From Nemertoderma westbladi (taxonomy: Eukaryota > Animalia > Xenacoelomorpha): a stretch of DNA of 64,000 nucleotides. The stretch covers positions 8,422-72,421 of the forward strand of contig JAUCBJ010002030.1 of the NCBI GenBank assembly GCA_032718475.1, in the 5' to 3' direction. The position numbers and the translations under genes were made by a program. Positions within the stretch are counted from its first letter, which is position 1, and every line of letters begins with the position of its first letter. Below, in pieces: positions 1-64,000 of this stretch. The notes under the pieces were generated by a model that had not been told where the DNA came from, ran no database searches, and saw nothing but the letters and a program-made list of their open reading frames with translations.

Positions 1-1221
1 TGGTGCTCTTTTAGTATCTGTTGATAAAAAAATGAAAATTTTTCTTCTAATCTTACTTTTGATTACTAATAATGAATTCAACAAACCAATAAAGCATAGT
101 ATGGATTCATGTTTATACCAAAGTCTTTGAAGGGTGATGTATTTTGTGTAATTTTATCAATTCCGAAAGGTTCCGATATGGTACGGGTGCCAGGAACTCC
201 TCATATCTCAATAACTACTGGAGCTATTAACTTTTTATTTGTTTCATCTGAAAGAGGATATAATTGTAGTTAGGGACAAGTACTTTCGATGCGCTAGACG
301 TATTGTTTCAGGGGTTATATCTAAGAGAAATAACTGCCCCACTAAATTTAGGGGTTTTGCAGCAGCTTGGCGGGTCGTATCTATAGTAGGTTATGTATTG
401 ACTTTCGTTTATTGTTTTGGTTAGAATAACATGGCACTGCAACCTGATCCTTTCCCTAAATTAATAATTTAACATGAGAGAAAATATTAATTTGCCGAGG
501 TTGGATTTGCGTCCCCCCCCCCCTGTCTTCAGTATGCCAGAACTAATTGAAATTGATTTTCATCCAATTCGTATCGACAAAACAGCTACCGGTACTGTAT
601 ATTGTGGAATTTTATTAATTTATTAATTAGGTCTAGTCCAAAAGAAGAATATGTTGCGAGAACCATAAGGCAACCTCGAAATGTATGCGATTTGTTTTAG
701 CGCAAACTTCTCAAGCATGTACAGTAGCTTAACCAAAGTTGCCGCAACAAAAGTTGCTTGTATGCCGCAATATATTTCTGAAACAAGTAGCTCATGATAG
801 GGCTGGCATATGAGCATTGTACAGTAGGCCTACCTTTATTTTGTGAGTGGTGTACCCATAATTCGAGATCGTGGTTTACCGGGGTAGATAAATTATATTT
901 TTATTACAGAACTGGATGCAATATGGAAAAATCATTGCAGAAAGATTCCATGCAATGTTTTTGGTACATTATGTTAACTTATCAGCGTCCTGGGTATAAT
1001 CTCGTAACAGCAATGTAGGACACTAGGCATAGCTAATAATTAAATCAAGGAACACTAAACTTCTAGAACACCTCTTCTCCATTGGTGATAGCCATTTTAG
1101 GCCGACTGTAAGACTATTTAAGCTGTGGTTGTTGTCAATAATTAAGCATTCCGAGCGCTGTTAAGTTGACTTACTGTACTGTAATGTAACAAAATTACGT
1201 ATTCCATTGTGTGAAAAAGGG

Positions 1222-1419
1222 CCCTTGTGTATTTATGTAAACCTCCCTCGCTGCGCTCGCTCCGTACATAAATACACTAGAGTCATAACGCTGGAAAGTG
1301 GTGCTTTTCAAACAATGGTACATCGTTATGTAAAAAGCACCACTTTTCAGCGTTATTACTCTAGTGTATTTATGTACCGAGCGAGCGCAGCGAGGGAGGT
1401 TTACATAAATACACAAGGG
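1222..1419. repeat. Near-perfect ~200-bp palindrome (87-bp arms), MITE-like
   Basis: 1222-1308 is the near reverse complement of 1333-1419; internal TGTATTTATGTA/TACATAAATACA sub-repeats; explains the two mirror-image spurious ORFs. Confidence 0.75.
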
Positions 1420-2835
1420 TCTACAGTAGTTATTCATTCTTAAACTGCGGAAAGTTAAAATGAAATTATTTATCGATTTCCTTTTAATACAGTTCATTTA
1501 ATATTTAACAAAATGTAATAATAATTTTTAATCCTATAAGCGAGCATTAGTGAACAAGTACTGTAGATGGCCATTCAACAACGATATTCTAACCATTCTA
1601 CCATCTCTCCATTTGTAGTACATCTTCAACCAATAAGTCTACTTTATTGACCTCTTCAATGTATTTATTAACCCTACAGTACAGTGGTAGCTTATAGGCA
1701 TAAAACATAACGCAGACCTCACTTTTACACCAATTTATGTAAAATGTTAGCAATTGATAGATTAAAAGCTAAGCGCAAACTGCGAAAACTAGCGTAAAGC
1801 ATTAATTATTTACTAATTTATTGCTGCGCAATAATATTTCACACTATTATAACCCTCCACCAAACAACAGAAATTTTTTTTATCAAAAGTAGGAACTAGT
1901 GTATGTAGTACGGGCAAGGGCAGATATTTTTTAACCTTTTATTTTCATATGTGAATTGCAATCACCATGTTTTATTCTGGAACAAATATTAGACTTTCTG
2001 GCAGATGATATGTCCAACTAGTTTTTTTTTTACAATATATAAATGTTGTGATTTTCATGTATTTATTAGATTAGGCCCCTTCATTATTATTTTAAATAAT
2101 CAGACAATTTCCTTAACATCCATACTCACAACGTGTATTTTGACAGACATCCCGATATACTGTAGGCCTATTTTGTATGAATTCCTTAAAATAAAAATAA
2201 AGAAAACAATAGCTACTAAAGATTTACTAGCTACAATGCGCAATCATTGCACGGAGATTTAATTAAATGTTAAATGATATTTTCAAAAATAATTTCTTTA
2301 GGCCCTAATAGTAAGCAATTATTCATTTGTGTTTTTATACATTTTTTTTTGTTTTTTTATTCTGAAATCTAGTTGGCTGATATTAAGATATTGTTGTACA
2401 GTATTCCTAACTTCGTGTTTTTCTATGGTAGCTATTATTTTTTTAATATTTCTTTGCAACTAATAGGTTGTATTATGAGCAAGGCGTACTATATACGTAT
2501 ATAGTACGCCTTGATTATGAGTGCCAAGAGATCTGCTAAAGTATTTTCTTGTGCATTTTCCTCCATGCAAGTGCCGAATAATTATTCAGAATATAAACTA
2601 TCATACAAGTTGTCGGAAGGTGAAATTCCCTATACGAGTGAAAAGTCTTATATATGAGCCATTCTCACATGAAAATAAAAGGTCAAATAGTGGGTAAACG
2701 TGCCATACAGTACCCAAAATGTTTCAATACTTAATAATAAATATTTTTGCTTACAAAATTAAACAATTTAAATGATTACTTCCCTTCTAAGCTATAATAG
2801 TTAGTATCCCAAATAATGGGTATGAGTAAGTAGGA

Positions 2836-3102
2836 TTAATCTTTTGCCTTCTCTTCTGCTTTCTCTTCACTTTTACCTTCTTCTTTCTCTGCTTTATCGC
2901 CCTCCTTTACTTCAGCCTCATCGGGTTTCCCAGACTCGTCGCTGGCTGCTGGCTCTTTGTCTTTTTCCTCATTCGGTTTGGCTTCAATGTCAACAACCTG
3001 AAGTTTTTCGTTAATGTTCTCCACATTAGGATTCTCACCACTGGCCACTACGTCACCTTCACTTTGGGGGATTGTCTGTGCAGGAGTAGCTTCGTCACCC
3101 AT
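2836..3102 (-). CDS. Candidate small acidic, disordered host protein (88 aa, E/K-rich)
   Basis: ATG in an A-rich context (AAAGAAATGG), GC content above the AT-rich flanks, protein-like low-complexity composition; no recognisable domain. Confidence 0.45.
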   Translation of the reverse strand: MGDEATPAQTIPQSEGDVVASGENPNVENINEKLQVVDIEAKPNEEKDKEPAASDESGKPDEAEVKEGDKAEKEEGKSEEKAEEKAKD

Positions 3103-4667
3103 TTCTTTTTTATTTAATGTTAAAAAACAAAGTAATAAAGAATTACAAATTTAAGTATTTGGTAATTTGAAATCAAAAGTTAATTCTACAAAAAGATTTG
3201 TAAAGTGTGAAATAAAGCTTTTCGTTATCCGAGTTACAGTATTATAAGAAATATAGCCTACTGCACTATTCGAATTTCTACAAACCTCAAAACCGTTGTA
3301 CCAAAATGCATGATATGAATTTTATTATTTTAATACCTATTTGCATCAATTTTATTTTTTGTAAATTATTTGTTTCGAATTAATAAATCATTCAGATACA
3401 CAATAATAAATAAATTCAAAGATTAAATCAGTTCCATCCGCATCTTTAACTCTTTCGTAAGGCCTATTTACAAGTTTCATCACCGCACACGTCTTCAGTT
3501 CACAGCACTAACTGCCTAACTCCCTAAAGGTGCGAGTAGGGCCCTCGGTAGGATCTACACTGATCCTAATGTATGATTTGTTTCGCGTTGATCACTAAAA
3601 GATACTACAATGTCTCTTTAAGGGCTCAGTAGCTTAAATGTATAGTGGAAAAAATATTGAAGACAGACCCAGATAAGTATTATATAGAATATGTACGCCA
3701 TCCACGGTGATGCCATGTGACTAAATATAATCAATGATCCTACAGTGGACACGCCTAAGAAGTTACTGCGTACTACCGTACTAACTGTTCTTGTTCCTGT
3801 TTTTTTTTTCAATAATCAATATTATTTTAATTTCCTGACTTCCATCTGTGGTTCGTACTGTACGTACATGTCGTGAATAAATTGTAACGGCACGCTTTAT
3901 GGCCTATGTCCATAATCGTTATTTTCTCTCCTCACAAAAGTGTAATAAAACAGCGATACGAATGTAGTCCTCACGAAATCAAAATGTTAGCGCAATTTGC
4001 GTGCCCAAAGTAGGCTCAACTGTCTGTCTGTATATAGTATATAAGGTATTGTGGATCGCAAGAAAATTATTGAGCCAAGGATATAAATGTAATAAAGAAT
4101 GTGGTGCATGAGTCATATAAAATACGATTGGGGAACGCTAACGTATTGGTTGGAACTACTGTGACAGCTGTCCGTAGTACAAGCTGTTCGTGCGCTCCGT
4201 CTCCATGTGTACTGTACTGTATATAGCAAAAATTGTGGATCGATACGCTCTTGGGATATAGACTAAGACAATCTAATAAAACAAGTAAGGAGTTGGGCGA
4301 CCAAGTCTTAACGTACTGTATGTATATGTAAGGAATTATGTTGTTTACCATGCATTCAACGTACCTAGGATGTTATGATATGCGAAATTCAAATAAGAAT
4401 GTATATTTTCAGCAGGATGCCTATTATTACTCCGGTTGGATGTACTGTACTCTACCTACATGTACAACTGTAGCGTATTGTATGTATCATGTAGTTACTG
4501 TAGTTATTTTTACTGTATAATCACAATTGCAACTAGCGCATCCCTTTGCCGTAGTATTATATAATAATAGCAGATGCGATCTAACTGTGTTGAAGAGTTT
4601 TGTTTGTGATGGAAGGTGACCCTATTCCGTGCGTGAAATAACAATAAATTAACAATAAAAATTGGAA

Positions 4668-5754
4668 AACTAATCGTGTATTCCTTCAACTAATCGTGTA
4701 TTCCTTCAACTAATCGTGTATTCCTTCAACTAATCGTGTATTCCTTCAACTAATCGTGTATTCCTTCAACTAATCGTGTATTCCTTCAACTAATCGTGTA
4801 TTCTTTCAACTAATCGTGTATTCCTTCAACTAATCGTGTATTCCTTCAACTAATCCGTGTATTCCTTCAACTAATCGTGTATTCCTTCAACTAATCGTGT
4901 ATTCCTTCAACTAATCGTGTATTCCTTCAACTAATCGTGTATTCCTTCAACTAATCGTGTATTCCTTCAACTAATCGTGTATTCCTTCAACTAATCGTGT
5001 ATTCCTTCAACTAATCGTGTATTCCTTCAACTAATCGTGTATTCCTTCAACTAATCGTGTATTCCTTCAACTAATCGTGTATTCCTTCAACTAATCGTGT
5101 ATTCCTTCAACTAATCGTGTATTCCTTCAACTAATCGTGTATTCCTTCAACTAATCGTGTATTCCTTCAACTAATCGTGTATTCTTTCAACTAATCGTGT
5201 ATTCCTTCAACTAATCGTGTATTCCTTCAACTAATCCGTGTATTCCTTCAACTAATCGTGTATTCCTTCAACTAATCGTGTATTCCTTCAACTAATCGTG
5301 TATTCCTTCAACTAATCGTGTATTCCTTCAACTAATCGTGTATTCCTTCAACTAATCGTGTATTCCTTCAACTAATCGTGTATTCCTTCAACTAATCGTG
5401 TATTCCTTCAACTAATCGTGTATTCCTTCAACTAATCGTGTATTCCTTCAACTAATCGTGTATTCCTTCAACTAATCGTGTATTCCTTCAACTAATCGTG
5501 TATTCCTTCAACTAATCGTGTATTCCTTCAACTAATCGTGTATTCCTTCAACTAATCGTGTATTCCTTCAACTAATCGTGTATTCCTTCAACTAATCGTG
5601 TATTCCTTCAACTAATCGTGTATTCCTTCAACTAATCGTGTATTCCTTCAACTAATCGTGTATTCCTTCAACTAATCGTGTATTCCTTCAACTAATCGTG
5701 TATTCCTTCAACTAATCGTGTATTCCTTCAACTAATCGTGTATTCCTTCAACTA
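4668..5754. repeat. 20-bp minisatellite (AACTAATCGTGTATTCCTTC)n, ~54 copies
   Basis: Head-to-tail near-identical units, no spacers. Confidence 0.97.
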
Positions 5755-6766
5755 GCTACACTGCTACAGTGCTACAGTGTTACAGTGCTACAGTGCTACA
5801 GTAAATTATAATTTTGTGTGAAAATGACAGTAACTTACCTTCTTCGCTTCGTTTGTGGAAATAACGATCGTTGTTAAAGATTGCAACATTGATAGATATT
5901 TAAACATCGTAAGCAACAGAGTGGAAAAAGGGCCTGTACTGTTTTCATAATGTTTGGCGGCGCAGGTTCAAATCCGACTGAAGCCTGTTGTGTGAACTTT
6001 GCTCTGTTGGGTCGCAGAACAAGACAAATTACACAAATTACTGTACGTTAGTCCTTGCGCAAATCTAGCTTCCCATATGAAATATACCAGACTTTCTGCT
6101 ATTATATTTCACTTAGTAGTTTACCCCCATGTGAAGAATACCAGATTTCCACTAAAATCCAAGGTTACAGAAAAATGACCAAAACAATAAACGAATTAGT
6201 ATTTGTACAGGTTATAAGATAGATAAGCACTATAAAAAACACTCAATGAGGAGAAATTAAAAAATATACAAATTCTTCATATATAATATATGCTGTATAA
6301 TTATATTATTTAATATTATCGAAATATACAATTTCGACCGAAAGGTAAACCTGGTAGTTTCACATGGGCGCCCCAGCGCCCCAGCTGTACAATAAAATCT
6401 GGCTTCTGCTGTACTACTAGTAGTACTGGGGTCTAGTTACAGAAATGGTTGAAAAGTTACGGAATGTTCACCCTTAGAGTTACAGTCCATATCTCTCTGG
6501 GTACCTTTTATCTTACCTACCTCTTACTAACTCAATCCTGTCTGGGTTACTCAAACCCAAATTCAAACTCGCGTAACACCCCACTGTAGCATTCATGCAG
6601 CTGCAGCGACCTGTGTATTTAATGGCTAACTCACTCCCATATGTTAAACTCAGCACTTCATAGAACATACAGTATTTTAGTAAAGCCCACACAAAGGAGC
6701 GGCGTAATTGACACGTCTTTTATGATACACACAGCAAGCCTGCCTGCCCAGCTTTTGTAACTCAAC

Positions 6767-7791
6767 GGTGTGCGGACACTTCCCCCCCCCCCCCCCGACA
6801 CTTACCCCCCGGACACTTCCCCTCCGAACAGTTCCTCCCCGTTCAAGTAGGACACTTCCCCCCCCCCGGACACTCCCCCCCAGACATCCCCCCCCCCTGA
6901 CACTTCCCCCCCGACTGTTCTTAACTTCGCACATTCGTATTTTTCATTTTGTAAGGTAAACGGACCGCTTGTATCCAGACAAGTTGTATCCAATTTTCCT
7001 TTCGTAGCTCAGAAAGTGATCTTTTGCATCCCTATTTTAGATTTTATATCCAAGTTTTGTTTATGGATTTTATCAATGCAATTACATTGTGTTGTTTGCT
7101 AATCTTTAAATAATTAATTAGATGACCTATAAATGACATCCCCCGACGACATGCGTCGACATATATTTTGTGTTCAGCATTACATATTGATAAATTAATT
7201 AAATTTCCTGGTTAACTTGCAATATTTTTAATAGAATTTTGTAGAATTATATAATATTGTAGTAATTTATATATTAATTTGGTTAACATTCAATACAGCT
7301 CCTACTTTAGGCTTAGTCAATTTATTATCTGATGATACAAACATGAATTAATTATTTCAAAATGTTCTTCTTCATCACCACGGGCACGTGTTTGCGGGCG
7401 GCACCCCCCAACAAAAGTAGCGGGGGTTTGGGGGCGGCAGCTCCCAACAAAAGAAGCGCGGGTTTGGGGGCGGCAGCACCCAATTAAATTAAAAACAAAC
7501 AAAATTTGACTATAAAAATGTGTCTTTTATAATTTTGAGAAAACTTGTTTAGATACAACTTGTCCTGTAACCATCTTTAACTTTTGTTTATTGCTTTGAT
7601 GTACCCAGATTAATTTTAACACTTTAACTGGGGGGGGGGGGGGAGTGTCCGGGGGGGGGAGTGTCCGGGGGGGGGGGGGGAGTGTCCGGGGGTGAAATGT
7701 CCGGGGAGGGGAAGTGTCCTACTTGGGCGGGGGTGGGGGGGAGGGGGGCTGGGTGGGGGGGGACTGTCCGGGGGGGAAGTGTCTTAGATCC
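6767..7791. mobile_element. Non-autonomous DNA transposon (MITE) with tandem subterminal GGACACTTCCCCC repeats in inverted orientation
   Basis: GG...CC termini; C-rich GGACAC arrays at left mirrored by GTGTCCGGGG arrays at right; 8-bp TSD AACTCAAC at 6759-6766 and 7792-7799. Confidence 0.8.
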
Positions 7792-8429
7792 AACTCAACC
7801 CATTTAAGTCAAGAGCTCTAGCAGCAGACAGAGGCCCCTTCCCCATGCGGTGTCTCACTCAACCAGAGTAATTATCCATCCCTTACAGGTACAGCAATGC
7901 TGAGTATGGCACTGTTAGAAGTCAAACCATTGGAACTGTAGTGTTTCGCCCTGCCCACCCTATATGTAACAGCCAAGAGAGAGGATCCTTCGGGCCGCCT
8001 CCGCTGTTTCGTGTCTCACACTTTCACCGACAACTTTTTTCAACCCAAGTATTATTAATTATTGTGAAGTTAAATGAAAAATATGACTTTAAACCACCCT
8101 TTGAAAACCTATACAATATACAATAGTAGGCCACTTACAGTGTAAGTCCTACAGTACTGCGCAAGCCTATTTACTGCAATAACTTTAAATTTAAAATATC
8201 AAATTACTAATACCTGAAACTTTTAACAAATCATTTTATTTGAAGAAAAAGTTTCAGTTTCCTCAAAATCAGGTGGAACTTTGTAGAACTAACTACAGTT
8301 TCATACAGACCTCCATGTACTTAGAGCGAGTGGGAAAATATAATTTGTATAATATCAGATTACTTTATTAGAGAGGTGCTGTATAATAAATGTTTAGTTA
8401 GGAATTTTTGCATTTTTGTGAAACTTCAG

Positions 8430-8561
8430 CAAAGGAAACACCCGACTATTCCAAAGACTCACTACCCAAAAGCAGGATAAAATCTTCCATGGCTGGGGCG
8501 TCGTTTCGATTCTGGAAAAATAAAATAAAGAGTAAAGAGTCTAAACCGACGGAAGTTGAGT
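8430..8561 (+). other. Possible host coding exon (132 bp, phase 1-1)
   Basis: TTCAG acceptor, GTAAGT donor at 8562, open frame AKETPDYSKDSLPKSRIK...; a further acceptor (TTTTCTTTCAG) at 9007-9017. Confidence 0.25.
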
Positions 8562-10720
8562 GTAAGTTTAGTGGATGGACATCCATCAAAAGCTAACATA
8601 TGTATGTATATTTAATATTGACTAATGTTTGAAACAGTAAATATGTAATGGATTAAAACACAGATAAATATAATTTAAACAACTTAATATAACAAAGATA
8701 TCGATAATACTGTGTAGATCTCGAAATATAATAATAGTGAGTGGGAATGTAGGAATTGTATAAATACAGTAGTAGATGTATAAATAGAGATACAGTTAGT
8801 GTTCGTTTGGCAAAAAAGTAAATTAATGCAGAATAAATTAAATGCAGAAATAAGCTCTAATATCATACAGTACAGAAGAAGTAAATACTGTAGATACGTC
8901 AGTGTATACAGTGTTAATGATACATACTCATACACTGTATAATTTAGTTTAAATAAATACTGGGGTCGTTGACCCCATTTAGTAAAAATTATGAATTTAA
9001 GTTTGATTTTCTTTCAGGGAAATGTTTTGATACAAAATAATGTTGGACATCCTGAAATTGTGAGGACATGGGCTAACGACGGAGGTGTGCTGAGATGTCC
9101 ATACAGTAATTAACTGAATTAGGAAAGCGCACCCAATTGCAGATCTAGGCCTACATTTGGGGTTAACTTTGTGAACTCATCCTCCACTCTGCTCGCTCCC
9201 CACACACTTGGATCTCGCACTTCTGACAGTCTTCTCCATGCTCTCACATCCCCCCCCCATACTCCATTCCATACGTCAATTAGTCCCCGTTCCCAGTAGC
9301 TAATTGGAAAAGGTTACATCTAACTATTTTATCACCTCTGATGGTTATATCACACTACGATTTATTTTATAAATCTTATTTATATTATTTACAATTAGGG
9401 CGGGGATATTTCCATTTTGTCTATAATTCCGGCGCTGCCTTCTAGACACCCTGCTGTTTTCCCGTCGGTGAATGACGTCAGCGAATAACATCTAGAGCGT
9501 CGGTCTAAAACTTCTATCCCCTCCTTTCAGTTCATCGCAGTTTTCTCCTTTATCCTCGTCCTGGTTTGGACAGCTCCCTGCCATCCCGTTAGTTCCTAAT
9601 CGCGGATGTACTTGTCGTCACGACTTGAGTGCGGGCGTTATCATATCTCGATAACGCTTCTCTGGTGGTCCCATCAAGTGTCCTCCTCACCCATACCCCC
9701 GGTTGCACCCCTCGGGACGTTTCTTATCCCGTGGATGCGAGCTCTCTCCATAAATCCTAAACTCCGCGTTGTTGTTCAATGACCATCGTTTCTCCACCAT
9801 CCCAATCAAACTGATGGTGCCTTAGTAAGGCTCAGTAGGACAAGAGACGACCAATTCTGCCTGAATCAGTGTTAAAAACTGGGATGGCCTACCCCTTCAT
9901 ATCCTCGCTGCTAACCCATGTAATATGTCCGTTACCCCTTAATCATGACTCTCCACTTACGTCCTATTGTTTATCTGATGCTCGTGCTATTTAACTAATT
10001 CATCACTACTTGCCTACAGAAAAGACTAGCTATAACCCTCCTGTTGCTATACTAGCTTCCTACCAGACCGCTTTCTGGCTCTGTAGCAATACTCTAACTC
10101 TCCACACTGGGCTATGCGCTATAGTAGTCTAGGTTGTGCGGCCTACACAGTCTAGCCTACCACGCTTACATATCGCCCTCAACTCCTCACGTGATGCCTT
10201 CAATGCCCACTATTGTACGCATTACGTATAATTATTGGTCCCATTGACCCGGCTTGTGCTGGTATTAATTACGTATGTTGCCACATTGTGCCCATCAGAC
10301 ATACGCAATATATACCCCTCCTAATCCTCACTGTGGTACTGTGTACCCTTCTACTACAGTATGCGTACTTACCCCCCCTCAACTCCTCATGTGGCGCCCT
10401 CAGTGCCCACAATAGTACGAATTACGTATTAGTATTGGTCCCATTGACCCGGCGTGGTGGTGCGTATGTAAATTAGGTACATTGGTACATTTGTACCCAT
10501 CCGACGTACGTAATTGTAACTACCTACACCTAAATATTATGTACATTGGTACGTCCGTACCCATCAGACGTACATAATGTCTACCTAAAGCGTACCTTGG
10601 TACTACTATTTACAACTTATTTTATTTTTATTATTTGTTTATTTTATTTAGTGTGTGGGAAGGGCGTTTCGCCCTCATTCCCACCCCCCTCAGTCCAATA
10701 TATTGGACGACTCAACTAAC

Positions 10721-13130
10721 TTAGGGCGATCCTTCCAATAGGCAAGACTTCCCTACCGCACTCCTGTAGGTCTTCCTATCTTTGGCCCCTATCTTTTCTC
10801 CGATCCTCACTTCCACGGATCTGATTCTTCTGTTTTCCCCGGGGTAACATTCCACTACCCTAGCCAGCCTCCAGTGATTGTTGATAATCGTATCATCTGT
10901 GACGATTATCAAGTCACCCTTCCTGAGCTCCCTCTGGTTATTCCTCCATTTGCTCCTCTTGTGCAGTGTTGGAAGGTACTCTTGGATCCACCTTGTCCAA
11001 TACGCTGTACTTATCGCCTTAGCCACCTTCCAGCTTTGACGCGAATGTATATCGTCTGGATCGATGTTTCGCATGTCAATCGTCGCTGGTCTCTCCATCA
11101 GCAGGTGTACTGGTGTTAGGACGTCCAGCGATTCAGGATCTTCGTTCTCGGGGTACAGCGGGCGGCTGTTGATAATTCCCTCACATTTCGCCAGCGCTGT
11201 CCTTAGCAGGTCCTCAGTGACCATATGGTTATTCATCAGTTTGGTCATGAATTGTTTGGAGCTCCCTACAAGGCGCTCTACGCAACCCAGCGTATGTGAT
11301 GCGTATGGCATTCTTCTCTCCCATCTGATTAGGTGTTTCCTCATCGCTGCCTTGACATCTTCATCCGCTAAAATGTCAAGTGCCTCTGCTAACTCGTTCT
11401 CTGCTCCCACGAAGTTAGTCCCATTATCTGAGTATAGTACCTCAACTGTTCCCCCTCTGCAGGTCACGAACCTCTCCAATGCATTAATGAATGCTGACGC
11501 CATAGTGTCCTAATCTAGTTCTATCCCCACGGCCCTTGTATTATTGCAAACAAAGATAATGCCGTAGCGTTTCTCCGTATGCAGCATCACCTTGATTTTA
11601 ATCAGCCCGAACATGTCCATGCCGCAGTGTGTGAATGGCGGGTCGTGATGCCTCACCCTGCTGGTTGGCAATGGCGCCATCTCCTGCACGGCCCTCTCCT
11701 TCTTCATCCGTCGGCATGTCTGGCATTGCCCCATCACTTCACCATCTTCCTAAGCTGGATTACCCAGAATGTCTTCCGAACCTCTGTTAGGGTTTGGTTG
11801 GTACCCCCGTGTAATATGGACTTATGGGAGTCCCATATGATCTGGTGGATTATTGGTGACTTGTTGGGGATTATTATCGGCTTTGGTGGGATTAGGGCAC
11901 AGATGTTGTTCACCACCCTGGAGTTCATGACCAGGATCCCATTCTTGTCCAATTGCGGTGACATCGCATTGAGCTCGCTGTCCTGACGAAGGCGCTGCTG
12001 TTTGCTGATGCAGTCTACCTCGTCTCCGTATCCCTTCCTTTGTTCGTATCGTATCACGACTTTAGCCCTCCTTCCAGATCGATGGTGGGTTTCGTCTTAG
12101 CGTCTTTACCAGCTCCCCTAAGGAATTCTCCAGATATGCTACTAGCTTCTTCGTCTTATATCAGCTGGAGCTGTAACTGAGCAGCCTATCCATTGGGTTA
12201 TCACACGACTCTATCGCCTTTGATCGTGGTGGTGCCTCCTTAATCTCCCTCACTAATTGACTAAATATTTCTTCCCCTTTTGATTCCTCTCCCTTATCCT
12301 CCACTGTCACTCCTTCTGTACTTGCCACAACTCCTACTTCCTCGAGAAAGCATGGCGTACAACGCCTCTCGATAGCAGATCCGCTGGATTGTCGACAGTT
12401 GGGCAGTAGTGCCACTTCTCCAAGTCTGATGTTGCTCTTATCTCATCAACTCTGTTCGCCACAAATATGGGATAACACATCTTCTCATTATGCAACCATC
12501 ACAACACTACCATGGAATCTGTCCAGTAGTGTGTCTCTACTATACTTGGTATCGTGTCCACCAAGTATGATGTCGCTCTCACTCCTAGTCTCGCAGCCGT
12601 TAGCTCGAGTTTCAGCACTGATGCTGAATCTGGTGGCGTCGATCTTGCTTTACTAAACGCAAGCCTGGGCTTATGAGTCCCCTTCCGCTGTACCAAATAA
12701 GCGCGGCACCATATGCTTCCAGGGATGCATCGAGAACATATGCAGTTCTAACTAGCTCATGTCCCCATTCGGGAAGTATACACGTGGCATACTATAAGTC
12801 CCCATTTCTTCAAGGCCCACTGACCATTTCTTCCACTGTTTGCTTATCTCCACTGGGACTGCATCCCAGTCGTCTTTGATCTTATAGACCTTCTTCAATA
12901 TTTGTTTCCCCGTGACTAACAACGGGGATGCTAGACCTAGCGAATCGTAAATTCTCGCTATGTATGACACATAGCCTCGTTTAATATGGATCCCGGCACC
13001 CTCCTGACTTAGTTGATACTCCAACTCATCTGTCTCCCAGTTCCATACGATCCCTAGCGCCTTCTGCTGCAATTCTATTCTCTTGTCCGCCATGATCTGC
13101 TCCTTTACCATCATAGGTTCATCTATCGGA
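10721..13130 (-). pseudogene. pol: E0 BEL/Pao pol 3' part (end of RT, RNase H, integrase), frameshifted
   Basis: Fragmented ORFs with LGIVWN, IYDSLG, KLELTAA, YWTDS, H...HGG...CQTC, GMDMFG, SDNGTNF, VERLV, WRLARV motifs, colinear with E1 Pol. Confidence 0.9.
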
Positions 13131-13301
13131 CTTGGTTGTATATCGGAAACATGGTTGAAACGCCACATAGCATCAAAATCAATACAATTATCAGGTTACA
13201 ACATTGAAAGGCAGGATAGGAGAAAGAAGAAAGGGGGAGGTGTCTTATTTTACATACCTAGTGGCATTAAATACAATACAAGGGGGGATATTAAATTAGG
13301 G
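13131..13301 (+). pseudogene. 5' fragment of LINE ORF2 (APE endonuclease N-terminus), cut off by the E1 insertion
   Basis: CISETWL...GYNIERQDR...GGGVLFY motif; continues after E1 at 32712. Left boundary approximate. Confidence 0.85.
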
Positions 13302-15200
13302 TAATGCGAAGAGACAGTAACAATACCTGCAATATCCTACTGTAAAGTTTGTGAATCAAATCATAAATCCGACCTTCTCACCAAACAGTAAACTCTAAGT
13401 AAGCGAATATATTGCAGTATCGATCTCTTATAACCGGTGAGGCAGAAAACAGTCTACGAGCAGACAAACTTCGATAAAACAAAATCCCGCGCAGCGAATC
13501 CTAAAATCAGGCTGACTCACTGACGGACTAAAGGGCTCGTATACTTTGCCGCGGTGTGATTTATATGGTTGGGCAAAGAGACGCTAGCTAGGTACAGAGG
13601 CAGAGATTTGGAGATGTCTAACTAGCGGGCAAAACACAGTAAGGACGAAAGTTAATTTTATATATTTTGAGGTGTAAATAATTTCTAACGCGCGTGTGTT
13701 AATTCTGAACGGTCAAAAGCAGTTTTGCTCCTTCACATGTATAATTACTGGGTACGGTGTGCATTTTACGAATATTCTAATTTTGTAACTTGTAGGTCCA
13801 ATACTCACGAATGATAAGGTTCCTTCCCCTCTTGCGTATTTCCAGGACTCAAATTCAGGCATAAGGTTAATGCTACGCCCAGAATTCGGCAATTTTAATT
13901 TACCAGGTCCCTAATACTAAGAAGAAATGTGTTAGTTTACTACAGTAGGCGTACGGTTACGAATAGCTATCCTGGCTCTTATCTAGAATTTTAGTCACCT
14001 AGGTAGGCTGGGTAACTTCCTATCAGGACGTTGGCGGGGACACGGTAGATGTTAGTATATCCCTAATAGCCTCAATTTATTTGCGCCTAGTTGTAAACTG
14101 CCCTACCGCCTGAATGGTACAATCCCAATTCAGGTGAAACACAGCAACCCTCCTAGCCTACAAGTTCTAATGCAATGGACACCGTTGTACTGCAAATAGT
14201 CGCAAACGCACCTGTACTTAGCAAGAGTTAGGCGTACAGTTTGCTGCACCCTACCAATGTGTATGCTTCGTACCGGCGTGCCTACGTCCTATCTGCGTAC
14301 TAGTATCTGCCTGCTCTCTCCCTCCCCCGTAGGAATATGAAGGTCTACTGTGGTTCTTTCCTGAATCAAGACAGTACAGTCCCTAAGATGTAATTTTAGG
14401 CTCACAGCGTGTCACTACTTCTACCTTTGATCTTTGGTCTTACGCTTAGGTAGCAAGGCGTCGAACGCTGTCTAACCTTTCAGGCGATGGGCGAATAACT
14501 AAGGTGGTATTGCGGGTTGTCTCCTGTCTACATTCCCTTGATGTTCCCGTTCATTGCTGCGGCCCGATCTCTAGCCGGCCATCCTGTTCCTAAGAGTGTT
14601 CACCGTAGTGAATCATGGTGAAAAGAAAAGCAGATAGCGGTATTTCTGAATTTATTGCAGATAATAATACAAAATGTAATCTGAAAACTAATGACAGAAT
14701 AAACAAGATTGAGTAACTAATAAGATTAGATAGATTGCACTGAGATTGATAACTAATGAACAAATCGCACCTTTATATAGCAAATTTGTGCTGCAATCAA
14801 TCGAGAAAATTCTCGATTGTTCTATAGGTTCTAACAGGTTTTTAAAGATAGCTATTGGTCCAGCTAATATATAACTTGCACGACATTGGATACAATCTAA
14901 TAACTGCAGTCTCATTGGTTAATCTAGGTACAAACAAATGCAATTTAATTTGTAGCGGTTAATTTAAATGAGTTGAAATTCTGTACAAAAAATAATTAGC
15001 ACTTACTAGGATTCGAACTCAATACCTACTACACATATAATTTCCAACGCTCTACCGACTGAGCTACTGAACCACTTGACTAAACGTCGTACAATAGATA
15101 TAATAAATACAAATGAGGACTCAAAGTAATCTTTTACAAAGTTAATTCGAATAAAATAAAATTTTGAAAATCCACGGCATTTAGGGAATATAATTCTATA
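13302..15200 (-). repeat. E1 3' LTR (1899 bp; sense termini TATA...ATTA)
   Basis: Direct repeat of 29884-32706 once the insert is removed. Confidence 0.95.
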
Positions 15201-15207
15201 CCGCTCC
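15201..15207 (-). promoter_or_regulatory. E1 polypurine tract (GGAGCGG) abutting the 3' LTR
   Basis: Same GGAGCGG sequence abuts the E2 3' LTR. Confidence 0.7.
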
Positions 15208-15379
15208 ATGAAAACAGGATATTATCGTGCATAAAATATACGGTTTTCACCAATAATCAATCAAACTATAGAATACTTAGGGCGTACTTACATATTTACA
15301 ATTAAATTTTAAACAATACTTCCTTTCTACATAATGATTCGATACAAAATAATTACAAATTCAAACTTTACGTAGTTAA

Positions 15380-16085
15380 GGCTTTACTAAGTAAGTACAA
15401 TATAAATCTAAATTAAATTCACCAATATAAATCTATTGCATCTCAATATTGCATAAATTCATACAATTACAAATACAAATAAATGAAAATCATAAGAAAG
15501 GCTCGCGAGTCTTCCATCTACTATTGCATCTCAAATATTGCATAAATTCAAATAATTACGAATACTTACGTGCCTAAATGTAGATTGCATAAGTTCGGAA
15601 TAATTACAAATATGAGTCTTTCTAAGCACAAAACTTTCTAACTATAAAACTTTCTAAATACAAAATATAACACTTTACAAATGAAACTATAAGAAAGGCC
15701 CACGAGTCTTCCATCTACTCTTACTTTCTATTTCACTGTAAATACAAATACTGCTTATAAGATATAAATTGCATAGTATTCGGAACAATATAAATTGCAT
15801 AAGTTCGGAATAATCACAAATATAAAATATAAATTCTTACTAAATATAAATCTTTACTAAATATAAATATAAACTGCATAAGTTTAGAATAATATAAACT
15901 CCTTTACATCTCAAATATGAAACATAAATCTTTCAAATATAAGTTCCTTCTAAATATAAACTTTCTAAATTTCATAAATTCGGAACAATACAAATTGTAT
16001 AAGTTCGGATAAATATAAAATATATAACTCAAATAAATCACAAATTCACAAGAAAGGCTCACGAGTCTTCTGTCCACCCTTGCCC
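15380..16085 (-). repeat. E1 3' untranslated region of degenerate AT-rich tandem repeats, containing three stem-loop motif copies
   Basis: Recurrent TTGCATAAGTTCGGAA / AAATATAAA units; AGAAAGGCTCGCGAGTCTTCC-like copies at 15496, 15693 and 16052. Confidence 0.7.
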
Positions 16086-16089
16086 TCCT

Positions 16090-19000
16090 TTATCGCTTAG
16101 TTGATCGAGCCCTGCCGCGTCCTCGAAAACTGCGCACAGGTGACTTTGCTCGCGATATGGGACTTGTGGGGCGAGTCACTGGTTTCGTTTGGACGTTGAG
16201 AGACGGTGCGACTATTTCCTCGCAAATTCGTCTATTTGGCATCCCAAAACCTCGACCGATTCCTCGTGACCGATCAGTTGTCACTACAGTTGGTAGAACG
16301 TCTGGGAACGCGCGAGAAGCGGACGACACAGACCCAAGAGTAGCTTGCGCCCCCTTTTGATCAGCTGGTGTATGTCCCGATCCTCCTGTTGGTTCTCTAG
16401 GAAGCGATACCGTATCCCGAGTAATTCGAATGGTCGGCTCGACTCCCTTGCGTTCTTCTATATTAATAGACTTCTTTAACTGTTGGCCCACTTTCTGGAC
16501 CCGTATGATCCTACCCTGTCCGTCCTCCCGAGGGTGACGTGCAGACGGCGCAACCGGAGTGGCTGGTATATTTGTCGCCTCTAGGACCTCCTCTTCCTCG
16601 AATACGCTCGCTCGTATACGTTTATGGTAAAACGCGGCTCGGTACGCCCATGCGACGGTTAACCAAGCTCCTTTATTCCGCTTTTCAGTTCGGAAACGAT
16701 CGAATTCACCATACGTGATACGATTTACGACTTTCTGAAAATTCCACGTGTTTTTGTTATCCGGGTGAATCTGTAGTAGATACTCGCGCACTACTCGGAA
16801 TCCACTGTCGTGGGGCAAAATATCGACTACCTCGATAAGTTCGTCATATTGGGGCATAGCGGAGATATATCCTTCCGACATCATCGTTTGGGGATTTACC
16901 GCCCAAAATCCAAGATGCGCCCTCATCGGAAATCGTCTTCTTTGTGCCGATACATGTTCGTCGGCTAAATCTTCCCACTCATCAAATAATTTTCTCACGA
17001 GTTTTACAGATTCGTGTTCATAAGGTATGTCTCTTAGTTGGCATTCAGATGCTCGATGTCCCTTTATATTGCAATAAGTACATTGAGCCATAAATCTCCA
17101 GCAAGTATAAAAGGTATGAGACCCTTGATCTCCACACCATCCACAGATTAGCTGAGTCGTAGTAATGTGCTTTCCACTGCACTTGGTCATATGATGTCCA
17201 GCGACGCCACATTTACCACACATCGTATTGGCAGGGTACCACACTCGTTCGTATATAAGATCTCCAATCGGTCGAGCGCTTCCGCCCACACTATAATCGT
17301 AATCATCTGGATCTATGGGTTGGTAGGTTTCTGAAGGTTGTATACAAACTATAGCATCTGTTGCTTCAAGTTGTCGAATCTCCGTCTGAGATTTCTTCGG
17401 GAGGTTCCTTTCTATCTCAAGAAGTTCCTCTAAAGGATCGTCAGCGATCGTAGTAGTTACTTCGAAATCATCACCAAGGTGACCGATAGGCGCGCGCGTC
17501 TGCCGTGATTCATCCGTAATCTCCACGATACGTTCTCCTTCATAGGGTAACAATGTAAACATAGATGGTCTTTCGATAAGAGATCCCGCACAGCGAAGAT
17601 ACACGTCTCGAAATATACTAAATCCTGCTCGAGTAAAGGCATTACACTGAGCGTCGGAGTTGTAGAAGGGTTCAAGGAATCGTCTAAACACATCGGTATG
17701 AATTCTCCCTTCCATGTAGAACGTATGATCTTCTCCGAGACAAAGTGGATGTCTTTTGAGAGTCCGAGACACAATGTCGGCGATTAGGCAAACATTCACT
17801 GACGACTCTATTGCTAAATAATATTGTAAGACCGCTCTTGGAGGTGACGTAATAGCCCAATACACGCATCCTCTCCATTTAAGCTGTGATTCAAACTCAC
17901 TCATATCTGGAGTATCACCTTCTCCATAAGTCTCAATATACTTGTTTCTCTTACTTTCCTTATAATCCCAATTGAATAACAGGTAGGAAATGTATCCAGT
18001 TCCAGTCTTCTGAGTATTATACTCACGAAAATATCCCTGTTCTATAGACCACAAAATAAGAGGTTGAGTGTCGACGTAAGGTGTCGGTAGTCGGTCATCG
18101 CTGTCCGTCATGCCGGCGAAGTCGCTAATTAAGTCCTCCCTTACTCCTGATCCAATCTTTACAACAGTTTTATCTAAAATGATGTTTCTTACCATCTTCG
18201 GTAGCATTCTAGCGTCGATATTACAAGCTTGGTCCATCTTCTTTACTATGTCGGTGATAAGATGGTGTCGCTTTGTATTCGCTGGAGGTATCGGCATTCG
18301 TTTGTCGCTCCTCTGTCTACTGAAAACGTGCAGGACTCCGTCCGCCGCTCTAATTTGTATAGTCTTAGAAGTCAAACTCTGCTGATGACTGCCGCCCTCG
18401 TTATCGTAAAACATGTAACCATTTTCATGAAACGATCTAAACGTCCTATTCCATTCATCCAACAATTCTTCCGAAGGTTGCCAAATCTTCTCTATGTCCT
18501 TATCATCTTCGAAACGAATAACCTTACCTCGCCAATCCGCGGCAATATCTGTATCCGACTCGAAGGTTCCGGTTCCAATCCATAAACGAATCGTCTTGGT
18601 TAAATATCCTTTCAGATTACTCGGAGCTATATCGGCACCAGCTCTATCCAGTTCCTTAAAGTCTTGAATATGAGGTGGAACGTTGTACACGACCTTTTGA
18701 GTAATATGTCTACGTAAATCATATATCTTACTCATATCGCTGAAAACAACTGCAGGAAGAAACTCCAAGTTTGAAATGATTTCTGGATGATCCACGATGG
18801 GTATTTCGTACGTCGTATCCTGTCGGACTGGTATACTAATAGGAAAATTGAGTGTCGTACTCAATGGTTTCGTAGTTAAAGTACTATATGGTTGCATTTC
18901 TCTTGTCCTCTCCGGGGATGCAATCTGTAGTCTCTGAATAACGTTTTGAGCAAAGTTTATGCTCTCGAAAACTTCCGGTGTCATCTCCTTAGCTGGAGTT

Positions 19001-19815
19001 TGATCGTGTGACGTCCAATGGCAAGGTAGGCTCGCGAGTCTTCCGCCCCATTCTTCCATCTCACCTTTCTCGAAAGCCTTGTAGGCTCTGTATAGGCTAA
19101 GAGCTTCTTTCTTTTCGCGGGTTGACTGATTTGCCTCGTCCAGCGTAAGTTCAAATACATCGGGATCAACAACCTTAGGTGGGTAAATGACAGTTTCTCC
19201 CGCCTTTGGTCCGGTCATAGCAAATGAATGATATGGATTCGATAAAGGATACCCTCCTTCCTGGTAGCGTAGTTGTTGATGGTTCGAACACCTCGCCAAT
19301 ATCGGTTCGGGATTTTCCTTATTCAAATGCATCGGAATCGCATTTCGTTGTTCGCGCATACAAGAACCGCATTGATAATAAAGTTTATAAACTGAAAATG
19401 CTTCCTTGGTTTCTCTATCGTCCCCTCGAGTTCGTCTGTAAAGATGCATTCCATCGAATTCATCTCTTACCGCGGGCATAGGTTCGTGCGCCTTTAGGTA
19501 TTGCATGGTATGATACAAACGACTAATTTCAGTATCGGGGTCTTCGCTAATGTCTCCCGTATCACACAAAGCGTCGTACGGGTAAAGTTCATTGAAGGTT
19601 TTGCGCAAACTTTCGATTCTTTCGTTTAATGCATTTTGTCTTCTCTTTAATACGTTCGAGTCATATTTAGTTCTCGCGAGTTTCGCTGTACTTTCCGATA
19701 ATTCCTTTATACCGAATATAGTGTAGTCCTTGGCTCCAAATCTTTCAAATGGCGCTGCTGCCTCCTCTTGGATATCATATCCCCATCTCGGCTCTCCCTG
19801 TATCACTTTCTCCAT
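16090..19815 (-). CDS. E1 ORF3 (~1241 aa from the first ATG): unassigned N-terminal Cys/His domain + DEDDy 3'-5' exonuclease-like domain + 3 CCHC zinc knuckles + basic tail
   Basis: Intact ORF. ExoI-like FYDNEG followed by TIQIRAADG; LPKMVRNIILDKTVVKIGSGVREDL (ExoII); YVDTQ; W...P...QYYLAIE (ExoIII-like). Knuckles CGKCGVAGHHMTKC, CGWCGDQGSHTFYTC, CTYCNIKGHRASEC. Confidence 0.85.
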   Translation of the reverse strand: MEKVIQGEPRWGYDIQEEAAAPFERFGAKDYTIFGIKELSESTAKLARTKYDSNVLKRRQNALNERIESLRKTFNELYPYDALCDTGDISEDPDTEISRLYHTMQYLKAHEPMPAVRDEFDGMHLYRRTRGDDRETKEAFSVYKLYYQCGSCMREQRNAIPMHLNKENPEPILARCSNHQQLRYQEGGYPLSNPYHSFAMTGPKAGETVIYPPKVVDPDVFELTLDEANQSTREKKEALSLYRAYKAFEKGEMEEWGGRLASLPCHWTSHDQTPAKEMTPEVFESINFAQNVIQRLQIASPERTREMQPYSTLTTKPLSTTLNFPISIPVRQDTTYEIPIVDHPEIISNLEFLPAVVFSDMSKIYDLRRHITQKVVYNVPPHIQDFKELDRAGADIAPSNLKGYLTKTIRLWIGTGTFESDTDIAADWRGKVIRFEDDKDIEKIWQPSEELLDEWNRTFRSFHENGYMFYDNEGGSHQQSLTSKTIQIRAADGVLHVFSRQRSDKRMPIPPANTKRHHLITDIVKKMDQACNIDARMLPKMVRNIILDKTVVKIGSGVREDLISDFAGMTDSDDRLPTPYVDTQPLILWSIEQGYFREYNTQKTGTGYISYLLFNWDYKESKRNKYIETYGEGDTPDMSEFESQLKWRGCVYWAITSPPRAVLQYYLAIESSVNVCLIADIVSRTLKRHPLCLGEDHTFYMEGRIHTDVFRRFLEPFYNSDAQCNAFTRAGFSIFRDVYLRCAGSLIERPSMFTLLPYEGERIVEITDESRQTRAPIGHLGDDFEVTTTIADDPLEELLEIERNLPKKSQTEIRQLEATDAIVCIQPSETYQPIDPDDYDYSVGGSARPIGDLIYERVWYPANTMCGKCGVAGHHMTKCSGKHITTTQLICGWCGDQGSHTFYTCWRFMAQCTYCNIKGHRASECQLRDIPYEHESVKLVRKLFDEWEDLADEHVSAQRRRFPMRAHLGFWAVNPQTMMSEGYISAMPQYDELIEVVDILPHDSGFRVVREYLLQIHPDNKNTWNFQKVVNRITYGEFDRFRTEKRNKGAWLTVAWAYRAAFYHKRIRASVFEEEEVLEATNIPATPVAPSARHPREDGQGRIIRVQKVGQQLKKSINIEERKGVEPTIRITRDTVSLPREPTGGSGHTPADQKGAQATLGSVSSASRAFPDVLPTVVTTDRSRGIGRGFGMPNRRICEEIVAPSLNVQTKPVTRPTSPISRAKSPVRSFRGRGRARSTKR

Positions 19816-20478
19816 AATTAGGGGTGTAGTTACATAATCATTACTACTAGAGGGAATACAACAGAGTTTTGTAGTTAGTTGTGAGGAGACGTGAGAGTTT
19901 CGTCTGCCCTTTGGGCTCGACAACGCTCTAACCTCCTACCCATAGCCTAAGATCTAGGGTTTCTTTAATGACACGCTGCTTCTTATCTAAAATTTTTTGC
20001 CGAAATAAAAACGAATTTGGGCTAAACTGGCTGTGAGTCTAAAATACTCACTTTTTGATCCCAAACTATTATCAGAAAATAAGCAATCAAGAATTAGTAA
20101 TAAATATAGGGGAGTCTATTTATTGACGTAACTTATTGAAACAAGACCGTGTAAAATTTTAATTAAAAATTTAAGAAAGGCTCGCAAGTCTTCCTCTCTT
20201 GTTTCTCTAATTTTAAGTTCCACCCGACTGTACCCTGAAATCTATTCACTGGAGAAAATTTTAAAAATTTTTCAAATCCAAATGGATTGTCTAAAATTTC
20301 GAAAATGTCTCAATATTGTGAGTTCCAAGTAGAATTCCATTTCTTATACCTACAAATCCCGCTCCTATGTGACACATAAGGGTACCACCCTCAATGTTCA
20401 CATATAAAGACAATGGAATTCTACCGCTGTCCTTACTATGGTGTACAGGTACGTGGAAATCTATTTGTAAACTCCTAA

Positions 20479-23400
20479 TTATTTACTAATATTAGGTGGA
20501 GATTTGTAGTCTCCAGAATCGTTACGAGTCTCTTCAAGAAGTACGAGACGTTGAGTCGGTCTGTCTACTGTACGACCGTCAATTGTCCGTACCGTCACAG
20601 TTCTTGTCACTCCATCCATAGATGGATGTGTGTCTAAAATTACACCTGTTATCCAGAAGCGTCTTTTTAGATTCACTTCCGCTAACAGCACGTGATCTCC
20701 CGGCTTTAATGCGCGGGTGTTATTGTACCAAGTTGTTCTGGCAGAAATAGAGGGCAAATAATGGTTTTGCCATATTTCCCAGAATTTGTTAGCTAGTAGT
20801 TGCGTGATTTTCCACGCCTTTCTACCGTAGCTATCGCTTTCTATTGGAATAGAAATAGGCGTCAATGTGGTCGGTGCCTGCATTAGCAGGTGTGCCGGTG
20901 TCAAAGCAAACTGAGATTGTTTGTCATCGGGTACTAATACTATTGGTCTAGTATTTAGTATTGCCTCGATTTCAACAAACAATGTTGTCAGTTGGTCGTC
21001 TGTCAATATGTGGTTTACTAGAATGACCTTTGCCATGGCTGTCTTTATAGATCTAATCAATCTCTCCCAGACTCCGCCTCTCCATGGACTATCTGGAGGA
21101 TTAAACTTCCAAACAATCTTGTAAGGACGTAGTTCGTTTGAGATTTGATCATGATCTAATTTCTTAAAGGCTCTAGCAATCTCATTCCGAGCACCAACAA
21201 AGTTTGTCCCTTGGTCTGAGTACAAGCATTTCACTAGTCCGCGTCTAGCGATAAATCGCCGCAATGCTAGTATAAACGCGTTGGTGGAAAGATCCATCAC
21301 ACGTTCAATATGAACTGCCCTACTGGACATACATGTGAAAATCAGTCCCCAGCGTTTTACTAGTATACGTCCACGTTTCGTATGTATGGGACCAAAGCAA
21401 TCAATTCCAGTCTCTGTAAAAGGTGGTCTGAATGCTTGAAGTCGTGCTTGTGGAAGTTCACTCATTTCTTGGGTACCTATTCTAGAATGTACCTTTTTAC
21501 AAATAATACACGTACGTGTCACTGAACTTAATGCTTTACTGGGTCTAATTAATACAAATCTTGTACGTAAGTAGGAAAGACAGTGGTGTCTTCCAGCGTG
21601 TTTCAGATGTAAATGTGCGTCCAGTATCATTGCACGTTGTAGTTCGTGATGCTGCGGTATTATTATTGGGTATCTAAAGTTTGTGTTAAAGTCAATGTTT
21701 TGAAGCCGAGATTTATGACAAATTAAGCCATTATAAATAATCGGACTCCAACTCAGTATTGGTGACGACTTGATTGGTTGACCTTGATTTATAGATGTGA
21801 ATTCGCGTGCGAAATATCGCAGTTGGTAATGGCGAATTAATTTAATTTCACACCTGTCAATCTCAGCCAATGTAAGTCGACGTGTAAAGTCTCGTTTGCC
21901 TTTAACGTATTGTACAAAACGTACAATCCACGCTAATTTTCGGCAAGCGTTTGTCCAAGAGTCTGTTAAGTTTACAATACGGTCGACGTGAGTATTTGTG
22001 ACGTCATCAGGTAAGTCAATGGAGATTTTGGAAGGTTTTGATTTACTAGAAGGGCCCACGGGTCCGCCGGTAAGTATTCCCTTGTTGACTGTTGATCCGT
22101 CCGGGTCTACAAGTAATTTGTCCTTCTTCGTCTTCTTACCTTGATTGTCAGTACTTTGTAAGTCGATCGTTAATGGTGGTTTGAACTCTATGGGGTCACT
22201 GGGTTTCGGTAAACTTATTTTTCTGCCGACATTAATCCCAGGTCTTACCATAGGTTGCAAGTTTGGTATGTCTCTTGAGCGCAAAGTAACACCTGTATTT
22301 ACATTAGCGTAGGTACTACCCACATCTGTAATACATGAGGTTTCACCGTGCTTACGGTTGCTCAAGTGTGTCAAATTTGGTAGTTTGTCAATACAAGGCC
22401 GCTCCAATAGAGAAACTGCGGCTTCACTATTTGTCAGTATGTCACTAGTGTCTGGTAGAACATTTTGTGATATGTCTGGCAAAATGTCTGGTTGGCTGTC
22501 TAGTAACGTGTCTAGTTGACCGTCTGGCGATATGTCTGGTGTAGAAAGGCTCGCAAGTCTTCCTCTCTTGACCTTTGAAGTTATATCTTTCCATTTCGCC
22601 TTCGGTTTTTTCTTGAGTTTAGCCGCCGTCTTTTTCTTTGCTTTCCCTTTCTTTGGTTTTTTGATTTCCGCGTCTTTAGGGATAGTGTTAGACTTGTTGT
22701 CATATAGTGGTGGCCAATTTAGTGTTGATCTTTGTAAGAATTGTGGTCCGTGTTGCCAAAATTCTTTGTTCTCCGGTTTACAGAATTCCTCAGGCATCAT
22801 TCCTCTTGACGCAATATCGGCTGGGTTTTGTGGTCCGGGACAATGTCTCCAATCTTCTTTTATTGAACGGTCTAGAATTTCCGCGCGACGGTTAGCTACG
22901 AATGTCTTGAATTCAAGTGTGTCGTTGTTTATGTAAAATAAAACCAACGTCGCGTCAGTCCAATAAAATATCTGTAAACTTGACTGTAGTTCTGTCTGTA
23001 TAAGGTTCACAATTGTGGTTGACAGTGTTGCGGCTTGTAGCTCAGCTCGTGGTGTCGTCATATACTTAGTAGGCATTGTTTTTGCCTTAGAAGTAATGAG
23101 CGAAACATCGAATTCTTCTGAGTCTACTTGTCTGCGCAAGTACGCTGCCACACCAAAACCGTTGTCACTGGCGTCCGAAAAACAATGTAATTCCAAGTTG
23201 TCAGGAAATGTTGTTTGTAATGGAAAGTAGACTCTGGGTATGGAATAATCCTCTAGCGAAGATAATTCTGCCTCCCAGGTCTTCCATAAGTCCACTTGGT
23301 CTGATGAGATCGGCTCGTCCCATGTCAGTCCATCCTTCCAAATACTGCGCATATAAATGCGGGCTTGCAGTATTATTGGACTGATGAATCCTAATGGATC

Positions 23401-25944
23401 GAACAATCGGCTCAATTTTGACAAGCATGATCTCTTTGTCAGTGTGTTTTCTTGACTGTCCAGTCTCACCCTCACTCGAAAGTTGTCTGTGTTTGGGTCC
23501 CAAAAGAGCCCCAACACCTTGGTCGTCGGTAGTGGTTCGAACTCTAGGTCTATGTCACCACCTCCACGCTCAGTCGTTCCGAATGAGTCTACTAATTCGG
23601 CACTGTTTGAGGCGAATTTGGTGAGGTTAAAACCTCCGCCCGCTAAGCAGTCCCGTAATTGATGTGCTACTGTTACAGCACGTTCTACTGTGTCACAACT
23701 CTGTAAACCGTCGTCGACGTAAAAGTCACGCTCCACAATCCTAATTATCTCTGGGTCATATAAATGTTTCTGATCCCTAGCGGCTTGTTTTAGGGCGTAC
23801 ATCGTACAGTTTGGGCTGTCTCTGGCACCGAAAACGCGAACTTGCATTTGGTAAGTCGCCGGTGGTAGACTTAAGTCTCCTTCCGGATACCAGAGGAACC
23901 TCAAACTGTCTCTGTCTTGCTCTAACGCTCTCACTTGGTGAAACATAGCTTCAACGTCACAAGTAAAAGCTACTTGACGCTGACGGAAGCGCATAATCAC
24001 CCCCATAAGATAATTATTCATGTTTGGTCCATCCATCAACTCGCTATTGAGGGACATTCCCTCAAACAGAGCCGCACAGTCATTGACTACACGTACTTTG
24101 TCTGGTTTGTCGGGGTGTCTCACATAGTGATGTGGCAGGTAGTATGTCTGGTTAGTCACTATCTCTGGGTTAGTCATTCGGATAGCGTATCCCTTAGTCA
24201 AATACGTCTCCATCTGAGTGTTGTACTGCAGATGGGCTTTCTCGTCCTTTAATAGACGTTGCCGTATTGAGTGTAGACGTCTTAAAGCTAGTGGGTAGTT
24301 ATTTATAAGTTTAGGACTTTGGCTACGCCATAACATCCCCACCTCATAATGTCCGTCTTTCGCCTGGCGGATAGTATCTTCCATGATCCTCAAAGATTGT
24401 TTCTCCTGTTCCGACATACATGGTTCGTAGCTACCAGGTTCAGCTGTATCTTGTTCTAACCACCTGATAGTCTTCTCCGTTAATTCTTTGTCCAATGCAG
24501 CTTGTTCCACTTGATGATTTCTCAACGCGTCATCATCGATATCGACGGGCATTGTTGAGGTTGTTGGGGTAGGTAGACTCGCAAGCCTTCCGGCGTTATC
24601 ATCTGTCGTCGATGGAATCTCTAGCTGACTCGTCTTCTCCCCAAGTTCTAAACTCACCTGGTGAATTAGCTGCTCCTTGTGACTTATCTTACTAGTTACA
24701 CGTCTGTCATGTTTTGTATGTAAGGTAGTATGGTCCACGTCGTGTGAAAAGGAATGAATTGAATTTGTAGTTAATAAACTACATGTACTTTGTACATCGT
24801 CTTCCTCGTCACTTATGTCCAGTGTGCGCACAGGCGCTCGAGTATACCACCCTATCGGCGTTCTACAGGCGTATGCGTTTCCCGCTACGACTGCCGATGG
24901 TCTGGTTTCCCACACTTGATGTAGGTTGAATTGGTCTGTCCCGATCAGCATGGCTACCGATCTATAATTGACAGGACATTCAGGTACACCAAGGTGTCTG
25001 AAATATTTACGGTCCTCCAAGGATTGTTCTGGGACAGGACCTAGTAGGTTACTAAAGTCTTTGGTGGCCACAAAAGTCAAATCCTTGAAGGGTAACAAAG
25101 ACCTCTCCTTTTCGCTGTGTTGCGATTTTGGAAGAAGAGTGTCTAAGTTTAACTTAACTCGTGTCACTGGTATTGCACGTTGTCCGTGCATACTACTTAC
25201 GGTGTAACTGACGCGCTTACCTTGTCTGAGATCCGTCACTACATCAGCTATCTGCTCATCCACGTAGCTGTGAGATGAGGCTGAATCCAGGATAGCGTAG
25301 ATTCTCTTGCTCCCCTTTGTGCCAGTAATCTTAATTGGAATTACGCTGAATCCCTTTAGTTGGTCAGTCGTCAGAAGCGCGATCGATGGTTGGTCGTCTC
25401 CATCAGAATATACGTCGTCGTCTTCTGACTCTTCGTCCAACGATCCGGATTGTTCTGAGAAGCAATCCTTGATATGTGTCACAAAGGTTGGAGTCGTTTT
25501 CGATTCTCGATTTTTGTAGGCCGCATCACATCTCGCTGCTGCTTCCGGGTGTTCCCTGGCGAAGCGTTTTGTTGGCGTGTGGCTGTCTGTGTGGAGCAGA
25601 CCGTCGTGGTTGTGTCCACAGGATGGACAAGTGTTGGTATTTGGGCAATCTTTGCGAACGTGTCCGTGTCGCGTACACCGCCAACAAGAGTCCAATGGCC
25701 GTATCTGCAGCCGTCGTTCTTCCGAGTTTAACTCGCGAAACTGTCGACAACCTCTCAACTTGTGACCGATATACCGCTTGCCTAAATGCTCGCAGTATTG
25801 GCAGCCGCTGAAGTCGGTACCGAGTTGCTGTCTAGTCTGTTTTGTCCCAATGGGCGCAGATACCCTACTACCGTCCGAGAATTGTCGGGTTTCCGTCGGT
25901 GTGGCGTAAGTGGCCGTCTTGGTGGATGTTGTCTGGGGTTTTTG
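20479..25944 (-). CDS. pol: E1 NC-Pol: three BEL zinc knuckles, aspartic protease, RT, RNase H, integrase (in frame with gag, after a single TGA)
   Basis: CWRCTRHGHVRKDC, CPSCGHNHDGLLH; ILDSAS; YYLPHH, CDVEAMF, FYVDD; CFSDAS, RAELQAA, WTDA, NPAD; H...H...CIIC, GIDCFG, SDQGTNF, WERLIRS. Frame is open from 25944. Confidence 0.95.
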   Translation of the reverse strand, partial: QKPQTTSTKTATYATPTETRQFSDGSRVSAPIGTKQTRQQLGTDFSGCQYCEHLGKRYIGHKLRGCRQFRELNSEERRLQIRPLDSCWRCTRHGHVRKDCPNTNTCPSCGHNHDGLLHTDSHTPTKRFAREHPEAAARCDAAYKNRESKTTPTFVTHIKDCFSEQSGSLDEESEDDDVYSDGDDQPSIALLTTDQLKGFSVIPIKITGTKGSKRIYAILDSASSHSYVDEQIADVVTDLRQGKRVSYTVSSMHGQRAIPVTRVKLNLDTLLPKSQHSEKERSLLPFKDLTFVATKDFSNLLGPVPEQSLEDRKYFRHLGVPECPVNYRSVAMLIGTDQFNLHQVWETRPSAVVAGNAYACRTPIGWYTRAPVRTLDISDEEDDVQSTCSLLTTNSIHSFSHDVDHTTLHTKHDRRVTSKISHKEQLIHQVSLELGEKTSQLEIPSTTDDNAGRLASLPTPTTSTMPVDIDDDALRNHQVEQAALDKELTEKTIRWLEQDTAEPGSYEPCMSEQEKQSLRIMEDTIRQAKDGHYEVGMLWRSQSPKLINNYPLALRRLHSIRQRLLKDEKAHLQYNTQMETYLTKGYAIRMTNPEIVTNQTYYLPHHYVRHPDKPDKVRVVNDCAALFEGMSLNSELMDGPNMNNYLMGVIMRFRQRQVAFTCDVEAMFHQVRALEQDRDSLRFLWYPEGDLSLPPATYQMQVRVFGARDSPNCTMYALKQAARDQKHLYDPEIIRIVERDFYVDDGLQSCDTVERAVTVAHQLRDCLAGGGFNLTKFASNSAELVDSFGTTERGGGDIDLEFEPLPTTKVLGLFWDPNTDNFRVRVRLDSQENTLTKRSCLSKLSRLFDPLGFISPIILQARIYMRSIWKDGLTWDEPISSDQVDLWKTWEAELSSLEDYSIPRVYFPLQTTFPDNLELHCFSDASDNGFGVAAYLRRQVDSEEFDVSLITSKAKTMPTKYMTTPRAELQAATLSTTIVNLIQTELQSSLQIFYWTDATLVLFYINNDTLEFKTFVANRRAEILDRSIKEDWRHCPGPQNPADIASRGMMPEEFCKPENKEFWQHGPQFLQRSTLNWPPLYDNKSNTIPKDAEIKKPKKGKAKKKTAAKLKKKPKAKWKDITSKVKRGRLASLSTPDISPDGQLDTLLDSQPDILPDISQNVLPDTSDILTNSEAAVSLLERPCIDKLPNLTHLSNRKHGETSCITDVGSTYANVNTGVTLRSRDIPNLQPMVRPGINVGRKISLPKPSDPIEFKPPLTIDLQSTDNQGKKTKKDKLLVDPDGSTVNKGILTGGPVGPSSKSKPSKISIDLPDDVTNTHVDRIVNLTDSWTNACRKLAWIVRFVQYVKGKRDFTRRLTLAEIDRCEIKLIRHYQLRYFAREFTSINQGQPIKSSPILSWSPIIYNGLICHKSRLQNIDFNTNFRYPIIIPQHHELQRAMILDAHLHLKHAGRHHCLSYLRTRFVLIRPSKALSSVTRTCIICKKVHSRIGTQEMSELPQARLQAFRPPFTETGIDCFGPIHTKRGRILVKRWGLIFTCMSSRAVHIERVMDLSTNAFILALRRFIARRGLVKCLYSDQGTNFVGARNEIARAFKKLDHDQISNELRPYKIVWKFNPPDSPWRGGVWERLIRSIKTAMAKVILVNHILTDDQLTTLFVEIEAILNTRPIVLVPDDKQSQFALTPAHLLMQAPTTLTPISIPIESDSYGRKAWKITQLLANKFWEIWQNHYLPSISARTTWYNNTRALKPGDHVLLAEVNLKRRFWITGVILDTHPSMDGVTRTVTVRTIDGRTVDRPTQRLVLLEETRNDSGDYKSPPNISK

Positions 25945-28900
25945 TCAGTTTGAGGATGGCAAGGTGATTCCTTCTGCCACGATGTGCTGGTCAGTGTAGT
26001 TGGATTGAGTTTCTACCACTGCCTCCCTGGATATCAAAATGTACACATCCTCCAGTTTTAAGAATCCATCCCGCTCTTCTCGCTGGTATTCGATCTTCCT
26101 CCACTCCCGACGAAGTCGATGGTGGAGTCGTCCTATGATCTTTAATAGGACTGTAGGGGTATTCCCGTAGTCAAGTTGTCCAATGGATCTCAAAGTAGTG
26201 ATAGCGTTCTTTATCTCGTCAGCCAGTTTCAATAAGTCTACGGGTTTAGTAATAGCCCCTCCCTTACAGAGTTCCTCTATCACTGACCTGGCCATGCTGA
26301 CTGTACCTCTGTAGATCGAAGTTAAACGATCGTACGCTAGTTCGAAAGCGTCCGGTACACCAACAAAGGTCTCCGCCAAACGTTTAGGTTCTCCTGACAA
26401 CGTTTGAAGCAGGTAATTAAACTTCTCCCGTGATGTAAAGGCGCACACGGCGATCTGAGATTCGATATAGTCTACGAAAGTGTGCCAGTGTTTTGAACTA
26501 CCGGAAAACTTCGGTGGTTGTTGTACCGGCAATCCCTGTCTGGCTGCGAATTTCGCTATCTCCTCGGCAACGTTCAGAATTTCGCGTCCTTGGTTGGTAA
26601 TCTGGTTGATATCCCTTCTTGGCGCTTTTCCCTGATACGATGTGTGTTTTGAAGGTACCGGTCTTTGTGGTTCCTTCGGGTGTCTATTGTGTTCGAATTC
26701 AGTGTTCCTCGAACTATCGGTTTGAACTTCCTCCAGACGTTCCTCAATCTGAGCCAACTTGTTAACAACTGGTCGCAGGATGTCGGCGAACTGTTGTATA
26801 CTGATTGCGTCCGTTGGTTGTAACGCCTTCTGTGTTGGTGTATTCTGTGGAGGATTGTCTACAAAGGAGTTGTCTGAACGCTCGCGTTTATATTCATCGG
26901 CCGCCCCTGTTCTAAATACCTCGCGTTTCGGGTAATCCGATTCGCTCGAAGTACTACTATCATCTGGATATGGTGGTCGACATGTTCGCGTCCGTTGCGT
27001 CGTCCGAATTCTAACGTTTCGCCTCGGAACATCGTCCACTGATCTCCGCTGCTCGGTAGGCTCACAAGTCTTCCTTGAAGTCGTAGATTGCGATGTAAAC
27101 TGGTTGAACGGTCGCATATCCACTGGTCTCCGTTGTTCGGTAGGCTCACAAGTCTTCCTCGAAGTCGTAGATTGCGATGTAAACTGGACCGGTGGTCGAA
27201 TAGCCGCCTTTGAATCAACTGGCCTTGTAGGCCGAAATGTCATTGGGTATTCGTAGTGTGTAACCGGTTTAGGTGTCAAAGGTGGACTCACGTGTTTTGT
27301 CGTTAGTAGTGCAGGTCCGGTCAATAAACTACTACGATCTGTAATCGGTGGGTTACTTACCTTGACTTTCAGAATAGGCGACGACGTTGCTCTTGGCGGT
27401 GTAAACTTGTCCGGAATAACAAACCTGTGTTCCGTCGCACCATGGATAGGAGAAATATCACTACTACCCGCAATCGAAACAGGTTTCTTAGTTGTAACTG
27501 GTGCGAACATAGGGGTTACTTGAGGGAATCTTTGACATAAGTCTTTAACTAATTGTCGTTCCCGTCCGGGTGCTCCTACGCTTCCTTCCTTCTTCCGTTC
27601 CTGAATTTGGCGATGTCTTACCTCTAACTGGTCCAAATCATGTCCGTCACGAGATCTCATTGATCGATCGCGGGCCTTTTGATCCAGATCCTCCTCGGCG
27701 TTCGCTAATTCTCTCGCCTTCTTCTCGAGTTCAAAATGAAGTTTAGCTGTCTTCTCTCGTTGTTCCGTTTGTTGTCGTTGCGCCTCAAACTCCGCTTGTC
27801 GTATAGCGGATTGAGCTTTTATTTGCCGTGTTTTCATTTCGGCCCGTGCTTCCGAAACTAATCGTTCTCGCTCTAATTCCGCCACTGCCGTTTGTCGCTC
27901 TAGTTCTGCCATTTGTCGCTCTAATTCCGCCGCTGCCGTTTGTCGCTCTAGTTCGGCCGCTGCCGTTTGTCGCTTTAATTCTGCCGTTTGTCGCTCTAAT
28001 TCCGCCGCTGCCGTTTGTCGCTCTAGTTCTGCCGCTGCGTTTCGTTGCGCTAAATCAGCCGCTGCCGTTCGTTGAGCAATGTCTACCTCTAACCTTTCTA
28101 CTTCAGCTGCTTCTAATTCAGCTTGTTCCTGTAGATGAGAGATTCTCGCTACATTCGCAACGCGTAGCTTCTCTTCTTCTGCTGCTGCCTGCATCACTAG
28201 AAGTTGAGCTTGTTCCTCCATTTCTCGTCGTTGTCGGTAGAATTCTTGCTGTTGTCGAGCAACTTCTGACGTAACCATACTTCCCTCGCCAATTTCGCTA
28301 CGAATACTTACCAACGATTGATCCAATATTCCCGTTGCCGATTCGATTCGTACGGGTGAAGTTTCCCTCGTATATTCCGGCACGGTTTCCAAATCGCCGA
28401 CGTCGACGCACATACGTAAGTGATCCGTCAGGTGTTTCAATTGTCCATCCAGTCGGTACAGTTCCTGTTCTTCCTCGGGTTGTAATAATTCGTCCGAAAC
28501 TGACTCACCTAACAACTGGTCCGCTTGTTCCTGTTGTATCTGCCTAATCGTCGACTTAAACTGAATCAGTTTCTCTCTAGCGATCATTAGTTTATCGAGG
28601 ATTCTAAGTTGAGTATCCATGTCCTGTCTCTGTCTAGCTAGATCTTGTAGACCAATTAGGTTATCTACGGACTTGTGTACTCTACTTTGTACTCTAACCT
28701 GGAGGGTGTAGAACTCGAATCGAGACATCGGAGCGGTCAACTCGTTTAAAATGCGTTGGCCTTCTCCAATACTCCTGGTTATATGCGCCATGTATCCGCC
28801 GACGCTTCTAACCACACTCTCCTGACTTCCTGCTGAACTTACCATGTCTGTTTCCCTGTATCTAGGTTGTGGAACAGTTAGAAAGTCCTCGGTCCTGCCG

Positions 28901-29073
28901 TCGCCTCGTACTACGGCATCCGGTACTCCCGTTGGATGTACTGGTGACGCACACGGTGTAGGTTCGGTAGGCTCGCGAGTCTTCCCCTGTTGTTCTTCCG
29001 CTGCTGACTTATCTCCGTCGCATGAGTCATAGTCGGTAGGTGTATTCTTCGTATAGTCTTGTTTGTCACTCAT
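25945..29073 (-). CDS. gag: E1 Gag (1042 aa; coiled-coil TAAAELERQ repeats, BEL capsid-like region)
   Basis: PPKFSG..W..F...EKFNYLLQTLSGEPK...AYDRLTSIY motif typical of BEL/Pao Gag; lies after the 5' LTR. Confidence 0.92.
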   Translation of the reverse strand: MSDKQDYTKNTPTDYDSCDGDKSAAEEQQGKTREPTEPTPCASPVHPTGVPDAVVRGDGRTEDFLTVPQPRYRETDMVSSAGSQESVVRSVGGYMAHITRSIGEGQRILNELTAPMSRFEFYTLQVRVQSRVHKSVDNLIGLQDLARQRQDMDTQLRILDKLMIAREKLIQFKSTIRQIQQEQADQLLGESVSDELLQPEEEQELYRLDGQLKHLTDHLRMCVDVGDLETVPEYTRETSPVRIESATGILDQSLVSIRSEIGEGSMVTSEVARQQQEFYRQRREMEEQAQLLVMQAAAEEEKLRVANVARISHLQEQAELEAAEVERLEVDIAQRTAAADLAQRNAAAELERQTAAAELERQTAELKRQTAAAELERQTAAAELERQMAELERQTAVAELERERLVSEARAEMKTRQIKAQSAIRQAEFEAQRQQTEQREKTAKLHFELEKKARELANAEEDLDQKARDRSMRSRDGHDLDQLEVRHRQIQERKKEGSVGAPGRERQLVKDLCQRFPQVTPMFAPVTTKKPVSIAGSSDISPIHGATEHRFVIPDKFTPPRATSSPILKVKVSNPPITDRSSLLTGPALLTTKHVSPPLTPKPVTHYEYPMTFRPTRPVDSKAAIRPPVQFTSQSTTSRKTCEPTEQRRPVDMRPFNQFTSQSTTSRKTCEPTEQRRSVDDVPRRNVRIRTTQRTRTCRPPYPDDSSTSSESDYPKREVFRTGAADEYKRERSDNSFVDNPPQNTPTQKALQPTDAISIQQFADILRPVVNKLAQIEERLEEVQTDSSRNTEFEHNRHPKEPQRPVPSKHTSYQGKAPRRDINQITNQGREILNVAEEIAKFAARQGLPVQQPPKFSGSSKHWHTFVDYIESQIAVCAFTSREKFNYLLQTLSGEPKRLAETFVGVPDAFELAYDRLTSIYRGTVSMARSVIEELCKGGAITKPVDLLKLADEIKNAITTLRSIGQLDYGNTPTVLLKIIGRLHHRLRREWRKIEYQREERDGFLKLEDVYILISREAVVETQSNYTDQHIVAEGITLPSSN

Positions 29074-29872
29074 TTCGGTAGTTGTAAGTCAAGTAAAGTG
29101 AGTGTCAAAGTATCAAACTTACCATATTTTATCTAAACGGTACTAATTACAGTCATATAAAATTAGCCTACCGGCCGATTTTATAGCAGATGGATAAAAT
29201 TAGCCTAAACGGCCAATTTTACAGCAAATAAATGTCACGGAATAAGTATATAATAAAATTAGCCTAGCGGCCAATTTTATAACAAATAAATCGGATAACG
29301 ATATGCGTTATCAAAAGGTAAATTAAATACAATAATACGGACTAATTCAGCAATGAACAAAGAAATCGTACGGAATGCATAAATACTTGAGGCAGTGGAA
29401 CCCACAATAATTTTAACTAATACGGTAATGCCTAACTTATTTATGCAACTTTTCGAACTCACCCACTCCAATAATTCTCCAGAAAAACAGATTCCCAGAT
29501 ACAAACCGGACGTGAACCTTTCCGTTTTTAACGTTGCGGACGAAGCGCGATTTTCCCAACCAAAGTTGTTGAGTTATCTATCTCCCAAACTTGCTAAACA
29601 CGGTCTTGCTCCCGTTACAGTCTAGAAATGAGTTCTGAATCCTGAAAAAACAAAAGAGTTAGGTTTTACTTTTTACGAAAATTTTGTACCGGTACAATAT
29701 GGTATTTAAACCCTTTTAAACACCGGTATTCAATTCCAAAATATTTTACACGCGGTTCAAATCAAATTTTTATTTCAAAAAATTAGCACTTAGCTAATCA
29801 AATACAAATTTTTACCTCAAAATACAAAATTTTCAAATAACTTTAGTCCTACCGAACCGTAGTTCAGTAAAA

Positions 29873-29883
29873 CATATTCCTAC
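29873..29883 (-). promoter_or_regulatory. E1 PBS-position sequence GTAGGAATATG, complementary to the element's own LTR (30911-30921)
   Basis: 11/11 reverse complement starting at the first base after the LTR; no TGG tRNA PBS nearby. Confidence 0.75.
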
Positions 29884-32706
29884 TAATGCGAAGAGACAGT
29901 AACAATACCTGCAATATCCTACTGTAAAGTTTGTGAATCAAATCATAAATCCGACCTTCTCACCAAACAGTAAACTCTAAGTAAGCGAATATATTGCAGT
30001 ATCGATCTCTTATAACCGGTGAGGCAGAAAACAGTCTACGAGCAGACAAACTTCGATAAAACAAAATCCCGCGCAGCGAATCCTAAAATCAGGCTGACTC
30101 ACTGACGGACTAAAGGGCTCGTATACTTTGCCGCGGTGTGATTTATATGGTTGGGCAAAGAGACGCTAGCTAGGTACAGAGGCAGAGATTTGGAGATGTC
30201 TAACTAGCGGGCAAAACACAGTAAGGACGAAAGTTAATTTTATATATTTTGAGGTGTAAATAATTTCTAACGCGCGTGTGTTAATTCTGAACGGTCAAAA
30301 GCAGTTTTGCTCCTTCACATATATAATTACTGGGTACGGTGTGCATTTTACGAATATTCTAATTTTGTAACTTGTAGGTCCAATACTCACGAATGATAAG
30401 GTTCCTTCCCCTCTTGCGTATTTCCAGGACTCAAATTCAGGCATAAGGTTAATGCTATGCCCAGAATTCGGCAATTTTAATTTACCAGGTCCCTAATACT
30501 AAGAAGAAATGTGTTAGTTTACTACAGTAGGCGTACGGTTACGAATAGCTATCCTGGCTCTTATCTAGAATTTTAGTCACCTAGGTAGGCTGGGTAACTT
30601 CCTATCAGGACGTTGGCGGGGACACGGTAGATGTTAGTATATCCCTAATAGCCTCAATTTATTTGCGCCTAGTTGTAAACTGCCCTACCGCCTGAACGGT
30701 ACAATCCCAATTCAGGTGAAACACAGCAACCCTCCTAGCCTACAAGTTCTAATGCAATGGACACCATTGTACTGCAAATAGTCGCAAACGCACCTGTACT
30801 TAGCAAGAGTTAGGCGTACAGTTTGCTGCACCCTACCAATGTGTATGCTTCGTACCGGCGTACCTACGTCCTATCTGCGTACTAGTATCTGCCTGCTCTC
30901 TCCCTCCCCCGTAGGAATATGAAGGTCTACTGTGGTTCTTTCCTGAATCAAGACAGTACAGTCCCTAAGATGTAATTTTAGGCTCACAGCGTGTCACTAC
31001 TTCTACCTTTGATCTTTGGTCTTACGCTTAGGTAGCAAGGCGTCGAACGCTGTCTAACCTTTCAGGCGATGGGCGAATAACTAAGGTGGTATTGCGGGTT
31101 GTCTCCTGTCTACATTCCCTTGATGTTCCCGTTCATTGCTGCGGCCCGATCTCTAGCCGGCCATCCTGTTCCTAAGAGTGTTCACCGTAGTGAATCATGG
31201 TGAAAAGAAAAGCAGATAGCAGTATTTCTGAATTTATTGCAGATAATAATACAAAATGTAATCTGAAAACTAATGACAGAATAAACAAGATTGAGTAACT
31301 AATAAGATTAGATAGATTGCACTGAGATTGATAACTAATGAACAAATCGCACCTTTATATAGCAAATTTGTGCTGCAATCAATCGAGAAAATTCTCGATT
31401 GTTCTATAGGTTCTAACAGGTTTTTAAAGATAGCTATTGGTCCAGCTAATATATAACTTGCACGACATTGGATACAATCTAATAACTGCAGTCTCATTGG
31501 TTAATCTAGGTACAAACAAATGCAATGGAGCCACTCCACGAGGCGAACCGCGCGGCACTGCGGGCGGCCACAACAACGCCACTCGAGATCGCCCGTCTTA
31601 ACGTTGTTGACGACCCGGTATCCGGTTGTTGGCTGGACGCTATTCCCATCAGCTCGCTAGGGCTGAAACTCACGGACTCCCAGTTCAGGGTTTCTGTCGC
31701 CACACGCCTCGGTTGCAAGTTAACCGAACCCCACAGGTGCTCCCGGTGCGGATCCGAAGTAAAACCGGATGGTCTCCACGGACTATCCTGTGTGAGAAGC
31801 GCCGGGAGGCTGCCACGCCACTCTATGTTAAACGACATAGTGAAACGTGCATTGGCCTCCTGTGGGGTTAGAGCTCGCCTTGAACCGGTCGGGTTGTGTA
31901 GGGCTGATGGGAAGCGTGTCGATGGCGTTACCCTCGAATCGTGGAGTGGGGGCCGGCCGATGACTGGGATGCGACCGTCGTCGACCCCCTCGCTCCCAGT
32001 CATCTCGCCCAGAGCATGCAGGCCGGCCGCCATGTTGTCGAGGAGGCGGAAAACTCAAAGATTAAGAAATACGAGGAACTGACCGTCCGAGGGAGCTACC
32101 TCTTCTACCCGGTAGCATTCGAGACCTTCGGTCGGCCCGGTCCTGAGACGGCTGCATTCCTTAAGGAGGTTGGCCGACGCCTCCACGCAGCCACTCAGGA
32201 GCCGCGATCCCATCGGTTCCTCCTCCAACGTCTCCTCGTAGCCATCTTGATCGGCAACACGGCCTCCATCCTCGGCTCCATGGACCCTCTGTCCGACGGC
32301 CTCTACGACGAGGTTTTGTCGCCAGCTGCCCCCGCACCCCCCACTGACTCAGCGGGTTAGACTGATCTTGAACTTTTGTATATAGTTAGGTAGGTAGTTT
32401 ATATTAATTTAGTTAGTGTGCCTCATTGTGCTATAAGAAAATAATGCAATTTAATTTGTAGCGGTTAATTTAAATGAGTTGAAATTCTGTACAAAAAATA
32501 ATTCGCACTTACTAGGATTCGAACTCAATACCTACTACACATATAATTTCCAACGCTCTACCGACTGAGCTACTGAACCACTTGACTAAACGTCGTACAA
32601 TAGATATAATAAATACAAATGAGGACTCAAAGTAATCTTTTACAAAGTTAATTCGAATAAAATAAAATTTTGAAAATCCACGGCATTTAGGGAATATAAT
32701 TCTATA
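29884..32706 (-). repeat. E1 5' LTR, interrupted by a 916-bp CRE-like insert
   Basis: Matches 13302-15200 at offset 16582 before and 17506 after the insert. Confidence 0.95.
31527..32442 (+). mobile_element. 5'-truncated CRE-like non-LTR retrotransposon (zinc knuckle + restriction-like endonuclease), frameshifted
   Basis: CSRCG...HGLSC, RHSMLND, DGKRVDG, WDATVVD, EEAENSKIKKY, FYPVAFETFG; 8-bp TSD AATGCAAT at 31519-31526 and 32443-32450; absent from the other LTR. Confidence 0.88.
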
Positions 32707-32788
32707 TAGGGAACAATAGCACTATACAACGAATAATAATAAAAGCAATACATGCAATTATAAGAAAGAAAATAAAAAATATGACTCA

Positions 32789-35428
32789 TTGTGGATCAAT
32801 ATAGGCGATACTCTAGTAGGTGTATTCTACATACCACCACATGCTAATAATATTTGGGATGACCTGGCCGAGGAAATGGAGAATGCTACCAATGCATCTC
32901 AAAATGTCCTTCTAATGGGTGATTTCAATGTTAATTATCAATCCACATATGACCCCCAATCAAAAAATAACTCTGCATATTATAAAAACAAGCAATTCCT
33001 GGAAATACTAACGACATACAACTTACAAATCCTAAATACCGAGCACCCCACTAGATATAAAGCAAAAACCAGCTCTCTTATAGACATGTTCATAACCACC
33101 TCAAATAATACAGATAACTATATTGAATGCAATACATTTCCGGCTGACTTTTCCGATCACGAATTTATAGTACTGAAATCCAAACAAGTAATTTCACAAC
33201 CACCACAAAACACGAAACCAGTATATTCTACAGTTAAATTCCGCGATCTATCACATTTCAATGAATCTGATTTTCTTAATGAAATTAGTAAAATTGACTG
33301 GACGAATAATTATTTTACAAGCAATGTAGATTACGTTTATGACAACTTCGAAAATAAATTTAATGAAATATATGATAAGCATGCACCAATTAAAACTAAA
33401 TGCATACGATCTAGCAATAATATCAAAAGCAACTTGCACAACATATCACTATGGTGGAACTCAGAACTATCATCCCTAAATATTGAAAAACAGCAAAAAT
33501 TAATCAGGTGGAGACATTCAAAAAGTGAAAGTGACTTTGCAGACTATAAAACAATTCGAAATAAATTTAACTCACTAAATAAAAACCTAAAGAATAAATA
33601 TATAAAATCAAAACTAAATGATGCAACTGCAATAAAAGACAAATGGGCAATATTAAATAAAATCACTAATAATAATAAAAAAACCGAGCAAACTATATCG
33701 TCCTTAATTAATCACGCAACAGGCTCTATTATTTATAACATATTACCAATGGCGAACCTACTTAATGACACATATCTAAATCTGGGTAACTTTCAAAGCA
33801 CTGGCTATATAAAAAGACATTGTACTGTTCACTCTAGTTTCAGCTTTAAGAACGTAACCGAATTAGAAATATTTGAAATAATATCTAAAATAAACACAAA
33901 TAAACCAACTGGTCCGTCAATATTAAGTCCAAAATTAATAAAACTAATTGCACCGTATATTACCATACCACTAACTCACATCACAAACTTATGCCTAACG
34001 TCAAGCACTTTTCCTTCTCGGCTAAAATCAACCTTTATTACTCCTGTATTCAAAAAAGGGTCTCGAGATGAACCATCTAATTATAGACCTATTTCTGTCA
34101 CATCAACATTCGAAAAAATAATTGAAACAGTCATATATCACCAAATTACAAAATATCTACACAACAATAAAATACTACAAAGTAAGCAATTTGGTTTCAG
34201 AAAAGGGTATTCTACAGCAGACGCCGTTTTATTTGCAACCGAGTCTTGGAAACGCGAACTTAACGAAAAAAAATATATTGCTATTGGAGTACTAGATCTC
34301 TCTAAAGCTTTCAACTCCCTCCAGCACGACATTCTCCTAGATAAATTAATAGAAATTGGATTCCAATCGAATGCTGTTGCACTTATTAAAAGTTATCTTC
34401 TCGACCGCCCGCAAGCTGTAAAATTAAGCAAAATGTTCTCAGACTGGAAAATTTGCAATAGGGGTATACCACAGGGCACCAAACTTGGACCATTATTGTT
34501 TTTAATATATGTCAATGACTTTGCAAATCAAATAAATTTGGAAACAATCCAATATGCCGATGACACTCTTATATATTGCTCGCACCCAAATGCACATACT
34601 GCAGTAAAACAACTAAACAATCAAATCACATATATTAGCCAGCTATTCGCAACACTAGGTATGAAATTAAACTCAAATAAAACAGAACTTCTTGTTATAT
34701 CCCCATTAAAGAGAACAGACGAATTAAATAATCTACATCTTGTGCTTAATAATGACATAATTAAACAATCAACCACAATTAAATATTTAGGCATCATCAT
34801 AGATAACAGATTATCATGGAAGGACCAAATAAAAACTACTACATCTAAAATGGCAGCGGCCACATCCACAATACGCCAAATAAAAGGACAATTGCCAATC
34901 TCTACGAAATTAATGTTATACAAAGCTCTAGTCATGCCGTACCATAACTACTGTAGTATCTTAACAGCGACATATAATAATACTCACGGATATAAGGAAC
35001 TACTGTACAAAATGGATAAGATTCAAAATTACGCACTTAGGCTAATCTATAACAAAAAAATACGAGAAACTTCAGGAACAGAACTAAGACAATTAGCTAG
35101 GATCCCGCACCTTAACGCACTGAGAGAATACCACGCAATACAATATTTCTATAAATACATGTTCAACATTATCCCAGCATTTAAATCATTAAAACTCCCG
35201 TTCATCAATCAAATATCACTATCTAATAGGCAAATAAATCCACGAACTAAAAAAATAAAAGTTCCAAAAACAACAAACAGATTTGGTCACAACTCTTTTA
35301 TTGTCACATGCATAAAATCATGGAACAATTTACCTAATAACATTCGTAAATTTGCACTCAATAATAATTTTTTATCACTATTGGAAAATTACTACATAAC
35401 ACAATATGAAAGAAAAGCAGTAACATAA
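32789..35428 (+). CDS. CR1/L2-group LINE ORF2 remainder (APE endonuclease C-terminal part + reverse transcriptase)
   Basis: MGDFN, SLID, SDH; NYRPIS, QFGFRKG, DLSKAF, GIPQG, YADD, KYLG. N-terminus lies at 13131-13301; 3' UTR runs to ~36005 and ends in TTTG repeats. Confidence 0.92.
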   Translation: MWINIGDTLVGVFYIPPHANNIWDDLAEEMENATNASQNVLLMGDFNVNYQSTYDPQSKNNSAYYKNKQFLEILTTYNLQILNTEHPTRYKAKTSSLIDMFITTSNNTDNYIECNTFPADFSDHEFIVLKSKQVISQPPQNTKPVYSTVKFRDLSHFNESDFLNEISKIDWTNNYFTSNVDYVYDNFENKFNEIYDKHAPIKTKCIRSSNNIKSNLHNISLWWNSELSSLNIEKQQKLIRWRHSKSESDFADYKTIRNKFNSLNKNLKNKYIKSKLNDATAIKDKWAILNKITNNNKKTEQTISSLINHATGSIIYNILPMANLLNDTYLNLGNFQSTGYIKRHCTVHSSFSFKNVTELEIFEIISKINTNKPTGPSILSPKLIKLIAPYITIPLTHITNLCLTSSTFPSRLKSTFITPVFKKGSRDEPSNYRPISVTSTFEKIIETVIYHQITKYLHNNKILQSKQFGFRKGYSTADAVLFATESWKRELNEKKYIAIGVLDLSKAFNSLQHDILLDKLIEIGFQSNAVALIKSYLLDRPQAVKLSKMFSDWKICNRGIPQGTKLGPLLFLIYVNDFANQINLETIQYADDTLIYCSHPNAHTAVKQLNNQITYISQLFATLGMKLNSNKTELLVISPLKRTDELNNLHLVLNNDIIKQSTTIKYLGIIIDNRLSWKDQIKTTTSKMAAATSTIRQIKGQLPISTKLMLYKALVMPYHNYCSILTATYNNTHGYKELLYKMDKIQNYALRLIYNKKIRETSGTELRQLARIPHLNALREYHAIQYFYKYMFNIIPAFKSLKLPFINQISLSNRQINPRTKKIKVPKTTNRFGHNSFIVTCIKSWNNLPNNIRKFALNNNFLSLLENYYITQYERKAVT

Positions 35429-36007
35429 TCACTTAACTATACATTATTATAAAAGTCAGGCTATAAAAGAAGGGAAGGGGGGGGGGGTGGGGTGGGGGGG
35501 GGGGGGGGGGGGCAAGTATGTAAGGTGCTTGTAATTTTTCGTGTTATTTTATCTATACTGTGTATTGATATTGAAGTATGGAGTACGTGGATATTAGTTT
35601 TATTTATGCATGGTATGTGTGGGGTGTGCGGAAGTGCATGTTTATGCATGGGATGGGCTTGATAATACGGGTTGATAATGCGATAGTACGTTAATAGTTT
35701 ATGTATGGCTGAGCCTGGCCCATGCACGTAGTTTTATTTAACCATACACCATACAACTTTAGTTAACTAAGTACGGTTGTAATGTGTACAGTAAATATCT
35801 TATTCTATTGTTTAGTGTCGTATTATTTACAAATTATACTGTGTCAACACATACATAGAAGATGGACCAAGTCCATCCAGCCCGCTGACTTTGACCTTTT
35901 AAACTATCAGTTTAATGTGTAACTTCGGTGCCATTTCACTGCCTTTAGTCCAGCATGCTGGCTAAAGTTTTAAGGTTAATATAATTGAATTTTGTTTGTT
36001 TTGTTTT

Positions 36008-39000
36008 GGTTAAACATGCCCTCTATATCGCACGTGAAGGCATGTTTTCCACTTCTAAACCTCAACAGAACCTCTATCCCCGAGTTGTAGATATTGGGGC
36101 CTTCCAGTAGGTAATAGTTTAGGCTCTTGCCGTTCGTCTTGGCAGATGTGTCGACCACCATTCTTAACTTGCCCTTCTTAGGGTCTAGAGCTACATGAAG
36201 TGGCAAATAGTAGGTCCTATCACTATTCGGCTCGTCCACTGGTAGTTCCACGGCCCATCCTTGATCCACATACTTCTTGATGGTCTTGTGGGTGTAGTCG
36301 TTATTTTCGGGGCTCCGTCTAAGCGTTTGCTTTAATTTTCAAAGCCTTGTCATGACCATCCTCTTGTTGTCTGGTATGGGCACCTTCGGCTGCTTCCATA
36401 CCATCCCTATGGTATATCGCCCCCCTCGCACTTTATCGAGTTCCTGACGCTCTTCTGCTGTTTGTCCGAGGCCGATACCGAGGTTCCCACCCCGGTATCC
36501 TTCAACCCCTCGAAGTCCTGCTGTAGCAGCCTCTTGAGTTGCTCCTCTGCTCCTTCATCCTCCATTTCCCTCATTGTTCCCGCGAACATGCACCCTGAGG
36601 ATTCGGACACACTGAACGGGATTCTTGTCTTTATTGGGCCGCTGAGCGTCCATCCGAATTGCGTGAGAATGGCCACCGGGTCTTGCTCCCTTCCTCACCG
36701 AAGACGGTCTGTAGTCTCTCAGGGGCCATCGGACAGTCCATACTGACTATGAGAGACACTTTCGGGATGTCCAGTTCGGGTACGGAGAAGTTGATGTCGT
36801 CCAGGTACCGGTATTGCTCGATATCAATCTTTGTATGTCACCTGGCGTTAATGGTGATCAACTCTATTATTTGGATGGGTTCGATGGTAGCCCTATAGTC
36901 ACACCCTGGTGTTATCGCTGCAATCTCGCAACGCCCCGTCCTCATCTTCATGACCTCATCTTTGCTGGAAATTGTGGTTACCGCCATCTTACTTGGCCTT
37001 GTTTGTAACCCTATCTTTTCAGCCACCCAACTTTCCACTAGCGTGAATGCTGCTCCGCTATCAACCAGCATTAGCGTCGTAACCGATAGCTTGTTCTCCC
37101 CTATTATCCTCACTGGTACTACTCCGAGTAGTACTGTTCCCTTCCTCTTTGCTCCCATGGTGCTTGTCGCCATCGCCTGGCTTCCAGTACCATCAGTCTC
37201 GGCATATTTAATTGGTGCTTCCTGACATTCATCCTTTCTGTGTCATCCTACCGCACATTGATGACATAGTCCATTCTTACCAGTATAGGCTATCCGATCT
37301 TGTTTAAGTCACGCCTGCCAATGCTTGCAGTCTATGTTCTTATGGGTCCCGTTTCTGTGCAATTGACATTTGTAATCGGGATTGTAGCATTCCTCATATA
37401 GCACATCGTGTATTGCATTTAGATTCATATCTAGCGGTTTGGTGTTTTGGTTGCTTGGACTCGGCCTACTGGGGGTATTGGTTTTGTATCTACTGGTGTT
37501 GTTGCTTTGTTTCTGTCCCTGTTTCTACTCCCAGCTCTCTGTGGACTTATAGTCCCCTGTGTGGCAGCATATGGTAGCGACTGCCTCACCTTCGGTAGTG
37601 CATTAGCCACACTATGTTCGGGTTTAGGTCGGCTGTATTCCAGTTTCAGTACCTTGCCTAGACTGTCCTCACTATAGACTGGATCCGTTATTAACTCCGC
37701 CTCGTAGTTAAGGAAGTTCGACATCTCCTCCAACCCTGGCTCCACACCCTCTTTATTTCGTGTGGAGAAAGCGATCTTTCTCCATTTATTCCATCTAGAG
37801 TCTTTAAGACTATTAGCGCTTTTTCTACTTTGTTAGCGAAAGTCTTTATGCTAACGGGGTTATCTGCGAGTCCGCGTTCGCCTGCGTTTCCTCCTGCGCA
37901 ACCGCGCGGCCTTGTAGGCCCCCCGCTAGGCGAATTACCTGTTTCCCCAACGTTTGTATTAATTATACCGCCACTAGCCTCACCCTGTTGATTTATTACA
38001 TTACTATTTAGATTATTTTGATTAATTTCACCGGGATTATTTATTATATTGTCGTTTACTGTACCACTACTAGCATTATTTAAATTATTTTGGTTATTCG
38101 GTGCATCAATATTTACATTATTATTTATTAAAACATTACTTCCTGCAAGAAATGTCTTATTAGTACCAGGGGTTATCTACTACGGTATTATTAATGTTAA
38201 CGTTTTCATTGAACGTATTGTCGTTACCCCCCCCCCCCCCCCCCCCCCCCCGTCCGTCCGGTCACACCAGTTCTGGGACCTGTCGTCCGGTACCTGTAAG
38301 TGGGGTATTAACAAAGGTTTCCATCACCCCTGGTTCCTCATAAATACTTCCCGAACCAGCCTCGCTCTCTGCTACACCCATTTTCGCCAGTTCTAATCAG
38401 CGTTTTTGCTTCGCCTGATACTGCATTAACCCACTCAACCAGGTATGCATATCATCCCGCATTCATTTACCCACCCTGTCTCTCTCTCTGTCCTCTCTAA
38501 TACTCTGATCAGCTAACTCCGCCGCCCTCGCCTCTCGCTCTCTACCCTCGTTCATCTCTCTCGCCTCCTGCTCTCTGTGCTAGTTCACTTCTCTCTCAAT
38601 CCTCTCAGCTCTCCTCGCTTCCTGCTCTTTGCGCTCATTCTCTTCTCTCTCAATCCTCTCAGATTTCCTCGCTTCCTGCTCTTTGCGCTCATTCTCTTCC
38701 CTCGTCTCTCACTCTTTGCGCTCATTCTCTTCCCTCATCTCTCGCTCTTTGCTCTCACTCATTTCTCTCTCATCACGTTCTCTATAGTTTCTCGCCACCC
38801 TCTCGGCCCTCTCTTTACACTCTCTCGGTAGTTGCCTTTCCCTTTCTAGTAACGCAGTACCCTCTAGTCTCCAGTCCTCCAGTCTCTCTAGTTCCTTTTG
38901 GTCTAGCGCGACTATGTCTAGCTGGCACGCCAGATCTATTTCTAACACCCTTCTTGCTTTCGTGGAGGATGAAGCGGACTTTTCAGTTGCGACGGACTCC

Positions 39001-39301
39001 CGTCGCCTGTTCGTTCTACTAATTTTGCTATGCTTACTAGCATTCCTACTAACCGACGACACCGAATCTTCAGGGTTAACCTCGGGTTCGGCGTCATGCG
39101 GATCCGCCCATCCCACTAACTTAATCCCCCTCGCATCCATTAGATAAGGCCCTATGTACACTATACTAGCTGCCACCACCTCGGATTGCCACATTTCGAA
39201 CAGTTCTGTGGCGACCCCCCTCGCCCTCTCACTTGCTAGTTCCCCCTGCACAAATCAGACTAAGGTAGTGAAAATGTTTGTTGCACTCACCTAGCCTCGG
39301 G
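36008..39301 (-). pseudogene. E0 gag-protease-RT N-terminal part, degraded
   Basis: YYLPLH, LLEGP, CDIEGMF (RT); LVDSGA (protease); TQFGW; E/R-rich coiled-coil gag fragments; many stops and frameshifts. Confidence 0.85.
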
Positions 39302-39306
39302 TACAA

Positions 39307-40448
39307 TGTTCGCGCTTTTAGACCTTTAGCAGTTTAACCTGCCAATTTTAGTTGTGCTTTTGTTTATAAATCGACTTTAGCCTATATAAATTATTTAGTG
39401 TACTGAAATTACATCAGCCGAAGCCAGTCTGTGCGCGACCATTCACCCACAGTTAAGGGAGACTGGATTCGGATGCTTTGATAGTGATTGCGGTGTAGAC
39501 CTACTGTATTATTCGATTGATCGTTACTATATAATCTCTGACAATATATTTACTTTCGGGGAAATATTAACAGTTCCTTTAGGACGTGGCGCTTTAAGTA
39601 TAAAAACAGAGTTATGACTTATACTAATCACAACTAGATGGCCACTACTGAGTTTCGTAAAAAGCGCATTCTTTAGGAGATGCTTATTACTTCACACTAC
39701 TTCACACTGACTTCACACTACTTCACACTGAATCTGCCGACCATCACTGAATTTGATCATATATAAGGAGGATCGCAACTGACACATGTAGGGATTATGA
39801 AATAGCATTTAATTCACACAAAAACCACTATAATGTAAGTCGCAGTTGCTACCGGTAAACCTGTTCCTCTCACCTTCAGTAATCAAGAAGATTGGGGGTT
39901 TTATGATTATTCATTGGTATTCTCCAAATATATCAGCAATATACATCAATATCACAACAATTAATAACAGAAGTAAAATAATGCGGTGAACAGTCAGTAT
40001 GTGTTACTTATGCAGTGTTCCATGTGCAGCAATGTTATGCAGTGTGTCGTTCGTGATTCAGATTGGTGATCCAAGTCAGTTAATAGTTTTACGTTCTTGT
40101 AATCAAAGCCATCAGATGTTTAGGCCAAAGTCTGAAACTTCCACAACAGAAGTACAGAATAACTCTAAGCCGGTTCTCTGGCTCAGAAAGGTAAACAAAT
40201 ACCGTAATGCATTGCGCGGTTTTCCATAGGCCCCTGTCCAACATAAAGTGAAAATCGCTCTGATTGGCTGAGCAGAACAAAGAGGTTCCACGTCTACAGG
40301 AAATCAGCTGACAGATTTCGTCATCTGAGCTCCAATCTTTTAGAGTATTATGCGCATTGCGGCAAAAACGACTTGTTATGTCCGCTAAAGCACCTACACT
40401 GCGCATTGCGGGGAAAAATGACTTGTTATGTCCGCAAAAGCTTTTACA
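39307..40448 (-). repeat. E2 3' LTR (1142 bp)
   Basis: Direct repeat of 50913-52068 with several indels and substitutions. Confidence 0.93.
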
Positions 40449-40526
40449 CCGCTCCCAGAAAATGGGATTTAATTCTATAAAATATAAAAAATCACAGTTT
40501 CTAAAATATAAAAATACTCTAAACAA

Positions 40527-40934
40527 TTAGTCCTTCTTACGTGAACGGCATTTACGAAGTTTTTTGAGGCTAGCAAGAGTCCTTTTCTCTTTGGGGCGAG
40601 CCACTTTACTAGGAGGGCTATAACTCCTGGGTGAGGGGTGCAATACAATTGCATCGGAAGGTTTAGGGTTACGGTCGGTGTATCCGCCGGTCGAGGTACC
40701 CGGTTGATCGATATCAACCTCAGTGGAACGAGGTCGAACAACCTTTAGAGCGCGTTTCAGGACAGCAGCTCTTACTGGTCCCTGAAGGTTCGTTTGCACG
40801 AGAGCGGTAGGTTGACCGTGAGTAGTGAGAAATTTCCTCGGTTTGATGGTTCTTTCCAACTCGCGTTCTCTGGCTTTATATTCATATGGTTGTCTATGAA
40901 CTTCTTGTATCTCTAGATACGAGTTTATGAACAA
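40527..40934 (-). CDS. Basic C-terminal extension of the E2 accessory ORF, in the -1 frame
   Basis: Overlaps the end of the 601-aa ORF; frame open from ~41066; ends in a K/R-rich tail as E1 ORF3 does. Confidence 0.5.
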   Translation of the reverse strand: MFINSYLEIQEVHRQPYEYKARERELERTIKPRKFLTTHGQPTALVQTNLQGPVRAAVLKRALKVVRPRSTEVDIDQPGTSTGGYTDRNPKPSDAIVLHPSPRSYSPPSKVARPKEKRTLASLKKLRKCRSRKKD

Positions 40935-42730
40935 GTCACCGTGGAATTTATCAATGGTAGAAACTTTAAACTGTATGTAGGATCTTCCGGTTTCGCCATA
41001 TAATATTGAGTTAAATTGACATAATAAGGGTGGTCTTTGATCCCATAAAATGAGTTCGGTAAAGGTCTAGCGCGTAGGTTGACCTCGTGTACCATACGAC
41101 GGACAAGATCCGCTCGATTGTCCGGAGGTTCAACGAGTATACCGTCGACACGAGTGGCCTCGATTGGCGGACGTTGTAACATAGGAGCGTCAGCGATAAG
41201 ATCTCTAGATCTTAGGTTGATATCAACCGGTTGGGGTTGTACCGTGGCGAAGAGTTTGTCTCCGAAATGGGGAACCATTGAAGGATGAATAATGTTTTTG
41301 GAATAGAGATCAGTCATAAGGATTTGAGCTTCTGGCTGGGCTAAAGCTGCTTCTTCTCTCTCGTCCATTTCGATATGCTTCTCCTCGAGCTGATTTTCCT
41401 CCGCTTGTCGTTGGAAGCGTTCGTCCAAAAACTCTTGCAGAGAGTAGATTCGTCCAAGTTCGATGTCTTCCTCGAGATTCTGGAATTCCCGATCAAACTG
41501 GGGTAAAGCTAATTCTTTTACCGCTTGGACTTGCCGCTGCAATTTACGTTTATCTAAACAATCGTAAGTTCCTCTTCCAATCTTTTGTCGAATAGCGTCT
41601 AGCGCGTTTCGTACAACGCTCTCCTCCACCTCGGTGACAGGTTGTATCGGGGTTAGACCGGGACGATTATACGGGTTGAACGGCGATATTAGGTGTCCGC
41701 GTCCCAATCCGGCTAGGTAAGATGGGCGAATATCTAGGGAGCCCACAACCGGAGTGCCACCGACTAATTGTTCTGGTAACACTAGATCTTTGAACAATGA
41801 GTGCAGTTCAGGAGGATCCGTCATACTATTAGGATCAAGAGTCTGAGGTCTCACCAGGGAATGGGGATGTCTGACCGAGTATTCCGGAACTCTGATCATC
41901 GGTTTATTTAAGGATCGTTTGAGTCGAGCGAGCGTAGGTGATACGTCGAACAAGTTTCGCTCGAAACTCCCGTAAGTATAGCGAGTAAAACTGTGTTTAG
42001 CGCAACGTCTCCGCGGATGTTTATGTCTTTCCGTTTGTTGGTTGGGTCTAGGGCATTCATCGCAATAATACCAAAGACGCACGTCTTGTAGGGGAAACGC
42101 GGGTGATCTTTCTCCAGTTTTACAATATTCCTCCATCTGTTCGAAGCTATCCGGTACAACAGGTAGCGGTCGATCGGCGGTAAGATACATCATAGTGAAA
42201 TAGAGTCGTTTGAGTTCTATCATAGGGTCATGATGTATACCTTGAGGATATCGAGTTTCTAGATTTTGTTGACTGGCTACATTGAGATATGTTTCTCTCA
42301 AGAATTCCAGATATTCGTTGAAGTCACTGCGTTTATCCGGCTCTTCAACGTCTTCTCTTTCGAGTTGGTTTCGAATAGAATTTTCGTGTTCGATTCTCAG
42401 TTTATCGTTCCGACTCCGCTGGGTATGATATTTAAATAGGATCATTTCCCTTTCGGTGTCTACATCGTCCGTATCGTGTAAATCGATAGGATGACCAGTA
42501 GTTAAGAAGTCCATATACGTACCATTACGATGCGTATAGCGAGCGGTGAATTTTCTATAGTCCAATTCACGCGTGAGCTGTTCCTTTGACATTGGCGGTT
42601 CGATATAATGGCCATCGTCCTCCGTAGTAGGTTGACTAGCGTCGCCGCGTATTAAACTATCAACAAACGCTTGCAAGGGTAGGGTATATCGCTCCCTGAT
42701 ACCAAGATCATCTTCTATCAACTCAGTCAT
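40925..42730 (-). CDS. E2 accessory ORF (601 aa), N-terminal region homologous to E1 ORF3
   Basis: RLYFTMMYLTADRPLPVV...WYYCDEC...RCAKH...RYTYG aligns with E1 RLYHTMQYLKAHEPMPAV...YYQCGSC...RCSNH...RYQEG. Confidence 0.8.
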   Translation of the reverse strand: MTELIEDDLGIRERYTLPLQAFVDSLIRGDASQPTTEDDGHYIEPPMSKEQLTRELDYRKFTARYTHRNGTYMDFLTTGHPIDLHDTDDVDTEREMILFKYHTQRSRNDKLRIEHENSIRNQLEREDVEEPDKRSDFNEYLEFLRETYLNVASQQNLETRYPQGIHHDPMIELKRLYFTMMYLTADRPLPVVPDSFEQMEEYCKTGERSPAFPLQDVRLWYYCDECPRPNQQTERHKHPRRRCAKHSFTRYTYGSFERNLFDVSPTLARLKRSLNKPMIRVPEYSVRHPHSLVRPQTLDPNSMTDPPELHSLFKDLVLPEQLVGGTPVVGSLDIRPSYLAGLGRGHLISPFNPYNRPGLTPIQPVTEVEESVVRNALDAIRQKIGRGTYDCLDKRKLQRQVQAVKELALPQFDREFQNLEEDIELGRIYSLQEFLDERFQRQAEENQLEEKHIEMDEREEAALAQPEAQILMTDLYSKNIIHPSMVPHFGDKLFATVQPQPVDINLRSRDLIADAPMLQRPPIEATRVDGILVEPPDNRADLVRRMVHEVNLRARPLPNSFYGIKDHPYYVNLTQYYMAKPEDPTYSLKFLPLINSTVTCS

Positions 42731-44497
42731 AGCTGCTATATGAGTTTATCAATATTATAATTAATCATAATTTAGGCTAGCAGTCGTCGCTGCCTCCCCC
42801 TCAATGCCCCCGGACAGCGCAAGCTCCTCAGCGCTGATGTACTGTCGCCGCTGTGCCTCTCGCCAACGTAGTAGCTACACAACGACAACAATAACCAGCG
42901 CGAGTCACTCCACTGTCCGTCCCAAGGGCTCAGAATTACTTCAGGTTCTTGCTACAGAGGCAGGGTAACTTTCACAACTGCGACTCGCTACTGTAAACAC
43001 ACTTTAGTAGTAACATTCACCTATAAACGCACAAATTCCACACAACTGTCACAAATTGTACACATTCGGGCCATTTGTCCGTTAGTCAAGTGCCTTCCAG
43101 AATGCCACGTTATTATTATGTATCCCTGGATACTAGCAGTGTGCTATTTATTCCGTATGCTATTCAATGGGGTAAGCTTTCTATTGTTCTTTTAACTCGC
43201 TTCTAATTCTAGCGTGGTTGTTGCAATGGTGACATTATGGAAAGCTAGCAGTAGAATTAGGGAAATTCTCATGCATACAGATCTGGGATGCTATTTAATA
43301 GTAATTCTTTAATTGTCAATATTCCCCTTTATACATGATTTTATGAATTTTATCGGCTATTGACTAGATATTGGAGATTCTCGCACACTAATATACTTAA
43401 TAGGGTGAATCTCTGCTCCCATGATCTATTAATTAATGGAATTTTGGGAATGTTATAAATTGTATAAAATGACAATTTATCAAAATCATGAGAGGATAAG
43501 AATTTAAATTTATTCCCGTAAATTTTATTATTTAATATTAAAATAGACACAATTTTACTCCAGAACATGTCTGTCTGGGGACTAGGATCCTTAATTCTAG
43601 GAAATTTGTTTTTTTAAGAGCATCGGTAAGTGCTACGATATCTTAATCGACTAGAATTTTTAAAGGATCTGAATTTTAACAGATTTTGATTTATAGATTT
43701 TTTTGGTTTACAAACTCCTTAGAGTTTATTTGTCTGCATTTACTCTATTATAACATTTGTTTTAATAGATTTTTATAAATATTAAATAGTTAATATTTAA
43801 GATGGGCACCGATTTATTCCAGAACTTGTCTGGGGACGTTAACCACTGATTCTAGAATTTTGTCTTTCAAGTATATCGGTGGGTGCCGCGATATCTTAAT
43901 CGACTAGAATTACAGATGGTCAAAGGGTTTAACAGATTTATTTTGCGTTTTACGCTACTGTTAAAGGGACATCACGCTACTATATGTATTATTTAATATA
44001 CGGCATGAGAGCAATATTGCAAGAAGCAATGTCAGTGAGAAGAGGCAAGTCGTTTCCAAGGTCTACCCAGAGCTTGGTTTAGCCGAGACACGAGGATCTG
44101 AACTTTGCATTCCTAATACTCTACTTACCAATAATACTTGAGTATAGTAGGAGCTTTATTGTACTTTAATAAGTACGGACATTTCATCTTACTGTAGTCA
44201 CGTATTTATAATATGATACGGACAGTAAGGAAAGAGAAAAATAATTATTTCTCGCCGTTGCACTAAATATATAATGTTAAGTAATTAAGTAATAAACACG
44301 GGTATATATATTGCACTAATCTACTAAATATTCGCCAAAATAACATTCTACTAAATAAAATTAAAGAAAACGATTATAATAAAATTATATAATAATACAT
44401 ACATAAATATAAAAATAATAAAAAAAATATAAAATACTATAGTCACACACCCACTCCAGACGCTGTTACGTTGGGGAGTCCCTAGATGTTGGTTGGA

Positions 44498-46639
44498 TTA
44501 GGGAGGTGGTCGTGGGAAGAGTATCTTGCCTTCCATAGTTTCCGGACAGTTCTCGGTCTCTTTCCAGTAAACATAAACGACCAACTGGGCGATTGAGTTG
44601 TTGTGTTTCGAAAACAATTCCAGGTTTCTTCTTCGTCCTGGAATAGTGATGATGGAAACACCGGTGAGGAGGTCGATTGTGTTTTCCTCATCGTATAATT
44701 GAGTAATATCGTCATTATCTGAGGAGTATGGTGTTCTCTCAGTTGTGGTTTCTCCCTCACTTATTTCTTCTTCCCATTCACTCACCTGATGTATCCTCTC
44801 TTGAGGGAGTCTTTCCATTAGTGTTCTACGGGAAGGTCCAGTGAAGTACCAACCTACTCTCGTTCTTCCCGCGTATGTTTGTAATGGTTGCGGTCGAGCA
44901 GGCCGTTTTTCTAATGTCTCAAGTGCCTCATGCGCATTCTGGCCGATTAATATCTGCACCCCTGGGTAGTCGGTGTTGAATCTAGGGATATCATGCTGCT
45001 GGGTAAAATGGTCTTCATCCCAGTTGTAAGGTTCCACTTGGCTGGTAGCAAAGTTCTTTATCGCCACCATTTTTACTGACCTTATGCTATGTTCTCCTAG
45101 TTCATCCTGGGGAGTGGACAACACACCCACATAGTAGTCTGTAGCTATTGTGGATTTCCAAACCTGCATAATTCCTGAAAGGTTCAACTTAGTTCGGAAC
45201 TTGGGTTGTCCAGCAAAGATGTCTTCGGCTAGTTCTTTGTCGATGAATGTACCTGTGCTGCCGGAGTCAAGGAGGGCGTTTACTATTAAACTTTTCTCTA
45301 GTCCGTGGACTCTCAGCTGCACTACAGGGAATTCCCGGATTCCGACGTTGGAAGTTGGCGCTTTCCAAGTTGGTTGCCGGTCCGGAATAGTCAGTTGATT
45401 ATCGGTTTCAGTCTCATACGTAAGCACTCGATACACTGCGGTGTTTATCATATTACAGGATTCGTTTTCGTCGGAGAATTCGTCTGTGTAGAATCCTTCC
45501 ATCTCAGAGCTGTGGTCAGTGTCGTTCACATCACTGAATTGGACATGTAGTTCGGGCTCACTTACCTGACTCGTGCGGGTTTTGTCAAATTCTGTGTGCA
45601 GCAAGATGTGATGTTTCGCGCCGCACTTAGCACACCTAGCATCTGAGTAACAGGTCCGCCGTTGATGTCCTCGTCTGAGGCAATTATAACACAACCGCTT
45701 ATCCCACATGACATCACGTCTATCCTTAAGGGATTTCTTTAAGAATTCATCACACCCACTCAAGCGATGGGACCCGTCACACAATACACATTTAGGCTTG
45801 ATGTTACTTACTTTAACCTGTGCTGTGTGGTGCACACTTGTTCTTTCCTCAGGCTTTCTTCCATGAATTCTCTTAGGAGACGTAGGAGGAGTTGTTGTTA
45901 CCTGTTCTCTCCTGTCACTGGTTCGAGACTTATATTTACTTACGTCTTTCTGAGTTTTGTTGACATAATAAGAACTTTCGGTGTCTTTCCCGCTGTTCTC
46001 CTCGTGGGAGGTCTGGCTTTCGCCATCGTCTGTATAACACACTGGTGTTACCTTTCTCCTAGAGACGGGTTTTTCACTTACCTTACTTTCAGGAGTCTTC
46101 TCTCTAGACTGTTTTAGGAGTTGTAATCTTACCTCTCTGTTTAAGAATGACAGAAGGTCCGTCATGGTTGGATCTCTATGTTGTTGGTCCATCAAATAGA
46201 GAACCTTTTTGTCCCAGCGAGTACCTACTCCACCCTTTGGCAAAGTTGATGCTAAGGCTCCTACAACCATAGAATTCTGATATTCATGAGACTTACCTAA
46301 CCAATCTAGTTGTCTACAGATCTCCTGAATCTCATCGGAAAACTCTATAATCCCGCTGCTAAGGAACTTTCGGGGCGCTACTAATTTCGCATACAAATAC
46401 CTAGCTATGTTAGTCCTATTACCATACCTGATGTTTAGTGTATCCCAAACTTGTCTTAATCCATCTGGATGTCCAATAAACTTTAACGCCATTAACTTGG
46501 GAGGTCCTTCCAAGCACTCAATGGGGAATCTAAGTTTCTCTCCGTTAGATAGTACGGAGTTCTGTATGTTATCTTTATAATATTCATTAAAAGGTAACCA
46601 TTTCATCTCATCTCCATTGAACTTGACGACCTCTCCCAC
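44498..46639 (-). CDS. gag: E2 Gag C-terminal half + aspartic protease (frameshifted from the upstream gag ORF)
   Basis: KFNG..W, EKLRF..ECLEG; CVLCDGSHRLSGC, CYNCLRRGHQRRTC, CAKCGAKHHILLH; ALLDSGS, RTRVGW; stops with no RT. Confidence 0.88.
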   Translation of the reverse strand: MGEVVKFNGDEMKWLPFNEYYKDNIQNSVLSNGEKLRFPIECLEGPPKLMALKFIGHPDGLRQVWDTLNIRYGNRTNIARYLYAKLVAPRKFLSSGIIEFSDEIQEICRQLDWLGKSHEYQNSMVVGALASTLPKGGVGTRWDKKVLYLMDQQHRDPTMTDLLSFLNREVRLQLLKQSREKTPESKVSEKPVSRRKVTPVCYTDDGESQTSHEENSGKDTESSYYVNKTQKDVSKYKSRTSDRREQVTTTPPTSPKRIHGRKPEERTSVHHTAQVKVSNIKPKCVLCDGSHRLSGCDEFLKKSLKDRRDVMWDKRLCYNCLRRGHQRRTCYSDARCAKCGAKHHILLHTEFDKTRTSQVSEPELHVQFSDVNDTDHSSEMEGFYTDEFSDENESCNMINTAVYRVLTYETETDNQLTIPDRQPTWKAPTSNVGIREFPVVQLRVHGLEKSLIVNALLDSGSTGTFIDKELAEDIFAGQPKFRTKLNLSGIMQVWKSTIATDYYVGVLSTPQDELGEHSIRSVKMVAIKNFATSQVEPYNWDEDHFTQQHDIPRFNTDYPGVQILIGQNAHEALETLEKRPARPQPLQTYAGRTRVGWYFTGPSRRTLMERLPQERIHQVSEWEEEISEGETTTERTPYSSDNDDITQLYDEENTIDLLTGVSIITIPGRRRNLELFSKHNNSIAQLVVYVYWKETENCPETMEGKILFPRPPP

Positions 46640-46641
46640 CT

Positions 46642-49023
46642 TTACCGTTGACGGGCTTCGGTTCTAGCCATTTGACGCGTAAAACTTTCTTGGGCCATCG
46701 TATTATTTAATATCGAGTTATCAGTATATAAATTTCTCGGATTATGATCAGGTCTATATGGAATATCATTATCAACAGGTTTATAATTACCCCCAACAGG
46801 GTTCACCACAGGAGTTTCTACTTCACTAGCAGTATAGATACGTGTAGGCTCCACACCTTGCGCATGAAATACTTCAGACCTAACAGGTTGACACATTGTC
46901 ACAGGGGGTGGTGGTATACCCAATTGTATATTTACTAATTTATCGCGTTTTAACGCGATACTCTGCTGCACTTCTTGCAACTCTAACCTACCCTCTCTTA
47001 CTGTTCCCTTTAACTGCTGAACAGTCCCTTCCAACTCCCGGACCTGCTGGGAGGAACATATACGATGTTCCCTCAGCTGCCCGAGCAGGAGACCCATCTC
47101 CCGCCGTCCCTCATCCACCCACTCTACCGCCGAAGCGGGAGCCGCCAACATAGTAGCGGGTAGACGAGGGACGACGGGTGACAAATTGTTGATGTCTTGC
47201 TCGGCATCCAGGACCGGGATTGATTCAGGGGCTATTCTACTGGGCACAGGTAGTTTAGTACTGTGCAAAGGGAATTTAGAGTTAGGTTCTGGAAGTACAG
47301 GGGTCTCTATCACAGAGTTAGTGGCTCCGAGAACAGGCCTAATTATTTCAGGCTCATCTACTATAGTAGGGAGTCTTTCTACTCTAATAATTTGGTCTGT
47401 AGGCTCAGGATTACTTAAATCTACACTAGCTAGTTGCCTTCTCACTGCTGGAGGCAAATTAGGCAATTTCTGCCGGTGCAGCGCCCTTCTACGTCCACTG
47501 GAACGAGATTTATTTCCTCTACCTTCAGGATCTGTTGTATCGCCTTCATCAGAGGATGTAAATCCCTGTCTCCTGGGAGTAGATCGACTTAGCAACTGCA
47601 TCTGCGTAGCTGTCCTTTGTTTCTTCAAGTAATCGTGTTTCGCCTGAAGGTTCTCCAGCTCTAGTTGGGTAGTCGCTTCAGAAGCTTTCAGTTCTGCTTC
47701 TGTCACTGCCGCTTTCCTTTCAGATTCTGCCGCTGCCGCTGACGCCTTTCTCTCAGCCTCTGCCTCTGCCGCTTTTGCTGCTGCTTTTCTTTCAGATTCC
47801 GCCGCTGCTGCTGACTTTCGGTCTTCTATTTGCCGTTTCTTTAATTGTTCTTCTTGATCCATTACCATGAGGATGCTTTCATCAAATTTAGCCTGCTCCG
47901 CGGCTAATATTTCCGCATCTAACGAGTCCAACACAAATTTGGCCCCTTCACTATTAGGGTGAAGTCCAGCTAGCCGTCTCCTTAGCTCTTTGTCACCTAT
48001 GAATCGTTGATAGTCCGACAGATAGATGTCAATAGCATCCTTCTTCTGAGGTTTCTCTGATATAGCTTCGCTTTCCACCTGAGAAAAGGTAGCATCTGTT
48101 GACTCTCCGTGGGTCATGCGCTCGGTTAGCTGAGCTTTCCATTGTGTCGTTCCCTGGACTTTAAGACTCACCCATTGGAACCAAGTTTTTACGGCAACTT
48201 GCAACGACGTGTCTTGGCTTCTCTTCGAAGCTTCTTCAAAGGCCGAAAGGTTTAGTCTGATCCGTAAAATTCGTTCTCGCACTTGATAAAGCAGCTCTCC
48301 CTGCTCTTGAGGTCCTTGACGTTGTTGAAACAGGTGTTCCTCTAAGCGCTCCAAAGAGCTGAAGAATCCCTGGACATATCCCGCTGCCGACCTCTTCCAC
48401 ACAGCTGGATCTCGAGTGTCTCTTACTACTCCCATCCTGTATAAGTCCTCCCAAGCAGCTTCCGATACGTTAAATGGAAGTCCAGGTCCGGGGAAGTTCC
48501 ATTGCGTCTCGACAATAGACCTTAATTCCTCCATCGTATATCCCGCATAACTGTCCTTGGTCGATCGCTTACTTCTCGCCCAATCGATTTGATGTTCTTC
48601 CACCGCAATCAATACTCTAGTGAGTACAGCTCCAGGAAGAATTAGAAGTGGATCTGGATAAGCCACTTCTGCCATCCTTGCTCCGATTTCGGGTGTCAAC
48701 TGTACAGTGTCTGAACTACTGGAGTTATCGGGCTGTTGAGAAATAAGTTCTCGGTTCGGGTGCTGCTGCTGTTTAACAGCTGCCTCTTGGTCCCGCTTGA
48801 CTTGAGCCCTAGTGCCTATGATATACCCATGGTGTTTTACTAGCCTAGGGTCTGACACTACTACTGTAGGGATGACCTTTCTTACAGTAGGAGGGGACTT
48901 GGACTTTGGTCTCAGACGTTCTATACTCTTAGCTGAGTCCCAAATCTTTGTAAGACCCTGTCTAACACTCATTCTAACACTTTCTAAGAGACTATCTGAC
49001 AGTGTTTGTTTTGTGTCAGACAT
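46642..49023 (-). CDS. gag: E2 Gag N-terminal half (793 aa)
   Basis: ATG after the 5' UTR, AAAAESERK coiled-coil repeats, ends at ARQ where E1 Gag reads ARQGLP...KFSG; homologous to E3 62917 onward. Confidence 0.82.
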   Translation of the reverse strand: MSDTKQTLSDSLLESVRMSVRQGLTKIWDSAKSIERLRPKSKSPPTVRKVIPTVVVSDPRLVKHHGYIIGTRAQVKRDQEAAVKQQQHPNRELISQQPDNSSSSDTVQLTPEIGARMAEVAYPDPLLILPGAVLTRVLIAVEEHQIDWARSKRSTKDSYAGYTMEELRSIVETQWNFPGPGLPFNVSEAAWEDLYRMGVVRDTRDPAVWKRSAAGYVQGFFSSLERLEEHLFQQRQGPQEQGELLYQVRERILRIRLNLSAFEEASKRSQDTSLQVAVKTWFQWVSLKVQGTTQWKAQLTERMTHGESTDATFSQVESEAISEKPQKKDAIDIYLSDYQRFIGDKELRRRLAGLHPNSEGAKFVLDSLDAEILAAEQAKFDESILMVMDQEEQLKKRQIEDRKSAAAAESERKAAAKAAEAEAERKASAAAAESERKAAVTEAELKASEATTQLELENLQAKHDYLKKQRTATQMQLLSRSTPRRQGFTSSDEGDTTDPEGRGNKSRSSGRRRALHRQKLPNLPPAVRRQLASVDLSNPEPTDQIIRVERLPTIVDEPEIIRPVLGATNSVIETPVLPEPNSKFPLHSTKLPVPSRIAPESIPVLDAEQDINNLSPVVPRLPATMLAAPASAVEWVDEGRREMGLLLGQLREHRICSSQQVRELEGTVQQLKGTVREGRLELQEVQQSIALKRDKLVNIQLGIPPPPVTMCQPVRSEVFHAQGVEPTRIYTASEVETPVVNPVGGNYKPVDNDIPYRPDHNPRNLYTDNSILNNTMAQESFTRQMARTEARQR

Positions 49024-50912
49024 GATTTATTTTACAGTTGAATGCCTACTACTGTAACGACAGTTAAAGCAAGTCTAGTAATTCAGTATCAACTGTAAGC
49101 CTCGTAATTAATTACCGATACCGTTACTCAGTGTAACATGATATATATAATTAATATTAAAATACCGGTATACTTATAGTATATATATAAGTATTATTAC
49201 AGACTAGAATTAGTTACAGAATACCGGTATATAATTTCAGGCTAAATTTATATAAATAAATATAATAAGCCTACCGTAAATACCGGTATACACCTATGGT
49301 ATATATAAGTATTATTATAGACTAGGATTAGTCACAGAATACCGGTATATAATTTCAGCCTAAATTTATATAAATATATATAAAAATCCTACTTTGAATA
49401 CCGGTAATGTCAATTATTTTATAATAACTGTATTTCTGAATTTTTAGGGTTACTTCCCTTTACTTATTACTGTTATTAAGCAGTAGTTCAACTGATATTA
49501 AGACCTAATGGATGTATAACAGGCCTACTATTTTATAAATCGGTTTGAGTTGATTTATAATATATATATATACCCGTACAAGGGGTTTTGTCAATGTTTG
49601 AAATAAATGTTATTATTTCTGGGTAAGGTGTCACTACACAAAAGCTGTTCGCTCTCAGTGGAGTGCTACTTGATGGACACTAAAACGAATAATTCTACTT
49701 TACTAAGTTACTTATCACTAGAAATTACTTACAATCACAGTTTGAGACTACAATCTCTAAATAAACACTAAAAAGTTACACATACAAGTTTTAGGGTAAT
49801 TTTACAAGAAATCTACAAACCAGCCTAACAAGGAGTTAGAATTTCTGGTTCTTACAAACTGACAGGATACTACGGTATTTGAAAACAATAAAGCAGTAGT
49901 AAGTAAATTGCGTTGTCCAGATAAGAAAATACCACCGTCTGACGACTTATAGTCTTAGCTCTATAAGTACTACGTTATGTATCCGGAGTGTCCTTACCTA
50001 GAAGTTAATTACTGCAGCCAACCAGAGCTAACATGCCTATTAACCACTTTACAACACAAATATACTGCCTATACACTAATTACTTTCAGAAAGCACTGTA
50101 CACTAAACCCTAAATTAGGTACAAGTACTTATACAACAAATAACCAGCAGTTAAATATACTTGAACAGCTAAAAGAACCACGGTATCTGCTGGAGTGACC
50201 GGAGCACAAAATCACCAGTCTTTACCTACGCCAAGCAGCCCTGATGTAGTACTGGGGTTAATTTAACTATAACGGTATGTATAACAAACACAATTACTGT
50301 AGTAATAAACTTGGGGGTTGTAGGTTGCGAATACTCGCATAGACTCTGAATAATAAATATTACGCTACCCGTGCAGACTATACAAACTAAATACAGACCA
50401 AATGCTGGCAGACTACTGGCAAGCCTAAATAAACTACAGTATATGCAGACTCCGAAATGGTTAGTTAGTAGGCGTTCTAACCGAGTAGTACGACTTATTC
50501 TTTCGGGGAGGATTTACCTTACAGCACTGGATGCCCCCACCTTCCTAACTAGCACTTTATCGGACAGACACTCTATACACACTGCAATCGCTTCAGACCT
50601 AACAACAGCTAGACAACAATCCGGCCTACAAATTATTTGTACAATCTGAGCAGGCTTACACGCCTTCTGCTCAATATTACAACTTACAGATAAATAAAAC
50701 TGACAGAAATAAGTAAACCATACAAAGGAATAAGGGGTGATCAATCCCTAATCCCCTAACAGCCTACAATATACAATATATCACAATCTAAATAATACTG
50801 GTACCTGTAAGTACCGGTTCGGGTAGTTTAGGCAGTTAGGCCTACAGTTTACCATCCGACTGGTACATTTGAATTTATTGCCTTCGTGCAATCAAGAGTT
50901 TAAAACTATTAA

Positions 50913-52068
50913 TGTTCGCGCTTTTAGACCTTTAGCAGTTTAACCTGCCAATTTTAGTTGTCCTTTTGTTTATAAATCGACTTTAGCCTATATCAATTAT
51001 TTAGTGTACTGAAATTACATCAGCCGAAGCCAGTCTGTGCGCGACCATTCACCCACAGTTAAGGGAGACTGGATTCGGATGCTTTGATAGTGATTGCAGT
51101 GTAGACCTACTGTATTATTCGATTGATCGCTACTATATAATCTCTGACAATATATTTACTTTCGGGGAAATATTAACAGTTCCTTTAGGACGTGGCGCTT
51201 TAAGTATAAAAAACAGAGTTATGACTTATACTAATCACAACAAGATGGCCACTGCAGCACTGAGTTTCGTAAAAAGCGCATCCTTTAGGAGATGCTTTAT
51301 TAACCTTCACACTACTTCACACTACTTCGCACTGATCTGCCGACCATCACTGAATTTGATCATATATAAGGAGGATCGCAACTGACACATGTAGGGATTA
51401 TGAAATAGCATTTAATTCACACAAAAACCACTATAATGTAAGTCGCAGTTGCTACCGGTAAACCTGTTCCTCTCACCTTCAGTAATCAAGAAGATTGGGG
51501 GTTTTATGATTATTCATTGGTATTCTCCAAATATATCAGCAATATACATCAATATCACAACAATTAATAACAGAAGTAAAATAATGCGGTGAACAGTCGG
51601 TATGTGTTACTTATGCAGTGTTCCATGTGCAGCAATGTTGAGTTGCAGTGTGATGCGTTTCAGTGATTGAGATATGAAGTATGATTCAGCAATGTTTCAG
51701 TTAATAGTTTTACGTTCTTGTAATCAAAGCCATCAGATGTTTAGGCCAAAGTCTGAAATTCCACAACAGAAGTAGAGAATAACTCTAAGCCGGTTCTCTG
51801 GCTCAGAAAGGTAAACAAAGACCGTAATGCATTGCGCGGTTTTCCATAGGCCCCTGTTCAACATAAAGTGAAAATCGCTCTGATTGGCTGAGCAGAACAA
51901 AGAGGTTCCACGTCTACAGGAAATCAGCTGACAGATTTCGTCATCTGAGCTCCAATCTTTAAGAGTATTATGCGCATTGCGGCAAAAACGACTTGTTATG
52001 TCCGCTAAAGCACCTACACCGTGCATTGCGGGGAAAAATGACTTGTTATGTCCGCAAAAGCTTTTACA
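50913..52068 (-). repeat. E2 5' LTR (1156 bp)
   Basis: Direct repeat of 39307-40448; TG...CA; followed by TTAATAGTTTTA (50912-50901), complementary to 51701-51712. Confidence 0.93.
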
Positions 52069-52073
52069 TACAA

Positions 52074-52505
52074 CTTGGGCTGGTCTACCTTTCCTCCCTC
52101 TCTAGTGTCCTTTAACAACTTCGTGGTGGTGTTGTACCCTCGTCGCAGGCGATCGCCCATCCCGACGTTTTCCTCCTGGACTTGACCTTCCCTCCTTGTC
52201 CGGCGCCGTACCGTCGGCCCCTCTGTTGCCGTTCCGGTGGGCCAGTCGCCGCCCTCTGCCACTGGTTGGCCAGGGACTCTGGTACCTCGTTCGCCGATGT
52301 GATCTCGCGTTGACTCGATCCCCTCTCCTCCTCGTACTCGACCACTCTCCTCCTCAACTTCCGGAGCGTCCCTCGATGGCGAATCTGGTGTGGCGGGCCT
52401 GTAACGCCTCATCGCTGCTTCCCGAATTGTCTGGTCTCTGTTGCTCGTGGTTCGCGGCGGGCTCGCTTCTCCCTCTGGACCCTGTGGCTGTTGTTCGCTC
52501 ATCAT
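52074..52505 (-). pseudogene. E0 gag N-terminus, separated from the rest of E0 by E2
   Basis: ORF MSEQQPQG... runs into the E2 TSD; rejoins E0 gag at 39301. Confidence 0.7.
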
Positions 52506-52580
52506 TGGCGTCGTGTGTCGTTACAGTTTATTTTTCTTTTGATGGGCATTGACCTGGCTTTTAACACAACGGTTTTTAAC

Positions 52581-53050
52581 TGCGAAGGGATTCGCTAGTT
52601 GGCGAGGGAATCCCAACCAGATTTGATCGCCTTTGGACTATAAGCGTCGCCGCGTCCGTGGACTGCTGAAAGGCTGGTGTAGTGTCTGAGTTCTAAAGGC
52701 CGAAGGCCGTTTAAATATCTAAGTTCTAATAGCAGTTGTTTGCAATGTTAGACTATAATAATAGCACAATCAGAATATTACAGCACGGTAAATGACGACG
52801 GTTAAAAACCGTTCCGGTCTCACAACTCTACAGATACCAACTGAATCATAATCAATAAGTACAACGGTTAAATTACTAACACATATTAGTTACTCCCACT
52901 GTTCTGAGTGGCCTGGCCAATGGATGCGTTCTAATCACCTGTTTTCCCCTCCCATCATTGGCTAACCTAATTAATCTCGATCTCGCCTGTAGCTAAAGAT
53001 TGAAAGCAAAAATAAAAATTCTGGCTCACCTAGCAAGGAGGAGGGAGGTG
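52581..53050 (-). repeat. Probable E0 5' LTR (right boundary not determined)
   Basis: Sense end ...CCCTTCGCA resembles E1 ...CTCTTCGCA(TTA); the next 13 nt (52580-52568) are complementary to 52801-52813; no partner LTR found. Confidence 0.45.
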
Positions 53051-54094
53051 AAACTATCTCTGTTTCAAATTTCATGCAAATCTCATTAAGATTTGTAGAA
53101 AAAGGTTTTTTTCTTTGGGGGGGGGGGGGGGGGGGGGGGTAGCAGGTACCTGAATAACGACACTATATTCCAGGACATGGTGTAAGTACGTACATTGTAC
53201 AGTAAACAGGTATGTAGGCCTACTAGTACTGTATAAGATACCGGTACCTTTTGAACGCCCGCTTTTGTTGTAGTTGAATGTGGAACGCGTCTTTTCTCCC
53301 AAATTGTCCTTTTTCATCTGCAAAAGATTATTTACTATGACATTATGATGTAATACATTACATGTATTATTCTATAGTACATTAACTGTTAAAATAATTC
53401 CCGTACTACAGGTTAACAATAGGAGTGCATTATAGGATATTTACGTTTATTAATATAGTCAAGCCTAACCATTTGATTTATGGCACTCCAATAAGCGACT
53501 CTTTCTTGTAATAAACGTTTAACCGCGACAATTTGTCCTGAATTTGATAATGTTGATTTCTCATAACTTTCATCTGAAAATAATAATTCACATTAGTTAT
53601 TGTTAAGAAATTGTACACAGCAATATTACAGTACTATAGACTTTGGTAATATAATTTTATCGCTCAGAAAATCTCTTAATTTCTCATGACTTCGCAAGCA
53701 GTATACACCTACAGTAGACCTTCTTAGTCTTCTTCCTGTATTCCTGGATAGCACCGATGGGACCCCTTAACCCTTTGTTGCACTTGTTGATTTTAAGCAA
53801 CAGTTCTATTATCGGTCTTATCTCATAGAAAACCATCAACCAACCATTACTGCACCTTGTAGCTAATAGTAGGATAATTAAAAAAAAATACTAAAAATAC
53901 TAAAAAAATACTAACGTACAGTATTTCCTTATATATCCTTCACTTATTACATGCATTTTTGCAAATATACAGGTTTATTTGCAATTCTAAGGCACAAAAT
54001 AAGCCGTGTTGCTTATAAGCAACAGAGTGCAGTAAAGGAAAGTAGTGGAAAATGGAACTGAACTGTGAAATTAGATTTTCCTTTTATAATAACT

Positions 54095-54738
54095 ATTTAC
54101 ATACTTGTGTGTAAAGTAGCACTTTACAGTGTGATGATCCGAGTGGCTTTGTTACACGAACGAACGTTAGTGAGTGATGAAAATAAAGCCATGAGGATCA
54201 GAACACTGTAAAGTACTTTGGAAAAAGTATGTATGTAGTTTTATTCCAAAATTTAAACATTACGAAATGATTGTACATAGACATTATAAGTGATAGAAGC
54301 TGCACAAATATATAAATGACTATAAATGACTGTATAAATAAATGTATAAATGACTTAAATTATGTTATAAATAAGTTAGCTTATATTTATGGTGACGTTT
54401 GGACCCATATTATAATTATATAGCTAGGCCCTACTGGTAAGTAATGGCTATAGCCCGCCTACCGGTAGGCAATGTAGTAGGCCTATCTGGCTGTCAGGCA
54501 AATTTCCATCTATTTTTTACGTGGTATCCAATGTCGGCGTTAAGTAATGTCCCCTTAGTGGACATTACTTAACGCCGTCATGGGTTACCACGTAAACAAT
54601 AACACCAAATACAATACTAAATGTACATGCCAATACAAGGCTGTAATGTCCTCAAAAGTTGTAAAGTGCTAAGTAACAACTCGCTTGCAAAATAACATTG
54701 CTAACGGCGTTGAGTAATGTTCCAATTTTGGAATAAAA
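54095..54738. mobile_element. Hairpin-rich non-autonomous element, family unassigned
   Basis: Imperfect palindromes at ~54097-54233 and ~54517-54596; inverted repeat TTTTATTCCAAAATT (54239) / AATTTTGGAATAAAA (54724). Confidence 0.5.
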
Positions 54739-54985
54739 GCCTAAAGCCTTATTGTTTGTCACATCTAAGTAATTATTGATTGTTATAGAAAGACAGACAG
54801 AAAGAGTATTTAGAGCTAATTAATGATTTAATTAGATTAATTATTTAATAAGTGATTAGGCTAATTATTGAATTAGGTAATTAAATTACTTAGGTAAATA
54901 CATTATCGCAGGCAATTTATGGATGGCATCGCATGGCATCTATACTCCCTTTGGGGAGTAGATATGGTGCCGTCACCAGAGGTGG

Positions 54986-56175
54986 TGTAAAAGCTTTTGC
55001 GTCATTAACCGGTTATTTTACCTTAAAGTACTCTGTAGTTGGTTTGCCAGGCATAAAAAGGCCGTGTCCTTGCTGTACTGGTGTTTTAGAGGACATAAAA
55101 GTCATTTCTTCTGTATTTGTACTGTATTTGTACTTTAGAGGACATAATCCGCAATCTCGTGACGCGATAAGCTGGATACTCTTGAAAACAGTGTCGCTAC
55201 CATGACGACGGCTAACAGCTGATATTGCCACGTCGACGTTTCTTTGTTTCTTTGTTCTCTCGTTGTTCGGTTGACCAATCAGAGCGTTTTTTGTCTCTGT
55301 GTTGGAGGTGTATACAGAACTCAGTAGTTCAGTGTGTTATGTTTTTGCTCAGAGCCTAAGAACATCGGCTTTTAGCACTTCCGTATATCAGCGTTCTTTA
55401 GCTTTACATTAGTAGGCTTAATTATAGAACGTATATCTGTTATCGAGTTAATTACAACCTATTTACTACATACAATCTAACCAAACCAATTATATGCAAT
55501 TCATATCTTACATTACTGCTTTTGCTGTTGGTTATTCGTTATATTTGTTGATGAAATATTATATCGGAATACTGATCAATAGTCAGACACCCCACCTTCT
55601 TGATATACTAAAGGTTAGAGAGACCGGTTACAGATAAACGATTGCGACCTATGTTGAGTGGTTTGAAGTGAATTTAATGCTATTTCATATGCCCAACATA
55701 AATTGTCTGTTGCTCTCTTTATGCGTGACCAAATTTAGTGAAGGTCGGCAAATTAGTGTGCAGTATTGTGCAGCATTGTGTATGATTGTAACTGATAACA
55801 AAGCATCTCCTAAAGAATGCGCCATATACGTTAATCTATAGCCTTTTCGTTGTGACTAGTTTAAGTCATAACTCTGTTTACATATTTAGAGCGCCACGTC
55901 CTAAAGGAACTGTTAATATTTCCCGAAAGTGAATAATATTTGTCAGAGATTATATATTACGATCAGTCGAATAATACAGTAGGCTTACACCATCAATCAT
56001 TAAGCTCCGAACTCAGTCTCCCGGGTATATCCAACGGGTGAATGATTGCGCATAGACTGGCTTCGGCTAATGTAGTGTATCAAATACTCGTCATAAAGCT
56101 AAAGAATATATATCATCTAAAAGACATTCTAATTTTGGCAGGTTAAACTGTCAAAGGTCTTCAAAAGCGCAAACA
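54986..56175 (+). mobile_element. Solo LTR of the E2/E3 family
   Basis: TGTAAAAGCTTTTGCG...AAAAGCGCAAACA; homologous to the E2 LTRs; 5-bp TSD GGTGG at 54981-54985 and 56176-56180. Confidence 0.93.
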
Positions 56176-56899
56176 GGTGGGGAATAGATGTTGACCATTG
56201 GGGAGTAGATATGATGCAGCCACCATTGGGGAGTAGATGTGGTGCATCCACCGTTGGAGAGTAGATTGTGGTGCAGCCACTATTGGGGAGTAGATGTGGT
56301 GCAGCCACTTGGGGAGTAGATGTGTTGCAGCCACAGTTGGGGAGTAGATGTGGTGCAGCCACAGTTGGGGAGTAGATGTGGTGCAGCCTAGGTTGGGGAG
56401 TACCGGTAGATGTGGTGCAGCACCATTGAGGAGTATATGTTGGTTGACTATGGGGTAGTAAATGTGATGCAGACACCATTGGGGAGTAGATGTGGCGCAG
56501 TCACCATTGGGGAGTAGATGTGGCGCACCCGCCATTGGGGAGTAGATGTGGTACAGCCACCAATGGCGAGTAAGCCTAGATGTGGTGCAGCCACATTTGT
56601 GGAGTAGATGTGGTGCAGCCACCATTGAGGAGAAGATGTGGTGCAGCCACCATTGGGGATTAGATGTTGACAATTGGGGAGTAGATGTGGCGTAGCCATC
56701 ATAGGGGAGTATATGTGGTGTAGCCACCATAAGGGAGTAGATGATGACCATTGGGACTTGGGAGTAGATGTGATGCAGACACCATTGGGAAGTAGATGTG
56801 GCGCACCCACCCTTGGGGAGTAGATGTGGTACAGCCACCAATGGGGTGTAAGCCTAGATGTGGCGTTGCCACAATAGGGGAGTATATGTGGTGTAGCCA

Positions 56900-57101
56900 G
56901 ATGTGTAGGACAATTGCGACGTTGACAATTGCGACCCGGACAATTGCGACCCGGACAATTGCGACCCGGAAAATTGTGACGCGGACAATTGCGACACATT
57001 ATTTTGGGAAAAATTGATGGGTCGCAATTGAACGGATCGCAATTGTCCGGGTCGCAATTGTCCGGGTCGCAATTCTCCGGGTCGCAATTGTCCGGACTTC
57101 C
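56900..57101. mobile_element. 202-bp MITE with inverted arrays of GGACAATTGCGACCC, MULE-like 9-bp TSD
   Basis: TSD GTGTAGCCA at 56891-56899 and 57102-57110; left array mirrored by CGCAATTGTCC array. Confidence 0.88.
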
Positions 57102-57763
57102 GTGTAGCCACCATAGGGGAGTATATGTTGACCATTGCGCATTGGGAGTGATGTGATGCAGACACCATTGGTGAGTAGATGTGGCGCACACCCCATTGGG
57201 AAGTAGATATGGTACAACTACCATTGTGGAGTAGATGTGGTGCAGCCAGCCACCGTAGTGGAGTAGATGTTGACCATTGGGGAGTTGATGCGGTGTAGCC
57301 ACCATATGGGAGTAGATATGTAGATATGGTGTAACGACCATAGGGGGGTAGATGTTGACCATTGGGCCTTGGGAGTATATGTGATGCAGACACCTTTGGG
57401 GAGTAGATGTTGTTTTCGATAATTTTTTCAAGAATGTAATTTTTTCAATAAATTTCATTAAAAATGGTCGAGAAATCAGGTCTGGGTCGAATCCCCCCCC
57501 CCCCCCCCCCCCCCCAGGCTGTGGGAAAATCTAAAAGGTCCAGGGTAGATAGGGTTAAGGAACAATTCAAACCTTCCCGTTATTTTAGATAATACCATTT
57601 TTATATGGCAGTGATTTTTTATGTCCTTTTATTTGACTTTTTTTGTCCGCCTTTTTTTACGAATTCTGCATAATGACTTTTGTTGTCCTTTTAATGAATT
57701 TTGTTGTCCCTTTAATTACTTTTTATGTATGTATTTCTTCAAACTGCCAGACTGCGGATTTCT

Positions 57764-57960
57764 GGACTGTCAGACAGTTGATTTCAACATGCCTATGCCA
57801 AAACATTCAAAATTTGTTGATTTCTCGACTGTCGGACAGTTGATTTCACTATGCCTGTGCCAAAACATTCAAAATTTGTTGATTTCATGACTGTCAGACA
57901 GTTTAATTTACAATAATTGTGCAAAAAAAAATTGTACAAAACATTCAAAATTCCATGATT
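57764..57960. repeat. ~62-bp tandem repeat, about 3 copies
   Basis: GACTGTCAGACAGTTGATTTC...CCAAAACATTCAAAATT recurs. Confidence 0.7.
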
Positions 57961-58074
57961 TATGGACTATGAGATAGATTTCCATATACGCCTGTGGTAA
58001 ACGCCTTTAATAGTTTGTGGTTGTTGTCGATAATCGATTACAATACAGTATGACGTAGCAAAACACTCATTTTG

Positions 58075-58605
58075 AGGCCAAAAACAATTAGCAATTGATG
58101 GAAAGGAGCAGGTTAGAGAGGCGGGCCTTTCTAACCAAAACAATAAACGGTCACTTTGCCAAATCAGGGAAAGGAGCAGGTTACAGAGGCTGGATTTTCT
58201 AACCAAAACAATAAACGACCATTTAACTAATTGATGGAAAGGAGCGGGTTACAGAGGCGGGATTTTCTAACCAAAACAATAAACGGTCACTTTACCAAAT
58301 GAAGGAAAGGAGCAGGTTACATACAGTAGATGGTATTTTCTAATCAAAACACTAAACGATAACATTACCAATTGAGGGAAAGGAGCAGGTTACAGAGGCG
58401 GGCTCTTCTAACCAAAACAATAAACGATCACTTTACCCATTGAGGCAAAGGAGCAGGTTACAGAGGCGGGATATTCTAACCAAAACAATAAACAGTCACT
58501 TTACCAAATGAAGGAAAGGAGTAGGTTACAGAGGCGGGCCTTTCTGATCAAAACAATAAACGATACCACTTTACCAATTGAGGAAAAGGAGCATTTTACG
58601 GCGGC
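58075..58605. repeat. ~61-bp minisatellite, about 9 copies
   Basis: GGAAAGGAGCAGGTTACAGAGGCGGG...TTCTAACCAAAACAATAAACG recurs. Confidence 0.85.
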
Positions 58606-59388
58606 ATTATTTTACATGATGTAGGTCTACAGTTGTATATATCCTTTATTGCGACAACCCCTTTGCTTTGTAGCTAAAACCGGCCCGATATGTTCGATAT
58701 CAGTGTGTTTTCGCTATCAAATGGTGAATAAGTAGATTTTTCGAACACATTGTATGTGGACAGATCTGTTAGTTTAGAACTACATTATAGATTTAGAGGT
58801 ACCACTACAGCTACCCATAACATTACATTTGTCATAATCCATTTTAAATGCATTATCCAGATATATATAAATTATCTAAAATTTATAAATTATTTAAAAG
58901 GTAGAGCGGTCAGCCGGTACTAAAATTCTGTAATAAGTTTATTAATTACCATCATTCTCTCATTTGCAACTGTTTAGGCTACATATCAGAGTAGACCTAC
59001 TGGTATCTGTATATATTGTACTTGAGCTGAGTAGTACAATGCTATATAATTATTTCTAAGGCATAGGCTTTATACCTACAGACAATACAGGACTACTGCA
59101 AAATACTGCTCTATATACTAATACCGGTACTGACAGCCTAAGAGAACAGCAGTTAGAGAAACCGGTAGCATGGAACCAAACGGTAGATTTCTGGAGGACA
59201 TAAAAAGTAAAAAAAAAAGGACATTATGTGTGATTTAAACGGACAAGAAAATTTATTGCGTTTTTATATGTTCAACAATAACTTTGTCAAAATAAATGAA
59301 ATTTAACGAAGGTTTTCATGCTTGTTAAACTGATAACTACTGTAGTATAAGTAAAACAACGTGTTAGCCAATTTATTCATATCTGTAC

Positions 59389-59463
59389 GGATGTAGGACA
59401 ATTCAGTCCCGGACAATTCGGTCCGGACAATTCGATCCCACACAATTCGGACCCGGACAATTC
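59389..59463 (+). mobile_element. Left end of a GGACAATTC-array MITE, interrupted by E3
   Basis: GGATGTAGGACAATTC followed by ~15-bp repeats, same architecture as the MITEs at 6767 and 56900. Confidence 0.6.
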
Positions 59464-62400
59464 TGTAAAAGCTTCTGTGGGATATAACTGGCCCCTTTTG
59501 CTTCGCAATCCAGTTTCCCCCCAGGCGCTGGAATACTCTAAAAAGGTTCTCTAACTGTATATATATTCCCCTCGCCCGCAAGGTACCGTTACAGGTGTTT
59601 TAACGGACATAAAAGTCATTCTGCTATATACGTGTTTTGGCGGACATGGTAAGGCAAAAAACCTGTAATGCACCAACTACCTTTCACAGCTTAGCCGTGA
59701 TGATTCATATTACGACATCTAACAGCTGGTTGCTGACATGGAAACAGCCATTGGACGCATAGTTCTTTGTTTGGCTTGAGCCAATCAGAGCGATTTTTCC
59801 TGTCGACGTGTAGCTTTTCAGCCGATCATAAGGAGAGTGTTCAGTCTTACTGCCTTACTTGATACTTTGTTGTTATTGCTGTCTAAGCCAGAAACACCGG
59901 CTTTTTGGGAAGAACTCTAGTAAAACTGCTTAGATTATAGAAAGTATAACTGTTACCGGCGGTGTTACCTCACTTAATTTGACTGCACTAATCATATTGT
60001 TTGTACTGCTATTTACCGTCAGTTATTAATTGTACCTATTTGTTGATGGAAATATTGCTCTTTGGATAATACGGATAAATCACCCAAATTCCCAATTTTC
60101 TTGATACACTACAGGTTAGAGAGACCGGCTATACATAACAATTGCGATTTATATTGATGTGGTGTGTATTGAATCCAATGTTATTTAGCAGACCCTACGT
60201 GAGTCAATTGCTGCTCTCTTTATGTGTGATCAAATATACTGACGGTCGGCAGAATAGTGTGCATGATTGTGAGTGTGATGTGACTGGTAACAAAGCATTT
60301 CCTAAAGAATGCGACTTATACTTTAATCATAAGCCTTATCGTTGCGTTTAGTATAAGTCCTAGCTCTGTTTAAATAGATAGAGCGCCACGTCCTAAAGGA
60401 ACTGTTAATATTTCCCGAAAGTTAATAATATCTGTCAGAAATTATATATTAGCGATCAATCGAATAATACAGTAGGCTTACACTGCAACCTTACACTGCA
60501 ATAATAAAATCTAAGCATCCGAATTCAGCCTCCCGGGTGTAGATCCATCGGGTGAATGATCGCGCATGGGCTGGCTTCGGCTAATGTTTTGTTTATTAGC
60601 ATAAAATATTGTCGTATGCTAAAGGTGTGTTAATTAACTAAAAGACATATAAATTTTGGCAGGTTAAACTGCTAAAGGTCTTCAAAAGCGCGAACAGTAA
60701 CAGTTACTTTGTATTGCAGTGTAAGCATTAAATACAGTTTAATACTGTTCTGTCGAACAGTAACAGTTATGATCTTATTGCAGTAGGCAATAAGGTTGCA
60801 AAATACCGTAGTAACCGGTATTTCTGTAGGTCTGTAGGCCCAACTGTCCTAACCGGTACTGCTGTATAAGTACATTAGTATTATTCGATTTTGATTATTG
60901 TATACCGGTAGGTCTTGGTACTTAATCAGGGAACGGCCGCCCTGATTTTTATTTGAGATTCTACTTATTTCTGTCGGTTTTATTTACTAGTAGGCTAATA
61001 TTGAGCAGAAGGCGTGTGACCCTGCTCAGATTGTTCAGATAATTGTAGGCTGAGCTGCTGTCTGACTGTGTTGAGTTTGGAGAGATTACGGCGTGTGTAG
61101 AGTTTGTCTGATCAAGTGCCGTTAGTAAGTTGGGGCAGCCATATGCTGAAGGTCAATCCCCTCTTAAAGAATAAGTCGTACTACCGTGTTAGAACGCATA
61201 CTAACTAACAGTTTCAGAATCTGCATATACTGTAGTTTATTTAGGCTTGATCGTAGTCTGCCAGTGTTTTAGCCTGTGTTTGTTTGTGTGGTCTGTTCAG
61301 GTACCGTAATAGTTATTACTCAAATATTTGTAGGCTGGATTGTTGTCTAGCTATTTTTAGGTCTGAAGGGATTGCTGCGTGTGTAGAGTTGGTCTGATCA
61401 AGTGCCGTTAGTAAGTTGGGGCAGCCATAAGCGGTAAGGTCAATCCCCTCTTAAAGAGTAAGTCGTACTACCGTGTTAGAACGCATACTAACTAACAGTT
61501 TCAGAATCTGCACATACTGTAGTTTGTTTTAGGCTTGATAGTAGTTTGCCAGCGTTTGGTTTGTATTTGTTTGAGTATTCTGTACGGGTAGCGTAATATT
61601 TATTATTCAGAGTTTATGCGATTATTCGCAACATTCATGTCCCCAAGTTTATTCCTACAGTAATTGTGCTTGTTATACATACCGTTATAGTTAAACTAAC
61701 CCCGGTACTACATCAGGGCTGCTTGGCGTAGGTAAAGACGGACGACTTTGTGCTTCGGTCACTCCAGCAGATGCCGTGGTTCTTTTAACTGTTCAAGTAT
61801 ATTTAACTACTGATTATTTGTTATACCGGTACTTGTACCTAATTTAGGGTTTAGAGTACAGTGCCTTCCGAAGTAATTAGTGTAGGCAGTATATTTGTGT
61901 TGTAAAGTGGTTGATAGGCACATTCGTTAGCTCTATTAGCTTCTGGGTAGGAACAATCCGTGATACATAACGTAGAACCTATAGCGATACGGTTATAGGT
62001 CGTCAGGCGGTGGTATTTTCCTATCTGGACAGTACAATATATTTACTACTACTTATTATTTAAATACCGTAGTACCCTGTCCTTTGTAATAGCCAGAAAT
62101 CTAACCCTTTGTTAGACTGGTTTGTAGACTTCCTGTAAAATTACCCTAAAAATTTCGTACGTAATATTTGTTGTGTTTAATTAGAGATTTAATCTCACCC
62201 GTATCGTAAGTAATTTGTAGTATTAAGTAACTTAGGTAAATTAGAATTATCTGTTTTAGTGTCCAATAAATAGCACTCCACTGAGTACGCACAGCTTCTG
62301 TGTAGTGACCCCCCAGAAATAATAACATTTATTTCAAATATTGACAAAACCCTTTTAAATGGGTATATAAATATTATAAATCAACTCAAACGATTTATAA

Positions 62401-64000
62401 ATAGTAGGCCTGCCATACAACAACTAGGTCTCAATATCAGTTGGACTACTGCTTAAATAACGGTAACAAAGTAAGTTAAAGTAACCAAGTAACCCTAAAA
62501 TATTCAGAAATTCAATTATTCTAAAATAATTGACATACTGGTATTTACCATAGGCTTATTATATTTATTTTTATAAATTTGTGCTGAAATCATACCGGTA
62601 CTCTGTAATTAATTATAGTCCAGAATTATACTTATATACTATAAGTGTAGGCTGTATACCGGTATTCACGATAGGCCTATTATATATTTATATATATTTG
62701 TGCTAAAATTATATACCGGTACTCTGTGACAAATCTAGTCTGTAATAATACTTATATATATTATAAGCATACCGGTATTCTAATATATTATATATATATA
62801 TCACGCTACACTGAGTAGCAGTATCGGTAATTAATTATTAGGCTAACAGTGATACTGAATTACTAGACTTGCTTTAACTGTAATATAGCAGTAGGCATTC
62901 GACTGTACAATCAAACATGGCTGACACAAGGCAAACTCTGTCAGATAGTCTCCTAGAAACAACAGCCTGTTTCTCAGATCAAAGTGTAGAGAATCCCAGA
63001 CCGAGGTCTGAAACCCCTCATACTGTAAGAAGGGCAACCCCTGCAGTGGTTGTGTCAGAACCTAGGTTGGTAGAAAAGATTTCGCAATTTGCGAAGTTAG
63101 TGAAGCGCCGTTGGTCTGCCATAGGCACTCGGGCCCAAGTCAAGCGGGATCAAGAAGAAGCTATAAAACAGCAGCAACCTCCTAGCCAAGAACCTAGTTC
63201 TCAGCGGCCCGATAGCTCCAGTAGTTCGGATACTGTTGAGCGGACGCCCGAACGCGGAGCGAAGATGGCGGATACGGTTTATGATGAGCGGCCAACCTAT
63301 GAAGAATCAACCGACGCCACTTCTTCTCAAGTGGAAAGTGAGGTGGAAAGCGAAGTGGAAAGCGAGGTGGAAAGCGAAGTGGAAAGCGAATTAACATCAG
63401 CAGAGAAGCCGCGAACTAGAGACGCTATCGACATTTATTTGTCCGACTATCAGCGATTCCTAGGAGACGAAGAGTTGAGGAGACGGCTGTCTGGACTTTC
63501 CCCTAATAGTGAAGGAACCAAGCTTATATTGGACTCAATCGATGCCGAAATGTTAGCTGCAAACCAAGCTGAATGTGATGAAAAACTCCGCCTCATTAGA
63601 GTCCGAGAAGAACAAGTAAAGAAAGAACTGATAGAGAGAAGAAAGGTAGCAGCAGCAGCGGCGGCGGAAGCAGAAGCAGAAAGAAAAGAAGCAGAAGCCG
63701 AAAGAAAGGCAAAAGCGGCAGAAGCAGAAGAAGAAAGAAAAGCGGCGGAAGCCGAAAGAAAGGCAACAGTGGCAGAAGCAGAACGGAGAGCGTCTGAGGC
63801 GACTATCCAATTGGAGTTGGAAAAGCTGCAAGAGACGCAAGACAGTATAAATAAACAGTTTACTGCTAATCAAATGCAGATGATGAGAAAATCTACTCCC
63901 AAGCGTCAAGGATACACATCCTCGGAGGAAGGCGATACTACCGATCCTGAAGGCGGAGGAAATAGATCTCATCTAAGTAGGCGTAGAAAAACATATTACC
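59464..64000 (+). mobile_element. E3: diverged E2-family element (5' LTR 59464-60696, 5' UTR, degraded gag), runs off the window
   Basis: LTR TGTAAAAG...GCGCGAACA; 60.8-62.9 kb is reverse-complement homologous to E2 49.0-50.9 kb. Confidence 0.9.
62917..64000 (+). pseudogene. gag: E3 gag N-terminus, frameshifted and internally deleted
   Basis: MADTRQTLSDSLLE vs E2 MSDTKQTLSDSLLE; DAIDIYLSDYQRF; TSSEEGDTTDPEG. Confidence 0.85.

Follow-up and report, generated by a model that had tools for sequence, protein, structure and literature searches.

Twelve copies of a 20-nt near-palindrome are dispersed through a 19.4-kb Bel/Pao long terminal repeat (LTR) retrotransposon on the minus strand of the 64-kb window (the whole stretch of DNA analyzed here), and all 12 are in the sense orientation. 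The motif probably forms a hairpin that is under selection, as judged from the compensatory changes in two degenerate copies. Our tentative explanation, which we consider plausible if somewhat short of probable, is that the copies constitute a family-specific hairpin tag on the sense RNA, with loop guanines bound by the element's own CCHC knuckles, most likely those of its ORF3 protein.

The element and its motif copies

The element is flanked by a 5-nt target-site duplication (TAGGG at both ends) and bounded by a 1,899-nt 3' LTR (13302..15200) and a 5' LTR (29884..32706) that is 99.6% identical to it and broken by an insertion of ∼0.9 kb. The gag gene (DUF1759; 25945..29088) ends at an in-frame TGA and is followed by the knuckles and pol (20479..25944), which codes for protease, reverse transcriptase (RT), RNase H, and integrase of the Bel/Pao type. 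The gag-protease-RT-RNase H-integrase order is that of Pao-type elements, and the assignment to Bel/Pao is supported by matches to DUF1759 (E 7e-11), Peptidase_A17 (E 2e-42), and DUF5641 (E 2e-20), as well as by 1,108 homologues at an E value of 1e-50 or lower. Bel/Pao elements typically begin and end with TG...CA and keep gag and pol in a single frame; the one copy examined has TA...TA termini, and the TGA separates gag from the knuckles. No close relatives were found through pol in viral or metagenome contigs, and an Rfam scan of positions 13000 to 33000 returned two matches at E ≤ 5, both far below the gathering score.

Ten copies reported in the initial annotation are confirmed, all on the minus (sense) strand. 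Three are in the 3' untranslated region (UTR), at 15496..15515 (loop CGCG), 15693..15712 (loop CGUG, with a U.G closing pair), and 16052..16071 (loop CGUG, G1 changed to A), the last being 18 nt past the ORF3 stop; the 15693 copy is a local duplicate of the 15496 copy, and joints in some family members skip it. The copy at 19025..19044 lies between the N-terminal and exonuclease domains of ORF3 and is read as GRLASL, as is that at 22544..22563, in an insertion between RNase H and integrase, which has 28 identical nt in common with the copy in the pol-ORF3 spacer (20175..20194). The copy in the protease-RT linker (24572..24591) has G.U in place of A.C, those at 27055..27074 and 27139..27158 (both with loop UGUG) are the two units of an 84-nt duplication in gag, and that at 28966..28985, near the gag N terminus, is read as KTREP and has a 3' flank complementary to the leader over 11 nt. 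A sequence-only matrix adds two degenerate minus-strand copies, one in the linker that joins the exonuclease domain of ORF3 to its knuckles (17485..17504; 20.9 bits), which has G-C rather than U-A as its closing pair, and one in the RNase H-integrase insertion (22049..22068; 12.8 bits), with compensatory 4:17 G-C and 8:13 C-G pairs; the next unrelated site scores 8.0 bits, and scores like that of the weaker 22049 copy are expected by chance ∼0.1 times per element strand.

A 17-nt pattern with up to three mismatches matches 15 times against 0.23 expected and a largest shuffle of 2. The shuffle comparison is not a probability, and the copies are not mutually independent. Besides the 10 copies on the minus strand, the 15 matches include four plus-strand shadows of those near-palindromes; the remaining one is an eleventh site, at 17488. 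Five of the 12 copies are downstream of pol, in ORF3 or the 3' UTR, and seven are upstream of ORF3. The spacing, put earlier at roughly every 1 to 3 kb, ranges from 84 to 2,483 nt. Absence from the LTRs is upheld, the highest score there being 9.1 bits (E 3.6), and the motif is also absent from the 0.8-kb 5' leader, from positions 28986 to 29883, and from the rest of the window. Among 18 distant Bel/Pao loci (131 kb), there is no motif-level match (best E 0.064), no ORF3 homologue, and no comparable internal dispersed word. Scans elsewhere gave only single matches, at 26 viral and 94 metagenome loci, and none of these 120 resembles the element by tblastn or by long blastn alignment; seven metagenome loci with a copy in common were rejected, the match being due to an unrelated multicopy region. 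Kinship with the histone stem-loop, bacterial REP sequences, or the BANP CGCG element was considered and rejected, as there is no Rfam match and the shared letters are inconstant across copies.

Constraint on nucleotides rather than protein, and the polarity of the motif, are both supported. As proposed, coding copies are read in different frames, two being used, GRLASL type (codon position 1) and KTREP/KTCEP type (codon position 2), and placement in linkers holds for all three pol copies, which fall where identity among 40 homologous polyproteins is at most 0.08, a level seen in 19% of pol windows. Changes in the loop are all C to U, yet variation in the family is strand symmetric (C>T at 167 and G>A at 161 places in run X1). 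Only 1 of 15 variant places in the 3' UTR is inside a copy, where the variant restores the common U-A pair; conservation in the family is nonetheless weakly supported, with p about 0.05 to 0.08, five indels not shown, and a single variant that may reflect cross-mapping. A 9-nt indel at 24588 touches the outer foot of the 24572 copy at 11% (X1) and 42% (X3) of depth, and 3' UTR copies have been both gained and lost among family members. Seven of the 12 copies are without core substitutions and the flanks are mostly unrelated; beyond the 84-nt duplication, only two pairs of copies share at least 5 flanking nt. Copying of short segments in the course of reverse transcription probably spread the motif, as the 28-nt and 84-nt shared tracts suggest, and the copies were probably retained at sites where protein coding tolerated them.

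Hairpin pairing and the question of strand

The hairpin is supported by the two additional copies, which were recovered blind to structure and show compensatory 8:13 (G-C/C-G) and 4:17 (G-C) changes. The loop residues G10 and G12 are invariant, the sense covariation score of 0.228 is reached in none of 500 shuffles and exceeds all six slid registers, and the core substitutions in four copies would all preserve pairing by chance with a probability of 2.6e-5 to 2.6e-3; a covariance model was trained on all 12 copies and does not score them independently. The A.C-to-G.U change at 24572, the U-A-to-U.G change at 15693, and restriction of the loop to C/U variation are all borne out. In the stem described earlier as having eight positions, only 4 of 10 distinct rows have a pair at 3:18 and only 1 of 10 has one at 6:15. 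Dimerization through the self-complementary CUCGCGAG core is not supported, as just 3 of the 12 copies preserve this core intact.

The sense strand is not supported as the obvious folding strand. The hairpin is in the minimum-energy structure of 4 of 10 sense 32-mers (z-scores from −1.5 to +1.6), predicted pairing in context over six context sizes averages 0.05 to 0.11 on the sense strand versus 0.38 to 0.80 on the antisense strand, and the consensus energy is −1.1 versus −3.6 kcal/mol. With 50-nt flanks, antisense pairing reaches at least 0.9 in 6 of 12 copies, whereas sense pairing is at most 0.34. The sense A.C pair becomes G.U on the antisense strand, on which 10 of 12 copies form an unbroken 5-bp core and 11 of 12 have the G.U, and the G1-to-A change at 16052 pairs only there. 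However, antisense covariation is weaker (41 of 500 shuffles score as high), 6 of 9 distinct rows have no pair at 2:19, and the 15693 and 24572 copies lose pairing. Pairs valid on the sense strand only include one-sided changes at 2:19 (G-C/G.U) and 8:13 (U.G), as well as the G.U at 24572. As sense pairing is marginal and the antisense strand pairs better, either strand may be the functional one.

The ORF3 protein

ORF3 (16090..19935, minus strand; 1,281 codons from stop to stop) codes for an N-terminal domain also present in element E2, a DEDDy-like 3'-5' exonuclease domain, and three CCHC-type knuckles; by its sequence relationships it is a putative EXD2-like DEDDy exonuclease with knuckles. 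Exonucleases of the DEDDy type have four acidic catalytic residues and the Exo III tyrosine; the candidates here are D511, E513, D601, Y706, and E710, the first four of which are invariant, and the last acidic residue is E here and D in all three homologues. The ORF3 profile matches EXD2 (E 1.1e-6), its Atlas feature matches are 3'-5' exonuclease clusters (0.92), and PF01612 matches the homologue P0127 at E 0.011, below the curated cutoff. A Pfam search with ORF3 alone gave no match and word-seeded protein searches found nothing; a full HMMER search gave four matches, three of which have the true exonuclease-plus-knuckles architecture. Searches of viral and genome contigs with the ORF3 alignment gave no close relatives and no DNA surrounding the homologues, and the co-occurrence of motif and ORF3 is that of one family. 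Predicted models of the exonuclease domain (pLDDT 30.6 and 39.1) are too poor for active-site geometry, and a fold search gave no match at E ≤ 0.001, with EXD2 ranked first. E2, also in the window, shares the ORF3 N-terminal domain (E 4e-11) and, as a single case, lacks both the exonuclease-knuckle part and the motif; a GTAGGTTGAC word that occurs three times in its ORF3 was rejected, having no common hairpin.

Possible roles of the repeated hairpin

If the motif is a tag on sense RNA, the stem would include a protonated A.C wobble, which is isosteric with G.U (as in the 24572 copy), and would need a bound protein because it is marginal alone. Against a sense-strand stem, conserved G.U pairs are more common than conserved A.C pairs in functional RNAs. 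The element's CCHC knuckles would bind the invariant loop guanines and mark every element transcript as self, the candidate reader being the ORF3 exonuclease-knuckle protein, and the tagged RNA would then be protected against the exonuclease domain, or accompanied by it, until enclosure by Gag. The suggestion that knuckles read the tetraloop is a fair lead, in that knuckle 1 of Rous sarcoma virus (RSV) nucleocapsid is described as stacking on the guanines of a UGCG loop; but in the same study changing UGCG did not reduce specific binding by whole Gag (PMC5035970).

The better antisense folding accommodates an unlikely alternative, in which the hairpin acts in antisense RNA (or, less likely, minus-strand cDNA) and, folded there by a central G.U, lets an element protein recognize antisense copies of any multi-kilobase part of the element and destroy or sequester them. 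Along with the 5-bp core, it draws on the absence of a Watson-Crick pair at 6:15 in any of the 12 copies, so that the wobble itself seems selected, on a longest gap between copies of 2.5 kb, and on the exonuclease-like domain of ORF3. Against it stand the antisense mismatches and weaker covariation noted above, a CRCR loop with invariant C's, which is a poorer fit for knuckles, a fold of only 0 to −1.7 kcal/mol as DNA, and the free end that a 3'-5' exonuclease requires. A strand-discriminating self-defense, with hairpins that fold only on antisense RNA and are used by ORF3 to clear the antisense precursors of small-RNA silencing, and those of its own family only, is improbable; the G.U/A.C asymmetry would set the folding strand, and any element fragment longer than ∼2.5 kb would carry one hairpin. 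Dispersed packaging signals like those of simple RNA viruses, by which Gag nucleocapsid knuckles would choose the genomic RNA and fold it, are rather unlikely. Multiple dispersed stem-loops with a common loop motif do fit the packaging-signal model (PMC6281560), and with seven copies upstream of ORF3 genomic RNA would be more heavily tagged than an ORF3 message. However, the five copies in ORF3 or the 3' UTR would also be on a subgenomic ORF3 RNA, the splicing of which is suggested by a donor-like site at 29122; the Gag knuckles are behind the in-frame TGA in the examined copy; no such repeat is present in Bel/Pao loci that share this Gag type; and a leader-type packaging role is not supported, there being no copy in the leader or LTRs.

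The near-palindrome, with pseudo-palindromic half-sites around CGCG, could also be a double-stranded DNA site for an element or host protein, acting in the manner of the anti-silencing motifs of the VANDAL/VANC system. Two CpGs, the high copy number in the element with absence elsewhere in the window, and a precedent in plant DNA transposons (PMC6719617) speak for such a site, and marginal RNA folding would be irrelevant to it. We nonetheless consider it decidedly improbable, since compensatory double changes are unexpected for a duplex site, loop variation lacks two-fold symmetry (only TG, never CA), all 12 copies share one orientation, and CpG is not depleted in the element (observed/expected 1.15). 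It is very improbable that the copies are a neutral micro-repeat that template switching carried into tolerant linkers and whose pairing is kept by hairpin-templated repair. Shared flanks from segmental copying, the gain and loss of 3' UTR copies, and the location of every coding copy in an unconserved linker fit that account, but seven copies without core substitutions persist despite mostly unrelated flanks, and the 22049 copy changed both 4:17 and 8:13 yet retained the intervening mismatch, which a single repair tract would have erased.

Retroviral psi (RSV SL-C; PMC5035970) resembles the predicted hairpin in its G-containing YGYG-type tetraloop and short stem, and both kinds of element encode CCHC knuckles, but psi is a single leader element, whereas the 12 near-identical copies here are in gag, pol, ORF3, the spacer, and the 3' UTR, with none in the leader. 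The packaging signals of single-stranded RNA viruses (MS2, enteroviruses, and HBV; PMC6281560) are likewise dispersed stem-loops with a common loop motif, but share only a sparse motif, unlike this near-invariant 20-mer of a retrotransposon with a candidate non-capsid reader. The bdelloid LTR retrotransposons Juno and Vesta (PMC5408684) have a separate ORF3 after pol that codes for a DEDDy-type 3'-5' exonuclease with one catalytic D-to-E change; they are not Bel/Pao elements and have a DEED motif, whereas the ORF3 described here is much longer, has three knuckles, and has E as the last residue, and the available part of their description does not mention a repeated cis motif. VANDAL/VANC (PMC6719617) also combines a family-specific short motif in many copies with an accessory element protein, but is a plant DNA transposon system with a tandem DNA motif and DNA demethylation, as opposed to the polar hairpin of an animal-type LTR element, whose protein is unrelated. 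The protein Egalitarian (PMC13186709) has a 3'-5' exonuclease homology domain and takes part in RNA stem-loop binding, but is a host protein whose signals have no fixed sequence, and the best solved match of ORF3 is EXD2. Neither a motif of this kind nor a Bel/Pao ORF3 with DEDDy and knuckle domains was found described in literature in which subscription papers and Repbase reports are thinly covered.

Self-RNA recognition by LTR retrotransposons is known mainly from leader elements, and a 20-nt tag present 12 times, even in coding linkers, and with covariation of its own gives a compact handle on it that can be tested directly. As a candidate target, the motif also bears on the exonuclease ORF3s found in LTR elements, the role of which is left open in the Juno and Vesta report (PMC5408684). 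The authors of a 2019 review were aware of no factor encoded by an element against the piRNA pathway (PMC6719617); the antisense reading, if true, would represent a family-specific counter to small-RNA silencing.

E1 and its family

The Bel/Pao LTR retrotransposon E1 occupies 13302-32706 on the - strand, with LTRs that are 99.6% identical and a flanking TAGGG target duplication. It codes for a gag (DUF1759), a knuckle-protease-RT-RNase H-integrase frame (Peptidase_A17 and DUF5641), and a 1,281-codon ORF3 downstream of pol (16090..19935, -). The closest homologues of its pol are ~43% identical, and the named ones are from molluscs, cnidarians, and other animals. Run contigs pile up deeply on E1 with ~1,100 variant places in 12.6 kb, indicating that the family is large and diverse, contig depth not being equal to copy number. 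The integrated termini are TA...TA rather than TG...CA (13302 and 32706), the sense end being CA plus three extra bases. An in-frame TGA (25945-25947) between gag and the Gag knuckles is either a readthrough site or a lesion of this copy; if it is family-wide, the main Gag product would be without knuckles.

The 5' LTR contains a ~0.9-kb insertion (31527-32442) bounded by a short direct repeat, which by eye is a piece of a non-LTR element of the kind that carries a restriction-like endonuclease; two frames tested gave no Pfam match. The insertions here are nested (10721-13301 and 32707-35428): E1 lies inside an endonuclease-RT frame of LINE type, with another Bel/Pao element immediately to its left.

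The 5' LTR is not followed by a TGG-type primer site. The 11 nt directly after the LTR are exactly complementary to an LTR-internal 11-mer (29873-29883 and 30911-30921; p 0.006, shuffles), which is reminiscent of Tf1-type self-priming. Against the likeness, the best TATA box lies ~400 nt upstream of the LTR 11-mer, TGG is likewise missing at this place in each of the five control loci whose site is readable, and control locus L128 also has an 11-nt complement. The leader segment 29848-29858 is complementary over 11 nt to the 3' flank of the motif copy at 28966 (28961-28971) and pairs over 10 nt with that of the 27139 copy.

Motif copies and hairpin pairing

The ten sense-strand copies of the 20-nt YGYG-loop motif reported in the initial annotation are all present at the coordinates given there, with 15 pattern matches against 0.23 expected. 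A matrix built from these ten, using no structure information, adds one copy at 17485, scoring 20.9 bits, and another at 22049, scoring 12.8 bits, the next unrelated site reaching 8.0 bits. A background of 120 unrelated loci, scanned on both strands (722 kb), gives secondary scores above 12 bits 11 times and above 20 bits once, so the 17485 copy is secure and the 22049 copy, on score alone, has roughly one chance in ten of being incidental. As described before, the motif is missing from the LTRs; it is likewise missing from the leader and from the remaining 45 kb of the window. Coding copies use two reading frames, in line with the different frames noted initially, and the six gag-pol copies all lie in unconserved stretches (0-8% identity among 40 homologues). 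There is no match in Rfam.

The twelve copies form ten distinct rows for pairing analysis. Pair 8:13 occurs as U-A, U.G, G-C, and C-G, 4:17 as A-U and G-C, and 2:19 as G-C and G.U, with 5:16 and 7:14 invariant. The covariation score exceeds those of 500/500 shuffles and all six slid registers, although relatedness of the copies inflates such tests. Random placement of the same number of core substitutions retains all pairs with a joint p of 2.6e-5 to 2.6e-3, the value varying with transition bias and A.C being counted as a permitted pair at 6:15. A suggested role of CUCGCGAG in dimerisation is unlikely to be general, since it is preserved in only 3/12 copies.

Within the family, 15 substitution places and 17 indels (12 shown) are called at 15440-16120. 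Only one substitution falls within the 63 motif positions, where it restores the common U-A pair, and none of the shown indels does; this depletion (p 0.049 assuming that the hidden indels are also outside, about 0.08 by hand calculation on shown events) gives weak support for conservation. At several joints the 15693 copy is passed over, and in some family members a 9-nt indel extends to the outer foot of the copy at 24572; both argue against a strict need for every copy. Two contigs of run X3 continue past a motif into sequence resembling, by eye, the stretch from 16052 to the ORF3 stop, hinting that a diverged subfamily may retain the motif at this position.

ORF3 as candidate reader

ORF3 has no Pfam match, but a full HMMER search identifies three homologues (P0125, P0126, and P0127; 558-621 aa, from ENA and Logan assemblies) with a common plan of an exonuclease-like domain, a linker, three knuckles, and, at the C-terminus, a conserved segment. 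The profile made from these homologues matches human EXD2 (E 1.1e-6), and Atlas neighbours are 3'-5' exonuclease clusters. Residues D511, E513, D601, and Y706 are invariant, but because the last acidic residue is E instead of D, exonuclease activity is uncertain. DEDDy ORF3s occur in bdelloid Juno and Vesta elements, in an account that demonstrates no function for them (PMC5408684).

The related element E2 shares only the N-terminal CxxC-containing domain of ORF3, and both E2 and eighteen distant Bel/Pao loci, many partial, are without the exonuclease-knuckle part and without the motif. This joint absence fits ORF3 as a putative reader, with one positive family. E2 (39305-52068), itself a Bel/Pao copy, terminates in TG...CA and matches E1 in its polypurine-tract end, with no RT or integrase found by tblastn; a further relative starts near 60000 on the + strand.

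Possible functions of the motif

That the hairpin functions on the antisense strand is unlikely, although energetics favour it: in 11/12 copies the bases at 6:15 give A.C in the sense orientation and G.U in the antisense orientation, and in none of the twelve do they form a Watson-Crick pair. Nearest-neighbour models, which assign A.C zero pairing energy, give alignment folding energies of -3.6 (antisense) versus -1.1 kcal/mol (sense), with mean in-context pairing of 0.38-0.80 versus 0.05-0.11. Against this, three kinds of change pair on the sense strand only (2:19; 8:13 in 15693; 6:15 in 24572) versus one on the antisense only (1:20 in 16052). Neither loop G10 nor loop G12 varies, and every loop change is from C to U (perhaps 2-7 independent events), unlike the strand-symmetric variation of the family (167 versus 161). 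Sense RNA is also the molecule that E1 must handle, and the sense strand is distinctly the more probable functional one.

The initial proposal of a distributed packaging signal agrees with the dispersal of the copies but not with their placement: retroviral packaging signals are situated in the leader, where E1 has no copies, and five are in ORF3 and the 3' UTR. This distribution is more in keeping with a tag carried by every element RNA than with a genomic-RNA selector, and packaging signals read by Gag are slightly less probable than antisense function. A duplex DNA site is improbable, and a neutral repeat a little more so; simple hairpin-templated repair is disfavoured because the 22049 copy has changed both pairs flanking the central mismatch while keeping the mismatch. 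The small remainder falls to a host protein as reader.

Single ingredients of the system have precedents in NC-read tetraloops (PMC5035970), dispersed packaging signals (PMC6281560), VANC motifs (PMC6719617), and Egalitarian (PMC13186709), beside the DEDDy ORF3s. None of the papers searched contains the motif letters or describes anything comparable in an LTR retrotransposon, and the motif is from one family. The leading reading, held tentatively and at somewhat below even probability, is that the motif is a self-tag of E1 sense RNA, which E1 knuckles, most likely those of ORF3, would read by binding the loop guanines.

Follow-up and report, generated by a model that had tools for sequence, protein, structure and literature searches.

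A long BEL/Pao-type retrotransposon of Nemertoderma westbladi has a self-complementary priming site and carries an env-position gene with a likely DEDDy-like exonuclease domain

The window, by which we mean the whole stretch of DNA analyzed, comprises 64,000 nt of Nemertoderma westbladi contig JAUCBJ010002030.1 (GCA_032718475.1), and all positions are numbered within it. It contains a young, unusually long BEL/Pao-type retrotransposon (element 1) of 19.4 kb in total, or 18.5 kb minus an insert, with the following features:

32707..32711, minus strand: upstream copy of the TSD, CCCTA
29884..32706, minus strand: 5' LTR, termini TATAG...CATTA, split by a 916-bp insert
31527..32442, plus strand: non-LTR retrotransposon fragment in the 5' LTR, presumably CRE-like, with an 8-bp duplication
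30911..30921, minus strand: candidate self-primer in the 5' LTR
29873..29883, minus strand: PBS position, lacking TGG; its 11 nt form a perfect complement to part of the element's own LTR
25945..29073, minus strand: gag, capsid region, DUF1759, with an in-frame TGA at its end, ahead of the nucleocapsid knuckles
20479..25944, minus strand: nucleocapsid knuckles, protease, RT, RNase H plus integrase, catalytic motifs present
16090..19815, minus strand: ORF3, 1241 aa, intact, no stop
19249..19641, minus strand: N-terminal domain of ORF3 (aa 59-189), CxxC...CxxH
19029..19043, minus strand: one copy of the motif GAAGACTYGYGRGCC inside ORF3
17740..18450, minus strand: predicted DEDDy/DnaQ-fold domain of ORF3 (aa 456-692), with two insertions
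17041..17220, minus strand: three CCHC zinc knuckles of ORF3 (aa 866-925)
16093..16218, minus strand: basic C-terminal tail of ORF3 (last 42 aa, 11 K/R versus 1 D/E)
15201..15207, minus strand: short polypurine tract (PPT) GGAGCGG, which precedes the 3' LTR of element 2 too
13302..15200, minus strand: 3' LTR, 1899 bp
15002..15075, minus strand: tRNA-like segment with A-box and B-box, close to where the LTR starts; the leading 12 nt pair beside the PBS
14329..14339, minus strand: candidate self-primer in the 3' LTR (LTR position 862-872)
13297..13301, minus strand: downstream copy of the TSD, CCCTA

A preliminary description of this locus had recognized an LTR retrotransposon and named no superfamily. 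The proteins proved to be of BEL/Pao type: PF05380, PF18701 and PF03564 all scored above cut-off, identifying BEL-type gag and pol families, and profile scores in pol reached 145 bits for Peptidase_A17 and 74 bits for DUF5641. Motif order gives the domain order PR-RT-RH-IN, and the RNase H motifs are present. The two LTRs differ at 7 of 1907 positions compared and have non-canonical TA...TA termini. Because it has both a TSD and a PPT, element 1 is one complete insertion, and a tandem array with a common LTR was rejected. Like the Belpaoviridae of the ICTV profile (4.2-10 kb, LTRs of 0.2-1.2 kb, an 18-nt PBS for host tRNA; PMC8742986), element 1 has the gag and pol families, domain order, LTRs, 5-bp TSD, PPT and optional third gene, but it is about twice the stated size, its LTRs of 1.9 kb lie beyond the range, its ends are TA...TA, it has no PBS for tRNA-Arg/Gly and its third gene is not env-like. 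We use the label 'BEL/Pao-type' because no PBS for a host tRNA was found. Element 1 shows that BEL/Pao-type elements can exceed the sizes given by ICTV and apparently do without tRNA priming.

The third gene, ORF3, occupies the env slot between the end of pol (20479) and the start of the 3' LTR (15200). As previously described, it is an intact ORF of some 1240 aa, and the remaining five frames across it contain 47-83 stops each. We found neither a transmembrane segment (the highest Kyte-Doolittle mean over 19 residues was 1.38) nor a hydrophobic N-terminus, in agreement with the earlier observation that no obvious signal peptide or membrane anchor is present, and we rejected an env assignment on these grounds. 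The three zinc knuckles were likewise located where they had been reported, at 17220-17179, 17145-17101 and 17082-17041. The motif GAAGACTYGYGRGCC is element-specific, with 10 sense-strand copies across 15500-28984, and the GC pattern of ORF3 is the same as that of element 1. The N-terminal domain is common to ORF3 of element 2 (40925-42745), which represents another BEL family within the window (31% identity, E 3e-11, 0 of 500 shuffles). ORF3 appears to be an old resident gene, since no host homolog of it was detected, its GC pattern is that of the element, it embeds the repeat motif and its N-terminal domain recurs in element 2; a one-off passenger capture, raised at the outset as the contrary case, was not borne out. 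An eroded exonuclease in ORF3 of element 2 was considered and rejected, as one short stretch was equaled in 15 of 500 shuffles and the remainder in 183-461 of 500.

Neither ORF3 nor its exonuclease region had relatives among 1.84 billion representatives, PDB sequences and metagenome contigs, and the one match among plasmids was not related. A search of protein clusters (of 682-2172 and 209-665 aa) was also negative for both. A tblastn comparison with 75 metagenome BEL-integrase loci, of which 26 extend at least 2 kb past the integrase, detected no relative either, and the five long ORFs scanned past the integrase in metagenome BEL loci were tandem gag or had no assignment. No relatives of the RT or integrase were found in viral contigs.

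Residues 456-692 of ORF3 likely adopt a DEDDy/DnaQ fold, although the evidence is weak. In the ESM Atlas, 24 of 30 matches, then 30 of 30 named matches, fell in PF01612, and the best match scored 0.93 with 175 of 256 features in common; in a control on whole proteins, shuffled ones reached 0.9 in 4-10 of 100 cases. The sole NCBIfam match of the domain fragment was DnaQ epsilon over ExoI (E=0.029). An RNase D five-block motif chain scored 17.6, compared with -2.8±4.4 for shuffles (0 of 300 as good), exceeded 14 of 15 held-out PolA domains and landed on the motifs named in the preliminary description. These run in the order given there: D471 (nt 18405) and E473 (nt 18399), IQI at 486-488, the ExoII aspartate D561 (nt 18135), D582 of DTQ (nt 18072) and W653. 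Unguided MAFFT alignment with 44 bacterial DEDDy domains placed D471, E473, Q487, D561, K622, W653 and Y665 on invariant columns. ORF3 matched 10 of 15 conserved columns, equaled by none of 60 shuffles and none of 29 real segments; when the count was confined to strictly invariant columns, it was equaled by 3 of the 60 shuffles and 1 of the 29 segments. The ExoI D-x-E pair lies on a strand in a guided AlphaFold model and was misplaced in an RNase D-only alignment; D561 aligned in all profiles and alignments tried. Although identity is ~18% and there are two insertions, the guided model showed DnaQ topology at pLDDT 72.5. Structural comparison, a second look at Foldseek's matches, gave a circular match with Z 14.7 and rmsd 3.0 over 157 aligned positions, and equally circular matches to EXD2, Nibbler, EXD1 and Egalitarian.

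Because Pfam returned no match at E<=10 and the PF01612 cut-off was not reached, the domain is classed as DEDDy-like and not as a PF01612 member. The original DEDDy exonuclease call therefore holds for the likely fold and falls below standard thresholds. Four home-made HMMs gave non-significant values for ORF3 among the 63 ORFs of the window (E=0.36-2), hhalign on the domain found nothing, a WRN-like motif chain did not reach significance, with 38 of 300 shuffles as good, and a single-sequence AlphaFold model reached pLDDT 31 with no fold match. At ExoIII the register varies with method, between Y666/E670, Y665/I669 (the canonical W+12 spacing) and Y630/D634, and two ExoIII candidates that were scored were both negative. 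The glutamate earlier read in place of the ExoIII aspartate is thus possible as Y666/E670 and only one of several registers; a literature search on such a D-to-E change found no data. We predict that D471, E473 and D561 are well placed and that the fourth ligand is E670, D634 or absent. Because this ligand is not fixed, the predicted domain may be catalytically inactive. The domain resembles RNase D, WRN exonuclease, EXD1/EXD2, Nibbler/Mut-7, NrnC and Egalitarian in its predicted fold, ExoI DxE, ExoII D, 'KxGxG...D' and 'DTQ', but differs from cellular DEDDy proteins in its ~18% identity, insertions of ~36 and ~25 residues and lack of a canonical YxxxD in helical context. On its residues, it cannot be assigned to any one DEDDy subfamily.

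The leader suggests what the substrate might be. At the PBS position, 2 of 5000 Markov LTRs matched the 11-nt complement as well, as did 0 of 3000 in a second control; as background, a complement of 11 nt is attained at 11 of 14,663 internal positions. Predicted pairing of the LTR segment would terminate right where LTR and PBS join and runs on in three blocks to about 30940. A self-complementary PBS, with no tRNA PBS, was found in all three elements with a readable LTR-leader junction: perfect complements from the first base past the LTR measure 11, 12 and 10 nt in elements 1, 2 and 3, with chance rates of 0, 0 and 8 per 3000. Elements 2 and 3 differ at three of the first 10 PBS bases, and each difference is matched in the LTR site. 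In 18 control metagenome BEL loci with repeat pairs, complements did not exceed 7 nt, and 11 of the 18 had a TGG-type PBS. The tRNA-like segment of the LTR was called by neither ARAGORN nor Rfam, and a functional tRNA gene there was rejected.

Self-complementary priming has a precedent in Tf1/Tf2 (Tf1/sushi group), which, in the available parts of the sources, have no tRNA PBS and a PBS complementary to 11 nt of LTR-derived RNA (PMC7175516, PMC6317226). Element 1 similarly has a PBS complementary to element RNA, with pairing that ends at the LTR junction. By contrast, Tf1 is a Ty3/gypsy element whose primer is described in those parts as the transcript's initial 11 nt, freed by RNase H, whereas the candidate primer of element 1 lies within the LTR and is known here from sequence alone. 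In a literature search with most subscription papers and Repbase Reports outside its scope, we found neither BEL/Pao self-priming nor a BEL/Pao exonuclease ORF.

DEDDy-exonuclease ORF3s were described by Rodriguez, Kenefick and Arkhipova (2017) in the bdelloid rotifer elements Juno and Vesta, a direct precedent that the preliminary description does not name, and are common to Terminons (PMC5408684). Like ORF3 of element 1, these are separate env-position genes with no transmembrane segment and a putative function. They also have a DEDDy-type domain, which is predicted in element 1, and one D-to-E change, which is possible there as Y666/E670. The rotifer elements, however, are gypsy-type, with TG...CA LTRs of 159-551 bp and a DEED motif, whereas element 1 is BEL/Pao-type, with 1.9-kb LTRs and a multidomain ORF3 of 1241 aa that has three knuckles, an ExoII D of the usual kind and an ExoIII that appears altered. 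Likened by description and not by sequence comparison, ORF3 would work like Juno/Vesta ORF3 and is not a member of that group. Predicted DEDDy capture is thereby extended to a further retroelement group. Dada, in the available part of its description, also carries a DEDDy domain with a proposed role in 3'-end processing, but is a DNA transposon with the domain inside the transposase and all four ligands kept (PMC3706591). Our literature search found no demonstrated function for any retrotransposon-borne DEDDy domain.

Our best guess, to which we give a probability of roughly one in three, is that ORF3 acts on RNA of the element itself and may trim an LTR-derived self-primer back to the PBS duplex. 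We favor primer trimming because a tRNA PBS is missing from element 1 and two neighbors, each of which has instead 10-12 nt that complement its own LTR. ORF3 would be made from its own mRNA and enter the particle, where the knuckles and basic tail would bind genomic RNA. As the primer segment would sit inside the transcript, ~430 nt past a TATA box, the primer would bear a 3' tail, which the nuclease would remove, halting at the duplex and leaving a 3'-OH for RT. RNase D-type enzymes stop at duplex. Processing of element RNA 3' ends has also been suggested for the rotifer DEDDy ORF3s (PMC5408684). Although the self-complementary PBS supports this proposal, first made in the preliminary description, no observation ties the predicted nuclease to the self-primer, and the Tf1 primer is made by RNase H cleavage alone, as the accessible part of that work has it (PMC7175516). 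Recurrence of DEDDy ORFs in gypsy-type, Penelope-like and DNA transposons favors a general role, and trimming would be superfluous if the transcript begins with the primer. Element 2 has a self-primer and no detectable exonuclease in its ORF3, but is not a clean test of the tie because it has no RT. With its LTR-PBS duplex as a concrete candidate for the substrate, and with a gene that is intact, element 1 makes the question posed in 2017 testable in vitro. The full scenario is more doubtful: a giant, tRNA-independent BEL/Pao lineage with its own primer-maturation enzyme, in which a packaged, zinc-knuckle-guided DEDDy exonuclease would trim an internal LTR transcript to the 11-bp duplex. If true, this would be a third way to start retroelement reverse transcription, in addition to host tRNA and to cleavage by RNase H as in Tf1.

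Primer trimming stands barely ahead of a role directed at the host, which is possible and which we hold tentatively. Here ORF3 would be an RNA-binding factor, either active or with weakened catalysis. It would protect element RNA against small-RNA silencing, break down or sequester small or double-stranded RNA, or route the RNA in the manner of Egalitarian-type pseudo-nucleases. An anti-silencing role was also among the proposals of the preliminary description. The non-canonical ExoIII and the circular matches to EXD2, Nibbler, EXD1 and Egalitarian are consistent with such a factor, as are the gain of DEDDy domains at least two times in rotifer LTR lineages and their sharing with Terminons (PMC5408684). 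The arenavirus exonuclease, too, serves immune evasion and not proofreading in the part of the account available (PMC7968707). However, the sequence holds no direct evidence for this role, small RNAs continue to cover rotifer DEDDy-ORF3 elements, which have no clear gain in copy number (PMC5408684), and a literature search found no retrotransposon-encoded anti-piRNA exonuclease.

It is unlikely that the region is not DnaQ-fold at all and belongs to an orphan accessory protein that matches the motifs by chance. The negative PDB, Pfam, HMM, WRN-like chain and hhalign results, the single-sequence model and the Atlas scores of shuffled proteins all point that way, but Atlas, NCBIfam, motif chain and unguided alignment converge on the same residues, and the guided model recovers DnaQ topology.

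Similarly improbable, and a little more so, is that the domain polishes cDNA 3' ends (non-templated additions, strong-stop ends or pre-integration ends) and not RNA. Single-stranded DNA is also a DEDDy substrate and the LTR termini of element 1 are non-canonical, but element 2, with no known nuclease, integrates with a normal TSD. Triple CCHC knuckles, moreover, suggest single-stranded RNA binding. The same polishing role was proposed for Dada exonucleases in the available part of that description (PMC3706591).

Proofreading of reverse transcription, also proposed in the preliminary description, is very unlikely: the length of element 1 beyond the 4.2-10 kb of the ICTV profile (PMC8742986) and the nidovirus precedent speak for it, but ORF3 is separate and not fused to RT, the extra domains listed for Ogre (16-25 kb) and Burro (>30 kb) in the available parts of the sources include no exonuclease, and the rotifer DEDDy elements have short LTRs and an ordinary layout (PMC5408684).

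ORF3 lies within one complete LTR retrotransposon (element 1), and two further elements bear on its interpretation.

32706-13302, minus strand: element 1, host of ORF3
15200-13302, minus strand: 3' LTR of element 1, 1899 bp
19815-16090, minus strand: ORF3, in the env slot of element 1
39307-52068, minus strand: element 2, from a second BEL family; LTRs end in TG...CA and are 95% alike, target-site duplication TTGTA
59464-64000, plus strand: element 3, related to element 2 and cut by the window end

Judged by its proteins, element 1 is of BEL/Pao type. A 5-bp target-site duplication (CCCTA) is present at both ends, a short purine tract directly precedes the 3' LTR, and the 5' LTR is split by a 916-bp non-LTR fragment, which we take to be CRE-like, with an 8-bp duplication. 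The insertion is young, since its LTRs differ at only 7 of 1907 positions compared. The LTR termini are TA...TA, not TG...CA, and without the insert the element measures 18.5 kb, roughly double the 4.2-10 kb that ICTV gives in its BEL/Pao profile (PMC8742986). An in-frame TGA (25945-25947, minus strand), with the capsid region on one side and nucleocapsid knuckles and pol on the other, may be a site of readthrough; otherwise this copy is broken here. Within pol, about 250 lysine-rich and low-complexity residues separate RNase H from integrase (~21900-22650, minus strand).

ORF3 is a real feature of element 1. Its 1241 codons contain no stop, against 47-83 in the remaining five frames, as expected from the preliminary description of an intact ORF of about 1240 residues; that description also correctly reported three CCHC knuckles and their positions, and no obvious signal peptide or transmembrane anchor; neither is present. 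The C-terminal tail is basic. Residues 59-189 match ORF3 of element 2 (31%, E 3e-11; 0 of 500 shuffles), which is broken and shares only this N-terminal domain; element 2 retains gag and protease and lacks RT. GC content by codon position equals that of gag and pol of element 1, and a repeated motif specific to element 1 also occurs inside ORF3. No relatives were found in protein clusters, 1.84 billion representatives, metagenome contigs or 75 metagenome BEL-integrase loci. Because a recent host capture should be findable, we infer that ORF3 has long resided in the element under selection.

ORF3 probably contains a DnaQ-type exonuclease fold (residues 456-692). In the ESM Atlas, 24 of 30 matches to residues 430-760 belonged to the PF01612 set, the top three being unnamed clusters, as did all 30 named matches to residues 455-700 (top score 0.93, 175 of 256 features in common); the two queries count as one source, and shuffled proteins reach 0.9 in 4-10 of 100 cases. 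A five-block chain built from 27 RNase D domains, its blocks picked after the motifs of the preliminary description were known, scored ORF3 at 17.6 against -2.8±4.4 for shuffles, none of 300 equalling it. This score beat 14 of 15 held-out PolA domains, and the blocks fell on those motifs. When ORF3 was aligned by MAFFT with 44 bacterial domains, D471, E473, Q487, D561, K622, W653 and Y665 occupied invariant columns. ORF3 matched 10 of 15 conserved columns, a value reached by none of 60 shuffles or 29 real segments; for the 11 strictly invariant columns it matched 7, and here 3 of the 60 shuffles and 1 of the 29 real segments did as well. NCBIfam returned a sole match for a fragment of the region, to DNA polymerase III epsilon over ExoI (E=0.029, far below cut-off).

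Other searches of the region were negative: Pfam gave no match at E<=10 and hhalign none, and 38 of 300 shuffles did as well as ORF3 on a seven-block chain from 30 bacterial WRN-like domains. Four home-made HMMs gave no significant match (E=2, 0.75, 1.1 and 0.36), with ORF3 ranked first among 63 window ORFs by three. AlphaFold from the single sequence reached pLDDT 31; guided by the bacterial alignment it produced a DnaQ topology (pLDDT 72.5, pTM 0.70) resembling NrnC (Z 14.7, rmsd 3.0, 157 aligned), Nibbler, WRN and EXD1 (Z 12-13) and EXD2 (E 2e-4, TM 0.30). Because the input alignment dictates the fold, the guided model indicates compatibility only. The fold of the proposed DEDDy exonuclease is probably right, and its fourth ligand (ExoIII) has three candidate sites: E670 (with Y666) lies inside a long predicted helix, canonical spacing points to I669, and D634 (with Y630) has the canonical letters in a glycine/proline context. 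Catalytic activity of the predicted domain is about an even bet.

Element 1 has no TGG after its LTR. Instead, the first 11 bases past the LTR are a perfect complement of LTR positions 862-872 (matched by chance in 2 of 5000 Markov LTRs in one test and in 0 of 3000 in another; 11 of 14,663 internal positions equal it), and the predicted pairing would stop exactly at the LTR/PBS junction. Elements 2 and 3 have self-complementary PBSs of other letters, 12 nt (chance 0 of 3000) and 10 nt (8 of 3000). Their first 10 PBS bases differ at three positions, each matched in the LTR site, the presumed homology of these sites resting on position. Among 40 metagenome BEL loci of at least 5 kb, 18 had a repeat pair; self-complementarity was at most 7 nt in all 18, and 11 had a TGG-type PBS. 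Complements of 10-12 nt in three elements, set against this control, make self-priming a well-supported lineage trait at the sequence level. We found no report of BEL/Pao self-priming in the literature searched, which covered few subscription papers.

About 130 nt from the LTR start is a tRNA-like segment (15002-15075, minus strand; copy in the 5' LTR) with A box, B box and T run. The first 12 nt of this segment, picked by eye beforehand, are the best of 1887 LTR 12-mers at pairing next to the PBS core on its downstream side; a Pol III transcript or 5'-3' circularisation is possible.

The best reading, at roughly one in three, is that the ORF3 nuclease trims an LTR-derived primer. A TATA box at LTR position 422 precedes the candidate primer segment by ~430 nt, and AATAAA occurs at LTR positions 545 and 1120. 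If this TATA box is used, the primer segment would be internal to the transcript and need a new 3' end, which a knuckle-guided 3'-5' exonuclease halting at the duplex would create; RNase D-type enzymes stop at duplexes. Trimming is weakened because RNase H is intact, because element 2 has a self-primer without a detectable exonuclease (element 2 also lacks RT), and because ExoIII is doubtful. A host-facing role is a tentative close second, because unrelated elements have repeatedly captured DEDD domains (PMC5408684, PMC3706591, PMC6431247) and, by analogy, arenavirus ExoN acts in immune evasion (PMC7968707). A mistaken fold call, which the Pfam, HMM and hhalign results would favor and the Atlas, RNase D chain and MAFFT results oppose, is improbable, as is polishing of cDNA ends. 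Proofreading is very improbable.

Rotifer Juno, Vesta and Terminons carry DEDDy ORF3s with a DEED motif and undemonstrated activity (Rodriguez et al. 2017, PMC5408684); ORF3 of element 1 would work like these but is not a member of their group. Three features are new here: the host is of BEL/Pao type, the predicted exonuclease domain is fused to three knuckles and to an N-terminal domain specific to the lineage, and the gene coincides with priming that would not depend on tRNA. No BEL/Pao exonuclease ORF was found in the literature searched, mostly outside subscription papers, and the passages of PMC12440569 covered mention no exonuclease; BEL/Pao sequences supplementing PMC3118150 might include such ORFs. 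Further background is in PMC5718144, PMC3601003, PMC7175516 and PMC6317226.

The motif GAAGACTYGYGRGCC has 10 sense-strand copies, all in element 1 (15500-28984, minus strand; nine exact, one with two changes), and 15 matches on both strands against 0.6 expected. Coding copies, found in gag, pol and ORF3, differ in reading frame, and others lie in non-coding DNA; some come from local duplications, and the variants fit a weak YGYG-loop hairpin or palindromic dimer; the 75 metagenome loci contain none. It is a candidate packaging or dimerisation signal. The BEL pol in which element 1 is nested (10721-13195) is older and degenerate, and a LINE ORF (32720-35428), presumably L2-like, adjoins element 1; CpG is not depleted in the nested cluster around 13302-32706 (o/e 0.94-1.26). 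A partial LTR of the element 3 kind lies at 55567-56175, and tandem arrays from 4608, at 56153-57411 and at 58019-58630 have periods of 20, 28 and 68 nt.

What the first reader, a model, noticed from the sequence alone, without database searches (positions are those of the whole stretch)
29873..30921. tRNA-independent self-priming signature in BEL/Pao LTR retrotransposons (four elements, three families)
Seen: no element has a TGG-type tRNA PBS after its 5' LTR. Instead the bases starting at the first nucleotide after the LTR are the exact reverse complement of a segment inside the same LTR. E1: GTAGGAATATG (29883-29873) vs 30911-30921, 11 nt. E2: TTAATAGTTTTA (50912-50901) vs 51701-51712, 12 nt, plus a further TCTTG/CAAGA match. 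E3: GTAACAGTTA (60697-60706) vs 59947-59956, 10 nt. E0 (LTR boundary less certain): GTTAAAAACCGTT (52580-52568) vs 52801-52813, 13 nt. In each case the LTR segment's 3' end pairs with the base adjacent to the LTR end, which is the geometry a minus-strand primer needs. In E1 the segment starts in an initiator-like TCATATT. Known: S. pombe Tf1 (Ty3/Gypsy) self-primes through an 11-nt pairing of its transcript 5' end with the PBS, whereas BEL/Pao elements are normally described as tRNA-primed. Inference: this BEL lineage primes reverse transcription with its own RNA; I know of no description of this in BEL/Pao.
Basis: partly seen in the sequence, partly recalled or inferred. Interest (0 to 1): 0.93.

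Follow-up and report, generated by a model that had tools for sequence, protein, structure and literature searches.

The report
Self-priming BEL/Pao retrotransposons
These animal jumping genes lack the usual landing site for a host tRNA, and the 10-13 bases right after their first terminal repeat instead pair with a stretch of that same repeat (in most sampled relatives only once a predicted intron is removed), so they likely start copying themselves with a piece of their own RNA.

Summary
Observation confirmed. E1, E2 and E3 are BEL/Pao elements with no TGG site after the 5' LTR. The first 10-12 bases there are exact reverse complements of an LTR-internal segment (3-7 of 3000 shuffles). E2 versus E3 shows two or three compensatory changes. 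E0 matches 13 nt, but its LTR end is unproven. Relatives agree: 9 of 9 metagenome loci with a two-copy LTR end match 11-15 nt, 7 of them across a predicted GT-AG splice junction (I moved two ends by hand). A fresh set under fixed rules gave 11 nt in 3 of 7, 9 nt in 2, and two weak or failed. Best reading: priming by the element's own RNA, likely the 5' R copy cut just past the duplex, Tf1-like (0.6; self-priming of any form about 0.8). Not shown: transcription start, splicing, cleavage, primer identity, since no RNA data were available. Global folding does not predict the duplex for E1-E3. ICTV describes BEL/Pao as tRNA-primed, and nine literature searches found no self-priming report. This scan noted the same pattern before in other genomes.

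The parts
29884..32706 (-). E1 5' LTR (1899 bp plus an inserted non-LTR retrotransposon fragment at 31527-32442 with an 8-bp duplication); TA...TA ends
   Evidence: TSD CCCTA at 32707-32711 and 13297-13301
30911..30921 (-). E1 candidate self-primer segment (11 nt), 1027 nt before the LTR end
29873..29883 (-). E1 primer-binding position, first 11 nt after the 5' LTR, complementary to 30911-30921
25945..29088 (-). E1 gag (DUF1759)
20479..25944 (-). E1 pol, open 1821-codon frame behind the gag stop codon: protease, RT, RNase H region (PF05380), integrase (PF17921, PF18701)
16090..19815 (-). E1 extra ORF (1241 aa) with a predicted 3'-5' exonuclease-like domain and zinc knuckles
   Evidence: language-model lead only
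15201..15207 (-). E1 polypurine tract, same core as E2's
13302..15200 (-). E1 3' LTR, 7 mismatches in 1899 to the 5' copy
50913..52068 (-). E2 5' LTR, TG...CA, TSD TTGTA
51701..51712 (-). E2 candidate self-primer segment (12 nt), 788 nt before the LTR end
50901..50912 (-). E2 primer-binding position
39307..40448 (-). E2 3' LTR (1108 of 1132 aligned bases identical to the 5' copy, 34 gap positions); the element keeps gag, protease and an extra ORF but lacks RT/RNase H
59464..60696 (+). E3 5' LTR, same family as E2 (72-75% over its 3' half)
59947..59956 (+). E3 candidate self-primer segment (10 nt), aligned with the E2 segment
60697..60706 (+). E3 primer-binding position; a second copy follows at 60760-60770
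60490..60503 (+). E3 LTR stretch complementary (14 nt) to leader 60712-60725; E2 has an 8-nt helix at the matching place (51091-51098 with 50887-50894)
54986..56175 (+). solo LTR of the E2/E3 family, TSD GGTGG; confirms the family's LTR ends
52801..52813 (-). E0 candidate self-primer segment (13 nt), 220 nt before the presumed LTR end
52568..52580 (-). E0 presumed primer-binding position, 75 nt before the first ATG of a gag-like frame; LTR end not proven

Best explanation
These are BEL/Pao LTR retrotransposons with no TGG-type tRNA site, whose first 10-13 bases after the 5' LTR are complementary to a segment inside the same LTR, and they likely prime minus-strand DNA synthesis with their own RNA: the 5' copy of that segment would pair at the primer position and would be cut just 3' of the duplex, probably by the element's RNase H as in Tf1. 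Shown: the complementarity, its anchoring at the LTR end, the absence of TGG, and covariation between families. Inferred: that the segment lies in R, that the duplex forms, who cuts, and that the 5' rather than the 3' R copy is used. In most relatives the segment is split by a predicted intron, so splicing would build the primer. A cut just inside the second exon would let the strong-stop DNA jump to the 3' R before reaching the intron, which would explain why the intron is inherited. E1-E3 carry the segment uninterrupted. The primer may be longer than Tf1's 11 nt.
For: Window: exact anchored matches, each 0-7 of 3000 shuffles. E2 vs E3 align at the same LTR site. Pairs 5 and 10 are compensatory, and pair 1 too if aligned without MAFFT's one-base gap. 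Cognate duplexes give -21 and -25 kcal/mol against -12 and -13 when swapped. DNA contigs of related copies keep a 25-38 nt island over the E2 segment while the next 30-130 nt are replaced (weak, short sides). Relatives: 9 of 9 loci with a two-copy LTR end match 11-15 nt at offset 0-4, 7 across a consensus GT-AG junction, at most 2 of 300 shuffles, swap controls at most 9 nt, flank controls at most 8. Blind scan without a known end: 5 of 8 reach 11-13 nt, all junction type, at most 1 of 100 shuffles. Hold-out set with fixed rules: 3 of 7 reach 11 nt across junctions, at most 1 of 200. Sister loci L078/L079 differ by two compensatory changes beside the splice donor. A poly(A) hexamer follows the segment by 7-94 nt in 7 of 9 relatives, which would leave R for strand transfer. 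The 13 primer-position sequences all differ. Relatives share 36-62% RT identity with one another and E1.
Against: No RNA data: start site, splicing, cleavage and primer are unobserved. In whole-region folding the core duplex has probability about 0.1 in E1 and 0 in E2 and E3 (about 1 in E0); the loops are 740-1027 nt. E1 has poly(A) hexamers upstream of the segment (LTR positions 252 and 545) as well as downstream, and E2/E3 share no conserved hexamer, so placement in R is not shown for the window's elements. Hold-out: L079 and L089 reach 11 nt only when the 400-nt intron cap is lifted afterwards, L086 gives 8 nt (7 of 200) and L098 fails. Blind set: L028, L038 and L077 are not above the null, and the acceptor rule was relaxed after I had seen the sequences. 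Two LTR ends (L052, L076) were moved by hand. L077 and L088 have a TGG 1-3 nt after the presumed end. Host tRNAs and tRNA halves could not be compared, because no genome is held.
Confidence: 0.6

Rival explanations
1. Self-priming, but by the 3' R copy. The RNA's 3' end (spliced as a terminal exon in junction-type families) would pair at the primer position and be cut or trimmed back to the duplex, so the genome primes on itself as a loop.
For: The segment lies 124-167 nt after a TATA box in 4 of 5 relatives and 440 nt in E1, not at the predicted cap. An acceptor followed by a poly(A) signal is the layout of a terminal exon (established splicing knowledge, recalled). E1 encodes a predicted 3'-5' exonuclease domain.
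Against: Poly(A) hexamers lie after the segment in 7 of 9 relatives, so the natural 3' end is not at the duplex and tail removal would be needed. The exonuclease ORF has no tblastn match in 77 of 77 metagenome loci. The only experimentally shown precedent uses the 5' end (PMC7175516 passage).
Confidence: 0.2
2. The duplex is a conserved regulatory or packaging structure (a switch that marks spliced or full-length RNA), and priming uses something else, such as a tRNA half or a non-canonical site.
For: A second LTR-leader helix exists in E2/E3, so the region is structured beyond the primer position. tRNA-half priming is known in Ty1/copia (PMC6317226 passages). L077 and L088 have a TGG near the end.
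Against: The pairing begins 0-4 nt from the LTR end in every positive case, which is the position a primer must occupy. The sequences there differ in each family and follow their own LTR, not a shared host RNA (swap controls). No alternative primer site was found within 53-64 nt in 4 of 4 window elements.
Confidence: 0.15
3. Chance matches, or a DNA-level by-product such as a template switch that copied LTR sequence next to the LTR end.
For: The sequences are AT-rich, and the window has a background tail of inverted repeats (0.15-0.6% per position). E3's leader has a local duplication.
Against: Three independent families in one window, compensatory changes, and matches that appear only after removal of a consensus intron in many relatives.
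Confidence: 0.03

Closest known systems
Tf1/Tf2 of S. pombe, Tj1 of S. japonicus and the Tf1/sushi group (Ty3/gypsy, Metaviridae)
   Same: No tRNA site; about 11 nt after the 5' LTR complementary to the element's own LTR sequence, anchored at the LTR end (PMC7175516 and PMC4600332, passages seen).
   Different: Different superfamily. [quoted passage not shown] Here the segment appears to lie further in (TATA spacing), up to 1 kb from the LTR end, and in most relatives it spans a predicted splice junction.
Plant Ty1/copia TAR lineage (Houba, Osr-1) and plant Tcn1 chromoviruses
   Same: Self-priming predicted from LTR-PBS complementarity (PMC6317226 passages).
   Different: Other superfamilies and hosts; no intron-split primer was mentioned in the passages seen.
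BEL/Pao retrotransposons (Belpaoviridae, Semotivirus) as described by ICTV
   Same: Gag DUF1759, Pol order PR-RT-RH-IN with PF05380 and PF18701, LTRs, polypurine tract.
   Different: ICTV gives an 18-nt site for tRNA-Arg or tRNA-Gly, LTRs of 0.2-1.2 kb and genomes of 4.2-10 kb (PMC8742986, whole text). E1 has no such site, 1.9-kb LTRs with TA...TA ends, about 18.5 kb and an extra ORF.
Fungal GalEa Copia elements with a conserved hairpin site
   Same: The tRNA site is replaced by a self-complementary feature at the same position (PMC5445492 passages).
   Different: There the hairpin lies downstream and the authors found no complementary LTR sequence; here the partner is inside the LTR.

Membership tests
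BEL/Pao (Belpaoviridae) | Pol with Pao-type RT/RNase H and integrase in PR-RT-RH-IN order; Pao-type Gag | tested here: met
   E1: PF05380 E 2e-42, PF18701, PF17921, PF03564; the 120 listed homologues all carry PF05380, 32-44% identity. E2 and E0 carry only parts.
BEL/Pao (Belpaoviridae) | LTRs, target-site duplication, polypurine tract | tested here: met
   E1 and E2 have paired LTRs, 5-bp TSDs and the same PPT core; E0's 5' LTR is unproven.
BEL/Pao (Belpaoviridae) | 18-nt primer-binding site for the 3' end of host tRNA-Arg or tRNA-Gly (ICTV description) | tested here: not met
   No TGG within 53-64 nt in 4 of 4 elements. They are therefore called a variant of the BEL/Pao lineage, not typical members.
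BEL/Pao (Belpaoviridae) | Placement in a named clade (Sinbad, Sparrow, Surcouf, Suzu, Dan, Flow, BEL, Pao, Tas) by RT phylogeny | not tested
   No named reference sequences were at hand; the tree holds only unnamed loci and host-labelled proteins.
Tf1/sushi self-priming system | About 11-nt complementarity between the post-LTR position and the element's own LTR, with no tRNA site | tested here: met
Tf1/sushi self-priming system | The complementary segment is the first bases of the transcript | tested here: inconclusive
   Only promoter motifs could be read: TATA 31 nt upstream in L010, 124-167 nt in four other relatives, 440 nt in E1. Pairing upstream of the core is above shuffles in E3 (p 0.04) and L010 (0.008), not in E1 (0.45) or E0 (0.94).
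Tf1/sushi self-priming system | RNase H cleavage at the 3' end of the duplex makes the primer | not testable with these tools
   Needs biochemistry or RNA-end mapping.
Tf1/sushi self-priming system | Ty3/gypsy (chromovirus) ancestry | tested here: not met
   The proteins are BEL/Pao type. It works like Tf1 but is not a member of that group.

The most novel reading that the evidence does not exclude
A widespread lineage of animal BEL/Pao retrotransposons has abandoned tRNA priming and builds its own primer by host splicing: an intron in the LTR splits the primer sequence, so only spliced RNA can start reverse transcription, while the route of strand transfer keeps the intron in the progeny. The window's elements are intron-less members of this system, with the primer site up to 1 kb from the LTR end, and E1 adds an exonuclease-like protein that might trim the primer.
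Probability: 0.55. Interest if true: 0.88.

Novelty: new variant of a known kind. Interest (0 to 1): 0.72.

Why it matters
ICTV calls BEL/Pao replication poorly understood and assumes tRNA priming. If this holds, self-priming occurs in all three LTR-retrotransposon superfamilies, and a large group of animal elements is independent of host tRNAs and of defences aimed at tRNA sites. A primer assembled by splicing would tie reverse transcription to RNA processing in a way not seen in the Tf1 passages read here. It also gives a sequence rule for finding LTR ends and R regions in elements that tRNA-based annotation misses.

Tried and rejected
No whole genome is held, so there is no genome-wide survey and no host tRNA comparison. 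No RNA holder was listed among the sequencing runs. Viral-contig scans gave no loci. Of 77 metagenome loci, 9 had a two-copy LTR end and 9 more a presumed LTR start (L011 dropped as a coding tandem repeat); the other 59 were not tested. Of 22 genome-contig loci, 9 were tested automatically; L082 and L090 were dropped because their repeats are not LTRs (78-83% identity, no TG...CA), and 13 had no usable pair. A contiguous-only test on the nine relatives found 11 nt in 2 of 9 and 9 nt in 1. No splice junction improves the match in E1-E3. The idea that the segment ends at the poly(A) site was not supported here: hexamers follow the segment. No second copy of E0's presumed LTR was found. ARAGORN and Rfam found no tRNA in the window or in E1's LTR. 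For E1's extra ORF, Pfam (exonuclease region), PDB, homologue and representative searches were blank, and both structure predictions were unusable at pLDDT 31, so no fold search was run. The homologue search covered only proteins of 682-2172 aa.

Full report
Anatomy. The window holds nested BEL/Pao retrotransposons of an unnamed animal; no whole genome is held. E1 is a young element on the minus strand. Its LTRs are 1899 bp with TA...TA ends and 7 mismatches between copies, with a 5-bp target duplication CCCTA and a polypurine tract. A non-LTR fragment sits in the 5' LTR at 31527-32442. Gag and Pol are open and carry PF03564, PF05380, PF17921 and PF18701. E2 (39307-52068, TSD TTGTA) keeps gag, protease and an extra ORF but lacks RT and RNase H. 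E3 (5' LTR 59464-60696) and a solo LTR (54986-56175) belong to E2's family. E0 is an old, broken element into which E2, a LINE and E1 are nested; the sequence read as its 5' LTR has no second copy in the window.

Observation. All four complementary pairs are exact and start at the first base after the stated LTR end. Shuffled LTRs reach the same length in 4, 3, 7 and 0 of 3000 trials for E1, E2, E3 and E0, and random positions of the window do so in 0.15-0.6% of cases. No TGG occurs within 53-64 nt after the LTR in 4 of 4 elements. The E2 and E3 segments align at the same LTR site. Two pairs change on both sides, and a third does so if the one-base gap placed by MAFFT is not accepted. Own-partner duplexes are about 10 kcal/mol more stable than swapped ones. 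A second helix joins the late LTR to the leader in both (8 nt in E2, 14 nt in E3). DNA contigs of related copies keep a short island over the E2 segment while neighbouring bases are replaced; the sides are short and this is weak evidence.

Relatives. A profile of E1 Pol and 30 homologues fetched 77 metagenome loci. Nine had an LTR end fixed by two copies; I moved two ends (L052, L076) back by 10 and 3 nt after viewing them. Contiguous matches of 11 nt appeared in 2 of 9. With donors and acceptors chosen by splice consensus, 9 of 9 matched 11-15 nt at offset 0-4, 7 across a junction. Shuffled controls reached this in at most 2 of 300 trials, swapped partners gave at most 9 nt, and 3' flanks at most 8. 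A blind scan that did not know the LTR end recovered it in 4 of 4 positive controls (one within 2 nt). After I relaxed the acceptor rule on seeing the sequences, it gave 11-13 nt junction matches in 5 of 8 further loci (L031 is the same family as L030); L028, L038 and L077 were not above the null. As a hold-out, the same rule was run unchanged on 22 new loci, of which 7 had true LTR pairs. L078, L088 and L095 gave 11 nt across junctions (at most 1 of 200 shuffles), L079 and L089 gave 9 nt (2-3 of 200), L086 gave 8 nt and L098 failed. L079 and L089 reach 11 nt with consensus donors if introns of 451 and 697 nt are allowed, a change made afterwards. L078 and L079 differ by two compensatory changes next to the donor. 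The relatives share 36-62% RT identity with one another and with E1. All come from one search profile, so the spread across BEL/Pao as a whole is unknown, and no tRNA-primed control set was available.

Mechanism. The position of the pairing is the one a minus-strand primer must take, and its sequence follows each family's own LTR, not a shared host RNA. A match that exists only after removal of a consensus intron implies pairing in RNA, so the segment is likely transcribed; this is inference, since no RNA was seen. A poly(A) hexamer follows the segment by 7-94 nt in 7 of 9 relatives, which would place it in R with sequence left for strand transfer. I favour the Tf1 route: the 5' copy pairs, is cut just after the duplex, and the freed 3' end primes. 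In Tf1 the first 11 bases pair with the site and RNase H cuts between bases 11 and 12 (PMC7175516, passage). A cut a few bases into the second exon would stop strong-stop DNA short of the intron, so the intron could be inherited from an unspliced 3' R. E1-E3, L002 and L050 carry the segment whole. The primer may be longer than in Tf1, because the segment lies 124-167 nt after a TATA box in 4 of 5 relatives and 440 nt after one in E1. That spacing also fits a rival in which the 3' R copy primes after trimming.

Against. Whole-region folding gives the core duplex a probability of about 0.1 in E1 and 0 in E2 and E3, and about 1 in E0; long-range predictions are poor, but they do not support the pairing there. 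E1 has poly(A) hexamers on both sides of the segment. Pairing upstream of the core is mixed (combined p 0.09 for the window, 0.03 for the nine relatives). L077 and L088 have a TGG close to the LTR end. Host tRNA halves are untested. E0's boundary remains open.

Literature. ICTV describes an 18-nt site for tRNA-Arg or tRNA-Gly and calls replication poorly understood (PMC8742986, whole text). Self-priming is reported for Tf1/sushi and predicted for plant Tcn1 and Copia TAR elements (PMC6317226 and PMC4600332, passages). Term searches inside BEL/Pao surveys found no mention of a primer site or tRNA: PMC3118150, PMC554778, PMC6238403, PMC8556966 and PMC2774666 (main text only, supplements not read). 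Nine library searches (listings only) showed no report of self-priming or a splice-built primer in BEL/Pao. Subscription journals and repeat-database records were not searchable, so prior mention cannot be excluded. This scan's own notes report the pattern in other genomes; they are leads, not support.

Verdict. The feature is real and conserved. It works like Tf1 self-priming but in another superfamily and with a different layout: a new variant of a known kind. Self-priming in some form is about 0.8 likely, the 5'-copy route 0.6. Interest 0.72.

Noticed in passing
window 16090-19815 (-): E1 carries a 1241-aa ORF after pol. Residues about 450-700 resemble a 3'-5' exonuclease (30 of 30 named atlas hits PF01612, score 0.93), followed by zinc knuckles. 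No sequence homologue was found and folds were unusable. The active-site motif reading (WRN-like order, last acidic residue E) is recalled, not from a call.
   Followed up: partly
window 40925-42745 (-): E2's extra ORF shares about 130 aa with the N-terminal part of E1's (31%, E 3e-11), including a Cys/His motif; no family is known.
   Followed up: partly
window 13302-15200 and 29884-32706: E1's LTRs begin and end with TA instead of TG...CA; relatives L002, L013 and L052 also end in TA.
   Followed up: partly
window 25942-25947 (-): E1 gag and pol are in the same frame, separated by a single stop codon, which suggests readthrough.
   Followed up: no
window about 14995-15075 (-) and its copy near 32500-32580: A tRNA-like A-box/B-box stretch followed by a T run lies in E1's U3 (motifs recalled); ARAGORN and Rfam are negative.
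   Followed up: partly
window 60754-60790 (+): E3's leader repeats the last bases of the LTR and the primer-position sequence, giving a second 11-nt match.
   Followed up: no
window about 51475 and 50945 (-), with counterparts in E3 and the solo LTR: A donor-like and an acceptor-like site are conserved downstream of the segment in all three LTRs of the E2/E3 family; they may serve a spliced message.
   Followed up: no
window 31527-32442 (+): A 5'-truncated non-LTR retrotransposon fragment with a restriction-like endonuclease motif (recalled) and an 8-bp duplication is inserted in E1's 5' LTR.
   Followed up: partly
window 52568-52813 and loci L002-L076: 9 of 13 primer-position sequences start with GT, so the presumed primer often ends in AC; this may reflect a cleavage preference.
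   Followed up: no
L078-L099: 22 BEL/Pao loci lie in contigs filed under bacterial metagenome-assembled genomes, most likely host DNA binned by mistake.
   Followed up: no
window 4600-5800, 56150-57420, 58020-58630: Tandem arrays with 20-, 28- and 68-bp units.
   Followed up: no

Follow-up and report, generated by a model that had tools for sequence, protein, structure and literature searches.

The window, by which we mean the whole stretch of 64,000 nucleotides from Nemertoderma westbladi that was analysed, contains nested LTR elements, of which E1 and E2 lie on the minus strand and E3 and a solo LTR on the plus strand. Their main parts are as follows:

32706 to 13302, minus: E1, whole element
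29884..32706, minus: E1 5' LTR, with TA...TA ends, split by an insertion of about 920 bp
13302..15200, minus: E1 3' LTR, 1899 bp, with duplication CCCTA
16090..29088, minus: E1 gag (DUF1759), pol (Pao peptidase, integrase zinc domain, DUF5641) and a third ORF (ORF3) of 1281 aa
52068 to 39307, minus: E2, whole element
50913..52068, minus: E2 5' LTR
39307..40448, minus: E2 3' LTR
40925..49026, minus: E2 coding region, with gag in two frames, a protease-like region and a homologue of ORF3
54986..56175, plus: solo LTR, with duplication GGTGG
59464..60696, plus: E3 5' LTR, with TG...CA ends; the element continues past the end of the window
62884..63999, plus: start of the E3 gag-like ORF, about 54% identical to E2 ORF1

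E3 and the solo LTR belong to the LTR family of E2 (72-76% identity), while the LTR of E1 is unrelated in sequence and gives no alignment with the LTRs of that family. Target duplications are 5 bp long in E1, E2 (TTGTA) and the solo LTR, and the ends are TG...CA in the E2 family; the E1 LTRs (13302-15200 and 29884-32706) have TA termini instead and yet show a clean 5-bp duplication. The insertion in the E1 5' LTR (about 920 bp, 31527-32442) is GC-rich with one AT-rich end and has an 8-bp duplication. Both E1 LTRs have, close to where they begin (14995-15080 and about 32500-32585, minus strand), a tRNA-like stretch, with what we take to be A-box and B-box-like motifs, which is called by neither ARAGORN nor Rfam; a search of the window for tRNA genes found none.

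With respect to coding capacity, the top homologues of the E1 reverse transcriptase (RT) and RNase H are BEL/Pao polyproteins of marine animals, with at most 44% identity. A single TGA (25945-25947, minus) divides E1 gag from pol in the same frame, for which both programmed read-through and mutation are possible. In the E2 coding region (40925..49026), RT, RNase H and integrase were all looked for and none was found. A third ORF after pol is common to E1 (16090-19935) and E2 (40925-42745) on the minus strand, with 31% identity over 133 aa; the E1 protein matches no Pfam family at the cut-off and has a faint zinc-knuckle match only, and for the E2 protein a search of 7,992 candidates of similar length found no homologue at E <= 0.001.

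The remaining contents of the window include E0, consisting of older BEL/Pao pol remnants (10721-13195 and 36006-36461) that are broken by E1 and by a LINE-like RT ORF (32720-35428) and for which the window holds no LTR pair. Tandem arrays with periods of 20, 28 and 68 bp are found at 4608-5754, 56153-57413 and 58019-58630, and 15-bp arrays in inverted orientation near 56900-57095. Sequencing runs X2 and X3 contain the solo LTR's empty site (54981-56180) as a joint, which suggests that this insertion (54986-56175) is polymorphic.

Complementarity between the LTRs and the bases behind them

In E1, E2 and E3, which represent two BEL/Pao families, the 10-12 bases that follow the LTR are complementary to a site within the element's own LTR. 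We refer to the LTR site as the putative self-primer site and to the post-LTR bases as the primer binding site (PBS):

30911..30921, minus: E1 putative self-primer site, recurring in the 3' LTR at 14329-14339
29873..29883, minus: E1 PBS, 11/11 complementary
51701..51712, minus: E2 putative self-primer site, recurring in the 3' LTR at 40080-40091
50901..50912, minus: E2 PBS, 12/12 complementary
55432..55443, plus: primer-site variant of the solo LTR
59945..59956, plus: E3 putative self-primer site, TATAACTGTTAC
60697..60706, plus: E3 PBS copy 1, 10 bp with the primer site
60754..60771, plus: E3 repeated LTR-end hexamer CGAACA and PBS copy 2, 11 bp plus a G·U pair

Pairing begins at the first base past the LTR in all three elements, and by its orientation the 3' end of the primer abuts the LTR end. 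In E3, primer position 1 forms a G·U pair or none, and copy 1 leaves primer position 2 unpaired as well. The primer site and the PBS are 740-1030 nt apart, and no TGG, and hence no tRNA-type site, occurs in the first 8 nt past the LTR of E1, E2 or E3. The 12-nt complement of the solo LTR primer site (55432..55443) is absent from the window.

The strings that the original prediction quoted for E2, E3 and the solo LTR sit where it had placed them, and the second hexamer and PBS copy that it described in E3 is indeed present (60754-60771) and pairs over 11 nt, to which a G·U pair is added. The same prediction had read the bases behind the LTR (TTAATAG in E2, GTAACAG in E3) as changing in step with the LTR site at two pairs. 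The covariation holds, and the count has to be raised, since three columns, namely primer positions 3, 8 and 12, are changed on both sides between E2 and E3. Its author overlooked the 11/11 pairing in E1, where an independent LTR shows the same feature.

The rough chance of three mirrored changes between E2 and E3 is 8e-4. When the complement of random window positions was sought in the preceding 1200 nt (17,936 positions), complements of at least 10, 11 and 12 nt were found at frequencies of 0.0058, 0.0037 and 0.0027, respectively, which are inflated by repeats. Post-LTR bases compared with the LTRs of other elements gave no contiguous match of at least 11 nt in 552 comparisons and one of 10 nt (1/552). 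The complementarity is thus a real feature and not the product of chance, as the mirrored changes, the recurrence in E1 and the relatives described below attest. The further claim that it is a selected duplex does not follow from the covariation, because the primer would be copied into the PBS in each cycle.

When the whole region of 860-1130 nt was folded, the core of the helix reached pair probabilities of about 0.68-1.0 in E2 and about 1.0 in E1, and E3 preferred copy 2 (about 0.96) over copy 1 (0.0). Since a perfect helix is expected to form, these folds are a sign of compatibility and not a proof. The core duplexes are weak (E2, -8.8 kcal/mol), and extended pairing upstream of the core is not significant, with p = 0.07, 0.22, 0.036 and 0.17 in the window and p <= 0.05 in 3/22 relatives. 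Local folding z-scores are mostly unremarkable. The 3' part of the LTR has features of its own:

60290..60696, plus: conserved LTR 3' part of E3 with predicted stems, the last helix ending 3 nt short of the PBS

This 6-bp helix, a candidate U5 stem-loop, shows one two-sided change, in a comparison of three distinct LTRs only. The corresponding parts of the three LTRs (60290-60696, 55800-56175 and 50913-51300) share an invariant block of 35 nt as well as alternative helices in which single compensatory changes occur, a pattern in which a pseudoknot is possible. No Rfam match at gathering score occurs in the window, the conserved LTR 3' part included, and the three LTRs give weak sub-threshold matches only (E 0.49-6.9). 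The layouts of HDV-like, group I and RNase P RNAs were compared by eye with the conserved LTR end and dropped, the partner for the HDV P2 being missing.

As for signals around the primer, CCAAT is conserved 168-186 nt before the primer end and the nearest TATA in E1 lies at 450 nt, positions that would mildly favour an internal primer over one at the 5' end of the RNA. E2, E3 and the solo LTR share no conserved poly(A) hexamer past the primer, whereas in 17/22 relatives a hexamer of this kind lies within 250 nt of it. In the E2 family, a weak donor and an acceptor are aligned between primer and PBS and form a candidate intron.

The variable zone and the elements in other assemblies

Directly behind the primer site, the LTRs of the E2 family vary strongly:

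55444..55520, plus: hypervariable zone past the solo LTR primer site (end approximate)
59957..60010, plus: variable zone directly past the E3 primer site (end approximate)

Seven sequencing runs are listed, none of which is on record as RNA. Contigs were aligned to the solo LTR, the measure being summed contig depth and not copy number; by this measure the E2-type LTR family is very abundant. Just past the solo primer site, the depth falls from 232,498 to 504 in run X1, from 222,461 to 1,349 in X2 and from 110,053 to 664 in X3, a 160- to 460-fold drop for the bin that follows the site, beyond which it recovers; three joints leave from 55444. In the LTR pair of E2, 19/50 listed differences fall at +4 to +61 of the primer end, a second cluster lies in a short tandem repeat, and elsewhere 20/1086 aligned bases differ. 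The LTR pairs of 12 relatives show no clustering past the primer (0.027 per base from +1 to +25, the other bins ranging from 0 to 0.073), and for this reason the argument for a hot spot is confined to the window family.

At the opposite end of the LTR, contigs from three studies cross into an E3-type PBS. Depth on the E3 LTR end is high through PBS base 9 and about 1,000-2,700 after base 11, and some of the loose contig ends carry bases that complete 12 pairs, with a common class having one extra T behind PBS base 9. Among the contig rows listed, a PBS of the solo type, which may occur all the same, is not seen. The loose ends resemble the leader behind E3 copy 2, which is also the leader of most contigs of the family, and this makes copy 1 and its spacer the less common form. 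Scans with DNA motifs gave no matches in viral contigs and none in metagenome contigs, a 16-mer had 4 matches, and protein scans confirmed no relative in viral contigs.

Relatives were collected by RT alignment, as 80 metagenome loci (the best 80 of 645 confirmed) and 24 loci from genome bins, and a terminal repeat was found in 52/104 of them. The 24 loci (L085-L108) that encode BEL/Pao pol relatives come from prokaryotic genome bins and are probably host DNA binned there. In these relatives, short self-matches begin right after a pyrimidine tract and AG. A formal test covered 21 relatives in which the LTR end was seemingly fixed by two copies. Of these, 10/21 have a pairing of 11-15 nt that spans the junction of a GT-AG intron within the LTR, two (L065 and L095) pair 10-11 nt contiguously as the window elements do, three have a TGG and a self-match of at most 5 nt, and six qualify under neither test. 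A shuffled PBS gave 0/2400 matches of at least 10 nt, and the cross matches (8/552) were all between tree neighbours. The tRNA-type TGG sites are those of L036, L072 and L104.

A blind scan of 83 loci from other assemblies, each with at least 300 nt upstream, found matches of at least 11 nt in 31/83 loci and 20/58 families, against 3/166 in the null; the match of L099, which lies away from the LTR end, is probably due to chance. Most of these pairings span the spliced junction of a predicted intron inside the LTR, and since the DNA thereby holds a copy of an exon junction, they point to an RNA partner. In the window, the best junction pairing is 7 nt in E1, none in E2 and 5 nt in E3, as opposed to contiguous pairings of 11, 12 and 10 nt. 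The distance from primer to PBS also differs, being 45-360 nt in the relatives where measurable and far longer in the window (740-1030 nt).

The primer end was compared in 22 families, with one locus each and with 10-nt cases included, after L088, L099 and L104 had been dropped for lying off the LTR end. It reads AC in 19/22 families and AT in 2/22, and is followed by C or G in 20/22, a signature that is partly built in, because a T in that place would lengthen the pairing where there is no spacer. The four primer ends of the window are AC|G, AA|C, AC|C and AT|C, of which those of E1, E3 and the solo LTR fit the A-(C/T) end followed by C or G, like the relatives.

In a tree of RT and RNase H (45 rows, root arbitrary, backbone support 23-66), 22 junction families together with L065, L095 and the TGG-type L036 form one clade that leaves out E1 (SH-aLRT 99.2), and E1 groups weakly with E0 (81.5). 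E1 is the only one of the window's primer-bearing elements in the tree, E2 and E3 having no RT here. The window form is thus an intron-less variant whose primer and PBS are separated by 740-1030 nt, and its lineage falls outside the junction clade. Because of this position of E1, the relatives support the window mechanism by analogy only. Loss of an intron as the source of the window's primers finds no support, given E1's place outside the junction clade and a backbone support of 23-66; the contiguous primer may be ancestral or may have arisen independently. The presence of L036 within the junction-primer clade suggests a switch of priming mode.

How reverse transcription may be primed

The reading that best accounts for these data is that E1, E2 and E3 prime reverse transcription as Tf1 does, with their own RNA instead of a tRNA, to which we assign a probability of about 0.78. 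The RNA of the element would fold in such a way that the LTR site pairs with the PBS past the 5' LTR, and would then be cut just past the paired stretch, with the element's RNase H as the probable agent; a cut after primer base 11 or 12 would leave a 3'-OH beside the LTR end. From there, minus-strand DNA would be copied 740-1030 nt back to the cut and would then jump to the 3' LTR, and imprecise jumps would produce the variable zone after the primer site. The primer could lie internally or, as in Tf1, make up the 12 nt with which the RNA starts, and E2, lacking an RT, would use the enzyme of a partner. Several findings speak against this reading: the primer is much farther from the PBS than in the relatives, a conserved poly(A) hexamer is missing, the core duplexes are weak and not significantly extended, the LTR pairs of 12 relatives show no clustering past the primer, and E1 stands outside the junction-primer clade.

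In LTR reverse transcription, the plus strand copies the tRNA primer and thereby rebuilds the PBS, and in Tf1 the self-primer is reportedly copied into the PBS by the plus strand in the same manner. In the window elements, the plus strand would likewise copy the primer into a new PBS, so that mutations in the primer would be mirrored without two selected hits, and the covariation between E2 and E3 probably arises from such copying in each cycle.

Three other explanations have to be weighed. The duplex could be a selected RNA structure, with a role in packaging, dimerisation or translation control, while a host RNA, such as a tRNA fragment, does the priming. The ICTV description of BEL/Pao elements as primed by host tRNA-Arg or tRNA-Gly (PMC8742986) speaks for this, as do the other conserved stems in the LTR 3' part; we nevertheless judge it unlikely, since TGG follows none of the three LTRs, all three TGG-bearing relatives (3/3) are without a self-match, and the PBS differs at 3/12 positions between close relatives and wholly in E1, changes that no fixed host RNA would follow. 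We find it quite unlikely that the primer acts in trans, as a short RNA that comes from any LTR of the family, solo LTRs included, ends at the site and anneals to the PBS of a packaged genome. In favour of this, the family is very abundant in the contigs, a loop of 740-1030 nt is long for pairing in cis, and plus-strand copying would give matched PBS variants here as well; against this, each element fits its own LTR variant, the E2 PBS being complementary at 12/12 positions to its own site, which differs at 3/12 from that of E3, and the helix forms readily in predicted cis folds. That the complementarity is a functionless relic at the DNA level, an inverted repeat made by one inversion or template switch, is very improbable, for common as short inverted repeats are in this repeat-rich window, the idea fails on the mirrored changes, the independent case of E1 and the matches that exist in relatives only after splicing, and is largely refuted by the formal test on the relatives and the blind scan.

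Should self-priming be the mode of replication of these elements, the absence of a tRNA site past their LTRs would be explained, the PBS of any copy could be read from its own LTR, and the RNA end would map to one base; the relatives, for their part, should require splicing. Priming independent of tRNA would then extend to the two families of the window and to about one third of the related families scanned, in one of the main LTR superfamilies of animals, and would revise the assumption that the ICTV makes for BEL/Pao. It would also have a bearing on the idea, raised in PMC3601003, that self-priming is older than tRNA priming.

We put forward a wider reading tentatively, holding it at somewhat less than even odds: self-priming would be a major and possibly ancestral mode of BEL/Pao replication in animals, in which the divergent lineage of the window keeps an intron-less primer joined to the PBS over 0.7-1.0 kb of structured LTR RNA, whereas in a large sister radiation the primer is interrupted by a spliceosomal intron, which would make reverse transcription dependent on host splicing. 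Each cycle would write the PBS anew from the primer, and cutting and strand transfer would have left the hypervariable zone as their scar.

Comparison with known systems

According to the ICTV description, the Belpaoviridae have LTRs of 0.2-1.2 kb and a PBS of 18 nt that matches tRNA-Arg or tRNA-Gly; their replication is called poorly understood, with tRNA priming assumed (PMC8742986). The window elements resemble this family in the DUF1759 gag, the pol order protease-RT-RNase H-integrase, the Pao peptidase, DUF5641 and the 5-bp duplications; the pol order and gag that characterise BEL/Pao are found in E1, E2 keeps gag and a protease-like region, and the pol of E3 lies outside the window. They differ from it in having no tRNA site, in the E1 LTR of 1.9 kb with TA...TA ends and in the ORF3 of E1 and E2, which belongs to no Pfam family. 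Judged from their predicted proteins they are BEL/Pao-type elements by these proteins only, as the tRNA-type PBS of the ICTV description is absent.

The BEL/Pao relatives with splice-junction primers (L005-L093) share with the window the lack of TGG, a self-match of 10-15 nt and the A-(C/T) end followed by C or G; unlike theirs, the match in the window is contiguous and without an intron, and E1 branches outside their clade. The literature searched contained no report of self-priming in BEL/Pao, a mention in subscription papers, Repbase reports or supplements being possible, and a search of PMC554778 for priming gave no passage.

In the literature searched, Tf1 has been shown to prime itself, and for Tj1, sushi, Tcn1 and TAR this is a prediction (PMC6317226, PMC7175516, PMC4600332, PMC3286476, PMC3601003, PMC12440569, PMC3118150, PMC6934838, PMC5445492, PMC8220671, PMC6238403). 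For the plant elements Tcn1 (gypsy) and TAR (copia), the prediction is based on at least 10 nt, starting 0-5 nt past the LTR, that are complementary to the LTR (PMC6317226). The same sequence diagnostic is found in E1, E2 and E3, whereas Tcn1 and TAR belong to other superfamilies and hosts.

Self-priming Ty3/gypsy elements include Tf1 and Tf2 of Schizosaccharomyces pombe, Tj1 of S. japonicus and the Tf1/sushi group, and the RNase H cut of Tf1 falls between bases 11 and 12 (PMC7175516 and PMC4600332). Like the Tf1/sushi group, the window elements have no tRNA site and carry about 11 nt behind the LTR that are complementary to their own LTR RNA. Unlike that group, their proteins are of BEL/Pao and not of Ty3/gypsy type, as seen from the Pao-type domains and the BEL/Pao homologues, and in contrast to Tf1 their primer lies 740-1030 nt from the PBS and may be internal instead of at the 5' end of the RNA. 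On their sequence, the window elements are predicted to work in the manner of Tf1 self-priming while standing outside the Tf1/sushi group.
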